Program-made: the position numbers and the translations under genes
Shown: positions 1 to 64,000 of the stretch, one piece after another
Position numbering within the stretch: position 1 is the first letter of the stretch
Layout: each line of letters begins with the position of its first letter
Notes under the pieces: generated by a model
Told to the model about the DNA's origin: nothing
The model's input: the letters and a program-made list of their open reading frames with translations, nothing else
Database searches by the model: none
From: a virus
Lineage: Duplodnaviria > Heunggongvirae > Uroviricota > Caudoviricetes > Demerecviridae
Virus record (IMG/VR): IMGVR_UViG_2974597248_000001
Span: 49,479-113,478 of that record
Length of the DNA stretch: 64,000 bases
Reading direction: 5' to 3' (one strand)

Positions 1-55
1 AACTCCCCAGTTTCTGGGGAGTAATCAAATAACTCTTTTAGCCTTTCCTGTGTTA

Positions 56-1531
56 TCATATATCGCTGGCCTGTTCACCTGTTGAATTTTCAGTTTTGTC
101 TTTCTTAGCACGTTTAGGTTGAGCCGGCTTATCCTTCTCAATAGGGATAACGAACTCGGCTTCCATTTGAGATATATCTTCCATTGCTAGGTTGGTAGTG
201 TTATCCATTCGCAGAGTTTCCCAGTTCATTTTAGGCATAAACTTCACGCTATCAGAAGAACGAGTCTTAACGAAGTCAAACATAATAGCACCTTGACCAT
301 TATCAGCTTTTGCAGCATTAAGATTAGCAGCCATGTCTGCGGAATCAAGAATCCCCTTTGACATACGTGTTCTACCATCCTGATCGATCTGGTAAGGAGC
401 TACACCAGCCACGTTATGTTTCTGGCAGATAGATTTGAAAGACGAACTAACAACCATCTGTTCTTTCCAGTCATACATATCAATGGTTTTAGAGTCTGGA
501 AGTCGGGTTTGGTTAATATAGTCCAGTAAAGCTACTGTAACTTTATCTCCATATCTAGCAACTAGTTTATTTAATTCTACGTCAACTGTTGTAATAGACA
601 GCTCAGGGTCATAAACAATAATCATAGGAGTATGTAGCTCATACCCTTCTATTAGTTTACTCTCCATATCGTAGAAATCACTCATCTTAGCCATTGTGTA
701 CTGTTTAACGAAGCTATCGAAGAGCTCTTCACCTCCATTAAACATTCTAGCTCTAGTTCTGGCTAATCTCAATAGAGCTGCACCTTCTAGAGTATTATTA
801 CGCATTGCTAATGCTGATACACCAGCTAACATGGCTAGATTACGTCTAAATACTTCATGTTCTTTCATCTCAATTGAGAAGTATGGAGCAATATCCCCAT
901 TCAAATATTGCTGAACCTGTATGTTTGAACAGATAATGGATTTACCAGTACCACGCCAACCACCAAGCAGTAACGTTTCTGTGCGAGCTAAACCAATTTG
1001 AGCGTCGAACTCATTACAAATACCAAGAGCGATTAAGTTCAGTTTGGTATCTTCTTCTCTCTGGAAAATACGCATGTTATCTGCGTTGAATACTTTTCCA
1101 GTATTCGTTACTTTCTCTTCTAATTTTAAGTGAAGGGAGGCAACTCGGTTGAGAATTTCTCCCTGATCCAGCATTGTTAAATCTTGAAGCACGTCTGTTT
1201 CTAGAAGCTTCAGGAATAGATCCTGCGTATATTCGGCTTCTAGGACTTCAAGTGCCTGTTCCATGCTCACTTCTGGAATTTGAGTGTTAGCTAAGACGAC
1301 TAGAGCTTGAGAAAGGCGGGCGTTCCTATTAGCTTCAAGCATAAGTGCGTCAATGGACGGCATTGTGTTATATTTTTTATAATAATTCTGGACGGCTTGG
1401 TAAATTGAGGAGAAAGCGTCATTAAAATGATCTTTATGCAGTTTTGAGAATGTTTCCAATGCTATTTGCTTCTGTTCGGAAGCTAGAAGCATCTTCAACA
1501 CTACAGCTTGCACGTTAAACAAGGTCATTCT
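56..1531 (-). CDS. P-loop ATPase, replicative helicase-like (DnaB/RecA fold)
   Basis: Walker A motif GGWRGTGKS. A strong RBS (AAGGAG) precedes the ATG at 1531. The ORF-track frame extends to 1579. Confidence 0.6.
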   Translation of the reverse strand, partial: RMTLFNVQAVVLKMLLASEQKQIALETFSKLHKDHFNDAFSSIYQAVQNYYKKYNTMPSIDALMLEANRNARLSQALVVLANTQIPEVSMEQALEVLEAEYTQDLFLKLLETDVLQDLTMLDQGEILNRVASLHLKLEEKVTNTGKVFNADNMRIFQREEDTKLNLIALGICNEFDAQIGLARTETLLLGGWRGTGKSIICSNIQVQQYLNGDIAPYFSIEMKEHEVFRRNLAMLAGVSALAMRNNTLEGAALLRLARTRARMFNGGEELFDSFVKQYTMAKMSDFYDMESKLIEGYELHTPMIIVYDPELSITTVDVELNKLVARYGDKVTVALLDYINQTRLPDSKTIDMYDWKEQMVVSSSFKSICQKHNVAGVAPYQIDQDGRTRMSKGILDSADMAANLNAAKADNGQGAIMFDFVKTRSSDSVKFMPKMNWETLRMDNTTNLAMEDISQMEAEFVIPIEKDKPAQPKRAKKDKTENSTGEQASDI

Positions 1532-1559
1532 CCTTTGCACGCTTTCGTGCCTTCTAAAT

Positions 1560-1592
1560 GCAAAAAGGGGAAGGAGCATAGCCCCCTCCCCT
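1560..1592 (-). terminator. hairpin plus U-tract between the HTH-protein gene and the helicase-like gene (possible attenuator)
   Basis: On the minus strand: GGGGAGGGGGCTATGCTCCTTCCCC followed by TTTTTG. Confidence 0.45.
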
Positions 1593-1610
1593 TAGGTTTA
1601 ATTTACCAGA

Positions 1611-2378
1611 TTATTCAGCAGCCGCAGCTTTTGCATCCAGTTTAGCACGCTTAGCAGCACCATCATAGTCCTTAGCAACCAGACCACGACGAGACAGCAT
1701 AGATTTAACACCGCGCTCAGACTTACCAGTTTTCTCAGCGATCTCAGCAACAGTCATATTGACCAGATCCAGACCTTCTAACAGATCTTCACGAGTTTTA
1801 GCACTTGAGGTTTCCTGTACCGGCATAGCAGCGATACGACCTTCACGAAGCAGGCTCAGAGCTTTACCACGGATCTGCTTGATATTACGACCGAAGTGAG
1901 CAGCGATAGCTTCAATAGTAGCACCAGCAACAACCTGATTAACAAAATCAGTTTCTTCGTCCGGAGTGAAGGAACGAACAGCAGCAGCTTTTTCGGTTGG
2001 TTTAACAGAAGCGGTCATTTCCAGACTCAGAATCTTACCCTGTACCTGCTTAGCACCGAACTGACCACCAGCTACAGCAGCAGCGATTTCAGCATAGGTA
2101 TACTGACCAGCATGAGCGTTCAGGAAATCAACCAGTTCAGCTTCCTGCTCAGGAGTCCACGGGGATTTCTGTACTTCATTAGCTTTCTGTACTTCAAAAC
2201 CTTCTTTACGCAGTTTAGAGCCAACAGAGCGAGCAGTAACATCTTTGCCAGTTTCAGCGGCCAGTTCAGCAGCGATAGCAGCTACTTGTTCTTGAGAGAT
2301 TACAGAAACACCCAGAGCAGTGGCTTTTGCTTTCAGAGACTCGGTTACACCTTCTACGTTCCAGTTCAGTTTAGACAT
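1611..2378 (-). CDS. DNA-binding protein with three tandem HTH-like repeats (sigma region-4-like; T5 D5-like?)
   Basis: Three repeats of the form TxAEIAxxxGxxxxxIxGKxLSL are visible in the translation. Confidence 0.5.
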   Translation of the reverse strand: MSKLNWNVEGVTESLKAKATALGVSVISQEQVAAIAAELAAETGKDVTARSVGSKLRKEGFEVQKANEVQKSPWTPEQEAELVDFLNAHAGQYTYAEIAAAVAGGQFGAKQVQGKILSLEMTASVKPTEKAAAVRSFTPDEETDFVNQVVAGATIEAIAAHFGRNIKQIRGKALSLLREGRIAAMPVQETSSAKTREDLLEGLDLVNMTVAEIAEKTGKSERGVKSMLSRRGLVAKDYDGAAKRAKLDAKAAAAE

Positions 2379-3153
2379 TATTATTTTTCTCCAATAGTTC
2401 TTTAATCGACAGGATTTCTATCCCATTCGTTTCGGCTTTCTTATAAGATGAGGAAGAACGTTTTGATTCATCCTCACAGATCAGGTATTTGACGTCTTTG
2501 GTAACGGATTTCTTAACCGTATATCCTAGACCTTCTAAATAGTTTGTTGCATCCGTTCTATTTGCAAAATCTTGCAAAGATCCGGTAATACATACCGCGA
2601 TTCCATTTGGCTGGGCAACTAACTCATCTGTAATGATGATGTCAGCTTTCGCACCCTTAATACCAGCTGAGAATTTCCACGGTAGTTCGATAACATCCTT
2701 GCCTTGTGGGGAATTTAGCCAGGCTCTATAGTTTTCTCCAGCCTTGCCGTCAGCCTTCACATCGTGGAAGCTAGTGCAATTTTGGGATAATTTCTTTGCT
2801 GCAACCTCTCCAATTAGAGGGATTCCTAAAGAACCGAGAACTGAACCAAAGTCAATGTCTCCGCGAACTTTAGTATTTAATTCGCTAATTAACTTAGCGG
2901 CAACCTTGCTACCCACGGCTCTAACCAAATCTTCTTCGGTTAGGTAAAATAGTTCTGAAATCTTCGTCAGCTCCAGCTTCTCAATAGTTTTTGGACCAAA
3001 GCCCTTTAACTTCATTTTTGTACAGAAGTTCTCAATTAACTTACTTGATTGCGCTGGACAGTTGGACTTATTCCTACAGAATAATTGTCCGTTGACAAGA
3101 TCTAGCTTAGAACCACAAGAGGGACATTGTGTTGGAATTTCGATTTTCATCAA
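2371..3153 (-). CDS. NAD-dependent DNA ligase, C-terminal subunit (Cys4 Zn finger, HhH, BRCT)
   Basis: The translation has CPSCGS...CRNKSNCP (Zn finger), FGPKTIEKL (HhH) and a BRCT-like C-terminus. It is separated from the adenylation subunit by a 200-bp spacer containing a promoter. Confidence 0.75.
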   Translation of the reverse strand: MMKIEIPTQCPSCGSKLDLVNGQLFCRNKSNCPAQSSKLIENFCTKMKLKGFGPKTIEKLELTKISELFYLTEEDLVRAVGSKVAAKLISELNTKVRGDIDFGSVLGSLGIPLIGEVAAKKLSQNCTSFHDVKADGKAGENYRAWLNSPQGKDVIELPWKFSAGIKGAKADIIITDELVAQPNGIAVCITGSLQDFANRTDATNYLEGLGYTVKKSVTKDVKYLICEDESKRSSSSYKKAETNGIEILSIKELLEKNNNV

Positions 3154-3180
3154 ATTTCTTCCTTATCAATTTATATAAAT

Positions 3181-3209
3181 ATTATAGCAAGTATTTAAGC
3201 ATTTAGCAA
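3181..3209 (-). promoter_or_regulatory. T5-early-type sigma70 promoter between the two ligase halves
   Basis: The reverse complement reads TTGCTA-17-TATAAT, followed by ATTTATATAAATTGATAAGGAAG. Confidence 0.6.
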
Positions 3210-3352
3210 CTACAATTTTAACTAACTTTGCTTACCCTCGCCATAACTTTCTATCCCTCAACTGAATGATAATAGTATATACCTAAGCGGCGAAAATGTC
3301 AATAACCACTTTATAATTCCGATATGGTAGATGGGTAGCAAAGGGTTATGTA

Positions 3353-4324
3353 TTAATCATATACTCGCTCTACTATGCACGGGATTACACCACCCGCACG
3401 AATTACTCGAATCTGGCAACCGATCTCTAGATCGAGAGAGTTAATATAATCAACGTTATTAAGAGTTGCTTTAACAATTGTAGCATCATCAATAATTACC
3501 GGTTCGAAATAACCAACTGGGGTTACTTTACCAGAAGCCCCTACCTGCCATTCAACTTTAGTAAGAGTTGTAATCTCGCCTTCTTCATCTTCTTTAATAG
3601 CGAATGCGCCACGAGGAAATTTATTAGTCCAGCCTTCTCGGAAGAATTTGTTGTTGTCATTAATACGAACAACTTTACCATCCGTCGGAATCCATTTAAA
3701 GAAGGAGCGCACATTAACAACTGTTAAGAAATCTTCATTCTCTAGCCAAAGCATATCTTTTAAATACGATTCTGTAATACCTACAGATTCAGCAGAACAC
3801 TGGATACCATATGCAACGAAGATTAAACCGCCTTCTCCGATACGTTGTACGAAATCATCACTATCTTTGAGGTTAATAGCACCAGAGGCAAAGTTACGTT
3901 TATTTTCTACTTCTTTTGTAATTAGAACTTCACCAGTGATTTGGGTAGGTACTTTTTGGGAAATCTTTTTAGGGATGTTCAGCAATCTTACGTTGCTTGT
4001 GACATCATTCCCTAGAATACCATTACCACGAGTTAGTGCTTGAACAAATTCTCCATTAATATATAACAGAGAAATTGCACAACCATCTAACTTATCAGTT
4101 TCTACCTGTCCTAGTGGGTTAAACGGAGGTTTATCTCCACGATTATAATAAACTTTCTGTAAAGAATACATACGATACATATGTGGAATATCGCCTTTAG
4201 GCCCGATCTCTTCTTCTAACGGAAATCTTTTAATCAGACGATCATATTCTTCGTCAGAGATTAAAGACATGCCTTGATAATATGCTTCTTGACAGCGTTT
4301 AATAAATTCTTTTACATTAGTCAT
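3353..4324 (-). CDS. NAD-dependent DNA ligase, N-terminal subunit (adenylation domain with KLDG, plus OB fold)
   Basis: ETDKLDGCAISLLY is the LigA motif I with the active lysine. An OB-domain-like C-terminus follows, and the ORF stops before the Zn finger. Confidence 0.8.
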   Translation of the reverse strand: MTNVKEFIKRCQEAYYQGMSLISDEEYDRLIKRFPLEEEIGPKGDIPHMYRMYSLQKVYYNRGDKPPFNPLGQVETDKLDGCAISLLYINGEFVQALTRGNGILGNDVTSNVRLLNIPKKISQKVPTQITGEVLITKEVENKRNFASGAINLKDSDDFVQRIGEGGLIFVAYGIQCSAESVGITESYLKDMLWLENEDFLTVVNVRSFFKWIPTDGKVVRINDNNKFFREGWTNKFPRGAFAIKEDEEGEITTLTKVEWQVGASGKVTPVGYFEPVIIDDATIVKATLNNVDYINSLDLEIGCQIRVIRAGGVIPCIVERVYD

Positions 4325-4597
4325 TTATTCTACCTCATAGTACGTGGGCTGTCTAGTGAATCCGTGCCATGTAAAATTTTTGCAGAGATGCAAATACGTG
4401 GTTTTTACTAGCCTATCTGACAATGGAGAGTATATTTCAGCTGTTAATACTTCTTTTTCGTAATGAAGTGAAATCAGCTTATACCCACTTCTAATTTTAG
4501 TATACTTTTCTCCATTAATCTTCTCCTCCCACATAAGTATAAGAGGCTGTCCGATATATGGGAAAGGTTTAAGTGTACTTATATTTATCTTTTTCAC
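4325..4597 (-). CDS. hypothetical protein
   Basis: ORF directly abutting the ligase gene; a promoter lies upstream at 4628-4656. Confidence 0.5.
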   Translation of the reverse strand: MKKINISTLKPFPYIGQPLILMWEEKINGEKYTKIRSGYKLISLHYEKEVLTAEIYSPLSDRLVKTTYLHLCKNFTWHGFTRQPTYYEVE

Positions 4598-4627
4598 TTT
4601 GCAACCCTCTCATTAATTTATATAAAT

Positions 4628-4656
4628 ATTATATAACAAAACTGAGTTGAAAGCAA
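4628..4656 (-). promoter_or_regulatory. T5-early-type sigma70 promoter
   Basis: The reverse complement reads TTGCTT-17-TATAAT. Confidence 0.55.
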
Positions 4657-4662
4657 ATACAT

Positions 4663-4974
4663 TTATTCTTTTTCCGCCAGGCGTTTAGCTTCTTTTTCTA
4701 CTTCTAATAAAACCTCACTATTAGATAATATTTTAGTAAATGCCTTAAATAAATGAGATGTTGTTTCTAGAGTGTATGGCATACTGAATCCACTTTTTGT
4801 TGGAAACCATTCACCTTCTATATCTTGGAGCCAGTACCTAATTCCTAAGTATAGATTCCCCCTAAACTCAGATACAGTTAGCCTAACCTGTTGGCCATCT
4901 TCTCTCTCCCAGATAACTATGGACTGATCATCTACATGTCCAACATAATCCTGATTTACATTATCTCCTGACAT
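4663..4974 (-). CDS. hypothetical protein
   Basis: ORF of 103 aa. Confidence 0.5.
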   Translation of the reverse strand: MSGDNVNQDYVGHVDDQSIVIWEREDGQQVRLTVSEFRGNLYLGIRYWLQDIEGEWFPTKSGFSMPYTLETTSHLFKAFTKILSNSEVLLEVEKEAKRLAEKE

Positions 4975-5621
4975 TTTATTGCTCCCTGACTTAGGAGATA
5001 TTCCTCTGCCTCCTCTGGTTGAATACTGAAAAACTCAGTAGAACCGTCAAATATTGACTCTGTAAATATCTGCATACTAGAAAAGAATTGATGGGCTTTA
5101 TTTTCTAGGGTATATGCAGAGCCTTCATAAGAGTATACCCCATGTATACTCAGATCCACCAAATTAGAATCTTTTTTGATCTCTTGAAGTCTTCTATCTG
5201 GGTTTTTAGATGTTCCTATTTTTGTTCCTAGCTGCGGGCTATAAAATAGATACAAATAGCTTGTAGCCGCACAGATAGGGCAAGATCTTCTAGCATTTTT
5301 AATCTTATCCACGCTGCTAGCCCATCTATGTCCTTCTACACACTCGAACTCTGCTTGACTACGGGAATTAATATAGGGAGATACAAGTTTTATGCCCATA
5401 CTAGCTAGCTGTTGGTTTATTTGCTCTACAGTAAGCTTAGCTTTATTACTACAATGTGGGCAACCACTACCCTTTCTTATATTATTTAGGTAAGCTTTCC
5501 ATTGGTGGCCCTTTAAGCATTTAAACATGGCTGGTGTTCTTATGTTAACCCATTCACTTACTATACTAAAGCCTCGTGACTCTAACTCTTTATTTATTTG
5601 TTTTGCTGTTAACTTTTTCAC
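4956..5621 (-). CDS. T5orf172-domain (GIY-YIG-like) protein with two Zn-ribbon repeats
   Basis: Two CxxGHxW...GCPxC repeats, followed by YLYLFYS...IGTSKNPDRRLQEI, which matches the T5orf172/GIY-YIG-like pattern. Confidence 0.7.
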   Translation of the reverse strand: MKKLTAKQINKELESRGFSIVSEWVNIRTPAMFKCLKGHQWKAYLNNIRKGSGCPHCSNKAKLTVEQINQQLASMGIKLVSPYINSRSQAEFECVEGHRWASSVDKIKNARRSCPICAATSYLYLFYSPQLGTKIGTSKNPDRRLQEIKKDSNLVDLSIHGVYSYEGSAYTLENKAHQFFSSMQIFTESIFDGSTEFFSIQPEEAEEYLLSQGAIKCQEIM

Positions 5622-5640
5622 TATACTTTATATACAACAA

Positions 5641-5664
5641 AGGAGAGCCGAAGCTCTCCTTTTC
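5641..5664. terminator. palindromic hairpin, possibly a bidirectional terminator
   Basis: AGGAGAGC-CGAA-GCTCTCCT flanked by T-runs. Confidence 0.4.
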
Positions 5665-5668
5665 TTTA

Positions 5669-5959
5669 TTATTTTTTACCTACTGGCGTAGCTCTATCAA
5701 GTTCACTAGACAATGAAGTGATACGTTTTACCTTATTTACCGGGATGAATCGGAAGCTATCATTAGTACGGCTAAATACTAGAATCTCGTCGTCTTTTGG
5801 TTGGCGAATACGCTCCTGGGCGAATCGTTTACTGAGATACTTATCAGAAAAGTCCATAGTACCTTGAAGATACGTAGTACCTTTTTGACGTAATTTCTCA
5901 TAATGAAGGTAGAACTCGTTATGAGCTTCACATGCGGAGATGATTTCTTGTTTATTCAT
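5669..5959 (-). CDS. hypothetical protein
   Basis: ORF of 96 aa. Confidence 0.5.
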   Translation of the reverse strand: MNKQEIISACEAHNEFYLHYEKLRQKGTTYLQGTMDFSDKYLSKRFAQERIRQPKDDEILVFSRTNDSFRFIPVNKVKRITSLSSELDRATPVGKK

Positions 5960-5974
5960 GCAAAAATCCCCTTA

Positions 5975-6385
5975 TTACTTAGTGATAGCTCGGATTGCTT
6001 CTGCCAGATGAGCGGCTGCTTTACCGGTCAGTTTGTCGATAATTGCATCATCCAGAAAATCTGGTGCTAAGCCAGCATCAGAGAATGCTGAACGAAGGTC
6101 GGCATGAGCTTGGGCTTTGGAGGTACGAGAACCACCGGAAGCTTTTTCTCCAGTAGATGCGCTAGATTTAGAAGCGGAGCCAGCAGCTTTCTTGATATAC
6201 AAACCTGCTTTAGTTAGCTTCATACGAAAACCGTTCGGAGTTACACCATTTTCCTGGGCAATTTCGCTAACAATTTCCATGCTAACACCAGGACGTTCAT
6301 CCTCTGGGAATTGCTCCATACGAGCAACGTATTCGGAAGACATTTTTTCGAACAGTTCATCAGTCCACTGAGTTGGAGTAGTCAT
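5975..6385 (-). CDS. hypothetical protein
   Basis: ORF of 136 aa; promoter upstream at 6443-6471. Confidence 0.55.
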   Translation of the reverse strand: MTTPTQWTDELFEKMSSEYVARMEQFPEDERPGVSMEIVSEIAQENGVTPNGFRMKLTKAGLYIKKAAGSASKSSASTGEKASGGSRTSKAQAHADLRSAFSDAGLAPDFLDDAIIDKLTGKAAAHLAEAIRAITK

Positions 6386-6442
6386 ATTTTATATTTCCTT
6401 AATTAAGAATTAAACAGAATAGTTCTTTCAAACTATGAGAAT

Positions 6443-6471
6443 ATTATATCAAGAATTATAGGATTAAGCAA
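6443..6471 (-). promoter_or_regulatory. T5-early-type sigma70 promoter
   Basis: The reverse complement reads TTGCTT-17-TATAAT. Confidence 0.55.
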
Positions 6472-6491
6472 CTGAAATTTTTCAGTAATTG

Positions 6492-6746
6492 CTACACATC
6501 TAGCTCAACGATCTCCCAATCATCCGCCAGAGCTTCTTCTAGGGTAAGGTTTACTTGACGGATAAGTGGGGATTCCATACCGTTCTCCCACACATGTTCG
6601 GTCACTGTACCCTGCTCTACGTTAAATTCTAAAACTACTGTAAAGTATTTATTATTTTCCCAACTATCCCGCTGGAGATATTTTACATCTCCATCTTTAA
6701 GCAAATCTGTTAGCTTACTCACGGCGTTTTCCTTTTTCTTTATCAA
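6492..6746 (-). CDS. hypothetical protein
   Basis: ORF of 84 aa. Confidence 0.45.
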   Translation of the reverse strand: MIKKKENAVSKLTDLLKDGDVKYLQRDSWENNKYFTVVLEFNVEQGTVTEHVWENGMESPLIRQVNLTLEEALADDWEIVELDV

Positions 6747-7419
6747 GTTTCAGGGCAGCCTTAACAGCTTCGTTAATCAACGTAATAATTTCTTCACGAG
6801 TCCATTTATACCCCAGAGATTTTACGTCAACCCCTAACTTTTCCAGATGTTTAACAGAAGCCAGCTCGTAATTCATATAATGGACGTTCTGTTGTTTGCC
6901 TTCTGATAGAAGCCATACACGGTAGCAACCAACAGGATTATCCATTGCTTTTTTGATTTCACCGATACACTGGTATCCAGGAACCCAAACAAGCTCACCA
7001 ACTGCAAATTCTTCTGCTACAGCATCATCAGGAATAATCGGAGGGTTCAATGGGTCTACAATATCATTCAAACGAAGCAGCGCACCATAGCGGTCCAAAA
7101 CAGATTTAACCATTGCTACAGAACGATAATTACGATCGGCAATTTCTTCAAAAGAATCACCAGATAAATACTGCTCAATAACGTTAGCTAACTCAATACC
7201 TTCAATGAGTGTGCCACGTTTCTTTTTCTTCATTTCGGCAACTTGAATCTGGCGGTCTTGCCATTCTTCAATCATCCTTTCCATAGTTGGATTGGATGAT
7301 ACTCCGAGCATTTCACATGCTGCTTTCTTAGTCCCACCGTTCTCCAGATGCTCTATAACCTTTTTAAAGACTTCATCCGGGATTTCATGGATATGTTTCT
7401 TTCTACGAGAACCAGCCAT
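6715..7419 (-). CDS. putative HTH DNA-binding regulator
   Basis: The N-terminus has an HTH-like segment (GGTKKAACEMLGVSSNPTMERMIEEW). A promoter lies upstream at 7451-7479. Confidence 0.5.
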   Translation of the reverse strand: MAGSRRKKHIHEIPDEVFKKVIEHLENGGTKKAACEMLGVSSNPTMERMIEEWQDRQIQVAEMKKKKRGTLIEGIELANVIEQYLSGDSFEEIADRNYRSVAMVKSVLDRYGALLRLNDIVDPLNPPIIPDDAVAEEFAVGELVWVPGYQCIGEIKKAMDNPVGCYRVWLLSEGKQQNVHYMNYELASVKHLEKLGVDVKSLGYKWTREEIITLINEAVKAALKLDKEKGKRRE

Positions 7420-7450
7420 ATTTAAACTCCTCTCTCAAATTTATGAATCT

Positions 7451-7479
7451 ATTATACAGAAATTTTTTGCACTATGCAA
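7451..7479 (-). promoter_or_regulatory. T5-early-type sigma70 promoter
   Basis: The reverse complement reads TTGCAT-17-TATAAT, followed by AGATTCATAAATTTGAGAG. Confidence 0.55.
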
Positions 7480-7487
7480 ATAAATTT

Positions 7488-7730
7488 TTATGATTCCTTG
7501 AGCAAAGAAGCAAGTTCAGCATAGACTTTATTTAACTCAAAGCCGATGCGAAGAGACACGTTGGTTTTCCGTTGTTTAAGTAACCACTCGGATATGTTAG
7601 GGATGCCAGCTAATCTATGCGGTACCACCCTACATAGCTTTTCCGAAGTGTCGTAAACAGGAACTTTACGTTCTTTTACCGGAAACTTCCTTGTTTCCCA
7701 TTTTTTATTCTTAACTGTCATTTCTAGCAC
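7488..7730 (-). CDS. hypothetical protein
   Basis: ORF of 80 aa. Confidence 0.4.
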   Translation of the reverse strand: MLEMTVKNKKWETRKFPVKERKVPVYDTSEKLCRVVPHRLAGIPNISEWLLKQRKTNVSLRIGFELNKVYAELASLLKES

Positions 7731-10494
7731 CTAGCTCTGCCATTGCTTCATCATGCATATGTTTCTCCTCGTCAGTCATAAACTTATACGGGATTGGCAT
7801 ACACTCGATTTTACAGTAGGTTCTGTACCAGTCTACAATATTCTCCGTGTTCATATCCTTGCCAATACCCATCATACCAAGATACATTCTAGCATATTTT
7901 GGGTTAGCACTCTGACCTGTTTTAAGAAAGAAATCTTTCTTCTTACCTTTCAGAGCTTCTATGAATGGTTTGATAGTGACATTTGAACACTTCTTAATAT
8001 CTTCCCAGAACATTTCGTGCATCTTATGGAAGAATGCAGCCCGATCATTAGGTTTATCCTTGATATATTGTTCAACATGCTCAACTGTTACATCTTTAAT
8101 AGACTCAAGATGGTAATAGCGAACAAGAAGTAGTTTAGCTTCATACGCATCTGCATGGCGTGGAGCACAGTAATCAGGAGTTGAATACAAAATGGCTTTG
8201 ATTCGCTCTTCCGTGTACTCTTTTCCTGCACCTTCGATAGTTCCCCAGCTTTCACTGAAAATATCAATAGTTGCACCCTGATCAAGCAAGTAATAACGTA
8301 AAGTACTAGTATAGTTCCTAGATTCCAGCTCCCTACGACGCGCGTATAATTGCTGTGCTAACTCCAGCCAACCTTCATCAATGTTATATTGTTCAGAGCC
8401 TGCGGAGAATCCACTCGTAGATTTATCAATAAAATAATAAATGTTCTGAGCACCACGGTCGCGCCTGATTGCTTGGAAACGCATGTTCGGCGCTTGGTTA
8501 CTAGTTCTAGTAATAACAAATACGTTATCAAAGTAGTTGAAGTCAACGCCACTTGTTACGGATGGACTACATAATAAGCAATCAATTTGTTGGTCAATTA
8601 GCTCATTAGTTGTGTAATCCAGAATACGTCGAATATCTACATCAGACGTAGAGTTTGAGTGGATTTCCTTAACTAGCGCACCCGTATTACGACGCAACGC
8701 CATGCCCTTCTCATTCAGTTCATCCGGCCCACAGTCAGATACTAGGATAGATTTTTCACCCATCTCTAGAGAAGTCTGAAGTGCAACCCAAATACTGGAT
8801 TCATCAGGAAACTCATAAGCATGAGCTTTTGACAGCATCTTACGGTGGTGGTTATAAAATGCCACTGGTTTATCAAAATCAATTAGAGAACCGTAAGCTT
8901 CAATCGTCTCAGCACTAATATCACCATCTGATAGAATTACAGTTTTAGCTGTCATGAGGATGTCACGTAGAACTTGAATACATTCGCGACGTTGTTTAAC
9001 AACTGGGGCGAATAATAGATCATTCATTACAGCGTCACATTCATCAATAAAGATGGTGTCTATTTGACCAATAAAACTTTTGAACTTATGCAAAGAGTGA
9101 ATAGTTGTGGACATACGATCAATAGCTCCACGTTTAAAGTTGAGCATATCTACGGACTTATCATATTGTCCTGCGCTAAATTTCTTAGCGTTTGAAGATA
9201 CCAGTGCTCTAGTATTTGTAACCGCTAAAAAGTTGCCAGGAAGAACACCTGCGTCCAGCCATTTAGTTACTGCCGTAGTTTTACCCGTACCAAGACTTGC
9301 CTTAACAAATGTTATGTGGCCTTTTGGGGGTACAATGTTAATCTTCAGGTATGGAACTTCTGGTGGAGAATCCACTTCTAATTTCTTGAGTGGAACACCT
9401 TTCAGATTTAATGGAATCTCACGTTTAGAATTATTAACAAACGCTTTGAGAGCCTGCTTACGACCGTTATTAAAGTAATCTTGAATATTACGACTGTTAT
9501 CTTTAGTTGCAATATATTCAGATAAAGCGGGTTTAATCTCACGTTCTAGCCATGCGAAATCAACACCATCCTCTAATGCTCTATGGTATAGTTTGGGGAT
9601 AATACGCAAGTACACTCCATCCTCAGCTTCTTCCAATTCGCTGATGGTTTCTTCTACTTTATCAGAAGCAATCTTTTTGCCTTTAATTTGGTCAAGTAAA
9701 GAATAAAACTCTTCCTTAAACTCCCCTCTAGTTGTTTCATAGTCAACCAGATTATTAGGCAAATTTACCTTCGAACCTTTAACATACACCAGACGTGGCT
9801 TACTCTCCGCTTTAAACGGATCTACAATACCATCGCTAAATAAAGGGTCGGCAAAATAGTGAAGCTGGACAGATGAATAATAAGCTAAGTCGGCAATATC
9901 AAAACCGAATTTTTGCTTACTACTATCATTGATAGACGTAAATAAGAACTTTAACTGACCTTGAGTTACCTTGACGTTAGATTCTAGCATTAAGTGCATT
10001 CGGATACCTGGTTTTAGGCCAGCCGAAGACGATGCATGAGCAATAAACCCTGCATCAAGAGGAAACATGTCCTCACTAATACTATTCAACATCTTAATAA
10101 TGTGGCGGGCCATGCCTACAAGATTAAACTTGTCGTACCCACCGGTATCTAGGATACCATCCACGTCCATAGCAATAATATTACTAGGGTTAGACACATT
10201 AAAGTTACCTTTCTTACGTCGCACATTATTTTTAGGTGCAAGACATCGACCTCGTACCGCAACGATATGAGGGTCAGACGTTAAACGTCTCATAAGTGGT
10301 AACATTTCGGCAAGGCTTTGCGGGTCATGCTCTTCTATTACATCAAATTTGAAGGGCATAGAAGCTGGTTTACCTTCTGGATGCTCTTTCGAGAATCGCT
10401 TGGCAAAGGTATAATCTTCCACTTTGATTTCTCGCCAAATACCTGTTGCTAAATCACGAGAAAATCCAGCGTGACCTCGAAGAATAGAAAACAC
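7711..10494 (-). CDS. large P-loop NTPase, possibly a primase-helicase or origin-binding protein
   Basis: 927 aa. A Walker A motif (VKASLGTGKTT) lies mid-protein and the N-terminus has an acidic DVDG motif. No secure family assignment. Confidence 0.5.
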   Translation of the reverse strand: MFSILRGHAGFSRDLATGIWREIKVEDYTFAKRFSKEHPEGKPASMPFKFDVIEEHDPQSLAEMLPLMRRLTSDPHIVAVRGRCLAPKNNVRRKKGNFNVSNPSNIIAMDVDGILDTGGYDKFNLVGMARHIIKMLNSISEDMFPLDAGFIAHASSSAGLKPGIRMHLMLESNVKVTQGQLKFLFTSINDSSKQKFGFDIADLAYYSSVQLHYFADPLFSDGIVDPFKAESKPRLVYVKGSKVNLPNNLVDYETTRGEFKEEFYSLLDQIKGKKIASDKVEETISELEEAEDGVYLRIIPKLYHRALEDGVDFAWLEREIKPALSEYIATKDNSRNIQDYFNNGRKQALKAFVNNSKREIPLNLKGVPLKKLEVDSPPEVPYLKINIVPPKGHITFVKASLGTGKTTAVTKWLDAGVLPGNFLAVTNTRALVSSNAKKFSAGQYDKSVDMLNFKRGAIDRMSTTIHSLHKFKSFIGQIDTIFIDECDAVMNDLLFAPVVKQRRECIQVLRDILMTAKTVILSDGDISAETIEAYGSLIDFDKPVAFYNHHRKMLSKAHAYEFPDESSIWVALQTSLEMGEKSILVSDCGPDELNEKGMALRRNTGALVKEIHSNSTSDVDIRRILDYTTNELIDQQIDCLLCSPSVTSGVDFNYFDNVFVITRTSNQAPNMRFQAIRRDRGAQNIYYFIDKSTSGFSAGSEQYNIDEGWLELAQQLYARRRELESRNYTSTLRYYLLDQGATIDIFSESWGTIEGAGKEYTEERIKAILYSTPDYCAPRHADAYEAKLLLVRYYHLESIKDVTVEHVEQYIKDKPNDRAAFFHKMHEMFWEDIKKCSNVTIKPFIEALKGKKKDFFLKTGQSANPKYARMYLGMMGIGKDMNTENIVDWYRTYCKIECMPIPYKFMTDEEKHMHDEAMAELGARNDS

Positions 10495-10991
10495 AACAAT
10501 ACTCCTGTGTTGGTTAATCGAAATCTTTTCTTTAGGACTATTCAGAAAGAATAGAACAACTATTACTACTATTTACGTAAACATCAATTATCATCAAGCA
10601 ATATGAATAAGTTATCATATCTCAGTGCTGTGCTCTCTTCGCTCATATACAGAATAGAACCTAGGTCATTGGCCGCTAAGCCGATTCTATTTGTCCTCAC
10701 TATCCTATTGGTAGGTGACTACTGTACGTGCCGCCATTCGCTGCTCTTTTCGTTCGCACCCCCATATAAAGCTCTGCCTATATAACGAGCTAAATATGCA
10801 CGGTTTGGATTTACCTTTCCGAATTCAGGGTACACAGATCACTTAATTGAAGATTAACTAATGCAATATAAACACTAGTAATAGTTAAAACAACCCTTAA
10901 TGGGGCAGCCTAACTGTTCCGTATCGCGGATTGTAAACAAGAAAAATTAGCAAAATCAATTTTTACTAATGTCTCTCAATTCAATATAAAT

Positions 10992-11020
10992 ATTATATCA
11001 AGATTTTGGGCATCATGCAA
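10992..11020 (-). promoter_or_regulatory. T5-early-type sigma70 promoter with about a 480-nt ORF-less leader before the 927-aa gene
   Basis: The reverse complement reads TTGCAT-17-TATAAT. Confidence 0.5.
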
Positions 11021-11051
11021 GTAAATTTTTCCAAAAGGTGCTATCAGTGTC

Positions 11052-11085
11052 TTTGAGCATAGAGAAAACCGAGCCAAAATGACTC
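11052..11085 (-). terminator. rho-independent terminator at the end of the Sir2/HAD operon
   Basis: On the minus strand: CCGAG-TCATTTTGG-CTCGG followed by TTTTCTC. Confidence 0.5.
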
Positions 11086-11114
11086 GGTAATCAGAGTTCA
11101 GCTAATAAAAATCA

Positions 11115-11504
11115 TTAGTCATTTAATCCCGGAACATAGATCCCAATACGGTTTAATTGTTCTTTAGCTTCTTTGAGAATATCTGGAGTGTACTCCCAAA
11201 TATCATCTTCCACCTGTAAAAGATGGGGCGAACAACCGTCATCAGGTACACGACATATGGCCAAACCACGTGGATGGAACAAAGAGAAATTTAGAGCAAC
11301 AATTAAACCCATAGCAGACAACTCGTTCCAATCCAATTCCCATTCCCCCGCGTAGCCGGATAGGAAAACACCAACACAGGGATCATCTATTTGCTGCTCC
11401 GGAAAAGTGAAGGAGGCTTGTCTTACCCCCAACCAACGTTGTAGCAGCTTCTCCGCACGTTTCACCAAACTAGGATCAATCTGACGCCAATATACTTGTT
11501 CCAT
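11115..11504 (-). CDS. hypothetical protein (paralog of 11514..11942)
   Basis: The C-terminal halves of the two adjacent ORFs align (MGL[IV].ALN..LF.P...R.G..[IV]PGL). Confidence 0.5.
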   Translation of the reverse strand: MEQVYWRQIDPSLVKRAEKLLQRWLGVRQASFTFPEQQIDDPCVGVFLSGYAGEWELDWNELSAMGLIVALNFSLFHPRGLAICRVPDDGCSPHLLQVEDDIWEYTPDILKEAKEQLNRIGIYVPGLND

Positions 11505-11513
11505 TCTGCCTCC

Positions 11514-11942
11514 TTAAGTAGTTAAACCTGGGATCATATACCCGAAACGGCGAAGTTTTTGGATACCATCATTCACTTCTTCTGGTGAGTAAGACCAACC
11601 GTAACGTTCATTAACCTGAAAACCAGGAGATTCACTAGTTTTATAGTTAACAACTAGGCGATGCTTAGCAGGCATAAACAGCTTATAGTTTAACGCAAAA
11701 ACTAAGCCCATTTCATCTAACTCTTTCCAGCCGACAATCTCTTCAAGACCCTCTTCTACCTGAACAATTAAACCAATACAGGGGGCCTCATCAATATCAT
11801 CTTTAAAGGCAAAGGAGATTTCGTTATTCTCACACCATATTTTCAAAGAGTTAATAGCCTCATTATACAGGCTAGCTGAGAGAGTACGCCAAAAGTTAAC
11901 CAAAATTGGGTTAGCTTCTTTAGAGAATACATTATTGAACAT
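11514..11942 (-). CDS. hypothetical protein (paralog of 11115..11504)
   Basis: See the paralog at 11115..11504. Confidence 0.5.
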   Translation of the reverse strand: MFNNVFSKEANPILVNFWRTLSASLYNEAINSLKIWCENNEISFAFKDDIDEAPCIGLIVQVEEGLEEIVGWKELDEMGLVFALNYKLFMPAKHRLVVNYKTSESPGFQVNERYGWSYSPEEVNDGIQKLRRFGYMIPGLTT

Positions 11943-11944
11943 AT

Positions 11945-12451
11945 TTACACCTTAAATTGTTGTAGGGCTTTACACATTTCAAGATCTGGACTAAATTCTA
12001 GCATATAGCTAACAGCTTTTAAATCTTGAAGATTTATCCCAGTCCTGCCGTTGACTATAACCGTTGGATACTGATACATCATAGCACCCGCATCATCAAG
12101 CACACACCAATGTTTGAGCTTATGCTTTTCAACGAAGCGAAGAACAGAATTACCTCTAGATAATCCACCACCAGTAAAATCCGTTGTACCAAGAAAACGA
12201 TCTATAAGACCTAATCCGGTCATAATCTGAACGTTCTCCATCTCATTTCTGACAGAGAACCAAGATGATACTCCAACAATCATTATTGGAGAAGGACGAA
12301 TAAAGTCCTGAAAAGCCTTGAGAAGCGGTTTGAAAACCCAATCACTTCCAAAGAAAATCTTTTCATCATCAGGCGCATGATAGTGGGAGATGCTCGAATT
12401 GAGCACCCCATCAATGTCTAGAAAAATAATTGGAGTATTACTTATTTCCAT
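11945..12451 (-). CDS. HAD-superfamily phosphatase
   Basis: HAD motif I (FLDIDGVLNS) at the N-terminus. Confidence 0.6.
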   Translation of the reverse strand: MEISNTPIIFLDIDGVLNSSISHYHAPDDEKIFFGSDWVFKPLLKAFQDFIRPSPIMIVGVSSWFSVRNEMENVQIMTGLGLIDRFLGTTDFTGGGLSRGNSVLRFVEKHKLKHWCVLDDAGAMMYQYPTVIVNGRTGINLQDLKAVSYMLEFSPDLEMCKALQQFKV

Positions 12452-12620
12452 TTTTGTTCCTTTCTAAGAACGTATCATACTCAACCGTATCAACATATAT
12501 AACACCATAGTCATCGGATTTATAGTCCATTTCCCACAGCTCACAGCGATAGCACCAACTACCATCCGCCCATACAAATATATCGTCGGGATGTGTATAA
12601 ACAGATTTAACTATGGACAT
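12438..12620 (-). CDS. small hypothetical protein (WxDGxWCYR family)
   Basis: 60 aa; shares a W.DG.WCYR core with the neighbouring ORF. Confidence 0.4.
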   Translation of the reverse strand: MSIVKSVYTHPDDIFVWADGSWCYRCELWEMDYKSDDYGVIYVDTVEYDTFLERNKNGNK

Positions 12621-12796
12621 ATTTGTTTCCCCTCATCTCCAGAGGATAACCATATATTATCCGTAGTATAGATAATTTTATATGCATATCCCAACCGTTT
12701 TCTTACACTAGGAAACCTGTAGGCAAACCTATAACACCAAGTGCCAGACTCAGTTATAAAAATATCCCATTCATTATTTCTTGCTTCTCGACACAT
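12611..12796 (-). CDS. small hypothetical protein (paralog, ESGTWCYRF)
   Basis: 61 aa paralog of 12438..12620. Confidence 0.4.
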   Translation of the reverse strand: MCREARNNEWDIFITESGTWCYRFAYRFPSVRKRLGYAYKIIYTTDNIWLSSGDEGKQICP

Positions 12797-13592
12797 AAGG
12801 TCTACCCTCTAAATGAGCTTCTACACGAGCAATAAAATCAGGATCACTGAAAGCATCTACTGCACCTTTACTCCAGTAAGGGATACCACGTTCTTCCAGC
12901 TGGTACATCTCACTACGAGTCATACCTTGATAGCCCGGTTCCGCCGCTAGGGCACTATCATAGTAGTTAACAACCATAAGTTTCGCAGCAGTCAAATTAA
13001 GAACAGGAAATAATTCCCAGTAGAAGTTAATTACTTGGTTAGAGCAACCAACCACAATGATCATATCTTGACTGGTAATACCATCAAAAACATTATACAT
13101 TTCTGCGTATGCAGGAGCATGCTCTCCAAAGAAGATTACATTAGGTTTAACCCATTTATAATCATCTGGATCAATAGAATTGTATCCTACATCAATAATC
13201 CGCTTATTACTACTATTGTAGTTATCAGCTACAACAACCTCTTTTAAATACCCGTGAATGTGCAGAATGTCACTATGTGGAACGCCAGCACGCTCAATAA
13301 GGTCATCAACGTTGGTAGTCAAGTTTACTACTTGACCTGGGTATTGTTTATACCATTCACCAATACGCAAATGTGCAAGATTGGGTTCAACAGTTTTTAG
13401 CTCTTCACGACGCTTGTTGTAAAACATATGGGTTTTATGATAAAAATTACCACGAAAGGCATGAATATTACACACTTCTTCTAGATCATAATCATCCCAT
13501 AATGCTTTACCACTAGCAGTATCAGTACGGAAGGCTCGTACACCACTTTCAACACTCAAACCTGCACCGCTAATAATAATTAATCTACGCAC
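12774..13592 (-). CDS. Sir2-family NAD-dependent protein (deacetylase / ADP-ribosyltransferase-like)
   Basis: N-terminal sirtuin signature ISGAGLSVESGVRAFR (GAGISxxSGIPxFR). Confidence 0.75.
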   Translation of the reverse strand: MRRLIIISGAGLSVESGVRAFRTDTASGKALWDDYDLEEVCNIHAFRGNFYHKTHMFYNKRREELKTVEPNLAHLRIGEWYKQYPGQVVNLTTNVDDLIERAGVPHSDILHIHGYLKEVVVADNYNSSNKRIIDVGYNSIDPDDYKWVKPNVIFFGEHAPAYAEMYNVFDGITSQDMIIVVGCSNQVINFYWELFPVLNLTAAKLMVVNYYDSALAAEPGYQGMTRSEMYQLEERGIPYWSKGAVDAFSDPDFIARVEAHLEGRPYVSRSKK

Positions 13593-13786
13593 TATACGAT
13601 TCCTCGCTTAAATCCTTCGATAATATTTCGGAGTAAAATTGCTTCCTCCGGGCGTACCTTTTCTTGCTTAATAAGCATATCCAATCCAGCAATACAACTA
13701 GTTACACCAGCATTATAACCAGAGTTCCATTGCTCAATGAGCATGTTTTCTAGATTACTTTTTAGATTCTGATTCAAGAAGTCCAT
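13592..13786 (-). CDS. hypothetical protein
   Basis: ORF of 64 aa. Confidence 0.4.
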   Translation of the reverse strand: MDFLNQNLKSNLENMLIEQWNSGYNAGVTSCIAGLDMLIKQEKVRPEEAILLRNIIEGFKRGIV

Positions 13787-13958
13787 AAAGTTTCTCCTCT
13801 AGTTCCATAACACGATTTTCATAAGAGGCACGCAACTTTTCAATTGCCAGCGCACGCACTGTAACCTCATTAGAATTAATAGCTAACTGGGCCAGATCTT
13901 CTGTTTCCATACGTCCGTTGTAAATTAAGCGATATTTAAGATGTTTTACGTTTTTCAT
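13755..13958 (-). CDS. hypothetical protein
   Basis: ORF of 67 aa. Confidence 0.4.
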   Translation of the reverse strand: MKNVKHLKYRLIYNGRMETEDLAQLAINSNEVTVRALAIEKLRASYENRVMELEEKLYGLLESESKK

Positions 13959-13967
13959 TCTTGTTCC

Positions 13968-14249
13968 TTAGTTCTGTACTGTAAATTCATTCTTATCACA
14001 GTGAGCATAATAATACCCATACATACGATAAATTTTCACAGCCTTAGTAGACCCCTTCGATTCTTCATAATCAATCCAGAGCCACTTGTCTTTACCTACA
14101 TAATGTACCCGAAACTTCTTAACTTTCTTATCATTCCATGTTGCAACAACACGACGATAATCAAATCCGCCCAACCAATCTAGAGCCTTACGTTCTTCAC
14201 TAGGCTCTCCAAGATGGGAGACATCTACTTTAGGAAGCAATTCGCTCAT
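13968..14249 (-). CDS. hypothetical protein
   Basis: ORF of 93 aa; first gene downstream of the promoter at 14278-14306. Confidence 0.5.
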   Translation of the reverse strand: MSELLPKVDVSHLGEPSEERKALDWLGGFDYRRVVATWNDKKVKKFRVHYVGKDKWLWIDYEESKGSTKAVKIYRMYGYYYAHCDKNEFTVQN

Positions 14250-14277
14250 AGCTTTCTCCTCTCAAATTTATAAATCT

Positions 14278-14306
14278 ATTATATATAAATTTTTGGCTGA
14301 AAGCAA
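14278..14306 (-). promoter_or_regulatory. T5-early-type sigma70 promoter of the Sir2/HAD operon
   Basis: The reverse complement reads TTGCTT-17-TATAAT, followed by AGATTTATAAATTTGAG. Confidence 0.55.
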
Positions 14307-14311
14307 ATAAA

Positions 14312-14340
14312 ATAAAAGCCAGGTCGACTAGCAACCCGGC
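14312..14340 (-). terminator. putative terminator after nrdD
   Basis: An imperfect hairpin (GCCGGGTTGCTAGTCGACCTGGC) followed by TTTTATTTTATTT on the minus strand. Confidence 0.4.
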
Positions 14341-14348
14341 TGATTAGC

Positions 14349-16175
14349 TTATTTAAGATTTAAGTGTTTTACTCTACCAAGTACTTCTTTTTGTTTCCCA
14401 GAATTGAAAGGTCTACTACCAGGAGACCCAAGGTACCCGCAAACCCTACGTGTAACCTCTATTTCTTCAGACCCACAACTTGGGCATACAAACCCACGCT
14501 CAGAGGCAATAGATTCGCCCATATATCCGCAGTTGAAGCACTCATCAATTGGTATATTAACACCAATATAATGGCTACATTCTAGTCCCTTATCTACTAC
14601 GTATTCAAGAGCTTTATGGAACTTCTTCATTTGTGGTAGTTCCACAAACGATATATTACCACCATTAGCTATTTTGGTGAAATGAGCTTCATACTCAAAT
14701 TTAGTATCCGGAGCTACCTTCTCCCTTACATCCAAATGATGACTATTAGTGAGATAGCCTTTATCTGTTAGCCAAGAATACTCAGGGAATCTACGTTCCA
14801 GTAGTTTATTAAAACGATTACATAGAGACTCACTAGGAGTAGCATACAAACTAAACCCAAGATTAGTCTCACTAGCCTTAATTTCACAACGGTTTTTTAA
14901 GTGAGTGAGAACTTCTTCCGTAAATTCAATACAATCCCTATGAGTTTGTGGTAATCCAAACATTATTTGGCACATCTCATAGACCCCAATATATCCGAGA
15001 GATACAGAAGATCTACCCTCAAAAATAGGCCAGACGTATTCTTCCGCATCCAAACGTACACCAAAACCGCCATGCATGTATAGAATAGGGGCTTGTTTAG
15101 CTTTTACTTTCTTCAGCCTATCCAAGAAAAAATCATGTGCTTCAAAAGCCTCATCTACATACTTATCCAGAATATCCCAGAAATCTTCAAAAACTCCATC
15201 CGCTTCTGCAGCAACCATAGGTAGATTAATAGATACTACGCCAAGATTATTACGTCCTGCAACCTCGCCAGAAGGGATAGCAGATAAAAAACTACGACAA
15301 CCCATAGGGGCTTTAAAATCTCCAGTAACAGCTACAACCTTCTCATAGCTTAAATAGTCTGGGTACATACGGGTAGCAGAACATTCTAGTGCTAGCTGTT
15401 TTATATCATAATTAGGATCACCAGGATTTTTGTTCAACCCCTCCTTAACTGAAAATACCAATTTAGGAAAGATAGGTGTCGACTCTGCTGCCCCTAGTCC
15501 TTTAAGACGATTTTGAAGAATAGCTTTCTGAATCATCCTTTCTTCCCATTCTTGTCCTAAACCAAAGCCCAGAGTAACAAAAGGAGTCTGCCCATTAGAG
15601 TTAAATAACGAATTAGTCTCATACTCTAGGGCCTGGAATGCATCATAACATTCTTTTTCAGTAAGTTCAGTAGCATATACAGCAGCTTTTCTCTCATCCT
15701 TGAGCCAACGTAGGCCACGCCCCAGATGTTTATTGTAGGACTTCCTAACATACGGAGCTAGAACCTCATCAATACGATCAATAGAAGTACCCCCATACTG
15801 AGCGCCCGATACTTGAGCAATAATCTGAGCAGTAATCGCACATGCAGTAGTTATAGATTTAGGAGTTTCAATATTCGCATTACCAATTTTAGTACCATTT
15901 TTCAACATACCACCTAGGTCTACTAAACAACAGTTAGTGTACCCCTGTGCTCTATAGTCCATATCATGGATGTGTATTTTACCTAGATTATGGGCGTCTA
16001 ATAAATGTTTAGGTAATTCTTGTGCTACTAAATACTTGTTGATTTCTCCAGCTAGTAAGTCCCTCTGCGTATGAAACATCTCGCTAGGTTTATTAGCATT
16101 ATTATGCTGCAAGTCTTTGTCAGCAGTTAGAGTAAGTAAACCTTTGCAATTTTCAATTAGTTCATTTTCTGTCAT
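14349..16175 (-). CDS. nrdD: anaerobic ribonucleoside-triphosphate reductase (class III RNR)
   Basis: 608 aa with the C-terminal glycyl-radical motif RVCGYLGS and a Cys-rich Zn site (CFNCGY...CPSCG). Confidence 0.85.
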   Translation of the reverse strand: MTENELIENCKGLLTLTADKDLQHNNANKPSEMFHTQRDLLAGEINKYLVAQELPKHLLDAHNLGKIHIHDMDYRAQGYTNCCLVDLGGMLKNGTKIGNANIETPKSITTACAITAQIIAQVSGAQYGGTSIDRIDEVLAPYVRKSYNKHLGRGLRWLKDERKAAVYATELTEKECYDAFQALEYETNSLFNSNGQTPFVTLGFGLGQEWEERMIQKAILQNRLKGLGAAESTPIFPKLVFSVKEGLNKNPGDPNYDIKQLALECSATRMYPDYLSYEKVVAVTGDFKAPMGCRSFLSAIPSGEVAGRNNLGVVSINLPMVAAEADGVFEDFWDILDKYVDEAFEAHDFFLDRLKKVKAKQAPILYMHGGFGVRLDAEEYVWPIFEGRSSVSLGYIGVYEMCQIMFGLPQTHRDCIEFTEEVLTHLKNRCEIKASETNLGFSLYATPSESLCNRFNKLLERRFPEYSWLTDKGYLTNSHHLDVREKVAPDTKFEYEAHFTKIANGGNISFVELPQMKKFHKALEYVVDKGLECSHYIGVNIPIDECFNCGYMGESIASERGFVCPSCGSEEIEVTRRVCGYLGSPGSRPFNSGKQKEVLGRVKHLNLK

Positions 16176-17067
16176 TGATTATTTCCTCGATAAATTTTAT
16201 AGCTACTTCTGGCTCAATATTGAAGAATTCCGTAGCACCATCAAAATCTTTGTATTGGCAATTCTGTTCTTTAAAGTAGTTATGGGCTAATTTTTCGATT
16301 TGAACTGCATCACTATATTCTCCAATTTCAAATACTTTAATTACTTCCAGATCAGTAAGGTGACTACTAGATTTAATATGTAAAAGTCTGCGCTCTGGAT
16401 TGTTAGACCTACCTATTTTAACACCATGTGAAGGGCTGTGCATAATATATACCTTAGTATTTTCTAAATCCCTATACTTACAGTAAGGACAACCATTTCC
16501 TCCTAACACGGATCCTGGAGTAGCTTCCCACTGATGCCCTGCACCACAGAGAAAGGTGGTCTTAATATTCGCATTACTATATTCACCTAATATTCTAATA
16601 TTCCTAGCAGTAAGACGATCGTTTATAGTATTAATACTAAGTTTTTGTTTATTAACAGCACAAGAGGGGCAGCCACTACCTCTATTAATTATACTATTAA
16701 GTGTAGTAGTCCACTCATGACCACAAATACACCTAAATTTAGTATTTATATCGGCACTATTTTTATAGCCTTCCAACAATGTAATACCCCTACTCTGTAA
16801 TACAGTATTAATTTTATCAATATCTAGTTTACGGCTATTAATAGAACAAGTAGGACAATTGGTCTTTCCATTCCTAATAGCATCAAATTTAGATGTCCAT
16901 TGATGACCATATTCGCACTGATACGTATGCCTATACCTAGAATTCTGATATGGCTTATCCACCATAGTAAAACCACGTTCGGCTAGGCATTTATCTACTT
17001 CTTCTTGGGTTAATTTTTTCGGCATTTCCCTTCTCCACAGAATTTTTACACCTATTATACTAAACAT
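16162..17067 (-). CDS. T5orf172-domain protein with three Zn-ribbon repeats
   Basis: Three CxxGHxW...GCPxC modules followed by a T5orf172-like C-terminus (VYIMHSP..GVKIGRSNNPERRL). Driven by the TTGACA-17-TATAAT promoter at 17054-17082. Confidence 0.7.
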   Translation of the reverse strand: MFSIIGVKILWRREMPKKLTQEEVDKCLAERGFTMVDKPYQNSRYRHTYQCEYGHQWTSKFDAIRNGKTNCPTCSINSRKLDIDKINTVLQSRGITLLEGYKNSADINTKFRCICGHEWTTTLNSIINRGSGCPSCAVNKQKLSINTINDRLTARNIRILGEYSNANIKTTFLCGAGHQWEATPGSVLGGNGCPYCKYRDLENTKVYIMHSPSHGVKIGRSNNPERRLLHIKSSSHLTDLEVIKVFEIGEYSDAVQIEKLAHNYFKEQNCQYKDFDGATEFFNIEPEVAIKFIEEIINDRK

Positions 17068-17082
17068 TATCCATTATGTCAA
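17054..17082 (-). promoter_or_regulatory. consensus sigma70 promoter (TTGACA-17-TATAAT) for the T5orf172 gene and nrdD
   Basis: The reverse complement reads TTGACATAATGGATAATGTTTAGTATAAT. Confidence 0.6.
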
Positions 17083-17219
17083 TTAAAATTTTCTTTCGTC
17101 ATCTAATACTGTAATATTTTGCGTATAAATAAATGATTATCTAGTATCATATTTCTACCTTTATAAGCAAGCAAATTTTTTATTTAAAAGCAATATCATA
17201 GGCTTATTTAAAATTGTAG

Positions 17220-17248
17220 TTGCTTTTTACTGTATATATTGGTATAAT
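17220..17248 (+). promoter_or_regulatory. T5-early-type sigma70 promoter (-35 TTGCTT / -10 TATAAT)
   Basis: 17-bp spacer; upstream of phoH. Confidence 0.6.
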
Positions 17249-17312
17249 ATATTTGTAAGTTGATAAACAAGATCTTTTTGTTGATCCTCTGTTAGCGAAG
17301 TACACTATAGGA

Positions 17313-18074
17313 GTGTTATTTATGGGAAAAGCACGTCAAAAAAGAGAGAACCGCAATGGTTCAAGAAAGCGTGGCAACAAGTATGAGAATAACGTAATTC
17401 AGGCTGATTTTTCTAATGATTACGCTAACCCAGTTGCTAAATCCCTAGTAGGTAAAAACCGCGAGCAAAAATCATACATCAATATGATCAAGAACAACAC
17501 AGTGACTGTGGGTATCGGTGAGCCAGGTACTGGTAAAACCTTTATTCCGTCCGTTCTTGCAGCTCAGGAACTCGTAGACATTCACTCAGATATTGAGCAA
17601 GTGATTCTCGTACGTCCTAATGAACCTCTAGGTAAGTCTCTTGGTATGCTTCCTGGTGATCTAGCGGAAAAGCTAGAGCCTTGGTTGGAGCCAATAGCTG
17701 ATGGTATGAAATGGGCTATCGGCGATCATGCATATAAAGGATATGTCGAACGTCAGAAAATTAAATTTTTGGCTATCGAACATGCTCGTGGCAGAACTTT
17801 CAACAACTCCTATGTAATTGTCGATGAAGCTCAGAATATTTCCGTTGAGGCAATGATTTGTCTCCTAACTCGTGTAGGACAAGACTGCCGTTTAATTATC
17901 TGCGGAGATATAGCTCAGAAAGACATTAAAGGTGACTCAGGTCTAGCACTCCTTATGGAAGTCTATGAGAAATACGAAAATGCCCCATTCTCAATGATCG
18001 AATTGATTGATAACGTTCGTTCTGTTGAGTCTAAAGCATTCTATGATATTTTTAAAGACATGGGGAAGGTGTAA
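17313..18074 (+). CDS. phoH: PhoH-like ATPase
   Basis: GIGEPGTGKTF Walker A motif and overall PhoH architecture. Confidence 0.85.
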   Translation: MLFMGKARQKRENRNGSRKRGNKYENNVIQADFSNDYANPVAKSLVGKNREQKSYINMIKNNTVTVGIGEPGTGKTFIPSVLAAQELVDIHSDIEQVILVRPNEPLGKSLGMLPGDLAEKLEPWLEPIADGMKWAIGDHAYKGYVERQKIKFLAIEHARGRTFNNSYVIVDEAQNISVEAMICLLTRVGQDCRLIICGDIAQKDIKGDSGLALLMEVYEKYENAPFSMIELIDNVRSVESKAFYDIFKDMGKV

Positions 18075-18075
18075 T

Positions 18076-18297
18076 ATGGGAAACGTCGTTCATCTGAGCC
18101 GTAAAACTAAAATACATCGTACTTCACTGAGTGCTGCTAATATGATTACACGTAAGGAAGGGGAAGAAAGTCCTAAGACAACCCTAGCGTGGAAAATTGT
18201 AACCTCAAATCCAAATAAACCATTCAATTATAACGAGCTGAGCACCTCCATAGATATTCTATTAAAAGAAGTAGCTAGAGCTAAAGTAATTGAATAA
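18076..18297 (+). CDS. hypothetical protein
   Basis: ATG immediately after the phoH stop; 73 aa. Confidence 0.45.
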   Translation: MGNVVHLSRKTKIHRTSLSAANMITRKEGEESPKTTLAWKIVTSNPNKPFNYNELSTSIDILLKEVARAKVIE

Positions 18298-18439
18298 GCT
18301 AAAAAGCTAGACTGGTAATATACAGGGCCTGGGTATGAAAATACTCGGGCCTTTTCTATCAGAAAATTTTATTTGCCTAATGACCGATAATAAAGTAGAA
18401 TATTCCTTAAATCCTGATAACTATAAAAAGGAAAGCCAA

Positions 18440-20773
18440 ATGAGCCATCGCATTGAAAAAGTAATTAAACGTGACGGTACCGTAGAAGACTTTGCTCCTG
18501 AAAAACTCAATGGTTGGGCAGAGTATGGTTGCAAAACAGTTGATGTAAGTTGGTCAGCCATTACTATGGCTGCTCAAAAAACTCTGCCTAAAGGGGTTGT
18601 AGATTCCGACACTCTGATGGATGCATTAATTAAAGCTGCTGAAAGTCTTATTAAAGATAACCCAGCATATGATGTGCCAGCAAAGGAATTACGTCTTGCG
18701 CAAATGCGTAAACGCCTTTATGATTCCTTCGAACCGCCTTCTCTGCGCTTCTTCCATGACCATATGGTTAGCGTAGGTGCATGGGAAGACATGAGTGCAT
18801 GGATTACCGATGAGCAATTCGAAGCTCTGAATCAGGTTATAGACCATGATCGTGATCGTCTTTTTACTAGTGGTGGACTGAAGCAGTTCTTTGATAAGTA
18901 TTCCCGTCGTAACATAGCCACTGGTGAAATTTATGAAACTCCGCAGTTTGCCTACATGGGTATGGCAATGGCGATGTTATCTCAACCTAACTGGACAATT
19001 CTAGATGCAATCGACCTCTACAACGCAATGTCACTCCACAAAATCAACGTTCCTACGCCGCCACTGGTTGGTCTGCGCTCTAGTGACCGTGGATTTGCTA
19101 GTTGCTGCCTCGTGGATTCCACTGACACGTTGGATTCAATCGACACCGCCGAGCACATCGTCTTCAAAATGGTCGCAGCCAGAGCGGGAATCGGGTATCA
19201 TCTTGAAAGCCGATCAATTGCTGATCCGGTGCGAAATGGGGCATTCCCGCATTCCGGAAAACTGCCATATTATCGACACATTGACCGCTCAGTAAAGGCC
19301 AATACTCAGCAAACTCGTGGTGGTTCTGCCACGGTGTCCTATCCATACTTCGACCCTGAAATCATTCAATTGATGCAGGTTAAGCAACAACGTGCTACAG
19401 ATGAGAATAAAATCGATAAGATGGATTATTCTCTGAGCTTTAACAATCTTTTGTTAAAACGTTATCTTAAAAACGAAGATATTACGCTAATGTCATACTT
19501 CTATGCTCCAGAAGTTCATGAAGCGTTTTATAGTGATGACGAGGCTAAATTTGAGGAAATCTACGTGGCAGCGGAGAAACGTGTGGCATCTCTTACAAAG
19601 ATCGACCACGAAGGAAAAACAGTTCCAGCAGCTCCTAAAGTCTCTGCAAAAGAAATCCTAGATACTTGGCTACGTATCCGAATGGAAACAGGACGTATGT
19701 ATGCTCATCATATCGGGGAATCTAATCGTCATGGTAATTTCCTTGATCCGATCCGTATGACAAACCTTTGTGTTGAGATTACTCAGCCTACACGCCCGTT
19801 CCATCATATCACGGAACTGTATAAAACAAAAGAACAACTTGATCAAATGAAGCCGGAGGATATTGGTGAAGTATCTCTGTGTAACTTAGGTGGTGTTGTA
19901 CTTGGACGCATGGAATCTCTGGCTGAGTGGGAAAAAACTTGCTACATCCTCCTGAAATTCGTTGATACAATTATTGAGATTCAGGATTATCCGTTCCCAA
20001 CTATGGAATATACGGCTAAGAAACGTCGTAATGTTGGTATTGGCCTGATGAACGCAGCAGGTGCAATGGCAGCAGAAGGTCTGGCTTATGAAGGTATTGA
20101 AGCCCGTAACTGGATTCACCGTGAGGCTGAAAAACTGTCTTACTTCCTGCATAAAGCCTCTGTACGCCTAGCTAAAGAACAGGGTGCATGTGAATGGTTT
20201 GATCGTACTAAACCATCTAAAGGAATTCTGGTAATCGACACGTACAAGAAAACTGTTGATGAACTGGTATCCGTAGGTCTAGAAATGGATTGGGAGTCTC
20301 TACGTGCAGATATTCTGAAATATGGTATGCGTAACTCTGTTCTGACTGCTCAGATGCCAGGAGAAAGTTCTTCTGTTCTGCTAGGAGTTACTAACTCTAT
20401 CGAACCGCCTCGTAAGATTGTATCTATCAAGGGTAGTGCAGTGAATAAAGTAATTGCAATTGCTCCGGGTGCAACCGATTGGGAAACGTTAATGAGCTAT
20501 AAACTGGCTTATGATGTAGATCGTATCGAGTGGATCAAGTGGGTAGCAACTATGCAGAAATTCTTCAGCCAGTCTATCAGTACGAATATGTACTATGACT
20601 ACACCAAGTTTGAGAATGAAATCATTCCTGGCCCAGTAGTAGTTCGTGATTTCATGACTGCTGTTAAGTATGGGTGGAAAACTTTCTACTATGCAAACTT
20701 CAATACCGCAAATGGTGGAGGTGCAGGTGAAGAAGCTGCTGCTGGATGTGCATCCGGTGGTTGTCAATTATAA
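18440..20773 (+). CDS. nrdA: ribonucleoside-diphosphate reductase alpha subunit (class Ia)
   Basis: ATP-cone start MSHRIEKVIKRDG and catalytic-region motifs (CNLG, SCCLVDS). An RBS (AAAGGAAAG) lies upstream. Confidence 0.9.
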   Translation: MSHRIEKVIKRDGTVEDFAPEKLNGWAEYGCKTVDVSWSAITMAAQKTLPKGVVDSDTLMDALIKAAESLIKDNPAYDVPAKELRLAQMRKRLYDSFEPPSLRFFHDHMVSVGAWEDMSAWITDEQFEALNQVIDHDRDRLFTSGGLKQFFDKYSRRNIATGEIYETPQFAYMGMAMAMLSQPNWTILDAIDLYNAMSLHKINVPTPPLVGLRSSDRGFASCCLVDSTDTLDSIDTAEHIVFKMVAARAGIGYHLESRSIADPVRNGAFPHSGKLPYYRHIDRSVKANTQQTRGGSATVSYPYFDPEIIQLMQVKQQRATDENKIDKMDYSLSFNNLLLKRYLKNEDITLMSYFYAPEVHEAFYSDDEAKFEEIYVAAEKRVASLTKIDHEGKTVPAAPKVSAKEILDTWLRIRMETGRMYAHHIGESNRHGNFLDPIRMTNLCVEITQPTRPFHHITELYKTKEQLDQMKPEDIGEVSLCNLGGVVLGRMESLAEWEKTCYILLKFVDTIIEIQDYPFPTMEYTAKKRRNVGIGLMNAAGAMAAEGLAYEGIEARNWIHREAEKLSYFLHKASVRLAKEQGACEWFDRTKPSKGILVIDTYKKTVDELVSVGLEMDWESLRADILKYGMRNSVLTAQMPGESSSVLLGVTNSIEPPRKIVSIKGSAVNKVIAIAPGATDWETLMSYKLAYDVDRIEWIKWVATMQKFFSQSISTNMYYDYTKFENEIIPGPVVVRDFMTAVKYGWKTFYYANFNTANGGGAGEEAAAGCASGGCQL

Positions 20774-20780
20774 TAAATAA

Positions 20781-20800
20781 GGGGCGAAAGCCCCTTTATT
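20781..20800 (+). terminator. rho-independent terminator after nrdA
   Basis: GGGGC-GAAA-GCCCC followed by TTTATT. Confidence 0.7.
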
Positions 20801-20828
20801 AGGCCTATCATAGCTGTAATTTTAGATT

Positions 20829-21311
20829 ATGGAAGAAAAATATAAAGAAATAGCTGGGTTATTTGACTATAATCCAGAAACTGGAATCTTTACCCACAAA
20901 CCTAGAGAAGATAAATCCTTTAATACTAAGTTTGCTGGCAAAGAAGCAGGTTCTCTAGAAAAATGCTCAGGATATATAGTAATGCAAGTAAGGGGTAAAA
21001 AATACTATGCACATATCCTAGCATTCTATATCACTCATGGATACATTCCAAAAGAAGTAGACCATGACAACAGAATACGTCATGATAATAGGGCAATTAA
21101 TTTATTAGCATCTGATAGATTTAACAATGGAAAGAATGTCGGAGCGCACAAAGACAATAAGTTAGGTATTAAGAATATACACCAAAAAGCAAGCGGATCT
21201 TACCAAGTCCAGATTGCTAGAAAAGGCGTAAAACATACTAAAACATTCAAAGAATTAGAGGATGCTATAGAATGGCGCGATGCTAAACTATTGGAGCTTG
21301 ATAGTTTATAA
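20829..21311 (+). CDS. HNH homing endonuclease (HNH plus AP2-like DNA-binding domain)
   Basis: HNH motif VDHDNRIRHDNRAINL. The gene is inserted between nrdA and nrdB. Confidence 0.75.
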   Translation: MEEKYKEIAGLFDYNPETGIFTHKPREDKSFNTKFAGKEAGSLEKCSGYIVMQVRGKKYYAHILAFYITHGYIPKEVDHDNRIRHDNRAINLLASDRFNNGKNVGAHKDNKLGIKNIHQKASGSYQVQIARKGVKHTKTFKELEDAIEWRDAKLLELDSL

Positions 21312-21317
21312 TTTTAC

Positions 21318-21346
21318 TTGCTAATCGCTACCAGATTTGCTATAAT
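21318..21346 (+). promoter_or_regulatory. T5-early-type sigma70 promoter
   Basis: TTGCTA-17-TATAAT; upstream of nrdB. Confidence 0.6.
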
Positions 21347-21377
21347 ATTCCTGAAATAGTGAGAAAGAGGAAAATCA

Positions 21378-22523
21378 ATGACAACTTTACTTAACTTAAA
21401 CTGGGATCACACCAATAAAGATCTATTTCTCGGTGATTCTCTTGGTATTGCAGATTATGTACGAGTAGCCCATCCAGAGCTAGAAAGACTGGCGTTATTA
21501 GCTCGCTCTCAATTTTGGACTGAAACTGAAATTAGTCTTGAAGCTGATAAAAAGCAGTGGGGTAATCTCCCACGTGAAATTCAGGAAATTACACTCCTGA
21601 ACTTAGCATGGCAGACTCAAACTGATTCCTTTATCAGTCGTGCCCCGGAAGCAGCTATTATGCCGCTTGTAAGTCGTCCAGAATTAGAGGGTATGCTCAA
21701 ACAGTGGAGCTACTTCGAAGATCTGCATAGTCGTGCTTATAGCAATATTATCCGTAATGTGCTAACTGATCCAGCAGAATTTATTGATTCTGTAACCAAA
21801 AACCAAGAAGCATTCGCACGCATCGCTGATTCTGTTGAACTATTCGATGAACTGTACCAGTTAGGTCAGTATTTCATCGCAGTACGCGATCATCGTGGCG
21901 ACAATACATATCCAGAAACTGAGTTCCCTGAAGTTAAACGTGAAACTCAGGCTAAGCTATTAGATGCTTACTTTGCGATCTACGGTCTGGAAGCAATGCA
22001 GTTTTACGCATCCTTTGCATGTACCTTTGCATTAGCAGAGAACGATATTCTGCAAGGTATTGCTAAAAATCTGCAATTAATCGCTAAAGATGAAGCTCTA
22101 CACACTCAGATGTCTAAAGCAATCATCCAGATTATGTTCCAGCAGTTTGACAAAGATCTGGTAGATGAAGCAGTGGCTAAAGCACCAGCACAGCTCCTGA
22201 AAACTCTGAAAACTGAAATTGAATGGGGTCATTTCATTTTCAAAGGTCGTAGTCTGATTGGTTTGAACGCAGAACTTCTAGAAGAGTACCTATATTTTGT
22301 AGGGCGTAATGCGTTCATGCACATTGGTGTAGAATGGCCTAGTCATTTACCAGTAATCACCAAAAACCCTATTCCGTGGATCATGAACTGGTTGGATACC
22401 ACTTCTTTACAGCCTGCTCCACAAGAAATCCAGATTGGTGCAGCCTACCGTGTAGGTCAGGTAACTGAGACCTCTACGGATACTCTGAAAGATCTGGGCA
22501 ATGAATTTGGAGATTTCTTATGA
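21378..22523 (+). CDS. nrdB: ribonucleoside-diphosphate reductase beta subunit
   Basis: 381 aa with a ferritin-like diiron pattern (E..H, EALH); adjacent to nrdA. Confidence 0.85.
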   Translation: MTTLLNLNWDHTNKDLFLGDSLGIADYVRVAHPELERLALLARSQFWTETEISLEADKKQWGNLPREIQEITLLNLAWQTQTDSFISRAPEAAIMPLVSRPELEGMLKQWSYFEDLHSRAYSNIIRNVLTDPAEFIDSVTKNQEAFARIADSVELFDELYQLGQYFIAVRDHRGDNTYPETEFPEVKRETQAKLLDAYFAIYGLEAMQFYASFACTFALAENDILQGIAKNLQLIAKDEALHTQMSKAIIQIMFQQFDKDLVDEAVAKAPAQLLKTLKTEIEWGHFIFKGRSLIGLNAELLEEYLYFVGRNAFMHIGVEWPSHLPVITKNPIPWIMNWLDTTSLQPAPQEIQIGAAYRVGQVTETSTDTLKDLGNEFGDFL

Positions 22524-23053
22524 TAACGGCATTATATGCAGTTGGGCCGAATGGGGAGTTCGGCCTCCGAGGTAAACTCCCCTGGGGTTCCTTCAAAGAA
22601 GAACTAGATGCTTTCTACTCTCAACTGGACGTGCTGAACCCAGATAACATCATTATTGGTGCAGGTACTTATTTAGCACTTCCAGAAGTTGTTCGGCAAC
22701 GTATGATTGGAGAATCTGACCTCTTTATTCGTGCGGACCGTCCCCTGCCTGATGATATTAAACATGGTATCTATACCCCAATTTCAAAGATTGGGGATAC
22801 ATTACCTACGTTCTTAAAAGATCAGCAGACAGTGGTTTTAGGCGGTGCAACATTACTGTACGAAATGTATATTCATGGACATATTGAAAGTGCTTTTGTA
22901 TCCACAATCTTTAGTAATCAAAAACTAGAGGCAGATGTACATCTGGATAATACGATTCTAGATTACAACTATGAATCCACTCGTTTAGTTTATGCAACTG
23001 GCGCAAACAGTGATAACAGCCTGCGATTTGTACAGGAATTGGTTACTTATTAA
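22520..23053 (+). CDS. frd: dihydrofolate reductase
   Basis: GLRGKLPWG motif near the N-terminus; 177 aa; overlaps the nrdB stop. Confidence 0.75.
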   Translation: MITALYAVGPNGEFGLRGKLPWGSFKEELDAFYSQLDVLNPDNIIIGAGTYLALPEVVRQRMIGESDLFIRADRPLPDDIKHGIYTPISKIGDTLPTFLKDQQTVVLGGATLLYEMYIHGHIESAFVSTIFSNQKLEADVHLDNTILDYNYESTRLVYATGANSDNSLRFVQELVTY

Positions 23054-23886
23054 TGAAACAGTATATTGATTTAATTAATAAAGTTTTATCTGAGGGAACC
23101 CACGTGTCTGACCGGACAGGTGTAGGTACTATCTCTTCCCTAAATAATATTGTCTCTTTTGACCTTACTAAAGGGTTTCCAGCAGTAACAACAAAAGCAC
23201 TAGCGTGGAAATCCGTAGTAGGGGAGTTGTTGTGGTTCCTCTCAGGATCTACTAACTTGTATGATCTAGAAGAGTATACTCATGGGACTAGAGGAGAGAA
23301 GCGTACTATCTGGCATCCTAATTATGAAAAACAAGGGGTCGAAAAAGGCTACACTGATGGTTATCTGGGATATATTTATGGGAAAAATTGGAGAGACTTC
23401 TTCGGTACAGACCAGATTATGAAATTAATCGAGGATATCAAAGCCGATACTTTTCATAATAGAAAAATGGTAGTATCAGCATGGAATCCTGCCAAACTTG
23501 ACGACGTTGTGCTTTCTCCCTGCCACGTAATGTTCTCCGTAAACCAAAGAGATGGACACCTACACTTAACATGGTACCAGGTTAGTTGTGATGTATTTCT
23601 AGGATTACCATTTAATATAGCTAGCTATGCCTTACTCTGTCATATTTTAGCTGCACTCACAGGAAAGAAACCTGGGTCAGTAACAGGACATCTTGTGGAC
23701 ACTCATATTTACTTAAATCACCTAGACCAAGTAAAGGAGCAAGTAACTAGAGAACCACTGGAGCTACCTAGACTAGTACTACCAAACTTCTCTTCCTTAG
23801 AAGATCTTCTGGCCCTAACACCCAAAGACTTTATCCTGGAAGAATATAAACATCACCCTAAATTAACTGGTAAAATGGCAGCATGA
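23053..23886 (+). CDS. td: thymidylate synthase (ThyA type), uninterrupted
   Basis: PCHVMFSVNQ...YQVSCDVFLGLPFNIASYALL active-site block; 277 aa and contiguous. Confidence 0.9.
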   Translation: MKQYIDLINKVLSEGTHVSDRTGVGTISSLNNIVSFDLTKGFPAVTTKALAWKSVVGELLWFLSGSTNLYDLEEYTHGTRGEKRTIWHPNYEKQGVEKGYTDGYLGYIYGKNWRDFFGTDQIMKLIEDIKADTFHNRKMVVSAWNPAKLDDVVLSPCHVMFSVNQRDGHLHLTWYQVSCDVFLGLPFNIASYALLCHILAALTGKKPGSVTGHLVDTHIYLNHLDQVKEQVTREPLELPRLVLPNFSSLEDLLALTPKDFILEEYKHHPKLTGKMAA

Positions 23887-24656
23887 TTTACATCTATAGT
23901 ATAACTCAGCTATCTACGGGAAGACAGTACGTTGGATCGACTAAGGATATTGAGGCTAGAAAGCGTAAACATTTTTACTCGCTAAGTAAGGGGAACCACC
24001 ATAACGCTTTTCTACAGAGAGCTTATGATAAAACTGGAAAGCAAGACTTTGTATTTGACATCTTAGATACTACTGAAGAAGTAGATCAGCAGTTCCTACT
24101 AGAAGAAGAGTGGGCTAAAGAGCTGGGAGCAGAGTTCAACATAGGTAGTTACGGTGGTGGGGATAATCTCACAAATAATCCTCGAAGAGAGGAGATTATT
24201 AAGAGAATTGGTGAGAGTGTTAGAAAGCATATAGCGTCCTTATCTGAAGAAGAAAGAAAAGCCAGGTGGAGTAGACCAGGTGAGCTAAACTATAACTGGA
24301 AGGGAGGAGTATCTACTCGCTCAAAAACATGTATTGATTGTGGTTCCCTACTAGCCCTTAATAACACTAATGGGGAGTACTGTAATAGTTGCAGGGATCG
24401 AACAGGAGAGAATAACCCCTTTTATGGGAAGAAGCACACTGAAGAGGCTCTGAGCAAGATGTCTCAGGCTTCTAAGCAGTACCAAGAAAGTATTAGAGAG
24501 GGAAAGACACCCATTCCTACCCACTTTAAGGCAGTACGTGTGGATGGCGTGGAATATATTAGTATGAGTGCAGCAGCTAGAGCATTGGGGTGTTCCACAG
24601 CTACTATAGGTAATAGAGTTCGTTCACCTAAGTTCCCGACGTATGAGTTTGTGTAA
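23883..24656 (+). CDS. GIY-YIG homing endonuclease with a C-terminal Zn finger / HTH
   Basis: IYIYSI...GRQYVGST GIY-YIG motif and CIDCGS..CNSC. Overlaps the td stop by 4 nt. Confidence 0.8.
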   Translation: MIYIYSITQLSTGRQYVGSTKDIEARKRKHFYSLSKGNHHNAFLQRAYDKTGKQDFVFDILDTTEEVDQQFLLEEEWAKELGAEFNIGSYGGGDNLTNNPRREEIIKRIGESVRKHIASLSEEERKARWSRPGELNYNWKGGVSTRSKTCIDCGSLLALNNTNGEYCNSCRDRTGENNPFYGKKHTEEALSKMSQASKQYQESIREGKTPIPTHFKAVRVDGVEYISMSAAARALGCSTATIGNRVRSPKFPTYEFV

Positions 24657-24661
24657 TTTAA

Positions 24662-24688
24662 ATAGCCCTTCGGGGCTATTATATTTAA
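24662..24688 (+). terminator. rho-independent terminator
   Basis: AGCCC-TTCG-GGGCT followed by ATTATATTT. Confidence 0.55.
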
Positions 24689-24695
24689 ATTTCAT

Positions 24696-24724
24696 TTGCT
24701 TATTTAGTGAGATTTAAATATAAT
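24696..24724 (+). promoter_or_regulatory. T5-early-type sigma70 promoter
   Basis: TTGCTT-17-TATAAT. Confidence 0.6.
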
Positions 24725-24749
24725 ATATTTTATAAATTGGAGGTATATA

Positions 24750-25031
24750 ATGATCTCAGCCAAAGAAGCTCAAGAACTTGCAGGATTAACAGAAGTACCC
24801 GCACTTCTAAAGTTTATAGAAGAAAAGATTGTAGAAGCTGCTAAGTCTGGAAATACAGAAGTAATTATTCGAGATAACCCTTACGCTAGGTGGCTATATA
24901 ATCCTAGAGAAATGCCAGGAGCAGCTAAATCGGTACTAAAAACCTTATCGGATAAGGGGTATCATCTCTCACAATACTACCGAGAAGCCGCCTTTGTAGA
25001 CATGGGTCTTAAAATTAGTTGGGAGGTATAA
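24750..25031 (+). CDS. hypothetical protein
   Basis: 93 aa; promoter at 24696-24724. Confidence 0.5.
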   Translation: MISAKEAQELAGLTEVPALLKFIEEKIVEAAKSGNTEVIIRDNPYARWLYNPREMPGAAKSVLKTLSDKGYHLSQYYREAAFVDMGLKISWEV

Positions 25032-25507
25032 TGTCGGTTTTCCACATTTACACAGATGGTGCTTGTAAGTCTAACCCAGGTCCAGGTGCTTGGGGTTTTA
25101 TTGTCTATGATGATAACGATGATCGTTTAGGTTCTAAATCTGGTTATAGTCCTAAAACTACAAATAATGAGATGGAACTCACAGCTATTGTAGAAGCTCT
25201 ACGTTGGTCTGTTAAAAAAGATAATAGACCAATTGCTATCTATACTGACTCTGCTTATTGCAAAAATGGCATGGAAAGTTGGATGTTTTCTTGGCAAAGG
25301 AAAGGCTGGAAGAAAGCAGATGGTGAAGTTCCTCTTAATCTAGAACTTTGGCAGGAAGCATTTAAATTAACACAGCAGTATATCAACTTTCATAATACTA
25401 ACCCTACCTTTATTAAGGTTAAAGGACATTCTGGTATTAGTGGTAATGAAGCTGTAGATGCCTTATGTAATACAGTTATTACTGAAGCTGAAATGGCTGA
25501 GATGTGA
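25031..25507 (+). CDS. rnh: ribonuclease H (HI type)
   Basis: MSVFHIYTDGACKSNPGPGAWG...TNNEMEL...YTDS...KGHSG (the DEDD tetrad context). An RBS (GGAGG) precedes the start. Confidence 0.85.
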   Translation: MSVFHIYTDGACKSNPGPGAWGFIVYDDNDDRLGSKSGYSPKTTNNEMELTAIVEALRWSVKKDNRPIAIYTDSAYCKNGMESWMFSWQRKGWKKADGEVPLNLELWQEAFKLTQQYINFHNTNPTFIKVKGHSGISGNEAVDALCNTVITEAEMAEM

Positions 25508-25528
25508 TAAATAAATTAAAAAATTCTC

Positions 25529-25557
25529 TTGCTTAAAGCCCTCTAATTTAGTATAAT
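25529..25557 (+). promoter_or_regulatory. T5-early-type sigma70 promoter
   Basis: TTGCTT-17-TATAAT. Confidence 0.6.
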
Positions 25558-25584
25558 ATTCGTATTGAAAGTGAGGGGGGCTTT

Positions 25585-25869
25585 ATGCGGATTTATAACT
25601 CAAACTCATTAGGATTTAAACCATTGAGAAAACGTGCACAATCACCTCGTCAAATAAGAAAGGCTAATATTGGTGAGCCGGAAACACGTCTTCCACCCCC
25701 TCCAGAACAACGTTTAGTTTATCTGGACGAAGAATTAGCTGAACGCGAAAGAAAAGCTCAAGAAGAGATTGAGCGTAAGAAAATGTGTACTGCTCCAGCC
25801 TACTCCAAAGGGGCTTATCAGTATATCTATACAGCCGAAGAGGCTAAAGATGCGGGGCGTAAAAAATGA
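25585..25869 (+). CDS. hypothetical protein
   Basis: 94 aa; promoter at 25529-25557. Confidence 0.5.
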   Translation: MRIYNSNSLGFKPLRKRAQSPRQIRKANIGEPETRLPPPPEQRLVYLDEELAERERKAQEEIERKKMCTAPAYSKGAYQYIYTAEEAKDAGRKK

Positions 25870-26315
25870 AGATTACTGAATTTAAAGGTGCTTATAGTTT
25901 CTTATCAAACTTTTATTTATCACCAATTACTTTCGAATATCTAAATGAAATATGGCATGCTGATACTGTAGAACATGCTTTTCAGGCTATGAAATCCGAC
26001 CAAAAAGATGATGTAGCTCATGTACTGCGCTCCCTAAATGCAGGTGTTGCCAAACGTAGAGGACGTAAATTAACTCTGCGCTCTGACTGGGATAAGGTAA
26101 AAGATGATGTAATGCTAGAGCTTTTACGGTTAAAGTTTGCAATCCCTGATTTGAGAGACAAACTGTTAGCAACAAAAAATGCAACTTTGATCGAAGGAAA
26201 TACCTGGGGAGATACATATTGGGGTGTTTGCCGAGGCATCGGGGATAATACTTTAGGAGTTCTTTTGATGCAGGTAAGGTCTGAAATTAAAAGAAGCTTA
26301 CAGTTAATAAATTAA
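25866..26315 (+). CDS. NADAR / YbiA (DUF1768) family protein
   Basis: Clear alignment to E. coli YbiA: FLSNF...VEHAFQAMKS and LKFAIPDLRDKLLATKNATLIEGNTWGDTYWG. Confidence 0.8.
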   Translation: MKITEFKGAYSFLSNFYLSPITFEYLNEIWHADTVEHAFQAMKSDQKDDVAHVLRSLNAGVAKRRGRKLTLRSDWDKVKDDVMLELLRLKFAIPDLRDKLLATKNATLIEGNTWGDTYWGVCRGIGDNTLGVLLMQVRSEIKRSLQLIN

Positions 26316-26323
26316 AAATTCAT

Positions 26324-26352
26324 TTGCTAAACGCTTCAAATTCTCGTATAAT
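26324..26352 (+). promoter_or_regulatory. T5-early-type sigma70 promoter
   Basis: AAAAATTCATTTGCTAAA...TATAAT...TCATAAATTGATAAAC. Confidence 0.65.
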
Positions 26353-26390
26353 ATACTTCATAAATTGATAAACAAAAAGGAAAACAAATA

Positions 26391-26906
26391 ATGGCTAAGC
26401 AGAAAAACGCAAAAACTCAAGCAGCTCCGGCAGTTAAAACTTTCCCGCAGACCGAGGCTAATCGCAAAGCTCGTCTGGAGCGTCACCTGCGTAAGCATCC
26501 TACCGATGCTCAGGCTGCGCAAGCACTGAATAATCCGGCTCCGATTCGTCAGAAGCCTAAGGCTAAAAATGCCACCCGTAAATCCTACAAAATGGTTATG
26601 TATGTAGAAAATTACGGCCACAAATCTGTCCCAGTTTCCCTGAGCTTTAACGCTGGGGCTGAATTGTTCTCTCGTAATGGTATGTCTATGAAAGACTATG
26701 AGAAGGCAGTTAACCAGAAGCGTAAACCAACAGCAGATGTATTGCGTGATACTCGTGGACAGTTTGGTTCTGTTAAGCCAAATATCTTTGGCGTAGAGTA
26801 TAGTAAAGATAATGTTCGTGCTCTATGTTACGGTGTAGGCATTAAGTTCACGGGTGATTCTGCTCGTAAATCTGCTAAACCAGCGCGCAAGCGTAAAGCG
26901 AAGTAA
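26391..26906 (+). CDS. basic (Lys/Arg-rich) hypothetical protein
   Basis: 171 aa; promoter at 26324-26352; terminator downstream. Confidence 0.55.
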   Translation: MAKQKNAKTQAAPAVKTFPQTEANRKARLERHLRKHPTDAQAAQALNNPAPIRQKPKAKNATRKSYKMVMYVENYGHKSVPVSLSFNAGAELFSRNGMSMKDYEKAVNQKRKPTADVLRDTRGQFGSVKPNIFGVEYSKDNVRALCYGVGIKFTGDSARKSAKPARKRKAK

Positions 26907-26916
26907 TAGATAAATA

Positions 26917-26940
26917 GGGGCGAAAGCCCCTCTTATTTGG
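26917..26940 (+). terminator. rho-independent terminator
   Basis: GGGGC-GAAA-GCCCC followed by TCTTATTT. Confidence 0.65.
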
Positions 26941-26947
26941 AGAAACT

Positions 26948-27169
26948 ATGCGTAATTTTGTAGTAAAGAATGATTTTAACCGTGCTAGCACTCATAAGTC
27001 TGCTAGAGATTACACACGACTTTCTAGTCATGAGATAATGGATTTAGCAGTGGATGAGTTAGACTTAGATGACCTCTCTATGGAAGAGAACTGGGATGTC
27101 AGTGAGGATATGCTTCCTGGTTTTAAAGACCCCAAGAAGTGGGAGTCTATTAAAGAGACAGCTCTTTAA
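26948..27169 (+). CDS. hypothetical acidic protein
   Basis: 73 aa. Confidence 0.45.
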   Translation: MRNFVVKNDFNRASTHKSARDYTRLSSHEIMDLAVDELDLDDLSMEENWDVSEDMLPGFKDPKKWESIKETAL

Positions 27170-27197
27170 TAGTTTTCTACACAATAAAGGATAAGTT

Positions 27198-27899
27198 ATG
27201 AAAGTAAAACCATTTGGTATGCTAGATATTGAATCTCTAGGAACTCCAGGGGATTGTGGTACTACTCATATCGCAATGCCTTCTTTCGCTTTTGTGGCTA
27301 TGCATGGAATTGATAAAGACCCTGATCTAGTATTTGTTACTTTGGATGTACAAGATCAGCTTAACTCTGGTGCTAAAGTTACAGCATCTACTCTAGCATT
27401 CTGGATGGATCAAGCTAAAGACAGCCCGTCTGCTATCCACATTATGCAAGCTATGAACGAGCGTAATCCAAAGCTGATTGCATTCCAAAACGGTAAACAT
27501 CATTGTACTAATAAACTCGGCTCTAACTATGCTGCCTACTCTATGGCTCAAAATATTATGGAGTTGGCTCTAGGCGATAATGCTTTGTATTATGGCAATG
27601 GCCCAGAGTTTGATATGACTATCTACTCTGCAAACACTTTCCATGCTGGAACCAATGAAGAGGTAGTTCCGTGGAAATTCTGGAATTTGGGCAATGTTCG
27701 ATCTCTTCGTAATCTCTGGATGCAGGCTGGCTATAGTTATAAAGATCTAGAAGCCGAAGGTATTAGCTGGGCAACCGCTAAAATGGAGAAAATGGACACT
27801 ATTCGTTATGGGGTCTATCCGGTTAAGCATGATCCAGCATTCGATGCCTTAGTTGAGAGCTATTGTGTTGCAGCTATGATCGAAAAAATGAAAATTTGA
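27198..27899 (+). CDS. putative DEDD-type 3'-5' exonuclease
   Basis: N-terminal Exo I-like motif (FGMLDIESLGT) and a C-terminal Y...D. Weak assignment. Confidence 0.35.
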   Translation: MKVKPFGMLDIESLGTPGDCGTTHIAMPSFAFVAMHGIDKDPDLVFVTLDVQDQLNSGAKVTASTLAFWMDQAKDSPSAIHIMQAMNERNPKLIAFQNGKHHCTNKLGSNYAAYSMAQNIMELALGDNALYYGNGPEFDMTIYSANTFHAGTNEEVVPWKFWNLGNVRSLRNLWMQAGYSYKDLEAEGISWATAKMEKMDTIRYGVYPVKHDPAFDALVESYCVAAMIEKMKI

Positions 27900-27900
27900 T

Positions 27901-27929
27901 TTGCTTCCGGCTCCAAAATTCTGTATAAT
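27901..27929 (+). promoter_or_regulatory. T5-early-type sigma70 promoter
   Basis: TTGCTT-17-TATAAT, followed by TTCATAAATTTGAGAAAAC. Confidence 0.6.
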
Positions 27930-27969
27930 ATATTCATAAATTTGAGAAAACAATAAAAGGAAAACAAAT

Positions 27970-28152
27970 ATGCCAGTATCTAAAAATGTTCGTAAAAATG
28001 GTAAGAAAGCTACTCGTAACCTGGGTATCCGTCGTATGGCTGAACGTCAATCAGGTGTCCAGAAAATCTTTGATCTGCTAAATCGTGCTAATCCTAAAAT
28101 TGATAACAGTAACGATACTGTTCTGCGCACTCTGCTGGCAATTGGTCTGTAA
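27970..28152 (+). CDS. small basic hypothetical protein
   Basis: 60 aa; promoter at 27901-27929. Confidence 0.45.
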   Translation: MPVSKNVRKNGKKATRNLGIRRMAERQSGVQKIFDLLNRANPKIDNSNDTVLRTLLAIGL

Positions 28153-28205
28153 TAGACCAAATTTAAACAAATTCAAATCTCAAACTTCATATAAGGAAGC
28201 AAATA

Positions 28206-28844
28206 ATGACTACTCGTATCTCTAAAACTCGCGCTCTGGCAACTATCAAATCTCTGGAAGCTAAAATCCGTAAAGCTACTGAACAGCAGCTTCTGATCGC
28301 TGTTGGCGAAGGTAAGGATAAAAACCAGGTTGTAGTTGGCGCTGCAATCGAAGTAGCTGATTTGTCTACTCGTATTAAGGCAGATTTCCAATCTCTCCTG
28401 GATATGATGTCCCAGCGTGATCGTATCAAAGCTGCTCTGATTAAAAGCAATGCGGAAACAGTCGTTGAGATTGGCTCTCGTAAGATGACTGTTGCGGAAG
28501 CAATTGAAGCTAAGCGTTCTATGGAACTTAAAGCTCAACTGCTGGCTAACATGCGTAAGCAGTTCCATGCCGCTACGGTTAAGTTTAATACGCAGAAAGC
28601 ACAGTTTGATGCTAAATATGAGCGTTTGCAGGATAGCATGGCTACCCGCGATAAGAAAACTTCCGAAGATGAAGTTAAAATGCAGCTCAACCTGCTGGAA
28701 CTCAAGAATACTCCATTCTTGATTGATCCGCTGGAACTGGAAAAGCTGATTAAGCAGCATGACGAGGAATATCAGGACTTTGCAACAAATGTTGACTTTG
28801 TTCTGTCCGAGTCTAACGCCTCTACCTTCATTGAAGTAGAGTAA
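28206..28844 (+). CDS. hypothetical coiled-coil protein
   Basis: 212 aa. Confidence 0.55.
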   Translation: MTTRISKTRALATIKSLEAKIRKATEQQLLIAVGEGKDKNQVVVGAAIEVADLSTRIKADFQSLLDMMSQRDRIKAALIKSNAETVVEIGSRKMTVAEAIEAKRSMELKAQLLANMRKQFHAATVKFNTQKAQFDAKYERLQDSMATRDKKTSEDEVKMQLNLLELKNTPFLIDPLELEKLIKQHDEEYQDFATNVDFVLSESNASTFIEVE

Positions 28845-29227
28845 TAATTTAAAAGCTAGTAAATCGGTAGACGAAAGCCCAAGCATCTTACCTCGCAGCA
28901 GCGGTTGAAATACGAGGTTAAATAGGACCGCTGACCATACTATAAAGTATAATCTATTGGAGATTATGTTTATTACACCAGCCTCTTAAGCTGACACGTA
29001 AGAACAAAGCGTCGTTGATATTACCGACACAACTTCAAAGATCAACATTTAAGTATGAAAGCTGAAAAGTTTAAAGAACTCAAACTTCTAAACTTCTAAA
29101 GCTAAAAGATGCAAAGTATTCGTTGATGATTCAAACCCTAGATCAAAGGTACATGGCTCATAAGATATGGCCTGTGGCGCCTCTAGGCTGTTTATCGGTT
29201 TACTAGTTTCACAATTTAAAAATGTAT

Positions 29228-29256
29228 TTGCTAATTTACTAAGTTATCTGTATAAT
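29228..29256 (+). promoter_or_regulatory. T5-early-type sigma70 promoter
   Basis: TTGCTA-17-TATAAT. Confidence 0.6.
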
Positions 29257-29286
29257 ATATTTTTAAATTGATGAAACGAGGCTATT

Positions 29287-29604
29287 ATGACTTTTCATAT
29301 TTTGATTGATGATGTGCGTAATCTTCACGGAATGGACATTATCATTCGAACCCCAGAAGCCGCTGTAGAGTTTCTGAATAAAACTGATACCACAGGCCAT
29401 TTCGTTTATATGGATAATGACTTGGCTGTAGATGGTATGGAAGGTTATCAAATTCTTCGTTTACTCTTAGAATTTGGGCAGAGACCAAAGAAAGTGGTAC
29501 TAGTAACCTCGAACCCAGTAGCTAAGCAAAATATGCGTAATGATTTGCTTGACTTAGGGTATAAAGAAAATCCCAATCGTGTTGAATATGATTGGCAGGA
29601 GTAA
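29287..29604 (+). CDS. stand-alone CheY-like receiver (REC) domain protein
   Basis: DD pair at residues 8-9, YMDNDL (phospho-Asp position), VVLVTS (Thr/Ser position) and a later Lys are spaced as in receiver domains. Weak assignment. Confidence 0.4.
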   Translation: MTFHILIDDVRNLHGMDIIIRTPEAAVEFLNKTDTTGHFVYMDNDLAVDGMEGYQILRLLLEFGQRPKKVVLVTSNPVAKQNMRNDLLDLGYKENPNRVEYDWQE

Positions 29605-29609
29605 AAAGA

Positions 29610-30059
29610 ATGAAGGCAGCTTTGCTTTTAGTAGCTGCCCTTACCTTCAGCTTTAGTAGTCAGGCATCGCACGATGCAAAAGAAATAGATTGCATTGCTA
29701 AAAATATCTATTTCGAAAGTCGTGGTGAGGGCATAAAGGGAATGACGGCGATTGCACATGTTACTAAAAACCGTGTAAACTCCGGTAAATTCCCAGATTC
29801 CTACTGTAAAGTAGTATATCAGTCTAACCAGTTCTCTTGGGTATCTAAGAGACCAAAAGTTGATAAAACTGATGAGGCTTGGCAAACCGCTAAGAATTTA
29901 GCTAGAGTGATATACTACGTTGATTTACCACAAGATCCTACATATGGAGCACTATACTTCCACAGTGGTAAAGATAAACCTTACTGGACAAAGAAGTTTA
30001 AGAAAACAACTAAGATTAAGGGACATACATTCTATAAACCTGTTGTCACTAAAACTTAA
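29610..30059 (+). CDS. secreted cell-wall hydrolase, SleB/CwlJ (Hydrolase_2) family
   Basis: Signal peptide MKAALLLVAALTFSFSSQA followed by IDCIAKNIYFESRGE...VTKNRV...YCKVVYQSNQFSWV. Confidence 0.7.
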   Translation: MKAALLLVAALTFSFSSQASHDAKEIDCIAKNIYFESRGEGIKGMTAIAHVTKNRVNSGKFPDSYCKVVYQSNQFSWVSKRPKVDKTDEAWQTAKNLARVIYYVDLPQDPTYGALYFHSGKDKPYWTKKFKKTTKIKGHTFYKPVVTKT

Positions 30060-30067
30060 AAATTTAC

Positions 30068-30096
30068 TTGCTTAAATACTTAAATTTCCGTATAAT
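30068..30096 (+). promoter_or_regulatory. T5-early-type sigma70 promoter
   Basis: TTGCTT-17-TATAAT. Confidence 0.6.
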
Positions 30097-30127
30097 ACTT
30101 CCATAAACTAATGAGAGGAAGCGAAAT

Positions 30128-30298
30128 ATGAAATCAGTTGTAATTATTGGTGTTAACACTCGCGGTATTCGTACTACGAAAACTGTTAAAACATCTAACG
30201 TGGCTGAAATTACTACTAACCCTAAAAAGTTTGATTTCGCCAAAGTCTCAGCAGTTATGACAGAACAATCTTTTAACCAAGCGTTAGGAATGAAATAA
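30128..30298 (+). CDS. small hypothetical protein
   Basis: 56 aa; promoter at 30068-30096. Confidence 0.4.
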   Translation: MKSVVIIGVNTRGIRTTKTVKTSNVAEITTNPKKFDFAKVSAVMTEQSFNQALGMK

Positions 30299-30741
30299 TG
30301 GAAGAGAATATTTTAGATGTTTTGCGTAGAGCTTTGCAGGATTCTAAGTTTAATGGTTCTGATAAAGAAGTCGCTAAAAGCTATCAGACCATAATCGGGG
30401 ATCTTCAGCGTATTGATAAAGATTTCATCACTTCTGAACAATTTGTGTCTTATCTCAAAGCTCAACTAAAAAGCATTAACCAGATGAAAGCTAAACTTCA
30501 TGGTCAAGATCTTGATAGTTATAGCTTGCAGTCTGCTCAGTATGAATACATTCTAAATAAGTGGTTGCAGGAGTATCTGCCCCCTCAGTTATCTGATACT
30601 GAGATTCGTAAATACTTTGCAGAATTAGTTAAGCTAAACCCTGGAATTACAAAAGGTATGCTGATGAAAGCGATTAAGGAAGAATTTCCTGGTCGTTATG
30701 ATGGTGGTACTGCTGCTCAGATTGCTGGCGAATTTAATTAA
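30298..30741 (+). CDS. GatB/YqeY-domain protein
   Basis: C-terminal YqeY-like region (KGMLMKAIKEEFPGRYDGGTAAQIAGEF). Confidence 0.6.
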   Translation: MEENILDVLRRALQDSKFNGSDKEVAKSYQTIIGDLQRIDKDFITSEQFVSYLKAQLKSINQMKAKLHGQDLDSYSLQSAQYEYILNKWLQEYLPPQLSDTEIRKYFAELVKLNPGITKGMLMKAIKEEFPGRYDGGTAAQIAGEFN

Positions 30742-30749
30742 AAATTTAT

Positions 30750-30778
30750 TTGCTAAATGCCTTTAAATTCTGTATAAT
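30750..30778 (+). promoter_or_regulatory. T5-early-type sigma70 promoter at the head of the tRNA region
   Basis: TTGCTA-17-TATAAT, followed by TTCATAAATTAGAGAG. Confidence 0.6.
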
Positions 30779-31428
30779 ATATTCATAAATTAGAGAGTAA
30801 TTCCTATCTAATTTATAAACAGTGGGGTGTGGAAATCACTTATGTAGTAACACTGCCGTCCTAGTATAATTGGTATTATCAAGCCGTAACTGGTGGAAGA
30901 TGTAGGTTCGAATCCTACGGTCGGTAAGAACTGGATAACTGGTGCTTTTAACGTAAAAGCTTCCGAGGTTAGTTGCGCACTGCCTAAACCACGCGGTAGT
31001 TGGTTCCAGACTAACCAACCAGTCTGCTGAATAGTTTTATTACGATTTAACTATGTCCAGGCTAAAGAAGAACTTTAGAAGGTATTCTAGGATAGTGAAG
31101 TTCTTTCTCCATATCGGAGTAGTTTTTCAAGCTATCCACAAAGTGGGAAATGCTGACATGAGAGATGTCACTAATGGTGCACAATAGCACAGGTAATTCG
31201 CGATAACTCCTGTTGAGTAGCAGCAAAAGGTGGGAAGTCATGACCCCAAGCCTAACCGAGTCCTCAATATACCGCAGGACATAACCACTAAGTCACCCTG
31301 ACTTAAACTGGAAAATAATAGACGTTACCGTATTTTGTCTTGAAATACTTAATGAGTGAGACTTATGACTCTCCCGGTATCGTCTGTATTTTTAAGAGTT
31401 TTTACGAGAGTTCTTAAAAATACTTAAA

Positions 31429-31503
31429 CGGGGTGTAGTCTAAGGGAGAGGCAGGAGTCTTCTAAATTCCTTTATGCAGGTTCGAATCCTGTCACCTCGG
31501 CCA
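31429..31503 (+). tRNA. tRNA-Arg (anticodon TCT)
   Basis: Hand fold: acceptor CGGGGTG/CACCTCG, anticodon stem GGAGT/ATTCC around loop CTTCTAA, T arm GCAGG-TTCGAAT-CCTGT, CCA encoded. Confidence 0.55.
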
Positions 31504-31537
31504 ATTTTATTAACTGTAACTAAAACAAAGGAAATAT

Positions 31538-32485
31538 ATGTTTAATACTAAAAATATGAAAGAACTGACTTCTGAGCAGAAAGTAATTCGTACTATTAAA
31601 CGTTGGGGTATTGGTGCTGTAGTTGGTTTAGCAGGCTTGATTCTAGCCTTTAATTCATATACTATTGTTTCTGATGGTACGGTTAAAACCCAAACATTCC
31701 TGGGTAAAGTAGACCCTAATCCAGTATTGCCTGGTTTCCATCTTGTAAACCCGTTTGCATCTTTCGATACTTTTAGTACAAAAGATATTGCTGTAAAGTT
31801 AGATAAACTTCAGGTTCCTAGCCAGGATAAGTTTAAATCCACTGTTGACCTGACTGTTATGTTGCAGTTTGATGGTTCTAAGGCACCGATTAACCGTATT
31901 AACGCAGGTACTCAGGATCAAGCGTTAGACAAATATGTAACTGAAAAATTACTATCTACTATTCGTGAGTTTGGTAAGTCTGTACCTAAAGCACAAGATT
32001 TGTTTGATGCTAAAATTCAGGCTCAATTGCAAACTGCAATTCAACAGGAAGTTGAAGAGTACGCACGCCCATATGGTTACACAGTTAAGCAGGTATTCCT
32101 TCAGGATATTACTCTGCCACCAGTAATCATGGAACAGGTACAGAATACCAAAGTTCGTGAAGAGCAAGTTAATGCTGCAAAAGCTGAGTTGGCTCGTGTT
32201 GAACAAGAAGCGCAGCAAAAAGTTAAACAGGCAGAAGCAGACCGTGAAGCCCGTAATAACCAAGCTATTGCTAACGAACGTGATGCAGATGCTAAACTGT
32301 ATGCAGCTAAGAAAGAAGCTGAAGCTAACGCCGCACTGCAACGTACCATTACTCCTGAGATGATTCGTTGGAAACAACTGGAAGTCGAAATGATTCGTGC
32401 TCAGAAGTATCAAGGTGGTGTACCTCAGACTGTGGTTGGCACTGGCTATGATGGCCAAATGATTATGGATATGCGTAATAAGTAA
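31538..32485 (+). CDS. SPFH / band-7 (prohibitin-like) membrane protein
   Basis: N-terminal TM segment, then TIVSDGTVKTQTFLGKV...PGFHLVNPF and a long Ala/Glu-rich coiled-coil tail. Confidence 0.7.
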   Translation: MFNTKNMKELTSEQKVIRTIKRWGIGAVVGLAGLILAFNSYTIVSDGTVKTQTFLGKVDPNPVLPGFHLVNPFASFDTFSTKDIAVKLDKLQVPSQDKFKSTVDLTVMLQFDGSKAPINRINAGTQDQALDKYVTEKLLSTIREFGKSVPKAQDLFDAKIQAQLQTAIQQEVEEYARPYGYTVKQVFLQDITLPPVIMEQVQNTKVREEQVNAAKAELARVEQEAQQKVKQAEADREARNNQAIANERDADAKLYAAKKEAEANAALQRTITPEMIRWKQLEVEMIRAQKYQGGVPQTVVGTGYDGQMIMDMRNK

Positions 32486-32510
32486 TAGTTACACGTAATC
32501 TTCGAACCAA

Positions 32511-32543
32511 GCCCGCGTATCCTCCGAGAGCGCGGGCTTTTCT
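32511..32543 (+). terminator. rho-independent terminator after the SPFH gene
   Basis: GCCCGCG...CGCGGGC followed by TTTTCT. Confidence 0.65.
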
Positions 32544-32580
32544 ATATAATGCATTTGTAAAGCTAACTAGGAGATTAAAC

Positions 32581-33099
32581 ATGGGTGTTGATGAGTTAAC
32601 ACAGCATCTTCTATCTAGAGGATTTGATACAGAAAAATACCATTGCTGGTTAAGCCCAGAAGGTTGGTTGACAGTCCCATTGTATGACTTCTCCGGGATG
32701 TTGAGAGGCTATCAGACGTATAATCCTTCTGCTCCAAAAGGTCATGGTAAGTGCCCCTCTGAGGCTAAATATTTTACCTATTCTAATACACAGTGTGTAT
32801 GGGGACTAGAAACTCTCAATGGAGATGAAAAAGTAGTATTGATCGCTGAATCTGTGTTTAAGGCAGTTGCGTTACATAACGCTGGTTATCCAGCTCTAGC
32901 AATGTTGGGTTCTTCTCCGGGAAAAGCGTTATTAAAGCAACTGAAATTATTACCTTTTAAATTGGTAGCTGTCGGGGATAATGATCCTGCGGGTGAAAAA
33001 TTTGCTAGAAAATTAAACGGCTTTGTTTCTCCCGTAGATGTGGATGAGATGTCTACCGAAAACTTGAAAAATTTTCTTGCTATGAAGCTAAATTTCTAA
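32581..33099 (+). CDS. Toprim-domain-like protein
   Basis: VLIAESVFKAV...VAVGDNDPAGEKFARKL (E...DxD...G). Weak assignment. Confidence 0.4.
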   Translation: MGVDELTQHLLSRGFDTEKYHCWLSPEGWLTVPLYDFSGMLRGYQTYNPSAPKGHGKCPSEAKYFTYSNTQCVWGLETLNGDEKVVLIAESVFKAVALHNAGYPALAMLGSSPGKALLKQLKLLPFKLVAVGDNDPAGEKFARKLNGFVSPVDVDEMSTENLKNFLAMKLNF

Positions 33100-33105
33100 T
33101 ATAAT
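33077..33105 (+). promoter_or_regulatory. T5-early-type sigma70 promoter abutting tRNA-Ser
   Basis: TTGCTA-17-TATAAT. The conserved downstream element TTATAAATTCGGAAG runs into tRNA nucleotide 1. Confidence 0.6.
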
Positions 33106-33120
33106 ATATCTTATAAATTC

Positions 33121-33209
33121 GGAAGAATAGCATAATGGTATTGCAGCAGATTGCTAATCTGTCGGTTTGAAATATAGCCTTGTGGGTTCGATTCCCACTT
33201 CTTCCGCCA
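33121..33209 (+). tRNA. tRNA-Ser (GCT), class II
   Basis: Acceptor GGAAGAA/TTCTTCC, anticodon stem GCAGA/TCTGT around loop TTGCTAA, long variable arm, T arm GTGGG-TTCGATT-CCCAC, CCA. Confidence 0.65.
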
Positions 33210-33215
33210 AATTCT

Positions 33216-33293
33216 GGTTCTCAAGCTCATATGGTATGAGCACCCGGCTCATAACCGGAAGGTACGTAGGTTCGAATCCTCGGGGAGCCACCA
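33216..33293 (+). tRNA. tRNA (anticodon CAT; Met/fMet/Ile-lysidine type) with a weak T stem
   Basis: Acceptor GGTTCTC/GGGAGCC (includes G-U pairs), D stem GCTC/GAGC, anticodon stem CCCGG/CCGG around loop CTCATAA. The T stem has only 3 pairs. Confidence 0.45.
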
Positions 33294-33507
33294 ATTAAAT
33301 AGAGGTCACAAATGGATCTATATATAGTTTATGTTATGTTTATCCAAGATAGAGAATACCCGGATGAATATAAAAAAGGATATAGGTTAGCCAGAGCTAC
33401 TTCCGAAGCCCAAGCTATGGATAAAGTGGCGGATTATATGATTACGGTAGAAAACGTACACTATATCGACTACCTTGAAGCCTCAAAAGTAATTGACTAA
33501 ACTACAC

Positions 33508-33584
33508 GGGGGTGTAATCGAATTGGCATAGGTACTGGACTTAAAATTCAGGTTTTGTGGGTTCGAATCCCACCACCCCTACCA
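33508..33584 (+). tRNA. tRNA-like (anticodon TAA by position, short variable loop, poor D stem)
   Basis: Acceptor GGGGGTG/CACCCCT, anticodon stem CTGGA/TTCAG around loop CTTAAAA, T arm GTGGG-TTCGAAT-CCCAC, CCA. Confidence 0.4.
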
Positions 33585-33759
33585 AATTAAGGAAATAAGA
33601 TGTATAGACATCCACCTCCGCCAACACGTCGTTCTAGAGAAGTTATCCTCATGGAATTGACTAAAAACTTCAAGGCAACTCTTGAAGACAGAGATCTAGG
33701 CACGGATGAAGACATTGATTTTATTTGTAGACTACTAAAGATGAAACTGGAGAAACAAC

Positions 33760-33966
33760 ATGGCTAATCCTGAAATCACCGCACAACGTTTCATGCTTAA
33801 AGGCATGATTGCTGAAGCAGGTATGACTCAAGAGGTTGCAGACTTTCATAAGCAATTTCTTGATATTATAACTCTAGCTAAAGAGACTGGAGAAAAAGAG
33901 CACGCAGCAGCAATTATGGCTATATCTCTTATTAGTCTAGACTTGGCTGAAGAATCTGGAGTTTAG
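33760..33966 (+). CDS. hypothetical protein
   Basis: 68 aa. Confidence 0.45.
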   Translation: MANPEITAQRFMLKGMIAEAGMTQEVADFHKQFLDIITLAKETGEKEHAAAIMAISLISLDLAEESGV

Positions 33967-33996
33967 CTCCTCCAAACAGAATTTTTAAAAATGTAC

Positions 33997-34026
33997 TTGC
34001 CTTTTGCTTTAAATTTCTGATATAAT
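33997..34026 (+). promoter_or_regulatory. T5-early-type sigma70 promoter
   Basis: TTGCCT-18-TATAAT. Confidence 0.5.
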
Positions 34027-34056
34027 AGTTATATAAATTGATGAAGGAGTTAACGA

Positions 34057-34332
34057 ATGCAAAATCGTGTTGTAGCAACTGGTATTGAAAGTGCAATCTG
34101 TAAATCCTGGGAAGGCTGGGAAGGCGAGATTGAGTGGCTTTATTTCTATGATGTAGAACTTCTGCCGGAAGTTAAAGCTAAATGTGTTGAAGCTGGCATG
34201 GCTCCAGATGCAAAAGCCGATATTGATATTTCAATGTCTGAACTTAAAGGTCGTGTAATTACTGTTAGTGATGAGGGCGAAGAAGTTTTCGAACTTCCAT
34301 TCTCCTTAACTGTCGCTCCTAAGTTCGACTAA
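34057..34332 (+). CDS. hypothetical protein
   Basis: 91 aa; promoter at 33997-34026. Confidence 0.5.
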   Translation: MQNRVVATGIESAICKSWEGWEGEIEWLYFYDVELLPEVKAKCVEAGMAPDAKADIDISMSELKGRVITVSDEGEEVFELPFSLTVAPKFD

Positions 34333-34368
34333 CTAATACAGCACTGAGCAAGTTCTTTAAAATTTGAC

Positions 34369-34397
34369 TTGCTCAGTGCCATAAAACTTGATATAAT
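34369..34397 (+). promoter_or_regulatory. T5-early-type sigma70 promoter ahead of the Tyr-Glu-Trp-Phe tRNA group
   Basis: TTGCTC-17-TATAAT, followed by TTATCTAATTCGGAAAC. Confidence 0.55.
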
Positions 34398-34465
34398 AGT
34401 TATCTAATTCGGAAACATATTTAAAAGTGTTTAAAGGAGAATTTTTTTTGAATACTTCTAAATAT

Positions 34466-34553
34466 GGGGAAATATTCTGTAAGTGGTAGCAGAGCTGACT
34501 GTAAATTAGTTGTCATTGCGACTCGGGTGGTTCGACTCCATCTTTCCCCACCA
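34466..34553 (+). tRNA. tRNA-Tyr (GTA), class II
   Basis: Acceptor GGGGAAA/TTTCCCC, anticodon stem GCTGA/TTAGT around loop CTGTAAA, long variable arm, CCA. Confidence 0.55.
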
Positions 34554-34560
34554 ATTTAAT

Positions 34561-34635
34561 GCACCTATCGTCTAGCGGTTAGGACACCACTCTTTCACAG
34601 TGGGAACACGAGTTCGATCCTCGTTGGGTGTGCCA
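34561..34635 (+). tRNA. tRNA-Glu (TTC)
   Basis: Acceptor GCACCTA/TGGGTGT, D stem GTCT/GGAC, anticodon stem CCACT/AGTGG around loop CTTTCAC, T arm ACGAG-TTCGATC-CTCGT, CCA. Confidence 0.65.
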
Positions 34636-34644
34636 ATTAATAAT

Positions 34645-34715
34645 TGGGGTACGCATAGGTTGCAAATGGGCCTCCAAAACCCATGAAAAGGTTTCGAATA
34701 CCTTTACCCCTGCCA
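34645..34715 (+). tRNA. tRNA-Trp (CCA), short form
   Basis: Acceptor TGGGGTA/TACCCCT (1-72 U-U mismatch), anticodon loop CTCCAAA, T arm AAGGT-TTCGAAT-ACCTT, CCA. Confidence 0.45.
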
Positions 34716-34721
34716 AAATTT

Positions 34722-34796
34722 GCACCTTTAGCTGAGATGGATTAGCGCTTGCCTGAAGAGCTTGAGAGGTTCGTTCGATACGAACAGGGTGCACCA
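34722..34796 (+). tRNA. tRNA-Phe (GAA) with two U-U mismatches in the anticodon stem
   Basis: Acceptor GCACCTT/AGGGTGC, D stem GCTG/TAGC, anticodon loop CTGAAGA, T arm GTTCG-TTCGATA-CGAAC, CCA. Confidence 0.45.
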
Positions 34797-34813
34797 AATT
34801 GAAGGAGATGCTG

Positions 34814-35086
34814 ATGCATCCTGAAAACTTCTTTATTTACTGCGCGGATAAGTCGCTGAAACGTAGAATTAACAAAGTCTATCGTTATCGTGCTAGTCAA
34901 CAGCCTTATGTATACGCTTTTGAAGGTGATCACATTCCATTAGAACAATTATCTTGTGATTACATGGTATTGAAGAACTTTGACGAGACAAAGATCTCAA
35001 GCGTTCACAATCGACAGAATCCATTAACGTGGAAGTATAAGAAGAAAAAGAAAGGCATCAAATTCTTAAAAAATGTAGTTGCTTAG
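34814..35086 (+). CDS. hypothetical protein
   Basis: An RBS (GAAGGAG) lies at 34801-34807. The ORF-track frame opens with a TTG at 34799. Confidence 0.45.
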   Translation: MHPENFFIYCADKSLKRRINKVYRYRASQQPYVYAFEGDHIPLEQLSCDYMVLKNFDETKISSVHNRQNPLTWKYKKKKKGIKFLKNVVA

Positions 35087-35107
35087 TTTCCAAAAGTTCT
35101 GTATAAT
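35079..35107 (+). promoter_or_regulatory. T5-early-type sigma70 promoter
   Basis: TTGCTT-17-TATAAT. Confidence 0.6.
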
Positions 35108-35135
35108 AATTACATAAATTGAACTGGAGAAGCAA

Positions 35136-35423
35136 ATGAAACGATTAGTTAGATTTAAGTGTTGTGGTTCTGAACATATTTTCACACACCTGCGTGAATT
35201 TAAAATGTGTGATTGTGGCAAATCATGCTATGACTCAGGGGATGGGTTCTATACCCGTACTCTAGGGAACTTCAATGATTTAGAATTTGAAGATCTCGAA
35301 AAACAAGAAAAAGAATTATGTATCTGTTATGAATGTGGTGATCAAGATTACTACGCTAAAACAGGTAAGAAAGTGTGTGGCGATTGTGGTTCCGACCATG
35401 TAGCTACACATTATGAAAGATAA
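35136..35423 (+). CDS. Cys-rich Zn-ribbon protein (four CxxC)
   Basis: CCGSEH..CDCGKSC...CYECGDQ...CGDCGSDH; promoter at 35079-35107. Confidence 0.5.
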   Translation: MKRLVRFKCCGSEHIFTHLREFKMCDCGKSCYDSGDGFYTRTLGNFNDLEFEDLEKQEKELCICYECGDQDYYAKTGKKVCGDCGSDHVATHYER

Positions 35424-35428
35424 TAAAT

Positions 35429-35504
35429 CGACCGTTGGCTGAATGGCTTAGGCGAAGGATTGCAAATCCTTTTTATGTGAGTTCAAATCTCATGCGGTCG
35501 TCCA
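35429..35504 (+). tRNA. tRNA-Cys (GCA)
   Basis: Acceptor CGACCGT/GCGGTCG, anticodon stem AAGGA/TCCTT around loop TTGCAAA, T arm GTGAG-TTCAAAT-CTCAT, CCA. Confidence 0.65.
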
Positions 35505-35656
35505 ATTTGCTGAAAGAATTGTTAAATCAATTCAGGCACGCGTAGGAACACTGTCTCCGTAATTGAAAGATGAGACACGGTTTGGAGAGGTATGCCGCTA
35601 CACGCTACGGTGCTAACTCCGTCTAGGTGAAAACCCTAGTCAGCAATACAAATTCA

Positions 35657-35739
35657 GGGTCGTTAGCCAAGCGGTTTGGCGGTGGACTGTTAATCCATGT
35701 CGAAAGACAACGTAGGTTCGAATCCTACACGGCCCGCCA
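35657..35739 (+). tRNA. tRNA with an Asn-type anticodon loop (CTGTTAA, GTT) but a 13-nt variable hairpin (class II shape)
   Basis: Acceptor GGGTCGT/ACGGCCC, anticodon stem GTGGA/TCCAT, variable arm GTCGAAAGACAAC, T arm GTAGG-TTCGAAT-CCTAC, CCA. Confidence 0.45.
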
Positions 35740-35841
35740 AATTCTGTGTAGAGTTAAGTAAACCGGTAGCCAACCATCTATCATTGCTGACATCGAATTC
35801 AGCCACAGATACCATTTTCATTAATAACTGAGGAAACAAGC

Positions 35842-36027
35842 ATGTCCAAGAATGTAATTGCACAGCTAGAAGTTCATCGTGATAACACAGCCAATAACAT
35901 TAAGTGCCGACAAAAAGATATTGAAGCTCAAAAGGATGATCTTTTAATGAGTATTCGAGAGCTTAATGTACGAAAAGAGTTTCTTAAAGAACTTAATGAA
36001 GCTATTGAAAAACTCAAAGCTGAGTAA
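35842..36027 (+). CDS. hypothetical protein
   Basis: 61 aa. Confidence 0.4.
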   Translation: MSKNVIAQLEVHRDNTANNIKCRQKDIEAQKDDLLMSIRELNVRKEFLKELNEAIEKLKAE

Positions 36028-36036
36028 ATGGATTAT

Positions 36037-36113
36037 GCGACCGGGGCTGGCTTGGTAATGGTACTCCCCTGTCACGGGAGAGAATGTGGGTTCGAATCCC
36101 ATCGGTCGCGCCA
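36037..36113 (+). tRNA. tRNA-Asp (GTC)
   Basis: Acceptor GCGACCG/CGGTCGC, anticodon stem CTCCC/GGGAG around loop CTGTCAC, T arm GTGGG-TTCGAAT-CCCAT, CCA. Confidence 0.65.
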
Positions 36114-36290
36114 AATAAGGTAGGTTAGCTATGGAACGTAGAGAGTTTACTCCAGAAGAGATAGAGCAGATAAAAGAATCCGCTATGAAAAATGCTAGAA
36201 TATCTCTGTCACTGGAAGGCATCATTATTAGTGATGTAAACTTTGAAAAAATCAAAGCCATAGCTGATGAACTGGAAAAAGTAATTTAAT

Positions 36291-36366
36291 ACATCCATAG
36301 CTCAATGGTTAGAGCTACCGCCTCTTAAGCGGAGGGTTCTAGGTTCAAGTCCTAGTGGGTGTACCA
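36291..36366 (+). tRNA. tRNA-Lys (CTT)
   Basis: Acceptor ACATCCA/TGGGTGT, D stem GCTC/GAGC, anticodon loop CTCTTAA, T arm CTAGG-TTCAAGT-CCTAG, CCA. Confidence 0.5.
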
Positions 36367-36485
36367 AATTTCAGTGCAGAACACGGAGCTAGCAATTCGG
36401 AAGTGCTGACTCATGATAAGCTGCCTATGTACTTGCGAAGCGGTCGAGTCCAAGACTCGGACTCTTGCACTGAAAATAATCAAAC

Positions 36486-36606
36486 ATTCTAGCGTGGTTG
36501 ATGGGGAAACCAGCTTGGCTAGGGCAGAAGCTCGTTCGATTCGAGTGAAAGAATGGTTCTCGTAAGTCCGCACAAGTGATAACAGGTTCGAGTCCTGTCT
36601 AGAATG
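36486..36606 (+). ncRNA. 121-nt tRNA-like stable RNA candidate (7-bp acceptor-like end pairing plus T arm, 50-nt internal insertion)
   Basis: ATTCTAG (36486-92) pairs perfectly with CTAGAAT (36599-605). A T arm ACAGG-TTCGAGT-CCTGT and an internal hairpin GCTCG-TTCGATT-CGAGT are present. No ORF. Confidence 0.4.
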
Positions 36607-36756
36607 ACACTATAAAGTTTACTTATTATGTAGGTTCCGATAGATCGGCGGGTCTATTCTGGCAGTTAAGAGAAGTCTCGCAAACTTCTTTGTCAGCCGT
36701 GGGGTTGGTAGCCTCCAGGTGGCCTACACAATAAGTAAATTTATTAAAAAATTCAT

Positions 36757-36785
36757 TTGCTATTTCGCTTAACTATCTGTATAAT
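36757..36785 (+). promoter_or_regulatory. T5-early-type sigma70 promoter
   Basis: TTGCTA-17-TATAAT. Confidence 0.6.
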
Positions 36786-36817
36786 ATATTTTATAAAGTG
36801 AAGAGAAGGAAAGCAAA

Positions 36818-36976
36818 ATGAAACACAAGATAGCTCAAGTTTTTATGGCATTATGGTGTATGCCAATAGCTATAACAGCATTTAATTTAGATACTCTTAC
36901 TATAGAAGAAAAATGTATCGGATTAGTTAGCGGCTTTAGTATGTTGGGCTTATCTTTGTTGTGGTTGAAGAAATAA
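36818..36976 (+). CDS. small membrane protein
   Basis: 52 aa with a hydrophobic core; promoter at 36757-36785. Confidence 0.4.
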   Translation: MKHKIAQVFMALWCMPIAITAFNLDTLTIEEKCIGLVSGFSMLGLSLLWLKK

Positions 36977-36980
36977 TATT

Positions 36981-37058
36981 CTCCGTGTAGCTCAGTTTGG
37001 CCAGAGCGTTTCGTTTGGGGCGATAGGGTCGGGGGTTCAAATCCTCCCACGGAGACCA
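36981..37058 (+). tRNA. tRNA-Pro (TGG)
   Basis: Acceptor CTCCGTG/CACGGAG, D stem GCTC/GAGC, anticodon loop TTTGGGG, T arm GGGGG-TTCAAAT-CCTCC, CCA. Confidence 0.55.
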
Positions 37059-37064
37059 AACAAT

Positions 37065-37142
37065 TGCGGGTTAGATCTCTGGCAGAGATCGCTAGTCTCA
37101 TAAGCTAGAAAGAGGTAGGTTCGATTCCTGCACCCGCTTCCA
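37065..37142 (+). tRNA. tRNA (CAT; Met/fMet/Ile-lysidine type)
   Basis: Acceptor TGCGGGT/ACCCGCT, D stem GATC/GATC, anticodon stem CTAGT/GCTAG around loop CTCATAA, T arm GTAGG-TTCGATT-CCTGC, CCA. Confidence 0.55.
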
Positions 37143-37331
37143 TTTTAATAGAGGATTTCGAAATGAAAGTATTTCGATTAGTAGTAAGTGACAAACGGTT
37201 AGGTAAGAATACATCAAAATCCTTACTCGCTCATTATGGTAAAAATTGGGATGAAGTAATGGTAGAGTTTAGTACTAATCACCCTTACTTGAAAGTTCAC
37301 TCTATTAAAGAAGTATACAATGGTTACTAAT

Positions 37332-37410
37332 AGATCGCTAGCTCAATAGGTTTAGTAGCATCCGACTTTTAATCGGAAGGTTCTGGGTTCGAGTCCCAGG
37401 CGATCTACCA
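37332..37410 (+). tRNA. tRNA-Lys (TTT)
   Basis: Acceptor AGATCGC/GCGATCT, anticodon stem TCCGA/TCGGA around loop CTTTTAA, T arm CTGGG-TTCGAGT-CCCAG, CCA. Confidence 0.65.
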
Positions 37411-37428
37411 ATTTCAAGAAAAACGCGG

Positions 37429-37457
37429 TTGCTTGATGCTTAATTTCTTGTTATAAT
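37429..37457 (+). promoter_or_regulatory. T5-early-type sigma70 promoter followed by a 330-nt ORF-less leader
   Basis: TTGCTT-17-TATAAT. The next gene is tRNA-Ala at 37790. Confidence 0.55.
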
Positions 37458-37789
37458 ATTTATATAAATTGATGCGAAAATAGCTGCCTAGATACCAGGT
37501 GTATGACGTCTACACTAGCAGAGCTACCGAAAAAGAGATCCTAAGGATAAACGTCGTAGCAAAATTAGTCTGGTATCCATCAATTTAGTTCACTAAGGTA
37601 TTAGCTCGACCTAGGACTGGCTGCCAAAAAGCACGATCCCTACGATTCGGGAGAAGTTCTAGATTAGTCCACTAGATTCATAGGCAACTGAATAGTGTAT
37701 CGGGTTTGCGAGATGACGCGGCTCCTTCCGCTCAAAGCGAAGGTGCTGTAGTTACGCCGAGCTAATAGCCTTAGTAAACTAAAGAATTT

Positions 37790-37864
37790 GGGCGAATAGT
37801 GTCAGCGGGAGCACACCAGACTTGCAATCTGGTAGGGAGGGTTCGAGTCCCTCTTTGTCCACCA
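37790..37864 (+). tRNA. tRNA-Ala (TGC)
   Basis: Acceptor GGGCGAA/TTTGTCC (with G-U pairs), D stem GTGT/GCAC, anticodon stem CCAGA/TCTGG around loop CTTGCAA, T arm GAGGG-TTCGAGT-CCCTC, CCA. Confidence 0.6.
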
Positions 37865-37869
37865 AATAT

Positions 37870-37946
37870 GCGTGATTGATGGAATGGGCATACATACCGT
37901 CCTTAGAAGTCGGGTTTTGAGGGTTCGAATCCCTTGTCACGCACCA
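37870..37946 (+). tRNA. tRNA-like (anticodon TAG by position; atypical D / anticodon-stem junction)
   Basis: Acceptor GCGTGAT/GTCACGC, T arm GAGGG-TTCGAAT-CCCTT, CCA. The anticodon stem CCGTC/GTCGG has one mismatch around loop CTTAGAA. Confidence 0.35.
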
Positions 37947-38058
37947 AATTTGATGGTCAGAGTAAATTAAACCTACTATCTCGGTTGAGCTGTTTTAATG
38001 GGTTCGAATCCCAGCGAGGCGTAACTGCCTGGTGTGATAGAGGCATCATCTTATTATT

Positions 38059-38149
38059 GGAAGAGCAAATCGAATTGGCGACGAAAACCGCTTGGAAAGT
38101 GGCTGACTGGTAAAACGGCTTGAGAGTTCAAATCTCTCCTCTTCCGCCA
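38059..38149 (+). tRNA. class II-length tRNA-like gene, anticodon arm unresolved
   Basis: Perfect acceptor GGAAGAG/CTCTTCC, T arm GAGAG-TTCAAAT-CTCTC, CCA. I could not fold the internal 50 nt into a canonical anticodon arm. Confidence 0.3.
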
Positions 38150-38155
38150 AACAAT

Positions 38156-38245
38156 AGAAGATAGGACGTAGTGGTACGTAACTGGTCTTGAAAACCAGCC
38201 CGCTGTAGCGATACGGTGATGGTTCGACTCCATTATCTTCTGCCA
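38156..38245 (+). tRNA. tRNA-Ser (TGA), class II
   Basis: Acceptor AGAAGAT/ATCTTCT, anticodon stem CTGGT/ACCAG around loop CTTGAAA, long variable arm, T arm GATGG-TTCGACT-CCATT, CCA. Confidence 0.65.
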
Positions 38246-38265
38246 ATTAACTATAAGGAAATCTT

Positions 38266-38439
38266 ATGAGCAAAACAGTTACTGTAACAATGAAGGATGG
38301 TAAAAAATTTAAAGCATGTCTTCATGAAACAGATAGGGGATGGATGGCTTATTTGCCACACCTAGATTCCACCGGGTATGGAATGACCCAACGTGAAGCT
38401 ATTGTTGATGCATTAAATGAGGCTTCTGCTGGTTTATAA
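38266..38439 (+). CDS. small hypothetical protein
   Basis: 57 aa; RBS AAGGAAAT. Confidence 0.4.
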   Translation: MSKTVTVTMKDGKKFKACLHETDRGWMAYLPHLDSTGYGMTQREAIVDALNEASAGL

Positions 38440-38448
38440 AAAAATTCT

Positions 38449-38580
38449 TGAAGTATGCCGGAATCGGTAGACGGGGCTGCCTAAAAGGTTTATAGGGAAC
38501 ATCCACTCCCTGCAACATACCTCATAAAGCGGCTGAGATAAATGGTCTATCTCGTGAAGGTTCAAGTCCTTCTACTTCTT
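38449..38580 (+). ncRNA. 130-nt tRNA-like RNA candidate (D-loop-like AATCGGTAGAC, T arm GAAGG-TTCAAGT-CCTTC, 6/7 end pairing)
   Basis: The end pairing TGAAGTA/TACTTCT has 6 of 7 pairs. CTTCTACT (38568-79) is complementary to AGTAGAAG (38671-82) further downstream. Confidence 0.3.
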
Positions 38581-38809
38581 GATACATCTATGGCTCAAAG
38601 TGTAACGGTGCTATTTGATGCTCTTGGTAAGACTTCCCCGACATGCGTTCGGGAGTAAGCTACTACGGCTAGAGTAGAAGAGTTTCGGAGAGCCGCCACA
38701 ATTGAAAATTCGTACTCGTCTTGAGCTGCGCGCAATAGGAGATAACTTGATTAGTATTCTAGAACATGCTAATTGAGGATGGTTTCGCTAACCCTGCGAG
38801 TTTTCAATT

Positions 38810-38886
38810 GTGGCTATATCATAATTGGTTAATGATCCTGATTGTGAATCAGGCCTATGTGGATTCGAATTCCACTAGCCACCCCA
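38810..38886 (+). tRNA. tRNA-His (GTG)
   Basis: Acceptor GTGGCTA/TAGCCAC, D stem TCAT/ATGA, anticodon stem CCTGA/TCAGG around loop TTGTGAA, T arm GTGGA-TTCGAAT-TCCAC, CCA. Confidence 0.65.
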
Positions 38887-38911
38887 AATTAACTTAAATA
38901 GGAAATAAAAT

Positions 38912-39109
38912 ATGGCTGATTTCTGCAAACAATGCTCCATTGATATGTGGGGCAGAGATACTGGCGATCTTTCTGGTTTGATTACAGAAGCTGAGGTCAA
39001 AGAAGGTTATGGTGCAGTTGTGATTTGTGAAGGATGCGGAGTTATTCGAGTAGATCATGAAGGCAAACGTTTAGAAGAACCAGAAAACTTAGGAGAAACA
39101 AATGAGTAA
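38912..39109 (+). CDS. Cys-containing small protein
   Basis: 65 aa with CKQC...CEGCG. Confidence 0.45.
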   Translation: MADFCKQCSIDMWGRDTGDLSGLITEAEVKEGYGAVVICEGCGVIRVDHEGKRLEEPENLGETNE

Positions 39110-39338
39110 TGCTTTAATTAGTGAAATTATGTTAACACGTCTTACAGAACTGCAAAATCTTAAAGAGGAAGCCCAGAGCAATCTAGCTTACTATAAACAG
39201 ATGGTAGATACTCTTACCACCCGTATTGATAATTATGAGCGTGATATTGCAGCATTACAAGCTCTTTTCTCTGTGCCAACACCAGATACGTTAGAGCAGC
39301 CCGGTGTATCTCAGCCACTAGAAACAGCATCTAGTTAA
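39102..39338 (+). CDS. hypothetical coiled-coil protein
   Basis: 78 aa. Confidence 0.45.
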   Translation: MSNALISEIMLTRLTELQNLKEEAQSNLAYYKQMVDTLTTRIDNYERDIAALQALFSVPTPDTLEQPGVSQPLETASS

Positions 39339-39347
39339 TAGCATTTT

Positions 39348-39420
39348 TGGAGTGTAGATCAATTGGCAGATCGTCGGCCTCTGACTCCGAAGGTTCCTGG
39401 TTCGACCCCAGGCACTCCAG
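39348..39420 (+). tRNA. tRNA-Gln (CTG), U1-A72 type
   Basis: Acceptor TGGAGTG/CACTCCA, D stem GATC/GATC, anticodon loop CTCTGAC, T arm CCTGG-TTCGACC-CCAGG. No CCA is encoded. Confidence 0.55.
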
Positions 39421-39429
39421 CTAAATAAT

Positions 39430-39505
39430 TGGAGAGTAGTGTAACGGTTAGCACAACGGCCTTTGACTCCGTTAATGGTAGGTTCGATTCCTCCTTCTCC
39501 AGCCA
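39430..39505 (+). tRNA. tRNA-Gln (TTG), U1 type
   Basis: Acceptor TGGAGAG/TTCTCCA, D stem GTGT/GCAC, anticodon loop CTTTGAC, T arm GTAGG-TTCGATT-CCTCC, CCA. Confidence 0.55.
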
Positions 39506-39513
39506 AACAATAA

Positions 39514-39589
39514 GCGGTTAAGCACACGGGTTGTGTCGCAGGCCTTCCAAGCCTCGCTGAGTAGGGTTCGATTCCCTCTAGCCGCTCCA
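39514..39589 (+). tRNA. tRNA-Gly (TCC)
   Basis: Acceptor GCGGTTA/TAGCCGC, anticodon loop CTTCCAA, T arm TAGGG-TTCGATT-CCCTC, CCA. Confidence 0.5.
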
Positions 39590-39605
39590 ACTTTAAGGGA
39601 ACATT

Positions 39606-39827
39606 ATGCACGTTTTTGAGTTTCGTAATAAAAGTACTGATAAACGAGTTATTATTATTGGAGAAACATACCGAGCATACGAACAAACTGACGGCTCTGT
39701 TATCCTGAATGATGAGAAAGGGGGTTTTAGCTTTTATCCAGAAGAACCTTATGAAGAGTTTCGTACAAAGTTTCTTTTACCAGACTGGCTAGAAGTAGCA
39801 CAGCAACGAGAACGAGAAGATGGCTGA
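39606..39827 (+). CDS. hypothetical protein
   Basis: 73 aa. Confidence 0.45.
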   Translation: MHVFEFRNKSTDKRVIIIGETYRAYEQTDGSVILNDEKGGFSFYPEEPYEEFRTKFLLPDWLEVAQQREREDG

Positions 39828-39965
39828 TAACCTAAAAGTCAAGATCGATAAACAAAAGAAACGTGTAGCCTTCACTTTTGAATTTATACAATAAATGGCA
39901 ATGACAGTTATGGCTGATAAGTCTCCTGTTATTGAAAAAGAAATCCCGTTGAAATAACGGGTTCT

Positions 39966-40052
39966 GCTGGGTTGGCAGAATGGCTGAATGCACCTGATTT
40001 GTAATCAGGAGGAGTAATCCCGTTGCAGGTTCGAATCCTGCGCCCAGCACCA
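39966..40052 (+). tRNA. class II-shaped tRNA with anticodon loop TTTGTAA (TGT by position), identity uncertain
   Basis: Acceptor GCTGGGT/GCCCAGC, D stem GCA/TGC, anticodon stem CCTGA/TCAGG, 15-nt variable region, T arm GCAGG-TTCGAAT-CCTGC, CCA. Confidence 0.45.
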
Positions 40053-40066
40053 ATTTAAGGACTATT

Positions 40067-40234
40067 ATGTTTAAACTGTTAGTAGTTATCTGGTATAGTC
40101 AATCAAATAGAGCGAATACCTCCCATATTATAGACTTTAATACTAAAAATGAAGCTGAAAAAGCATATGCTAATTTAATAGAACGTAATAAAGAATCTCG
40201 TAGTATAGTTTATGAAGTGACTAAACTTTATTAA
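40067..40234 (+). CDS. small hypothetical protein
   Basis: 55 aa. Confidence 0.35.
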   Translation: MFKLLVVIWYSQSNRANTSHIIDFNTKNEAEKAYANLIERNKESRSIVYEVTKLY

Positions 40235-40242
40235 AAATTCAT

Positions 40243-40271
40243 TTGCCTTCTCTCTTATTTCTTGTTATAAT
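40243..40271 (+). promoter_or_regulatory. T5-early-type sigma70 promoter
   Basis: TTGCCT-17-TATAAT. Confidence 0.55.
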
Positions 40272-40301
40272 ATTTATATAAATTAATGAGAGGGAAACCA
40301 A

Positions 40302-40592
40302 ATGAAACGTTATCTTTCTGTTGTATTCCAAACCGGTGGTCAACGCTATACCTATGAATTTCCTAGCTCTTGGAAGATCAAAGAAGGTGATCAAGTAGTA
40401 GTGTTAACACCGCGTGAGGGTTTCAAGGTAGTAACGGTTAAGCAAGTATTTCCAAAAGATCGTGAACCAGCTAAAGGCATTCGCTATAAGATGATTCATG
40501 GTGTAGTTCGTCAAGTACCACGAACTGAGGTAGAGGTAGATAAGACTGGAGAAGCTAAATTCCATTATACTTCTTACTTAGACAGTGTATGA
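40302..40592 (+). CDS. hypothetical protein
   Basis: 96 aa; promoter at 40243-40271. Confidence 0.5.
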   Translation: MKRYLSVVFQTGGQRYTYEFPSSWKIKEGDQVVVLTPREGFKVVTVKQVFPKDREPAKGIRYKMIHGVVRQVPRTEVEVDKTGEAKFHYTSYLDSV

Positions 40593-40607
40593 TGTAAATA
40601 TTCTAAT

Positions 40608-40684
40608 ACTTCGGTAGCTTAGCGATCTAAAGCACTCGGCTGATAACTGAGAGATCGGGGGTTTAAATCCCTCCCGGAGTACCA
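40608..40684 (+). tRNA. tRNA-Ile (GAT)
   Basis: Acceptor ACTTCGG/CCGGAGT, D stem GCTT/AAGC, anticodon stem CTCGG/CTGAG around loop CTGATAA, T arm GGGGG-TTTAAAT-CCCTC, CCA. Confidence 0.6.
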
Positions 40685-40780
40685 AATTTAGGAATTAAGA
40701 CTATGCGTCCAGGAAAGTTTAAAAAAGCTAATTGGTCTAAAGAGTATAAAGAATACTTACTTAGTCTAGTAAAACATAAC

Positions 40781-40856
40781 AGTTAGTTGGCAGAGTGGTT
40801 ATGCACCTCCTTCATACGGAGCGACTACAGTGGTTCAAATCCACTACTAACTACCA
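40781..40856 (+). tRNA. tRNA (CAT; third Met/fMet/Ile-lysidine-type gene)
   Basis: Acceptor AGTTAGT/ACTAACT, anticodon stem CTCC/GGAG around loop TTCATAC, T arm AGTGG-TTCAAAT-CCACT, CCA. Confidence 0.55.
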
Positions 40857-40879
40857 AATTCTAACATCGGGGAGATCTA

Positions 40880-41248
40880 ATGAAAGCATATCAAAACCTT
40901 AAATCTGGCGTAATCAACCTCGTTCATGAAAATCAGATCATTCAGCTATACTCCGATAACGGTGAACTTAAACAGAAAGTTCTAGTTGAAGATCTAGAAG
41001 GTATCACACCACAATTCGATCCTGAATCCTTCCGTGAAGTTAAGGTGGAAGTCGCTCCTCAAATCGAAGGTGGTCAGCACCTAAATGTCAATGTATTAAG
41101 CCGTGATCAGCTTTTGGATGCACAGAAACATCCTGAAAAATACCCTCAATTAACTATCCGTGTTTCAGGGTACGCTGTACGTTTTAACGCATTGACGCGT
41201 GAACAACAGAACGACGTTATTAGTCGTACATTTACTCAGGCGATGTAA
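40880..41248 (+). CDS. grcA: autonomous glycyl-radical cofactor (GrcA/YfiD-like spare-part protein)
   Basis: Near-identity to the E. coli GrcA C-terminus: [11 protein letters not shown]...[23 protein letters not shown]. Confidence 0.85.
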
Positions 41249-41329
41249 TGGGGTTTGGATACGATTTCTCCCAGCTACGCAAGGTAGTCGAGCAAACTCC
41301 GTTTATCTCCCAAGTTTTAGGAGAAATGT

Positions 41330-41617
41330 GTGGATCGAGCATTAAGACGCCATCACCGGCAACGTGTGAAGAACAACCGCAAGAAGTATTGGACAGTCTT
41401 TCCACATGAAGAAAGCCCTAAGCGGTTAGGTATTATCACTACTACTCCTTGCATCTGTTCTTGTTGGATGTGCGGGAACCCTCGCAAACACTATAAGAAC
41501 AGTAAAGCAGGCATGAAAACCTCGGAGATCAGGAAAATGGAAGCGATGATTGCAGACATTCCAAATGATGAATTTGATGGCTTTGTAGGGTTCGAAGATG
41601 AACGCCCCGATCTGTAA
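41330..41617 (+). CDS. hypothetical basic / Cys-cluster protein
   Basis: 95 aa. Confidence 0.45.
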   Translation: MDRALRRHHRQRVKNNRKKYWTVFPHEESPKRLGIITTTPCICSCWMCGNPRKHYKNSKAGMKTSEIRKMEAMIADIPNDEFDGFVGFEDERPDL

Positions 41618-41626
41618 TTAATAACA

Positions 41627-41665
41627 AACCCCAGCTATTGAATAAGTAGTCTGGGGTTTTTCTGT
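41627..41665 (+). terminator. rho-independent terminator
   Basis: AACCCCAG...CTGGGGTT followed by TTTCT. Confidence 0.6.
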
Positions 41666-41738
41666 ATAAAGGTACATAATATATGTATAATAAAATTCAT
41701 CCACATTAGGTTAATTTAAAAGACTTAATGGAGGTAAT

Positions 41739-42086
41739 ATGAGCCGTACTTATCGTAAACAATCTGGTGATCAGTGGTGGAAGTCTAAAGAACAATTCTC
41801 TCAAGAATATTCTTTCATCAAAGAAAATGGCTACTGGATTCGCGTTATTTATGCCAAATCCTGGGATGACATCAAAAAAGAAATGAAGGAAGCAACCATT
41901 CGTAATGAGAAAAAGGATGGTTATAACTGGAATTCTATTAGTAAGAATGTTAAGTGGCATTCTAATAAAATGGTTCGTCAAGGGAATCGTCAAGAACTCC
42001 ACCGCGTGATGAAAGATCCAGAAAATTATGATTATAATCGCGATCATGACATGCGTAAACGCGGGTTATGGTGGTGCTATGACTAA
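41739..42086 (+). CDS. hypothetical protein
   Basis: 115 aa. Confidence 0.5.
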   Translation: MSRTYRKQSGDQWWKSKEQFSQEYSFIKENGYWIRVIYAKSWDDIKKEMKEATIRNEKKDGYNWNSISKNVKWHSNKMVRQGNRQELHRVMKDPENYDYNRDHDMRKRGLWWCYD

Positions 42087-42103
42087 ATTCTGAAATAATT
42101 CAT

Positions 42104-42132
42104 TTGCTAAACCTCTCTTTTCTTGCTATAAT
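42104..42132 (+). promoter_or_regulatory. T5-early-type sigma70 promoter
   Basis: TTGCTA-17-TATAAT. Confidence 0.6.
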
Positions 42133-42162
42133 ATGTTTATAAATTGATGAGAGAGGTTTGAA

Positions 42163-42444
42163 ATGAAAACTCGTCTAGACTGTGCTGTTCATGTTCTTGA
42201 ACATGATGTTGCGGGAACCTGTATGTCTTACCACGAAGCAGGTCGTTTAATTAAAGAACGTGTGGCAGATGTGTGCGGATTGAAGATTACTGCTGAGGAA
42301 GCTGATGATCTTTTAGGTCAAGCACTGGAGAAAACCGAAATGTTTCTCTGCGATTCTTGTTCTTGGTGGTGTAAAGCTCACGAACGTTCTTTCAACGATT
42401 ATGATGTATGTCGTGATTGTAGTGGAGAGGATGAAGATGAATAA
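42163..42444 (+). CDS. Cys-rich hypothetical protein
   Basis: 93 aa; promoter at 42104-42132. Confidence 0.5.
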   Translation: MKTRLDCAVHVLEHDVAGTCMSYHEAGRLIKERVADVCGLKITAEEADDLLGQALEKTEMFLCDSCSWWCKAHERSFNDYDVCRDCSGEDEDE

Positions 42445-42736
42445 GTTTATTATTGCACTGGTGATCTCCGCAGTTAGTTTCGGTTCTCTGGCATCTACCA
42501 AAGTTTCTATGAAAAATGGTAATGTTAAAGTCCAACAGAACGGCATTATTACCGAGTATGGTAAAGTTCGTGATGTTAAGGAACGTAATGGTAAAGTAGA
42601 AATATATACTAATAAAAACTTCTCTACTCCAGCCGTTACTATTAGCAAACGCGGTGAAATAACCACTCAACGTACTAATAGCTCCAGTTCTTTTACTTGT
42701 CGTTATGATTGCGACTTTGAAGGTGAAGATGAATAA
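42437..42736 (+). CDS. small secreted protein
   Basis: Signal peptide MNKFIIALVISAVSFGSLAS. Confidence 0.45.
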   Translation: MNKFIIALVISAVSFGSLASTKVSMKNGNVKVQQNGIITEYGKVRDVKERNGKVEIYTNKNFSTPAVTISKRGEITTQRTNSSSSFTCRYDCDFEGEDE

Positions 42737-43148
42737 TTTAGACCCTAGAATTAAATTTGCTATTACAGAAATCCAAGATCAAATTGATGAGGACTTCACT
42801 GTTTGGTCAAGGTCTGGTAATGGAGAATATTGCCAGCTTTATAGCATGAAAATGGGTATCTCAATTGAGCTTAATATCAACTCTGAAGGTAGAGTAGAAG
42901 CCCAACCCATGTTCAGTGTTCCAGGCTTCTCTGGATTTGTTGCAGGTATAAAATTATGTCTACCAAATAACCATCTTCATCGAGTTATTTGTCAGCTAGT
43001 GACTATTAAGCATTTCTTGCCAGAAGGTAACATTAATGACTACTACCATGAGGTTGTAGCAGCTCATATGATGAAAGAACGCAAACGTCGGAGAGAAGAA
43101 CGTGAAAAGACTAAACATCAACAGCACAGTGCAGATTCCAGCAACTAA
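42729..43148 (+). CDS. hypothetical protein
   Basis: ORF of about 139 aa. Confidence 0.45.
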   Translation: MNNLDPRIKFAITEIQDQIDEDFTVWSRSGNGEYCQLYSMKMGISIELNINSEGRVEAQPMFSVPGFSGFVAGIKLCLPNNHLHRVICQLVTIKHFLPEGNINDYYHEVVAAHMMKERKRRREEREKTKHQQHSADSSN

Positions 43149-43398
43149 GGATGTTTTAACATTCCTACGTAGTGAGAATACCCAGTTTTGGCATGACTAT
43201 ATTCAGGAAAATAAAAATAATCCAGACATAGTTGCTTTTGCCAAGAAACGTATTGGTGAATATAAAGATCCAGAGATTAAAGATGGGATGATTACCATGC
43301 AGTTATGGATAGCTATGAAAACCTTTGGACCCACTATGAGTCTAGGGTTTACTCCACTATTTACTAATATTCTAATTAATGAAAAGGATCTGAAATGA
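43102..43398 (+). CDS. hypothetical protein
   Basis: 98 aa. Confidence 0.4.
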   Translation: MKRLNINSTVQIPATKDVLTFLRSENTQFWHDYIQENKNNPDIVAFAKKRIGEYKDPEIKDGMITMQLWIAMKTFGPTMSLGFTPLFTNILINEKDLK

Positions 43399-43679
43399 TT
43401 ATCTCTCCATTTGCTCTTTGGTTCGTCATTGGATCTGTAGTTGCTATTTACAGCTTGGTTGATGATCTGTATATTTCTAAGAATAAAGATGTAATATTAT
43501 ACGTTATACATAAAACTCGACCGTTAGATCTGCCACCTCTTGATGATAAAACATTACTCAGATGTGCTAGATCTGTGATATTTATTGTGGATATTCTTCT
43601 AGGCCCAACATCTGTGTTTTTCTTTTATAGAAAAACTCGTAATATGAAAAAATTTAAAGCTGAAATGCAGAATACTTAA
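43395..43679 (+). CDS. membrane protein
   Basis: 94 aa with TM helices. Confidence 0.45.
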   Translation: MIISPFALWFVIGSVVAIYSLVDDLYISKNKDVILYVIHKTRPLDLPPLDDKTLLRCARSVIFIVDILLGPTSVFFFYRKTRNMKKFKAEMQNT

Positions 43680-43789
43680 AGAACTCGCGTAGGACCGAGT
43701 TGCGTCACCTGCAACTGTTACGGATAAGGGAGTCGTGCCCCTTAGTGCGGTAAGTGGTGAGTTGGTCGCTGACCTTAACTGGAGATTAT

Positions 43790-44134
43790 ATGACTATAGT
43801 ACTAATTCTTGTTACCACCTGGTTTTTAATCGGCGCTGTGTATGCAGTAGCTATACTCAGACACTTAGATGAATATTCTGCTGAATGGTTCATTAAACAC
43901 CTTCGTATAGACAACAAGGAGCACGAGTTTGAAAACGAAAAACAAAGAAAAGCAGTTGAAGAAATGACAGGCGAAGAATGTTTATTCTACATGCGTGCAA
44001 TAGGATTCTTAGGATTATTTGGTGCTGGCCCACTAGGTTTTACCATAGCCCCTTATAAAGAAACAGTAGACGATATTAAGTTATGGAGAAATGCAGGGGT
44101 ACTACGCAAAGCTAGAGAAACCAATATTACATAA
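43790..44134 (+). CDS. membrane protein
   Basis: An RBS (GGAG) lies at 43781; TM helices. Confidence 0.45.
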   Translation: MTIVLILVTTWFLIGAVYAVAILRHLDEYSAEWFIKHLRIDNKEHEFENEKQRKAVEEMTGEECLFYMRAIGFLGLFGAGPLGFTIAPYKETVDDIKLWRNAGVLRKARETNIT

Positions 44135-44178
44135 GATTGATACTAAATCAACTTACTAGCAAAAGCAAATAATGACAA

Positions 44179-44216
44179 AGCCCAGCCTGCACTTTTGCGA
44201 CTGGGCTATTTTTATA
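44179..44216 (+). terminator. rho-independent terminator
   Basis: AGCCCAG...CTGGGCT followed by ATTTTTAT. Confidence 0.6.
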
Positions 44217-44228
44217 ATAAAATTTTAG

Positions 44229-44257
44229 TTGCTTAGATGCCTAAACTTTTGTATAAT
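44229..44257 (+). promoter_or_regulatory. T5-early-type sigma70 promoter
   Basis: TTGCTT-17-TATAAT. Confidence 0.6.
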
Positions 44258-44288
44258 ATACTCATAGATTGAGGCAAGAGGATTAAAT

Positions 44289-44969
44289 ATGAGAATCATC
44301 TCTAAATTCGTAGATGTGTATGATTTGCAGAACAGTTTATTTGACGCAGATCGTGTTTGGGAACGTAAAACTGAAGAGCTAACAATAAAAGCCCCAGATG
44401 ATGGCAACTATATGATCATGCAAGAACGTAGGATTGCTCGTATTGAGGGGAAGATTGGCTACTTTAAAATTTTGCCTTTCTTCCTAGCTGGGGAGATTTA
44501 CTGGTTATACCACATTGATGTACTGGATACCCAAGTAAAAACCTTCAGTCTGGACAAGGCGTTAGAAATTTTAGATGAGAATGGATGGTCAGCAGGATTT
44601 TCTTTACTAGACATAAATAGGGGAAAGCCAAAAGAGTCTATCTTATCATGGCAAGAAGAAGTTACCCCGAAAGCTAAAGAAGCCTTATCTGAGTTAAGAG
44701 TACCGCTAGCAGTTCTAGATTCATTAGTTCCAAATGATAAAGATAACAATAAATACTTCAAGGTTATAACTAATCCGCGTCTACACCTATCAGGTATTCC
44801 GTGGCAGGAAATTGAAGGTAACTTATACCGTTTACACCAGATGATCGAGCAATATATCTGGGGCGTGTTGGGGACGGGCGAGCCTGATATGATTACTGTA
44901 TCAGATAAAGACCGTTTAGCAGCACATGGATTTGATACGGTTACGTCATTCAGGAATATGAAAAGATGA
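44289..44969 (+). CDS. hypothetical protein
   Basis: 226 aa; promoter at 44229-44257. Confidence 0.55.
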   Translation: MRIISKFVDVYDLQNSLFDADRVWERKTEELTIKAPDDGNYMIMQERRIARIEGKIGYFKILPFFLAGEIYWLYHIDVLDTQVKTFSLDKALEILDENGWSAGFSLLDINRGKPKESILSWQEEVTPKAKEALSELRVPLAVLDSLVPNDKDNNKYFKVITNPRLHLSGIPWQEIEGNLYRLHQMIEQYIWGVLGTGEPDMITVSDKDRLAAHGFDTVTSFRNMKR

Positions 44970-45409
44970 TAAAAAACTTTATCGGTTCTCTATGGAAAGG
45001 TAAGTGGTATATCCTGGGAGCAGGTCTAGCGATAGGCATCGGATTCGGTGCTTATCACTTAGTAGATAAAGTGGAGACTTTATCGGGAGATCTTGCAGTA
45101 GCTACTAAAAAGATCTCTTCTCTAGAGACTTCCCTTAATAAGGTGAAAGCTGAAAGCGAACTTCGTGAGACTAGAATGAATCAGTATTTCACAATGAATA
45201 ATATTTCGCAAGCAGATCTAGACAAAAAGATCAAGCAGTTAGATAAAGCACTTAGTCGTCAAGATGTTATCGCTGCAAAGCCTGGATTGGTAACATTAAT
45301 TGCTAAAAAGCAGAATAAAGAGTTCGAGGAAAGATTAGCGTGTTTAACTGGAAACTTGGAATACTGCTCGCAGCCGCAATCACAATCACAGGCTGTGCAG
45401 AAGAAATAA
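44966..45409 (+). CDS. putative i-spanin (N-terminal TM plus periplasmic coiled coil)
   Basis: N-terminal TM segment (WYILGAGLAIGIGFGAY) followed by a coiled coil. It overlaps the next gene, which encodes a lipoprotein. Confidence 0.5.
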   Translation: MIKNFIGSLWKGKWYILGAGLAIGIGFGAYHLVDKVETLSGDLAVATKKISSLETSLNKVKAESELRETRMNQYFTMNNISQADLDKKIKQLDKALSRQDVIAAKPGLVTLIAKKQNKEFEERLACLTGNLEYCSQPQSQSQAVQKK

Positions 45410-45693
45410 AACCAGAGCCATCTCATGAGTTAAAGCAAGCTCATGTAGACTGGCCTAAAGGACTTCAACCTTGTAGCTTTGACTTTAAGTTTGAAAAGAA
45501 ATTAGCTACAAATGGAGAAGATGGCGTAGTAGTTGTTGTACCATATAAAGATTGGAATGCAAAAGCAAAATGTGAGGAAGCAGTTTACTCTTACATTTCA
45601 CGACTGACTGGTATGGTTTGCTTCTATCGCCAAGATTTACAAGAAAAACGTTGCTTAGTTTACTATCCACCAATTAACAATAGGAAAGATTAA
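45340..45693 (+). CDS. putative o-spanin (outer-membrane lipoprotein, overlapped architecture)
   Basis: Lipobox LAAAITITGC; the start is embedded in the i-spanin frame (70-nt overlap). Confidence 0.5.
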   Translation: MFNWKLGILLAAAITITGCAEEIKPEPSHELKQAHVDWPKGLQPCSFDFKFEKKLATNGEDGVVVVVPYKDWNAKAKCEEAVYSYISRLTGMVCFYRQDLQEKRCLVYYPPINNRKD

Positions 45694-46445
45694 TGTCAGT
45701 ATTAGTCGGTTTACATGGTGAAGCTGGTTCGGGAAAAGATACCGTTGCAAAATTAATTATCGATTGGTGTAATGACACATATCCAACGTGTTTACCACGT
45801 CGTTATAGTTTTGCTAAGCCCGTTTATGAACTTGCATCCGTAATCCTCGGTGTAACTCCAGAGTTTCTAGGAGAGCGCAGGGGGAAAGAGATTGACCAAT
45901 GGTTTACGGTCACACAATCTCAATTGGAGCGAGCCAGAGATGTGTGGTTTAAGTACGGTATCGATAAGTTTGAAGACTTCTCGTACGTTTGGCCTATTTT
46001 TGAGGAAAAATATCTTAATCCTCAACAACTTATCTCAGAGAATAAAGAAGACGGACTTTATAGTTTATTTATTTCTCCGAGAAAAATGTTACAGCTCGTA
46101 GGGACAGAGCTAGGAAGACAGCTGGTGCATGAACGCATTTGGCTCATAATTCTGGAGCAATCCATCACTAAAGACGACCCAGACGTCGCCGTAATAACAG
46201 ATGTTAGATTCCCCAATGAAGGAGAGCTACTCAGAGAAACAAACCATTTAGATATGGATTCTTTGATAGTAAATGTAGTACCCGCTGAGCAGAAGTTTAC
46301 TATTAAATCAGATCATCCATCTGAAAGTGGTATTCCTGCAAAATATATTACTCACGAATTAGTTAATAAATTCGATGGTATCAATAACCTTAAACTAGAA
46401 GTTTATAACTTCTGTGACTTAGAGCTAGAACCACTAGTTGGATAA
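45693..46445 (+). CDS. dnk: deoxynucleoside monophosphate kinase
   Basis: P-loop GEAGSGKDT at the N-terminus. The 250-aa length matches what I recall for T5 dNMP kinase. Confidence 0.65.
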   Translation: MSVLVGLHGEAGSGKDTVAKLIIDWCNDTYPTCLPRRYSFAKPVYELASVILGVTPEFLGERRGKEIDQWFTVTQSQLERARDVWFKYGIDKFEDFSYVWPIFEEKYLNPQQLISENKEDGLYSLFISPRKMLQLVGTELGRQLVHERIWLIILEQSITKDDPDVAVITDVRFPNEGELLRETNHLDMDSLIVNVVPAEQKFTIKSDHPSESGIPAKYITHELVNKFDGINNLKLEVYNFCDLELEPLVG

Positions 46446-46457
46446 TCAAGGATCGCT

Positions 46458-47042
46458 ATGACTAATAAAAAAGAAGAAAAGACTAACCTGTTTCACTCCA
46501 TTCGCCAATCTAATGAGTATACCTTTTTCTTTGATGAAGAATTAGGCCCGCCGGATGAATACCGTGATTTATCAATGGTACTTATGCAGGCACATGAGGA
46601 CGACGAAATTAATCTGATGATTAATGGCCCGGGTGGTTATGTTGATACTGCTGCACAGTTATCTAACTTAATTGCTAATTGCCGTGGAACAGTTATAGGA
46701 CATCTGGTTGGTCCTAGTGCTTCTGCTTACTGCACAATTTTCTTATCCTGCCATGGGTGGGTAGTACATCCACATGCTACGCTAATGGGACACACGTTCT
46801 CTGGCGGATTCTGTGAGAAGGGTCAAGAAATCAAGAAAGCCTATGAATCTTACAACAAGTTCGTAGAAGATATGATGCTAGATGTCTACTATCCGTTCTT
46901 CTCAATAGACGAAATCGACGAGATGGTAAAAGACAACAAAAATATCTATCTAGATAGCAAAGAAATCCATAAGCGTATTGAAATCTTGGCAAAATATCGA
47001 TCTGAGCAATATAATAAAGCCCAGTTACCTCAGTCAGAGTAG
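46458..47042 (+). CDS. ClpP-like serine protease
   Basis: INGPGGYV...GPSASAY (Ser) ...MGHTFSGG (His), aligning with the E. coli ClpP core. Confidence 0.55.
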   Translation: MTNKKEEKTNLFHSIRQSNEYTFFFDEELGPPDEYRDLSMVLMQAHEDDEINLMINGPGGYVDTAAQLSNLIANCRGTVIGHLVGPSASAYCTIFLSCHGWVVHPHATLMGHTFSGGFCEKGQEIKKAYESYNKFVEDMMLDVYYPFFSIDEIDEMVKDNKNIYLDSKEIHKRIEILAKYRSEQYNKAQLPQSE

Positions 47043-47066
47043 CATAACGAAGAGTAAGTAGTTTTA

Positions 47067-47100
47067 AGCCAGGGTTTAACGACCCTGGCTTTTCTTTTAT
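47067..47100 (+). terminator. rho-independent terminator after the ClpP-like gene
   Basis: GCCAGGG...CCCTGGC followed by TTTTCTTTT. Confidence 0.65.
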
Positions 47101-47160
47101 GTAAAATTCTTCTTGACAACGACAAAATTTTATGCTCCAGAAGTGATCTTTAAAAACACA

Positions 47161-47189
47161 TTGTAATTTTCCTCCAAAATTAGTATAAT
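47161..47189 (+). promoter_or_regulatory. sigma70 promoter upstream of holin
   Basis: TTGTAA-17-TATAAT. Confidence 0.45.
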
Positions 47190-47213
47190 GGTACTGGTTA
47201 GAGGAGGTTACAA

Positions 47214-47870
47214 TTGGAAAAGTTCTTACAATTATTAACGGTACTGCTCCAAGAAGCGAAAGATCCAGCATCGCTTCTTAAACGTCTGCTAACTATCTTA
47301 GTTGCTGTCATTATTTTCTTATTTGTTAGTAATACTAGTGAGGTGATGTCGTTCTTAAAGACTTTCTCCACGTCTGCGGTTCTACAGGATGTTCAAACTC
47401 AAAGGATAAGTAATTTTCCTAACGTAGCTAGAGAAAAGAGCATGGTGCTTTTTTCCCAAACGGGTGCGGATGCTGTTTTTGTAGTCAAGTATAAACCCGA
47501 TGCCATTAATGATTATTCTAACATTATTGCATGGGAAAGCAATGCGCAATTAGATAGGGCTGACTTGGCCGATAAAGCGGTAAACAAGACGTCTGAGCTA
47601 TATAGACGTCACTTAGACGGCTTTAACTACGCATCGGATTTAAGTGTAAAAGTAAATAAATACATGGGGTTAAATATACCTGCGTTTAAGAACGTTACTT
47701 TTAATTACATATACACTTGTCCGTATTTCAATCTAAACAATATCTATGCTGGATATATTGGTATTGCTTGGAAAGATAATCCTGTAGATGCAGCCGATTC
47801 TGAGAAATTTAACGAGTATTTAACAAAGCTCTGTTCCCCACAACAGAGATCTTTAGGTAGATCAATATGA
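47214..47870 (+). CDS. holin
   Basis: 218 aa, N-terminal TM segment, immediately upstream of the endolysin and overlapping it by 4 nt. Confidence 0.65.
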   Translation: MEKFLQLLTVLLQEAKDPASLLKRLLTILVAVIIFLFVSNTSEVMSFLKTFSTSAVLQDVQTQRISNFPNVAREKSMVLFSQTGADAVFVVKYKPDAINDYSNIIAWESNAQLDRADLADKAVNKTSELYRRHLDGFNYASDLSVKVNKYMGLNIPAFKNVTFNYIYTCPYFNLNNIYAGYIGIAWKDNPVDAADSEKFNEYLTKLCSPQQRSLGRSI

Positions 47871-48280
47871 GTTTTAAATTTGGTAAAAATAGCGAAAAAC
47901 AATTAGCTACCGTTAAGCCAGAGCTACAAAAAGTAGCTCGTAGAGCTTTAGAATTATCTCCATATGATTTCACAATCGTACAGGGTATTCGTACAGTAGC
48001 ACAAAGTGCCCAGAATATTGCTAATGGTACTTCATTTTTAAAAGATCCTAGTAAAAGCAAGCATATTACTGGGGATGCCATTGATTTTGCTCCATACATT
48101 AATGGCAAAATTGATTGGAATGATTTAGAAGCATTTTGGGCAGTTAAAAAGGCTTTTGAACAAGCTGGTAAAGAACTAGGCATTAAACTTCGTTTTGGTG
48201 CTGATTGGAATGCTTCGGGAGATTATCACGATGAAATAAAACGTGGTACCTATGATGGCGGTCATGTCGAACTAGTTTAA
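47867..48280 (+). CDS. lys: endolysin, L-alanyl-D-glutamate peptidase (M15-type)
   Basis: 137 aa; the sequence matches what I recall of T5 endolysin (H..D...H zinc site); terminator downstream. Confidence 0.85.
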   Translation: MSFKFGKNSEKQLATVKPELQKVARRALELSPYDFTIVQGIRTVAQSAQNIANGTSFLKDPSKSKHITGDAIDFAPYINGKIDWNDLEAFWAVKKAFEQAGKELGIKLRFGADWNASGDYHDEIKRGTYDGGHVELV

Positions 48281-48290
48281 TTAATAACTT

Positions 48291-48315
48291 AGGCGGGAAT
48301 ATTCCCGCCTTTTTA
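48291..48315 (+). terminator. rho-independent terminator after the endolysin gene
   Basis: Perfect palindrome GGCGGGAAT/ATTCCCGCC followed by TTTTT. Confidence 0.7.
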
Positions 48316-48359
48316 GGCAAAAGGGGGCTTTAATAATTTTCTAAAGATAGGAGAAAGCC

Positions 48360-48776
48360 ATGTTTGCAGAACTATTCACTATGATGCTGCTAGGTATCTG
48401 GAAAATAAGTCTAGTAGTATTCGTTTTAATGATAGTCTTTACTATCCTTGCATTAACTACCCGAAATAGCTTATTAATAAAGGTTATTCACGGACTAGAG
48501 TATATAATTATGGGTTCATTCGGCGTTTGTAAATGCAATTGCCATAGAGATACGAAATATTGTTGGTTATGGATGGAACTAGAGAATCCTATATCCATAG
48601 CTTTGGCTGTTTCATTCGGCATGATTCTTATGGCCCTTACTCTAGCATTAATACCTTTGATGTTAGCTGGGGGAGTTACAGCGTATTTCACCCTTTTCTC
48701 CCCGATACTTATGTACTCAATTTACCCAATAACTATGTATCTAGTTAGGAAAAGATTTATACATGCAGTAGATTAA
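48360..48776 (+). CDS. membrane protein
   Basis: 138 aa, multi-TM. Confidence 0.5.
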   Translation: MFAELFTMMLLGIWKISLVVFVLMIVFTILALTTRNSLLIKVIHGLEYIIMGSFGVCKCNCHRDTKYCWLWMELENPISIALAVSFGMILMALTLALIPLMLAGGVTAYFTLFSPILMYSIYPITMYLVRKRFIHAVD

Positions 48777-48789
48777 GATAAAAAAGTAT

Positions 48790-48818
48790 TTGACTTTTAG
48801 CCCTAGTTATTATATAAT
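48790..48818 (+). promoter_or_regulatory. sigma70 promoter
   Basis: TTGACT-17-TATAAT. Confidence 0.6.
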
Positions 48819-48851
48819 ATATACATAAATTAGTTAAGAGAGGTATATATT

Positions 48852-49280
48852 ATGTCTGATCGTTTCTACACTCAAATGGCGGAACATTTTCGTATACCAC
48901 ATTACGAGCTAAACATTGCACTCCGTGATCATGACTCTCCTGAGTACAAAAAGCTCGAAAAGAAAGCGGAAAAATCTATTGATACAAAGGTAGGTGCATC
49001 TATGTCTAAGGGCAAAAAGTTAACTCGTCTTGATCTTAATAAAATTTTAACTGAACTTTTGGGTACTGATATTGAAGGTGCTAAATTACCGCTTCTTGTA
49101 CTAGAGACTATGATTAAAAAGGTCAAAAATAAAGAGTATAAAAAGGTAGAAGTCCCAGAAGGCAGATTGAAGGCTCCTTATCAGGAAGCATTAACCGAGT
49201 GTTTGGGTGTAAATCTTGATCTAAGCACCGCAACTGTTAAGTGCATGAAAAACTTCTTAGAGGCTATTAATAAACTATGA
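48852..49280 (+). CDS. hypothetical protein
   Basis: 142 aa; promoter at 48790-48818. Confidence 0.55.
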   Translation: MSDRFYTQMAEHFRIPHYELNIALRDHDSPEYKKLEKKAEKSIDTKVGASMSKGKKLTRLDLNKILTELLGTDIEGAKLPLLVLETMIKKVKNKEYKKVEVPEGRLKAPYQEALTECLGVNLDLSTATVKCMKNFLEAINKL

Positions 49281-49804
49281 TTACACAGGATACTCTTAAA
49301 CAGATGTTCAATTACGACCCTGAAACGGGAATCTTTACATGGAAAGTAAGTAGAGGACCGAAAAAGAAGGGCGATATAGCAGGAACACTCACTAAAGATG
49401 GATACATTAGAATAACCATTAATAAACGCCCTTATTATGCGCAGTAATTAGCATGTCTATACATGACTGGAGAATGGCCAGAGCATGAGATGGACCATGA
49501 AAATCGCATAACCTATGATAATAGGTGGTGTAATATTCGTAATGCTACTAAACAGGAAAATCTAAGAAATAGGAAGGCATGGGGTAAATCCGGCTATTTA
49601 GGAGTTTCATGGAATCGAGGTAAGTGGCAAGTCTACGTCGTGAACTCAAATGGAGAAAGTATATCCGGCGGGCGTTTTGAACATAAAGATTTAGAATTGG
49701 CAGTTAAATCAGCCAATACTTTAAGAGCAAAATTGCACGGGGAACGTGCTATTTTTGAAGAATTTACAGGATATATACCTAATATTGGAGAGTTAAATAA
49801 ATGA
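49277..49804 (+). pseudogene. HNH homing endonuclease disrupted by an in-frame TAA at 49445-49447
   Basis: N-terminal 56 codons (MITQDTLKQMFNYDPETGIF...) and the C-terminal HNH plus AP2 part (EMDHENRITYDNRWCN...) lie in the same frame. They align end to end with the intact paralog at 53337..53873; the stop falls where the paralog has Arg. Confidence 0.7.
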
Positions 49805-50091
49805 GTAAATTAGTATATCTATTGAAAGGTTCCACTTGCAATCCTTGCAAACTTTTCGAGCCAGTATTTGATAAAGTAGTCAGTGACTATAATTTGGAAA
49901 TCCATAAAGAGACTGATAATACAGAATTAATGCAGAAATTTGGTGTGCGCCAAGTTCCTGTAGTAGTTCTGGCGGATCGTTTACCTAATGGTCGAGTAGA
50001 AGCTAATCATATTCTGATTGGACGTCAGCTTCGTAAAGAAACTATGCACGAAGCTATTAAAAATTTCCTGGATGATAATCCAGAGGACTAA
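49801..50091 (+). CDS. thioredoxin/glutaredoxin-like protein (CNPC)
   Basis: CxxC motif (GSTCNPCKLF) and length about 96 aa. Confidence 0.6.
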   Translation: MSKLVYLLKGSTCNPCKLFEPVFDKVVSDYNLEIHKETDNTELMQKFGVRQVPVVVLADRLPNGRVEANHILIGRQLRKETMHEAIKNFLDDNPED

Positions 50092-50098
50092 TAAACAA

Positions 50099-50130
50099 AG
50101 CCTGATCTTAGCTGATCAGGCTTTTATTTT
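50099..50130 (+). terminator. rho-independent terminator
   Basis: AGCCTGATC...GATCAGGCT followed by TTTATTTT. Confidence 0.65.
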
Positions 50131-50132
50131 AC

Positions 50133-50161
50133 TTGCTTTTTGCTAAAAATTTTGATATAAT
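50133..50161 (+). promoter_or_regulatory. T5-early-type sigma70 promoter
   Basis: TTGCTT-17-TATAAT. Confidence 0.6.
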
Positions 50162-50188
50162 ACTTATATAAATTGATTGGAGGATTAA

Positions 50189-50434
50189 ATGTTAGCGGAA
50201 CAAGCAAAACGTTTAGCCAGGATAAATAGAGCCACCCTTCTTAAGAGCAGAAAGAAACCATATAAGTATGTTAAAAAGAGAATAGTTTCTTCTGTGGAGA
50301 TTGGAGGCTCTTTTGTACAGTTTAATCGTGATGAAATTAGTTATGAAGCTATAAAAGCCCTCTATAAAGAGGGTTATACTCTCCAACTATCCAATGATTA
50401 TGGCACAACTATTTTAACTGTTATTTGGGAATAA
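50189..50434 (+). CDS. hypothetical protein
   Basis: 81 aa; promoter at 50133-50161. Confidence 0.5.
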   Translation: MLAEQAKRLARINRATLLKSRKKPYKYVKKRIVSSVEIGGSFVQFNRDEISYEAIKALYKEGYTLQLSNDYGTTILTVIWE

Positions 50435-50436
50435 TT

Positions 50437-51288
50437 ATGAAAAAAGAATTTAATGTACATAAAACTCTAGTAGTGCCGGATGACGCCAACTTGTTTTTCG
50501 TCGGTGATATTCATGGGTGCAATGATTTGCTAGAAGATGCGTTGAAATTAGCTGGGTATAATAGCAAAAAAGATTGCGTAGTATGTGTTGGTGACTTAAT
50601 TGATCGAGGCACACAAAACTTACAAGTTTTAGCCAAATTCCTATATAATCCACGCTTTATCAGTGTCCGTGGTAATCATGACCAATTTATGATTGCAGGA
50701 GATTGGGCTAATTGGATGTATAATGGTGGTATGTGGGCCATGAATGAACTAGATGCAGACACCATTAAAAATATTGCCGAAGATATGGCTGAAAAAATGC
50801 CTTTACTTATGACTGTGCTACATAGGGGGAAAAAATACGGTGTAGTACATGCCGCAGTACCAATTGAATACAAAGAATGCGGTAATGAAGTAAAAACCCC
50901 TAACTGGGACAATCTAGTAATGCAACTAGAACACTCTACTGGTCATGATTTATGGGATCTTATGGATGGATGTTTATGGGATCGTGACATTATTCAGGAT
51001 GTATTCTCCCATATGTCTAATAATACAGATCATCCATATTTTCAAAGATATGCGGGAATGCCGGAAGAATTAATAAACCTAGTGCCAGAAGTTATGGGGG
51101 TGGATTTTGTATTCCATGGTCATACCGGAGTCCCTTACCCTTTTGCGTATAAAAATCGTGTTTATCTTGATACTGGCGGTGTTTTCAACGGGCAGTTGAC
51201 GGTTGCGCAAGTTAACGATGAAACTGGCAAAATTACCACATTTACCACAGATAAAAATAATAGCTGCGGTGTACAGAGGGTTCTTTAA
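50437..51288 (+). CDS. Ser/Thr protein phosphatase (metallophosphatase, lambda-PPase-like)
   Basis: GDIHGC...GDLIDRG...GNHD motifs. Confidence 0.75.
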   Translation: MKKEFNVHKTLVVPDDANLFFVGDIHGCNDLLEDALKLAGYNSKKDCVVCVGDLIDRGTQNLQVLAKFLYNPRFISVRGNHDQFMIAGDWANWMYNGGMWAMNELDADTIKNIAEDMAEKMPLLMTVLHRGKKYGVVHAAVPIEYKECGNEVKTPNWDNLVMQLEHSTGHDLWDLMDGCLWDRDIIQDVFSHMSNNTDHPYFQRYAGMPEELINLVPEVMGVDFVFHGHTGVPYPFAYKNRVYLDTGGVFNGQLTVAQVNDETGKITTFTTDKNNSCGVQRVL

Positions 51289-51518
51289 TGAAAAAGTTAA
51301 TTCTATTATCTGTGCTATTATTGGCTGGTTGCAATCCTTTTGACAAGGGTATTAGAATCCAGTATGAGGATATAAAGTATCTCTGTGAACAATCTGGTGG
51401 AGTTATTAACACAGAAACTTATCAAATAGGGGTGTCCAAAGGTATAGTACTAGACACTGTAGTTATCACACAAACATGTGATAGAACTCCTAAAAACAAG
51501 GAGGGGCATAATGAATGA
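51288..51518 (+). CDS. lipoprotein
   Basis: Signal peptide plus lipobox MKKLILLSVLLLAGC. Confidence 0.55.
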   Translation: MKKLILLSVLLLAGCNPFDKGIRIQYEDIKYLCEQSGGVINTETYQIGVSKGIVLDTVVITQTCDRTPKNKEGHNE

Positions 51519-51798
51519 TCGCGTAAAAAGTACAAGAAGAATTACGAGCGATGCGTATTGATGCCCTTCGTTGGAGGACATTAGTTAATGCTTTTGTAAA
51601 AGGGGGATACCGGAATAATATATTCTGGAATAGCAGTCAATTTTTGTTTTAATTCTCCTGCTGAAATAGAGATAGAAACAAGGCTTACTACCTACCTTAA
51701 TGAGGTAGACCTTAAGGAAGGAGAGACTCCCGAAGAGTTTAAAACCAAAGTGTTAACCTCTTGGGTTGATAGTTTAATACAGAATAAGGGAAAGAGTA

Positions 51799-52389
51799 AT
51801 GAAAGTTAAATTCTGGTCAGACTTGCATCTAGATCACCCTGGGGTGTTACGTTTCCGTCCGTGGTTTAAGAACATGAAAGAGCACGATGAGTATATTCTA
51901 GACACTTTGTCCAAGCATATTGGTAAACGAACAAAACTTATTTTGCTAGGGGATATTGCAGTAGGTAGTGAAGGTCTGGCCAAATTAAAGTCGGTTATCC
52001 ACAATGTTCCTAATCAACCCATTATGGGTAATCATGATGCGGAACGTCAAGGACTGAGCATTAGGGACTTAGCAGAAGTCTATGATGATATTCAGGCTTT
52101 AGGTAAACAGACTGGGGGTGGCAAAAAGTTTTGGTTATCTCACTGCCCTTTGCACCCTAATGAACTTCGTGGCAAACTAAATATTCATGGACATGTACAT
52201 ACTACTTCTTTACGTGATCCACGTTATATCAATGTCTCATTTGAAATGAGTAAAATTCCAATTCCACTAGAGGATATTGTATCTGGTAAGTTTACTAGCT
52301 ACGATAGAGTAGTTAATTGTACTACCGGCGAAGTATTACAAATAGGGGAAGATGTAGCTGCTGTATTACGTGGTGATATAAATGTCTAA
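51799..52389 (+). CDS. calcineurin-like metallophosphoesterase
   Basis: DLHLDHP...GDIAVG...GNHD...GHVH motifs. Confidence 0.6.
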   Translation: MKVKFWSDLHLDHPGVLRFRPWFKNMKEHDEYILDTLSKHIGKRTKLILLGDIAVGSEGLAKLKSVIHNVPNQPIMGNHDAERQGLSIRDLAEVYDDIQALGKQTGGGKKFWLSHCPLHPNELRGKLNIHGHVHTTSLRDPRYINVSFEMSKIPIPLEDIVSGKFTSYDRVVNCTTGEVLQIGEDVAAVLRGDINV

Positions 52390-52497
52390 GTATATAGCTG
52401 AGGCTATTATTAAACGAGTCATACAAGCGATAGCAATACTTATAATCATTTGTATTGCTATTGGCACAGGATTAGGCATTTTAATTAAAAGTTTTAT

Positions 52498-52526
52498 TTG
52501 CTAAAATGCTTAAGTTTCTGTATAAT
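52498..52526 (+). promoter_or_regulatory. T5-early-type sigma70 promoter
   Basis: TTGCTA-17-TATAAT. Confidence 0.6.
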
Positions 52527-52556
52527 TACTTTATAAATTGATGAGAAGGAATCAAA

Positions 52557-52988
52557 ATGAACAAAGTTGATAAAGCTCTAGTTTTCGCAGCAGCAGATAA
52601 GTTTGAACAAGTTAAGGCAACTTTCCGAACCTTGTTCCAGTCTTACGTTCAGGATAAGTCTAATCCTATCTCTGAACGTTTGATGGTCTGGGAATGTCAT
52701 GCTTGCAATGCCCTATTAATTGCGGATTATCGTAGCGATATAGATAAAGATCTATGCGAAATTCTTATCCCTGAGGAGGCAGAACGTTATCAGTTAATCT
52801 CTTTCCAAGATTTGGCGGAGCATATCATTCCTGATGATCTCTGGGATAAATACTATGGTGATCCTGAAGATGAAGGAATGACTCCAGAAGCCTGTATTGA
52901 GCTGATCTGCAAAGATCATCCTGAAATTGCAGAGAAATTTGAAAAAGTTTTTGCTTCTGAGTTCTCCGGCGTTGTTAACGATTGGTAA
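52557..52988 (+). CDS. hypothetical acidic protein
   Basis: 143 aa; promoter at 52498-52526. Confidence 0.55.
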   Translation: MNKVDKALVFAAADKFEQVKATFRTLFQSYVQDKSNPISERLMVWECHACNALLIADYRSDIDKDLCEILIPEEAERYQLISFQDLAEHIIPDDLWDKYYGDPEDEGMTPEACIELICKDHPEIAEKFEKVFASEFSGVVNDW

Positions 52989-53005
52989 GTAATTAAAAAA
53001 TTCAG

Positions 53006-53034
53006 TTGCTTTAAGCCTTAAAATTCTGTATAAT
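53006..53034 (+). promoter_or_regulatory. T5-early-type sigma70 promoter
   Basis: TTGCTT-17-TATAAT. Confidence 0.6.
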
Positions 53035-53064
53035 AAGTTTATAAATTAATGAGAGGAAATTCTA

Positions 53065-53343
53065 ATGGAAAACATGACTAAAGACTTCGACGCCTCTAAC
53101 CTTACCAAGACTGAAATGGCCAATGTATTAGCAATTCTCCTCGACATGCAAGGATTTGAGGGGCAACTGATGAAAATGTCTATTCCGGCGATGAAGAAGA
53201 TGTATGATTCTCTTAACAAGAACGCTATGGCCTTTAACTTAGCAAAACAAGAGGCACGCTTTGCTAAGGAGCATCAAGCAGTGGCAGAACGCCGAGCAGC
53301 TAGCTTTGAGCGTGAAGTCAAGCAATTAAAGAAAAAATGCTAA
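53065..53343 (+). CDS. hypothetical protein
   Basis: 92 aa; promoter at 53006-53034. Confidence 0.5.
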   Translation: MENMTKDFDASNLTKTEMANVLAILLDMQGFEGQLMKMSIPAMKKMYDSLNKNAMAFNLAKQEARFAKEHQAVAERRAASFEREVKQLKKKC

Positions 53344-53873
53344 CACAAGAAAGATTAAAAGAGTTATTTGAATACCGCCCGGAAACGGGCGAGTTTATAA
53401 GGAAAGTCAGTAGAGGACGAGGTAAAGCAGGTAGTATTGCTGGTAGTCCTGATAAGGATGGTTATATATTTATTGGGATAAATAGAAAAAGATATGCAGC
53501 CCATAGGTTAGCCTTTTTGTACATGGAGGGGTATATTCCAAATCTAGTACACCACTTAAATAATATAAGAAAAGATAATAGATGGTGTAATTTAAAAGAT
53601 TGTACGTCCCAAGAAAATAATCGTAGCAAAATCGCTCAATCTAATTCGGGGTACTTAGGAGTTACCTGGAAAAAAGATCGACAACAATGGAGAGTCCAGG
53701 CCAGAAGCGCCGAAAGCATTACAGTACACGGAGGCTACTTTAGGTATCTAGATTTAGAGTTGGCAGTTCAAAGAGCTAACGAGCTACGGTTAGAATTACA
53801 TGGGCCTACTGCTGTTATAGAAACTTTTGATCATACAAAACCATTACCTACTTTAGAGGAATTAAATAAATGA
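53337..53873 (+). CDS. HNH homing endonuclease (HNH plus AP2-like)
   Basis: VHHLNNIRKDNRWCNL...QENN HNH motif and an SGYLGVTW AP2-like block. Confidence 0.75.
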   Translation: MLTQERLKELFEYRPETGEFIRKVSRGRGKAGSIAGSPDKDGYIFIGINRKRYAAHRLAFLYMEGYIPNLVHHLNNIRKDNRWCNLKDCTSQENNRSKIAQSNSGYLGVTWKKDRQQWRVQARSAESITVHGGYFRYLDLELAVQRANELRLELHGPTAVIETFDHTKPLPTLEELNK

Positions 53874-54151
53874 TTACAGAAATTCTCATTGGATTGTTAG
53901 TGCTTATGACACTAGCAGCGATTGGTGGGATTATTGGTATTGTAAGCATGCGAAAAAACATGGAGAGTATGCTTACTACTAATAGTGGACTTCACTGCCG
54001 CTTAATAGAACAAGAACAAGATATTGAACTAGCACAAAGACGCTCAGATATTCTAAAAGAAAAACTAAACAATATTGAAGCAATAGCTGGGAATACAAAA
54101 TTACCTAATAAAGTAATGCGTGCACAGATAATTACGGAGATTAAAAAATGA
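53870..54151 (+). CDS. membrane / coiled-coil protein
   Basis: 93 aa. Confidence 0.45.
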   Translation: MITEILIGLLVLMTLAAIGGIIGIVSMRKNMESMLTTNSGLHCRLIEQEQDIELAQRRSDILKEKLNNIEAIAGNTKLPNKVMRAQIITEIKK

Positions 54152-54393
54152 TGATGTTTATTCTAGCGTTTTATCTAATTGTGGTTGGTGTACTGGTTAC
54201 TAAGTACCACACATGGACGCCAAAGAATGTTGTTAAGGTAGCTTTATTTGTTATTCCAGTTCCACTTATTATACTTTCTATGTTACTGGTGATGTTAGTT
54301 GGTAAAGTAACAAAAACCGATATTAAACGTATTGCGGATGAATTGCAACAGTCTTGTGATATGGTAGAGGATATTCTTAAAGATGAAGCTTAA
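54148..54393 (+). CDS. membrane protein
   Basis: 81 aa, two TM segments. Confidence 0.45.
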   Translation: MMMFILAFYLIVVGVLVTKYHTWTPKNVVKVALFVIPVPLIILSMLLVMLVGKVTKTDIKRIADELQQSCDMVEDILKDEA

Positions 54394-54709
54394 TTTTAAT
54401 GAATTAAATACCTTACATGAGATATTACAGTTTGTGAATAACAATATTAGTATTCCGGACGATACATTAGAAGTTCTCATGTTAATCGAGAAAAAGGTAG
54501 GAATTGAGATTGAGGACTCTTGGAAACCACTTTCTGTATTAACACCACTTAATATGAAAGTGATAGTTAAAAATATCAATACTGGTGAAGAGTGTGAAAT
54601 GATTCGTAAAGAACTAGCTGATAGCTATTCACCAAAGTCTGTAGTAATGTACCATGATGATACTGCTAAGACTCTACAGACAGCTAATTACGTATGGCGT
54701 CTCCCATGA
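54383..54709 (+). CDS. hypothetical protein
   Basis: 108 aa. Confidence 0.45.
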   Translation: MKLNFNELNTLHEILQFVNNNISIPDDTLEVLMLIEKKVGIEIEDSWKPLSVLTPLNMKVIVKNINTGEECEMIRKELADSYSPKSVVMYHDDTAKTLQTANYVWRLP

Positions 54710-54808
54710 TTGATTTAGTACCAATTACTGCGGGGCTAATAGCACTATTAGTGCTTGCAGTTTTTATTATTGTGGAGCAGGCCAAAGTAATAAGGAGACT
54801 TAAAAACA

Positions 54809-55009
54809 ATGATAAAACGTCTTGTTTATCAGGCACCAAAGATTGTAACTGAGTATTTTGTATTACTGCCTCAGATTGTATTTCTAACAGCGTTATTTAA
54901 TATACTTTTTCGACATCTAGGAATAACAGAAAATATCTTCTACACTTCTGAACTACTTCCTTTTATGTACGAAGGCATCATCGTGGCAATTAACGGAGTT
55001 CGTAAATGA
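54809..55009 (+). CDS. hypothetical protein
   Basis: 66 aa. Confidence 0.35.
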   Translation: MIKRLVYQAPKIVTEYFVLLPQIVFLTALFNILFRHLGITENIFYTSELLPFMYEGIIVAINGVRK

Positions 55010-55467
55010 CAGCACTACAACAACTACAGAATTACTGGTTTGATAACCAATTTAACGATCTCTTTATCCAGTTATTTGTCGAAACGAACGGACGCTTCAA
55101 CTACCGATTCTTTAATAAGTTTCACGAGACAAAATTCTCGCATACAGAAATTAATGCAGCGATCCAAGACCTAACTGGTTCTAAAGTAGTTCAGTATCGT
55201 GAAGTAGATTTTACACCAGATTGTTTTGGGTTTGAATTGTTTAAGAAAGCATATAAATTTGGTAAGTTTGAAGATGCTCGTCAATGGGTTTATGATTTCT
55301 GGTATAATACCGATATTGTTCCTAGTCGTGTACTGATTCTTAACTGGATTGCTAAACAACATCCACCTAAAGCTCAATCGTCCTTCTTACCAACTGACAC
55401 AGGAAACCTTTACCATGACAGAAAAGAAAAATCCATTGCTGGAGCAGATGAAGGAATGGGAGAGTAA
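55006..55467 (+). CDS. hypothetical protein
   Basis: 153 aa. Confidence 0.5.
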   Translation: MTALQQLQNYWFDNQFNDLFIQLFVETNGRFNYRFFNKFHETKFSHTEINAAIQDLTGSKVVQYREVDFTPDCFGFELFKKAYKFGKFEDARQWVYDFWYNTDIVPSRVLILNWIAKQHPPKAQSSFLPTDTGNLYHDRKEKSIAGADEGMGE

Positions 55468-55786
55468 TATTGAATCTGGTCTAGTAGACGGAAAAGATAT
55501 TGTTAACTCCATGCTAGAAGTAACAATAGATAATGTTAACCCTATTTTGGCTGGGGAAGCTTCTGATCTTATAGGACTTTCTAGTACTTTCGATTCTTTG
55601 GCTAAATTAGCTTTAGATGATGAAGAGATAACCAAAGAAGATCTCACCTCAGCTATGAATATGGCTATTAACGCTTACATTGACAAACGTACCAATGAAC
55701 TCGACAAACAAATCAAAAAGCGTGATACAACGTTAAGCCTTATGAAAACGGCCACTATTTTAAGAAGTGGTAAACAACTTCATTAA
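55415..55786 (+). CDS. hypothetical protein
   Basis: An RBS (AGGAAAC) precedes the start. Overlaps the previous ORF. A terminator follows at 55793-55825. Confidence 0.45.
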   Translation: MTEKKNPLLEQMKEWESNIESGLVDGKDIVNSMLEVTIDNVNPILAGEASDLIGLSSTFDSLAKLALDDEEITKEDLTSAMNMAINAYIDKRTNELDKQIKKRDTTLSLMKTATILRSGKQLH

Positions 55787-55792
55787 TTCTAG

Positions 55793-55825
55793 GGGCCAGG
55801 ACTTAATTGTTCTGGCCTTTTGTGT
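55793..55825 (+). terminator. rho-independent terminator
   Basis: GGCCAG...CTGGCC followed by TTTTGTG. Confidence 0.55.
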
Positions 55826-55840
55826 TTCAAGGAACTTCAA

Positions 55841-56044
55841 ATGCAAGTATATGTCCTTACTAGAGATATAAATGAGTATAATCAGGATGGGGAATATTTT
55901 GTAAAGGTATTCGCTGAAAAGCCAAGTAAACAACAACTATTAGATGCCGGAGTACCAGAAGACCAGGCTAAGTGTATACTACAAGATAAAGAATTTACTG
56001 GTGATGCTTACGAATGTTTCTACCTTAGCTGTGAGAATATCTAA
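55841..56044 (+). CDS. hypothetical protein
   Basis: 67 aa. Confidence 0.4.
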   Translation: MQVYVLTRDINEYNQDGEYFVKVFAEKPSKQQLLDAGVPEDQAKCILQDKEFTGDAYECFYLSCENI

Positions 56045-56045
56045 T

Positions 56046-56486
56046 ATGAGAGAAAAAGTAAATGAATTATTAATCGAGGAAGCTAACAACTTCCCAATAA
56101 ATAGGTTTATCAAATCTGATGAGTCTATTAATAGAACTAAAATTAAGCAGCTACATCCCGACTTTCAGCAAGAAGCACTAAACCTTATATTTATCAAGAA
56201 AGCTGTTGCAGTTCATGAAGCTTTCTTCGGGTATGAGCGTGTAAATTATAAAACAATGCAACAGCAAGTAGAGATCTACTGCCCGGATCATGAAGGGTAT
56301 TATTGGCAAACTGCTAGATCTCATTTAGAAGGGCATGGTTGTCGACTGTGTGCACACAAGGTTGTGCAGCGTGTCACAGATTATGGAACTTATACCGTAC
56401 CAGCATGTTATCATAAATTTGTAATTGACGATAATCATATAGTTTGGTATAATAAGTTTTCAAAGTTAAGAATGGAGATAAAATAA
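56046..56486 (+). CDS. truncated T5orf172-family paralog (Zn-ribbon N-terminal module only)
   Basis: The N-terminal 100 aa are about 60% identical to 58009..58737 (QLHPDFQQEALNLIFI identical; CxxHxGYxxQTARSHLxGHGCxxCA). It lacks the T5orf172 domain. Confidence 0.55.
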   Translation: MREKVNELLIEEANNFPINRFIKSDESINRTKIKQLHPDFQQEALNLIFIKKAVAVHEAFFGYERVNYKTMQQQVEIYCPDHEGYYWQTARSHLEGHGCRLCAHKVVQRVTDYGTYTVPACYHKFVIDDNHIVWYNKFSKLRMEIK

Positions 56487-56671
56487 TGGAAACATTACTT
56501 CTTGTATTACTAGGAGGCTCACTCCTAATAATCCTGGGGCTGATACTGATTTGCAGTCGCCTCAATACTAAGAATCTAGAGTTAACCTGTGAGAATGAAA
56601 TTCTCAATAATGAACTCTTTCAATATAACATCGCAGCTCATAAACTGTTAGACAAACTGGAGAATAAATAA
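56486..56671 (+). CDS. small membrane protein
   Basis: 61 aa. Confidence 0.4.
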   Translation: METLLLVLLGGSLLIILGLILICSRLNTKNLELTCENEILNNELFQYNIAAHKLLDKLENK

Positions 56672-57291
56672 TGACTTTTAATGCACAACAACCTATTCAA
56701 GTAGTACCAGACCATGAACTGAACACATGGGATTATAGCTTTAAAGATTTAACTGCTACTGTACAATTCAAATCTATGAAGCTAACATTTGCACACAATG
56801 ACCTTAGAGCATGTAAAGATCTTGAGGATAAGCTCGAAGATGCTCGTAAGATTTTTGGCAAGGCTCGCATCCCGGCTGATAATCTAATTAACGCATTAAT
56901 CGATGCAGGGTACAAACTTGTGAAGACTGAGGTGAACCGCCCTAGTACTCCAGTGACTATTAGAGATCCGTGGCAATCAGGAACAATCTCAATGCTGAAT
57001 AACTCCGATAAAAGATTAATGTCGGATATGCACAATGTTCCTTGTGGGGGTGTGGTAAGTAGTACGCAGTCATATAAGTTTGCGGAAGATTACGGCCCTT
57101 CTGTACAGTTGAAACATACTCAAGAAGCTTTTGAATCCGATATGCGAAGCGTAGCACCTGCGGATGCTGGAGTTTCTGGGAGTTCTGTTTGTACTATTCA
57201 TTTTAATAATCCTAGTAAACATGGAAGTCTAGAAGATGCTATTATGGAGGCGTTGGGGGCTGCTCTTAATGAAGATAAGAGAGGTAATTAA
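56671..57291 (+). CDS. hypothetical protein
   Basis: 206 aa. Confidence 0.55.
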   Translation: MTFNAQQPIQVVPDHELNTWDYSFKDLTATVQFKSMKLTFAHNDLRACKDLEDKLEDARKIFGKARIPADNLINALIDAGYKLVKTEVNRPSTPVTIRDPWQSGTISMLNNSDKRLMSDMHNVPCGGVVSSTQSYKFAEDYGPSVQLKHTQEAFESDMRSVAPADAGVSGSSVCTIHFNNPSKHGSLEDAIMEALGAALNEDKRGN

Positions 57292-58016
57292 TGAGTATTA
57301 AAAAGAATTTAGCAGAGATTATTAAGTTAGCTAGAGCTTGTAATGGGAAATGTGTTTCTCAGCTTAATGAGTTAGAGGCACATGCAGTAGCATTTTGTGC
57401 AGAGTTTTATCCTGCATATATTAATGCTAGTGGACAACCTAAATATAATAAAGATGCAGAAGAAGTTACATTAGCACCTTCATATATTAGCTTGCGTCGT
57501 TTAATTCAAACCGTTGATCCTACTATTAAAGGATTCTCAGCAGATTCATTCCATGTATTTGCAGATAAAGAACTCCCGTATTTTAAAGAAGGAAATGCAA
57601 AGTCATGTCTAGAATGTTATCCTAATATTCTGATGATTCCTCAAAAGCAATGTAAATATGATCATCTTCCTAGACTTACAAAGAAAGTAGAACCACCTTA
57701 TTCTTCTCTATCTGAGTTAAAGCTAGGAATCGTATCTACACTTGCGCAGGTTCATCTAAGTATAGTTGACGACTCAACAACATCTAACCCTATTCTAGAT
57801 GCTGCTCACTTTGAAATTTTACGTGATCCTGAACAAGCTAGAAAAGTTGCTAAGTCTGTTAAGTTTGATATATCAACAATTCTTGACACTAAACAAGAAA
57901 CTAGACCTAGAGGAAGTGTAGATTATTCTGCGCTAAATTCCGAGTCATCTTACTTAGCAACATTCCTTTTCATGGCGTCAAAAGGAGTTATTCTAAAGGT
58001 TAATAAAGATGGATGA
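57291..58016 (+). CDS. hypothetical protein
   Basis: 241 aa. Confidence 0.55.
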   Translation: MSIKKNLAEIIKLARACNGKCVSQLNELEAHAVAFCAEFYPAYINASGQPKYNKDAEEVTLAPSYISLRRLIQTVDPTIKGFSADSFHVFADKELPYFKEGNAKSCLECYPNILMIPQKQCKYDHLPRLTKKVEPPYSSLSELKLGIVSTLAQVHLSIVDDSTTSNPILDAAHFEILRDPEQARKVAKSVKFDISTILDTKQETRPRGSVDYSALNSESSYLATFLFMASKGVILKVNKDG

Positions 58017-58737
58017 TTTACGTGCTGAAATTAATAAAAAGCTACGCGAGGAAGCCAGGAGGTTTCCTCTTAAAAACTTTTTGAAGTCAAATGGCTCTAC
58101 TAATATAACGAAGATTAGGCAACTTCACCCTGACTTCCAACAAGAGGCCTTAAACCTTATCTTTATTAGGAAAGCTTTAAAAGTCCAGAAAGAAGAATAT
58201 GGGTATGAAAAAGTTAATTATAAGACAGCCAATCAGTTAGTAGAGATATGGTGCTATAAGCATAAAGGATACTTTATGCAAACTGCTAGATCCCACCTAG
58301 ATGGGCACGGCTGTTTACAGTGTGCTAGAGAAAGCAATCTTAATACACCTATCGAGAAACCGGAAGTAGAAGAAGATGTTCAGTTTCCCACATATCTCTA
58401 CATCTTCTCTAATAAAGATCAGTCTAGGAAGAAATTAAAGACAAAGATTGGGGTTTCTAGAGAGCCACATCAAAGGTTTAAGAATCTAGAGTATGATAAA
58501 TTGCGTGTGCCGGGTTTTGAAGATATGGAAGTATTTGGTATCTACCAGTACAAGAAAGGATCGAAAGAACTTGCTTATAAAATAGAACACCAAGCACATA
58601 AATTTTTCGAGAATAAATTTGCTAACCATTATAAATTCGATGGAGCAAAAGAGATATTCAACATTAAAGCTATAGAGGCAGAAGAATATCTATTAAGTCA
58701 AGGTTGCGTAAAAATTTACCCAACTCCAAACTCATGA
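58009..58737 (+). CDS. T5orf172-domain protein with one Zn ribbon (full-length paralog of 56046..56486)
   Basis: TYLYIFS...KIGVSREPHQRFKNL T5orf172-like block plus a GHGCLQCA Zn ribbon. Confidence 0.65.
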   Translation: MDDLRAEINKKLREEARRFPLKNFLKSNGSTNITKIRQLHPDFQQEALNLIFIRKALKVQKEEYGYEKVNYKTANQLVEIWCYKHKGYFMQTARSHLDGHGCLQCARESNLNTPIEKPEVEEDVQFPTYLYIFSNKDQSRKKLKTKIGVSREPHQRFKNLEYDKLRVPGFEDMEVFGIYQYKKGSKELAYKIEHQAHKFFENKFANHYKFDGAKEIFNIKAIEAEEYLLSQGCVKIYPTPNS

Positions 58738-58764
58738 CGAAAATTTAAAAATAACGAAATCTGC

Positions 58765-58794
58765 TTGACATTCGTGAGAATAATGTGTTATAAT
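58765..58794 (+). promoter_or_regulatory. consensus sigma70 promoter with no downstream ORF
   Basis: TTGACA-18-TATAAT; the best -35/-10 match in the window. Confidence 0.55.
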
Positions 58795-59000
58795 AATCTC
58801 ATAGATTAAAAACATCAACTTGTTTTTACCTCTAGGCCGTAGATTTACATCATTCCTCGTAGGAAAACACTTGATGACGGTTCTGCTCGCAGGTTCTCGT
58901 CAATTGTTCTTCCACACCGAGACTTAGGAGGATGTATCAAATCGCACGCGCCTAGAGGGGCTAACTCTCATGAAATGGGGGTATATTTATTTTTAAATAA
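58795..59000 (+). ncRNA. candidate non-coding transcript from an ORF-less consensus promoter
   Basis: TTGACA-18-TATAAT at 58765-58794. The longest downstream ORF is 17 codons. Confidence 0.3.
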
Positions 59001-59147
59001 CTAAAAAATATTTAAAGGCAATATCTGTGTTCAAGATGATACACCTGTTGCCGCTCATCTGCTAGGATGGCACAACACTTTCTTCTAGACTCCTAAGTTT
59101 CTAGGAATAGTTGAGCACAAACTCTAGCGTTTATACTAAACTTTAAA

Positions 59148-59882
59148 TCGGATTTGCACATGTTCTAGGGCAGTTTCTCTTAACGCTACATATCCTAGGC
59201 CGGTTTTCCTATACAGGGCGGTTATAGGGAGGGCGGTTATTTCTAGACAACATTTTTTGAAAACACATTTTCAGAAATTACTGTCGGATTTGCACATTGT
59301 GTTTCTAGAAATTTATGGTCGGATTTGCACAATTGCCTAAGTTTTTAGGAACATATAATCTCCTGAAAATGGCAGCATTATTTCGGGCCGAAGGCCCATG
59401 ATTGCCTGAGTTTTTAGAGCCACAGAAATTTTCACTTGTCAAGCTATTTTGCCCCATTTTGCTAATAAAATTTTACTTTATCTCCACTAATCTCAAATTA
59501 ACCCAAATCTTCTCAACTCTTCCCCAAAATCCCCGCAAATCAGGTGGCCCGCACCAAACATGCGCCCCTCTAGCTTCTCCCCTAATTTTCTCTCGCTCTC
59601 TCATCTTCTCCACAAACCCGCACAATCACACACCCTCCAATCGAAGTCACAAAAATCTTGTCGGATTCGCACAAATAAACTCATGTCGGATTTGCACATA
59701 TTCTAGCTAATTCCACAGGATTGATGCGCAGCATCGGATTGCTGGAGTTTCTAGAAAAATTCATTGTCGGATTTGCACACTATAAAAATTTTTCGGGTCG
59801 GATTTGCACACTACCAAAAATTGTCGGATTCGCACATACACGCCCGCACGTAACACCCGTGGAGCAATGTCGGATTTGCACA
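59148..59882 (+). repeat. array of nine dispersed direct copies of a 14-mer iteron, GTCGGATT(T/C)GCACA
   Basis: Copies start at 59148, 59274, 59308, 59660, 59685, 59766, 59797, 59823 and 59869, all in the same orientation. Confidence 0.85.
59480..59660 (+). repeat. strand-asymmetric, nearly G-free C/A/T-rich low-complexity tract
   Basis: About 180 nt of the form CCCCAAAATCCCCGCAAATC...CACAAACCCGCACAATCACACACCCTCCAATCG on the plus strand. Confidence 0.6.
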
Positions 59883-59884
59883 AA

Positions 59885-59906
59885 AGCGCAGGGCAATTGC
59901 CCTGCG
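59885..59906. repeat. 22-bp perfect palindrome GCGCAGGGCAATTGCCCTGCGC
   Basis: Read directly from the sequence. Confidence 0.9.
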
Positions 59907-59910
59907 CTAA

Positions 59911-60120
59911 ATACGAATGATAATAAGAATCATTCTCATTTAAAAAGCGGAATGAGAATGATAATAATTCTCATTTAAAAAGCGGAATGATAATCATTAT
60001 CATTTAAAAAGCGGGATGAGAATCATTTAAAAAGTGGAACGATTCTCATTTAAAAAGCGGAATAATTCTCATTTAAAAAGCGGAATGCGAATGATAATGA
60101 TTCGCATTTAAGAATGGAAG
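59911..60120. repeat. degenerate tandem array (7 units of 23-35 bp) of a palindromic A+T-rich unit TCATTTAAAAAGCGGAATGAgAATgATaAT
   Basis: Unit starts at 59936, 59971, 60000, 60023, 60046, 60069 and 60104. Confidence 0.85.
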
Positions 60121-60141
60121 TGAGAAACACTGTTATTTAAG

Positions 60142-60161
60142 TTATCCCCAGACTTATCAAC
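60142..60161 (+). promoter_or_regulatory. two DnaA-box-like 9-mers (TTATCCCCA, TTATCAACA; each 8/9) outside the left inverted repeat
   Basis: The CAGACTTATC context recurs at 60149 and 60210. Confidence 0.4.
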
Positions 60162-60209
60162 AGCACGATTTGACTTGACAAAATTCTAGCCATTTTGAGG
60201 CGTTATTAA

Positions 60210-60249
60210 CAGACTTATCCACAGCTTATCCTACTGTATAAATATACAG
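60210..60249. repeat. left 40-bp perfect inverted repeat (contains the DnaA box TTATCCACA at 60215-60223)
   Basis: CAGACTTATCCACAGCTTATCCTACTGTATAAATATACAG is the exact reverse complement of 62425-62464. Confidence 0.9.
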
Positions 60250-60507
60250 TATTCCTACGCAGTGAATAATTCTAATATACCGCTAAAACGCCCTCAAACG
60301 CATTCTAACGCGTTTAATTTTGTTGGGGATACTAAAACAAGGGCAAAATTGGAGGAGGCTTGAAAATTAGTTAGCGAGCTAACGATCACATAAGGCGACA
60401 CGTAACACCCTAACCATTAGCAGGCTAACCATCGCGGGCGCGGTCAAATGAGAATCACTCTCATTTGAGAATTGGGGGCACTCCCGGATAGTTGCGCCCC
60501 GTGATTA

Positions 60508-60702
60508 TTAGTCAGGTAGTTGATGCGTGATCTTTTCCTCCTCCCCGTAGGAATCCACCAAATACTGATAATAACCATCGTGATCATAGATCACTTTATC
60601 ATATTCCCCACGCTCAACCGCTTGTCGGTTTTCTGGCGTATCAGGCACGTAAAAAACATCAACCATTGTACTGATTTTGGTTACAACAATTTTATTGCTC
60701 AT
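60508..60702 (-). CDS. hypothetical protein (inside the IR-bounded segment)
   Basis: 64 aa. Confidence 0.35.
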   Translation of the reverse strand: MSNKIVVTKISTMVDVFYVPDTPENRQAVERGEYDKVIYDHDGYYQYLVDSYGEEEKITHQLPD

Positions 60703-60975
60703 AATAACGCCCTAGTAAATATATTTTTGCCAATAGTGGCGAACGTTATCGCCACCAGCGGAATCATTAGCGGCCTTACTATTACCGACGAAAGTATATA
60801 ATCTCATTAGTATTATTTTCCTTGCATTAATTTATATATAACGAACATTCCGCAAAACTGCCCTAATATAGTGCAGACAACAAGGGATAACACAATATTG
60901 CCGATCATGTTATAAGTAACCATACCAATAATAAGGGATAGCGCATACCCTAGCAAAGCAATATAAACAGCCATA

Positions 60976-61326
60976 TTATTTACCTATTTTTCGAAACGCT
61001 GTTTCAATACTATCAGCCGTGGATTGAATATATGCGCCTTTCATTATCAGGCGCTCGGTGCATACTTTGCGGAAAATATTAATAAAATCATCTTCACTTT
61101 CTGCAATTAATGCCTCACCCATTACCTGAACGTCGCAAGATGCAAAGGTTAAAAATTGAAACGCTAGTTCACGGGCAACGACCGCATTGATTTTATAATG
61201 CGCCTTGCCCTCATAAATATTAATAACGCCCTTATAAGCTGGCGAAAGCTGGTTTAAATAGTTTGCTAACAATGCCGGGCGGCAGTTAGCAACAAAACGA
61301 TTGCCCTCGTAAATGATCATTTGCAT
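60976..61326 (-). CDS. hypothetical protein (inside the IR-bounded segment)
   Basis: 116 aa. Confidence 0.45.
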   Translation of the reverse strand: MQMIIYEGNRFVANCRPALLANYLNQLSPAYKGVINIYEGKAHYKINAVVARELAFQFLTFASCDVQVMGEALIAESEDDFINIFRKVCTERLIMKGAYIQSTADSIETAFRKIGK

Positions 61327-61444
61327 AACCTCCCGATCAGATAGCCTGATAAAAGCATAAAGATCCCCAACGAAATGGGATCATTTTTAAATAAGGTGGC
61401 AATAAAACCGCCAGCTATTGCAAGGAGAATAACAATAACGCTTT

Positions 61445-61657
61445 TCATAGTACCCCACGAAACGCAGCGTAAAAGGTGGCAAAGTGCCTAACCGTTTCAG
61501 TGATCACGTTGCCGCGCTTATCGAATTTCTTTTCAGTAACACGAAAGGCATTTTTATTACGTGCTACATATTCGATTTTACAATCTGGACGCTCGAACGT
61601 GTTAGCATCCACCAGCTTAAAGCCTTTCGAACGTGCAAGAGAAACGTTGCGGATCAT
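61445..61657 (-). CDS. hypothetical protein (inside the IR-bounded segment)
   Basis: 70 aa. Confidence 0.4.
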   Translation of the reverse strand: MIRNVSLARSKGFKLVDANTFERPDCKIEYVARNKNAFRVTEKKFDKRGNVITETVRHFATFYAAFRGVL

Positions 61658-61660
61658 TTT

Positions 61661-61843
61661 TTATTCTCCTTTACCAGTCATGCAGCCCAGCAGATAAGAA
61701 AATACAGCAATGCCAGCGCCAATAGTAACCATTGGTTTAGTATTTACTAAACCGCAATAGGAATCCTGAATACCATAAGCGGTGGCGAAAAGAGTCAAAA
61801 TAGCGCCCAAGATACCCGCTAAAAAAGCTCGAAAAATAATCAT
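61661..61843 (-). CDS. small membrane protein (inside the IR-bounded segment)
   Basis: 60 aa, hydrophobic. Confidence 0.35.
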   Translation of the reverse strand: MIIFRAFLAGILGAILTLFATAYGIQDSYCGLVNTKPMVTIGAGIAVFSYLLGCMTGKGE

Positions 61844-61892
61844 TTGTGATACTCCCCTAGTTAGTGGGGCGATACTTTCGCCCCGTTATTGA

Positions 61893-62201
61893 TTACATTA
61901 AAATAATTTTGGCCGCTTGTTTTTTGGTACAGTGTTCCGTCTTCAGGGTATCCAGCAAAAAGCCCGCCGTTTGCTGATCGATTTGATCATTATCATAAAG
62001 CGCTTGGATGGTGGTGTAAGTTTTAGCAATGCCGTATTCTTGGACCATTTCCTGAATAATCCAGCGATTTGATACCCAGCCTTTTCCAGTGAAAAGAGCG
62101 TCAGAAGAAGAAAAAGCAACCATTTTAAGCCTCCAAAATTTTGGGAAAATTTTCAATCCACCGTTCTGGTGTAAAAGCATTATAACAAAAAAGGCCACCA
62201 T
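61893..62201 (-). CDS. hypothetical protein (inside the IR-bounded segment)
   Basis: 102 aa. Confidence 0.4.
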   Translation of the reverse strand: MVAFFVIMLLHQNGGLKIFPKFWRLKMVAFSSSDALFTGKGWVSNRWIIQEMVQEYGIAKTYTTIQALYDNDQIDQQTAGFLLDTLKTEHCTKKQAAKIILM

Positions 62202-62424
62202 AAAAGGCGACCTTTACAAAACTTTACAATAGGCTAGTTATTACTCGTTTTCGGTGTTAACGGTAAAAGTAGAAATATCGATACCTTTTACCATTTCCAG
62301 CATTGCCGCCGCCTGGCCGCCGTGTCACGGCTTTACTTTAATATTACCCCGCAGCGTTTAGCTCGTTAGAAAGCGTTTTAGGCCGCATAAAATTGATTGC
62401 AGTCGTTAACACTACCTTTTTACC

Positions 62425-62464
62425 CTGTATATTTATACAGTAGGATAAGCTGTGGATAAGTCTG
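62425..62464. repeat. right 40-bp perfect inverted repeat (DnaA box TGTGGATAA at 62451-62459)
   Basis: Exact reverse complement of 60210-60249. Confidence 0.9.
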
Positions 62465-62523
62465 TGCAAAAGTCCCCATATCGCCGCCTATCGTGTCAAA
62501 TTATTTTACAAAATGTATAAGTC

Positions 62524-62532
62524 TGTGGATAA
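62524..62532 (-). promoter_or_regulatory. additional consensus DnaA box (TGTGGATAA) outside the right inverted repeat
   Basis: 9/9 match to TTATCCACA on the minus strand, in a second ATAAGTCTGTG context. Confidence 0.5.
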
Positions 62533-62723
62533 CTTAAATGATAGTGATTCTCACTAATTAATTTATGTAGTTATTATATCGTAAAATATAGTTAGTTGCC
62601 TAATAGGTTTTTAGAGTGATTATGAGTCAGCTAATTAAACCTGAAAAACTCATTAGCTAGTCTGCTAATCATTTTGATATAATATAATAGAGATTAAAGT
62701 AATAACATAAGGAAACTATAACA

Positions 62724-63245
62724 ATGGGTAAATATAAAGAAATTAATTATAATGATATAAAAGATCACGTATATTATGATGAATCGTCGCCATCATTTCT
62801 ACGATGGAAAGTAACGCGGGATAATATTTCAGCAGGTGATATTGCCGGTTGTATTAATTCCAGTGGTTATTATATCGTAACTATTAATAACGTTAGTTAC
62901 CGAGTACATCGTATCATATGGGTATTATTTCATAAAGAAATAGATAGCAATCTAACAATCGATCATATTGATCGTAACCGCGCTAATAATAACATTAAAA
63001 ACTTACGCCTTGTTACTCATTCGCAGAATTGTAGTAACAAGGGTGATAGTTTGCGTGCTAATGGTTTACCTAGAAATATTTCATATCATTCTAATAATCG
63101 TGTTGATAGTAACGGGCGTAAATATATGACGGCTATGTTTCGAGTGCCTAATAGTAACAAGCGTGTTAGTAAGTCTGGTTATGATTTACAAGAGTTATTA
63201 TTATGGCTTGAAACTAAAAAAGCTGAATTTGGAATTGTCAATTAA
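62724..63245 (+). CDS. HNH homing endonuclease
   Basis: IDHIDRNRANNNIKNLRLVTHSQN HNH motif plus an AP2-like region; an A+T-rich promoter-like sequence lies upstream. Confidence 0.65.
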   Translation: MGKYKEINYNDIKDHVYYDESSPSFLRWKVTRDNISAGDIAGCINSSGYYIVTINNVSYRVHRIIWVLFHKEIDSNLTIDHIDRNRANNNIKNLRLVTHSQNCSNKGDSLRANGLPRNISYHSNNRVDSNGRKYMTAMFRVPNSNKRVSKSGYDLQELLLWLETKKAEFGIVN

Positions 63246-63758
63246 TTAATTTAATAAATTAAGTCATTTGATCTTGATTTTTAAAAGTCAAGACCTTTTC
63301 TAACTTTATTTCAATTTTGCTTTTGTTAAATATTTGTTAAGTCCAATTTAAGGCATCTAGAACGCATTCTAAGCGCCTTAAAAACTAACCTAAGCAAGTG
63401 CATCGCTTATACGCCTTTATCGCCATCAGGAGGATTCTAGATTTTGTCAATACCCCCAAAGCAAATAAAAATGAAAAATTTACTTGCCTATCTGCTATGT
63501 TTTGTGGTATTCGCGCGCCCGTTTCTTTTAATTTTAATGCGCCGCGCCCAGGTCGCCGCATGGTGTCCGGTGGCGTTTGTCTTTACATTTCTTTACAAAA
63601 ATAAGGTTGCGCCTTTTTCGTTGTTTGTTATTATTTATCTCGTAGGGCGGCAATGACGAACTACACGGCGGGAAGTTTACCGCCGCGCTCTTTAAAAATT
63701 GGGTATATCTTAAAGCCTATCGGCGGTAAACTTATCTATTATATAAGGAATCGACGAT

Positions 63759-63962
63759 ATGAAACAAACTTTATTGATCACTGGTAAACCTAGCAAGGCA
63801 CTGGATAGCAAAACAAAAAATTTATTGACAGTAGCGCAAAGATCGGTAAAATATCGATTTGAGCAGTACAAGAAAGGCCGCCAGCAAGGACTAGAAATGA
63901 TCTGGCGAAATATTATGATTGACCTGAAGGAAAATCATAAAAAACTGCAAAAAATAGTTTGA
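63759..63962 (+). CDS. hypothetical protein
   Basis: 67 aa. Confidence 0.35.
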   Translation: MKQTLLITGKPSKALDSKTKNLLTVAQRSVKYRFEQYKKGRQQGLEMIWRNIMIDLKENHKKLQKIV

Positions 63963-64000
63963 CAACCTAGCCGATAGGCTTTAAGATGTACCCAGTTCGA

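Follow-up and report, generated by a model that had tools for sequence, protein, structure and literature searches.

For over 50 years, the question of how T5 injection comes to pause has stayed open. A DnaA box in the iss region of T5 was reportedly first noted in 1987, and the names IRC and IRD of the T5 inverted repeats are said to come from Wang et al. 2005. The original prediction for the locus studied here stated that a DnaA-box-containing injection-stop region had been described for T5, and exactly this architecture is found in the literature: the pair IRD'-spacer-IRC' and IRC-spacer-IRD has been described for T5 and 25 relatives, with its boxes arranged in pairs 3 bp apart (Davison 2020, bioRxiv 10.1101/866236). 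The role of these modules in the pause is still called proposed by papers from 2023 and 2026.

Other described elements share single traits with this pair. The E. coli SOS boxes are 20-bp palindromes with the consensus TACTG(TA)5CAGTA. The uvrB promoter region of E. coli joins LexA operators and DnaA boxes in a short regulatory region (PMC6015884); it belongs to a repair gene of the chromosome, and an effect on its transcription has been demonstrated. Transposon terminal inverted repeats and the Gin/Hin segments have inverted repeats flanking a few kilobases.

The stretch analyzed here (the window, 64,000 nucleotides) belongs to Salmonella phage SP01, a Tequintavirus, and matches NC_047859 at 100%. 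The inverted repeats of SP01 are the published T5-family IRC/IRD pair, and the finding is therefore already known, because the published pair matches in its 131-bp length, 52-bp spacer, eight paired boxes and divergent opposite-strand region. As submitted, the prediction is a rediscovery of a published T5-like feature and adds little by itself. SP01 resembles T5 in the terminal-repeat position, the bipartite arms with their spacers, the four DnaA-box pairs 3 bp apart and the variable opposite-strand operon between the arms. It differs in the complementarity of the inner 40-bp arms (100%, versus 88% in T5 and 85 to 97.5% in other relatives), in having all eight DnaA boxes whereas T5 has seven (T5 count from Davison's review), and in lacking gene 011 and the gene 011 promoter. 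Like the SOS boxes, the SP01 candidate sites are 20-bp palindromes close to the consensus; unlike them, they show no evident placement over a mapped promoter, are carried by a virulent phage, are paired with DnaA boxes and come in two inverted copies. Unlike uvrB, SP01 presents a fixed predicted module made of a DnaA pair, 8 bp and a LexA-type box. The likeness to transposon and Gin/Hin ends stops at inverted repeats a few kilobases apart, since SP01 shows no recombinase, target-site duplication, or orientation or occupancy polymorphism, and its arms are internally structured arrays of predicted protein-binding sites.

Results

The inverted repeats lie in the first-step-transfer DNA

The 8,948-bp terminal repeat of SP01, which is its first-step-transfer DNA, encloses the inverted-repeat region. 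Past position 64000 this repeat carries homologues of T5.007, A2, A1 and dmp (record annotation), and within this Demerecviridae terminal repeat the inverted-repeat region has the A1/A2 operon to one side of it and the repeat-rich injection-stop region to the other. The features on the latter side are as follows.

59148-59889, plus strand: DRD-type direct repeats, nine copies with the core TCGGATT(T/C)GCACA, straddling the terminal-repeat boundary
59417-64000, no strand: in-window part of the terminal repeat, identical to NC_047859 1-4584 (0 mismatches)
59932-60131, plus strand: iteron array, seven ATTCTCATTTAAAAAGCGGAATG-like copies at 23-35 bp spacing

The DRD-type stretch is homologous to T5 9317-10608 and the iteron array to T5 9520-9704; Davison's review describes Repeat Region 3 of T5 and places the T5 shear point at about 9618. 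By homology, the iteron array marks the presumed place of the T5 injection pause. Its comparison with known RNA families returned only PrrF and rliI, both below the gathering score and considered chance matches. The expectation of a T5-like genome held, the flanks being collinear with T5, and so did the placement of the module beside the iteron array at the edge of the terminal repeat: comparison with the other terminal-repeat copy sets the start of the repeat at 59417, and the arrays adjoin.

Recomputation confirmed 60210-60249 as the exact reverse complement of 62425-62464. Perfect complementarity in fact covers 41 bp, extending one base further outward (60209-60249 and 62425-62465), and simple arithmetic gives about 1e-15 such pairs expected by chance in 64 kb. 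The predicted extension of the symmetry to about 100 bp has to be revised, as each module measures 131 bp (39 + 52-bp spacer + 40).

60119-60249, plus strand: pause-proximal module, T5 IRD'-spacer-IRC' (IRD' 60119-60157, spacer 60158-60209, IRC' 60210-60249)
62425-62555, minus strand: distal module, T5 IRC-spacer-IRD (IRC 62425-62464, spacer, IRD 62517-62555)

IRC' of the pause-proximal module and IRC of the distal module are the left and right 40-mers of the prediction. The outer arm pair (60119-60157 and 62517-62555) is 90% complementary and is divided from the perfect inner arms by 52-bp spacers, at 60158-60209 and approximately 62465-62516, that are only about 58% alike between modules. 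Aligned to T5, the arms fall on IRC/IRD and nowhere else. With T5 9411-9541 the pause-proximal module shares 92.4% identity, and with the orthologous modules of 26 other phages 88 to 99%; the equivalent of the distal module, which is placed between two divergent pre-early transcription units, is T5 6098-6228, T5 having both arm pairs. An assembly artefact was rejected: the other terminal repeat holds an identical copy (0 mismatches over 4,584 bp), and both modules are found in every related genome examined.

Four pairs of DnaA boxes

The claim that each 40-mer carries a consensus DnaA box was correct, TTATCCACA being found at 60215-60223 and, on the other strand, at 62451-62459. There are four TTATCCACA-type 9-mers in the window, three within the modules and the fourth at 51995. 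A second CAGACTTATC(C/A)ACAGC copy had been claimed on both sides; the left one is good (60149-60164), while the right one is partial only (CAGACTTATACATTTT, minus strand). Together, the modules contain eight DnaA or DnaA-like boxes in four pairs with a 3-bp gap, four of them matching TTWTNCACA exactly, three with one mismatch and one with two.

60142-60162, plus strand: DnaA-box pair 1, TTATCCCCA, GAC, TTATCAACA, one mismatch each to TTWTNCACA
60203-60223, plus strand: DnaA-box pair 2, TTATTAACA (one mismatch), GAC, TTATCCACA (consensus)
62451-62471, minus strand: DnaA-box pair 3, TTTTGCACA and TTATCCACA, both consensus, 3 bp apart
62512-62532, minus strand: DnaA-box pair 4, TTATCCACA (consensus) and TTATACATT (two mismatches), 3 bp apart

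A LexA-type operator at the inner end of each arm

Each arm ends on its inner side in a 20-bp palindrome with intact CTGT and ACAG half-sites.

60232-60251, no strand: LexA-type operator 1, TACTGTATAAATATACAGTA, 19/20 to TACTG(TA)5CAGTA, 28.4 bits, 8 bp past the inner DnaA-box pair
62423-62442, no strand: LexA-type operator 2, CCCTGTATATTTATACAGTA, 17/20 to TACTG(TA)5CAGTA, 24.1 bits

The LexA matrix and hence the scores are approximate, the two consensus counts being independent of it; on this approximate scale, operator 1 scores above every operator used in the matrix, and both sites score at least as high as the chromosomal operators in it. The E. coli operators nearest to the SP01 sites in sequence are presumably those of dinD, umuDC and sulA. 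Sites above the median operator score occur only twice in the window, at the two arm ends, and six other pre-early regions have exactly two such sites each, where shuffled sequences give at most 0.025. Operator 1 is kept at no less than 25.6 bits in all 27 distinct phages, and the operator 2 site at 19.6 bits or more in 24 of the 27. In Proteus and Vibrio phages, whose A1 is 31 to 42% identical, a LexA-type box again lies 6-9 bp from DnaA boxes; in Vibrio phage Noelle, no LexA-type site was found in the divergent region.

The LexA boxes do not overlap experimentally mapped T5 promoters. Only weak promoter-like matches overlap them, and these are unconserved in distant relatives; the promoter scan found 18 matches versus 13.4 +/- 3.8 in shuffled sequence, which is no excess. 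As far as the literature was checked, a LexA-type operator at the arm ends is apparently new: the searchable literature reports no LexA on these sites, though Wang 2005, the 1987 iss paper and Davison 2015 could mention the palindrome.

A covariation test between host and motif, using the alphaproteobacterial LexA motif GTTC-N7-GTTC in Rhizobium and Dinoroseobacter phages with A1 homologues, was dropped. In those phages, A1 lies in replication or structural modules without a first-step-transfer-like region, which makes the test meaningless. [quoted passage not shown]

A fixed orientation and a variable gene content

We checked 35 IMG/VR loci and T5. Both modules are present at the same locus in 27/27 distinct relatives, with one module orientation throughout and with no change in the order or strand of the inner genes; the gene content between the arms varies, and the arm-to-arm distance ranges from 1,590 to 4,060 bp. 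Pairwise identity among pause-proximal modules is 0.96 for IRD, 0.92 for the spacer and 0.92 for IRC. The pause-proximal module is present in all relatives examined, the most distant included, and some relatives are without the distal module altogether (Davison's review). Gene conversion or concerted evolution between the arms was rejected, same-genome arm identity (0.887) being the same as that between genomes (permutation p = 0.40). Since arms are no more alike within a genome than between genomes, their likeness reflects selection on shared motifs rather than homogenization, and would mean that the same protein-binding motifs are kept at both places.

The enclosed DNA had been described as five small minus-strand ORFs with no recognizable function. 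It contains at least eight, matching T5 pre-early families, and one of them is homologous to T5.015, a characterized T5 protein.

60508-62123, minus strand: variable pre-early operon, eight small ORFs, transcribed towards the injection-pause region
62180-62215, minus strand: terminator-like hairpin (62215-62190), then directly the extended -10 TGTTATAAT (62188-62180)
62297-62308, no strand: deletion junction relative to T5, about T5 6345-7449 missing from SP01 (BLAST map)
62724-63245, plus strand: hegG-like HNH homing endonuclease directly outside the distal module (Pfam HNH_3, E = 1.9e-15)

The operon ORFs encode 76, 60, 70 (T5.014-like), 43, 116 (T5.015-like), 53, 31 and 64 (T5.017-like) amino acids, their T5 homologues being assigned by tblastn. 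All but the 53-aa ORF, thus seven of eight, have a match among the PHROG families of T5-like phages, and no Pfam domain was found in any of the eight. The -10 element TGTTATAAT is likely an internal operon promoter, judging from its sequence. The T5 segment missing from SP01 holds a characterized promoter and most of gene 011 (T5 annotation). The HNH endonuclease is 65% identical to T5 hegG.

A published T5 deletion, 'hegG to 017', is viable and forms smaller plaques. From the position of the junction primers, at about 5393 and 9161 in T5, approximately 5394-9160 is deleted; this removes the distal module (6098-6228) with all the enclosed genes and keeps the proximal one (9411-9541). The viability of this phage shows that, in T5, the repeat pair is not essential, and neither is a complex that needs both arms. 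The dispensability of the distal arm and the enclosed genes directs attention to the pause-proximal arm.

Discussion

The explanation that we consider probable as a whole is that the SP01 repeats, as the known T5-family pair, provide docking platforms for host proteins. The pair brackets the variable half of the pre-early region in the first DNA to enter the cell, and each 131-bp arm would be a fixed platform for host DNA-binding proteins, made of two DnaA-box pairs and a LexA-type operator of top strength 8 bp past the inner pair. The pause-proximal arm (60119-60249) would be the core part, as the last conserved element to enter before the stop in the adjoining iterons, and the distal arm (62425-62555), between the divergent units, would be accessory. 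We infer that DnaA and LexA may actually bind the modules, and that the resulting protein-DNA complex may help to hold the DNA at the pause and/or insulate pre-early transcription from it.

Only the geometry, a perfect inverted repeat around a variable set of small genes (2.2 kb) next to a homing endonuclease gene, speaks for the transposon-like or invertible module put forward in the original prediction. The suggested search for relatives in which the segment is absent or inverted was run, and neither state was found among the 35 IMG/VR loci and T5: with the two arms sharing a single locus and orientation across all relatives, no empty site, no match to a transposase, integrase or invertase in PHROG or Pfam family searches, no target-site duplication on direct reading (the outer flanks ...AATGGA and AATTAATTTA... 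are unrelated) and no sign of arm exchange, a mobile cassette or site-specifically invertible segment is effectively refuted. A replication origin had also been put forward, and the clustered DnaA boxes beside a seven-copy array of AT-rich iterons do resemble iteron-type plasmid origins. However, Davison's review puts the T5 origins around mid-genome, with the replication genes silent during first-step transfer, and no initiator gene was found nearby, making this reading very improbable. It is also distinctly unlikely that a phage protein, such as the dimeric A2, has its binding site in the CTGT-N8-ACAG palindrome and that the palindrome only mimics a LexA operator. A2 binds DNA as a dimer and is needed for second-step transfer, and across the family the conservation of the palindrome equals that of A1 and A2, but the match spans all 20 positions of the LexA consensus, flanking TA included, beyond the palindromic core. 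Moreover, the exact 20-mer is found in more than 119 viral contigs of mixed kinds, many of them 30-50 kb long and hence not T5-like, a spread that is compatible with a generic LexA operator and silent on function here.

Davison's full model proposes that membrane-bound DnaA captures the boxes of both modules, that the resulting 'knot' stops injection and that a cut by A1/A2 frees the DNA. The eight precisely arranged boxes kept across the family and the position of the pause-proximal module 150-290 bp inside the T5 shear point speak in its favor, and a second hold, at the distal module, would agree with an old report of another first-step band of about 5.8 kb. Nevertheless, T5 stays viable when that module is deleted, some relatives do not have it, and the conserved LexA-type box is left unaccounted for; we regard the full model as unlikely. 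Transcription control is a possible but doubtful alternative. In this case, DnaA and LexA at the distal arm would modulate the divergent pre-early promoters, and at the proximal arm they would form a roadblock keeping RNA polymerase from the operon off DNA still threaded through the tail. The distal arm does lie between the two divergent promoters annotated in T5, transcription of the operon runs towards the proximal arm, T5-type distal arms have a TATACA -35-like hexamer inside the LexA-type box followed by TATAAT, and E. coli uvrB offers a precedent for joint control by DnaA and LexA (PMC6015884). On the other hand, in T5 about 200 bp separate the LexA-type boxes from the mapped promoter of gene 011, SP01 keeps the module though that promoter is lost, and the promoter-like matches are weak and no commoner than in shuffled sequence.

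Within the docking-platform reading, we tentatively propose that LexA, and not DnaA alone, is a built-in part of the complex on T5-family first-step-transfer DNA. As part of the same tentative proposal, the LexA-DnaA composite may be older than the sequence homology of the arms. In its boldest version, the rapid degradation of host DNA driven by A1 would trigger RecA-mediated cleavage of LexA, which would release or remodel the complex on the first-step DNA. If true, successful host takeover would be coupled to the ending of the pause in injection, or to the programme of pre-early transcription. The presence of a near-perfect LexA-type operator beside DnaA boxes across the family opens simple genetic tests. 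The LexA-type and DnaA composite occurs in Tequintavirus, Epseptimavirus, Sugarlandvirus, Myunavirus, Novosibvirus and the Vibrio Demerecviridae, with the arm end 6-9 bp from the DnaA pair.

Inverted-repeat modules of SP01 and T5

The inverted repeat observed in SP01 is correct, and the structure is already in the literature. Indeed, the inner arms (60210-60249 and 62425-62464), which the original prediction described as exact reverse complements of 40 bp, were confirmed on recomputation, with a perfect match of 41 bp. A second arm pair (60119-60157 / 62517-62555) is 90% complementary, and 52-bp spacers set the arm pairs apart on each side. The result is a pause-proximal module (60119-60249, IRD'-spacer-IRC') and a distal module (62425-62555, IRC-spacer-IRD), each of 131 bp and carrying four DnaA-type boxes as two pairs, with a 3-bp gap within the pair.

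DnaA-box pairs in the two modules
From 60142: TTATCCCCA, GAC, TTATCAACA; pause-proximal module
From 60203: TTATTAACA, GAC, TTATCCACA; pause-proximal module
From 62451: TGTGGATAA, GTC, TGTGCAAAA; distal module
From 62512: AATGTATAA, GTC, TGTGGATAA; distal module

The 64-kb window has four perfect TTATCCACA sites, three of them within the modules. The two sides also share short similarities 35-90 bp inward of each arm, where AAACGC motifs are repeated (60283-60315, 62350-62381) and an 18-nt inverted pair (60283-60300 / 62364-62381) is 83% complementary.

For T5, Davison (bioRxiv 10.1101/866236) described two 131-bp elements in inverted orientation, IRC-spacer-IRD (6022-6152) and IRD'-spacer-IRC' (9332-9462). 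[quoted passage not shown]" This arrangement was found in almost all of 25 T5-like phages, around a highly divergent coding region transcribed from the opposite strand; Davison credited Wang et al. (2005) with the IRC/IRD names and a 1987 paper with the first DnaA box. In T5 AY543070, the same two arm pairs (6098-6136 / 9503-9541 and 6188-6228 / 9411-9451) adjoin the annotated injection stop signal (9140-10149). The SP01 pause-proximal module is 92% identical to T5 9411-9541, and the module flanks are collinear with T5. The finding is therefore already known, and the SP01 repeats are almost certainly the published T5-family structure. The lead toward a T5-like injection-stop region containing DnaA boxes was thus right, in agreement with both Davison's architecture and the AY543070 arm pairs. 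The role of the repeats and DnaA boxes was still only proposed in papers of 2023 and 2026. What we add are negative mobility tests, a mapped viable deletion lacking one arm, and a conserved LexA-type operator, a predicted site that offers a new and easily testable handle on the long-standing injection-pause problem.

By megablast, window positions 59000-63300 match Salmonella phage SP01 (KY114934 / NC_047859, genus Tequintavirus, 117,842 bp) at 100%, with hundreds of further matches at 85-95% to T5-like phages. Record position equals window position plus 49,478, and the SP01 record is oriented in reverse of T5; past the right end of the window, the + strand carries the T5.007, A2, A1, and dmp homologues. 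Window positions 59417-64000 are identical to record positions 1-4584 (0 mismatches over 4,584 bp). The SP01 terminal repeat thus measures 8,948 bp and takes in the whole feature. An assembly artifact as the origin of the inverted repeat is excluded. In T5, the first-entering terminal repeat is the one with the dmp gene at the physical end; by homology, the copy in the window is the first-step-transfer DNA.

Conservation of both arms and dispensability of the distal arm in T5

We obtained 27 distinct arm pairs from T5, the window, and 35 IMG/VR loci surrounding the T5.007 homologue. Both modules are present in every locus that extends this far; the pause-proximal copy is on the + strand and the distal copy on the - strand throughout, and the order and strand of the inner genes are invariant. 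The arms lie 1,590 to 4,060 bp apart, a spread that stems from gene gains and losses. PHROG and Pfam searches gave no match to transposase or invertase families, and the outer flanks of the SP01 segment have no target-site duplication. The suggestion of a transposon-like or invertible module therefore did not hold.

Mean identity of module parts among pause-proximal arms, among distal arms, between the two arms within a genome, and between the two arms across genomes
IRD (39 bp): 0.96, 0.92, 0.86, 0.85
Spacer (52 bp): 0.92, 0.78, 0.59, 0.58
IRC (40 bp): 0.92, 0.94, 0.92, 0.92

For IRD and IRC combined, inter-arm identity within a genome (0.887) is not above that between different genomes (permutation p = 0.40), so the arms show no sign of gene conversion. 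Selection on common motifs probably maintains their likeness. The 40/40 inner-arm match of SP01 is the top of a range of 0.85-1.0 among phages and does not set SP01 apart.

Annor et al. (bioRxiv 10.64898/2026.04.02.716235) removed the stretch "from hegG to 017" in T5; the mutant is viable, with smaller plaques. The published junction primers anneal at T5 ~5361-5393 and ~9161-9186; the deletion therefore spans ~5394-9160, taking in the distal module (6098-6228) and every enclosed T5 gene and keeping the pause-proximal module (9411-9541) intact. Accordingly, the inverted-repeat pair as such is not essential. Relatives without the distal arm were reported by Davison. The core element is the pause-proximal arm.

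Predicted LexA-type operators

On its inner side, each perfect arm ends in a palindrome, CTGTATA-AA/TT-TATACAG. The gammaproteobacterial SOS-box consensus is TACTG(TA)5CAGTA.

LexA-type sites at the arm ends
60232-60251: TACTGTATAAATATACAGTA; 19 of 20 consensus positions
62423-62442: CCCTGTATATTTATACAGTA; 17 of 20 consensus positions

Scores come from a position weight matrix of 27 E. coli operators, with sequences following the published compilations, and are approximate. On this approximate scale, the sites reach 28.4 and 24.1 bits, the only two above the median operator score in the 64-kb window; the best operator among the matrix inputs has 26.6 bits. Exactly two such sites are present in each of the pre-early regions of T5, My1 (Pectobacterium), Shiner (Klebsiella), and GreteKellenberger (Epseptimavirus), and likewise in those of Proteus phage 2 and Vibrio phage 70E34-1a; the figure after shuffling is at most 0.025 per pre-early region. 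With the same approximate matrix, all 27 pause-proximal modules score at least 25.6 bits, and 24 of 27 distal modules score at least 19.6 bits. In the Proteus and Vibrio phages, distant Demerecviridae in which A1 is just 31-42% identical and the arms can no longer be aligned, the opposite-strand operon still has at its far end a LexA-type box and DnaA boxes, 6-9 bp apart. The pairing of DnaA and LexA boxes is therefore conserved deeper than the repeat sequence. "LexA" and "SOS" do not occur in Davison's text, and no link between LexA and T5 turned up in a full-text literature search, with older subscription papers outside its reach.

The central dinucleotide of the palindrome (60241-60242 / 62432-62433) switches between AA and TT among phages (8 of 27 pause-proximal and 2 of 27 distal arms), never to TA or AT. 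These flips look like small inversions of the hairpin center and hint that the palindrome may be extruded or subject to template switching. More than 119 viral contigs (IMG/VR) contain TACTGTATAWWTATACAGTA as an exact 20-mer, many of them 30-50 kb and clearly not T5-like, a spread to be expected if many phages share it as a generic LexA operator of high affinity. Resembling the short stretches that lie 35-90 bp inward of the SP01 arms, "AAACGCTCT / GCGTTCTAG" strings recur beside the LexA-type boxes in My1, Shiner, and the Vibrio phages.

Transcription units and proposed role

The minus-strand pre-early operon between the arms (60508-62123) had been credited with five small ORFs, an undercount: we found at least eight. 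Seven of eight match PHROG families of T5-like pre-early proteins; a 53-aa ORF gave no PHROG match. The distal module sits between two divergent pre-early transcription units, with annotated T5 promoters on either side (5938-6012, - strand; 6411-6489, + strand). SP01 lacks T5 6345-7449 (~1.1 kb; deletion junction 62297-62308), which holds most of gene 011, a toxic gene, and its experimentally characterized pre-early promoter; what is left between the distal arm and a terminator-like hairpin (62215-62190) is no more than a remnant. The remaining operon begins after this hairpin, directly followed by a TGTTATAAT extended -10 element that, as read from the sequence, may serve as a promoter. Transcription runs toward the pause-proximal module. 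Beyond it come seven iteron copies in an array (59932-60131), then a GC-rich palindrome and a set of nine TCGGATTTGCACA repeats spanning the terminal-repeat boundary, in agreement with Davison's T5 Repeat Region 3.

On balance, we favor a mechanism in which each module would be a platform for the host proteins DnaA and LexA, the pause-proximal copy adding to a complex at the point where first-step transfer gives way to the second step. Such a complex might insulate and regulate pre-early transcription, a minority possibility that recalls the position of the distal module between divergent units. Somewhat less probable is Davison's idea in its full two-arm form, in which the complex holds the DNA at the pause; the T5 deletion, viable with one module, speaks against a need for both arms. 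It is rather unlikely that a phage protein such as A2 uses the palindrome in place of LexA, given the close match to the SOS box. A replication origin, which DnaA boxes and iterons could evoke, is improbable, and a mobile or invertible element, an idea prompted by the inverted arms, is effectively excluded.

Neighboring repeats and genes

The nine T5-type direct repeats (DRD, 59148-59889) share the core TCGGATT(T/C)GCACA, all in the same direction. Seven of the nine contain ATTTGCACA, one mismatch from the DnaA-box consensus TTWTNCACA, and two contain ATTCGCACA variants, with two mismatches; the usual count of eight may thus fall well short of the weak DnaA sites in the pause region. Between these repeats and the iterons, a 22-bp GC-rich perfect palindrome, GCGCAGGGCAATTGCCCTGCGC (59886-59907), maps approximately to the major single-strand interruption of T5 (AY543070 9748/9749).

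A 70-aa ORF (61445-61657) is labeled "endonuclease nicking abasic sites generated by Ung" in RefSeq and PHROG 4227. By gene order and published cloning primers, it is the T5.014 homologue, and the characterized T5.015 corresponds to the adjacent 116-aa ORF (60976-61326); the label may be off by one gene.

[quoted passage not shown] To the right of this gene, a 28-nt inverted repeat (63697-63724 / 63970-63997, 93% complementary) corresponds to T5 4680-4707 / 4951-4978, within T5 Repeat Region 1 (4682-5310), which contains IRA/IRA' according to Davison.
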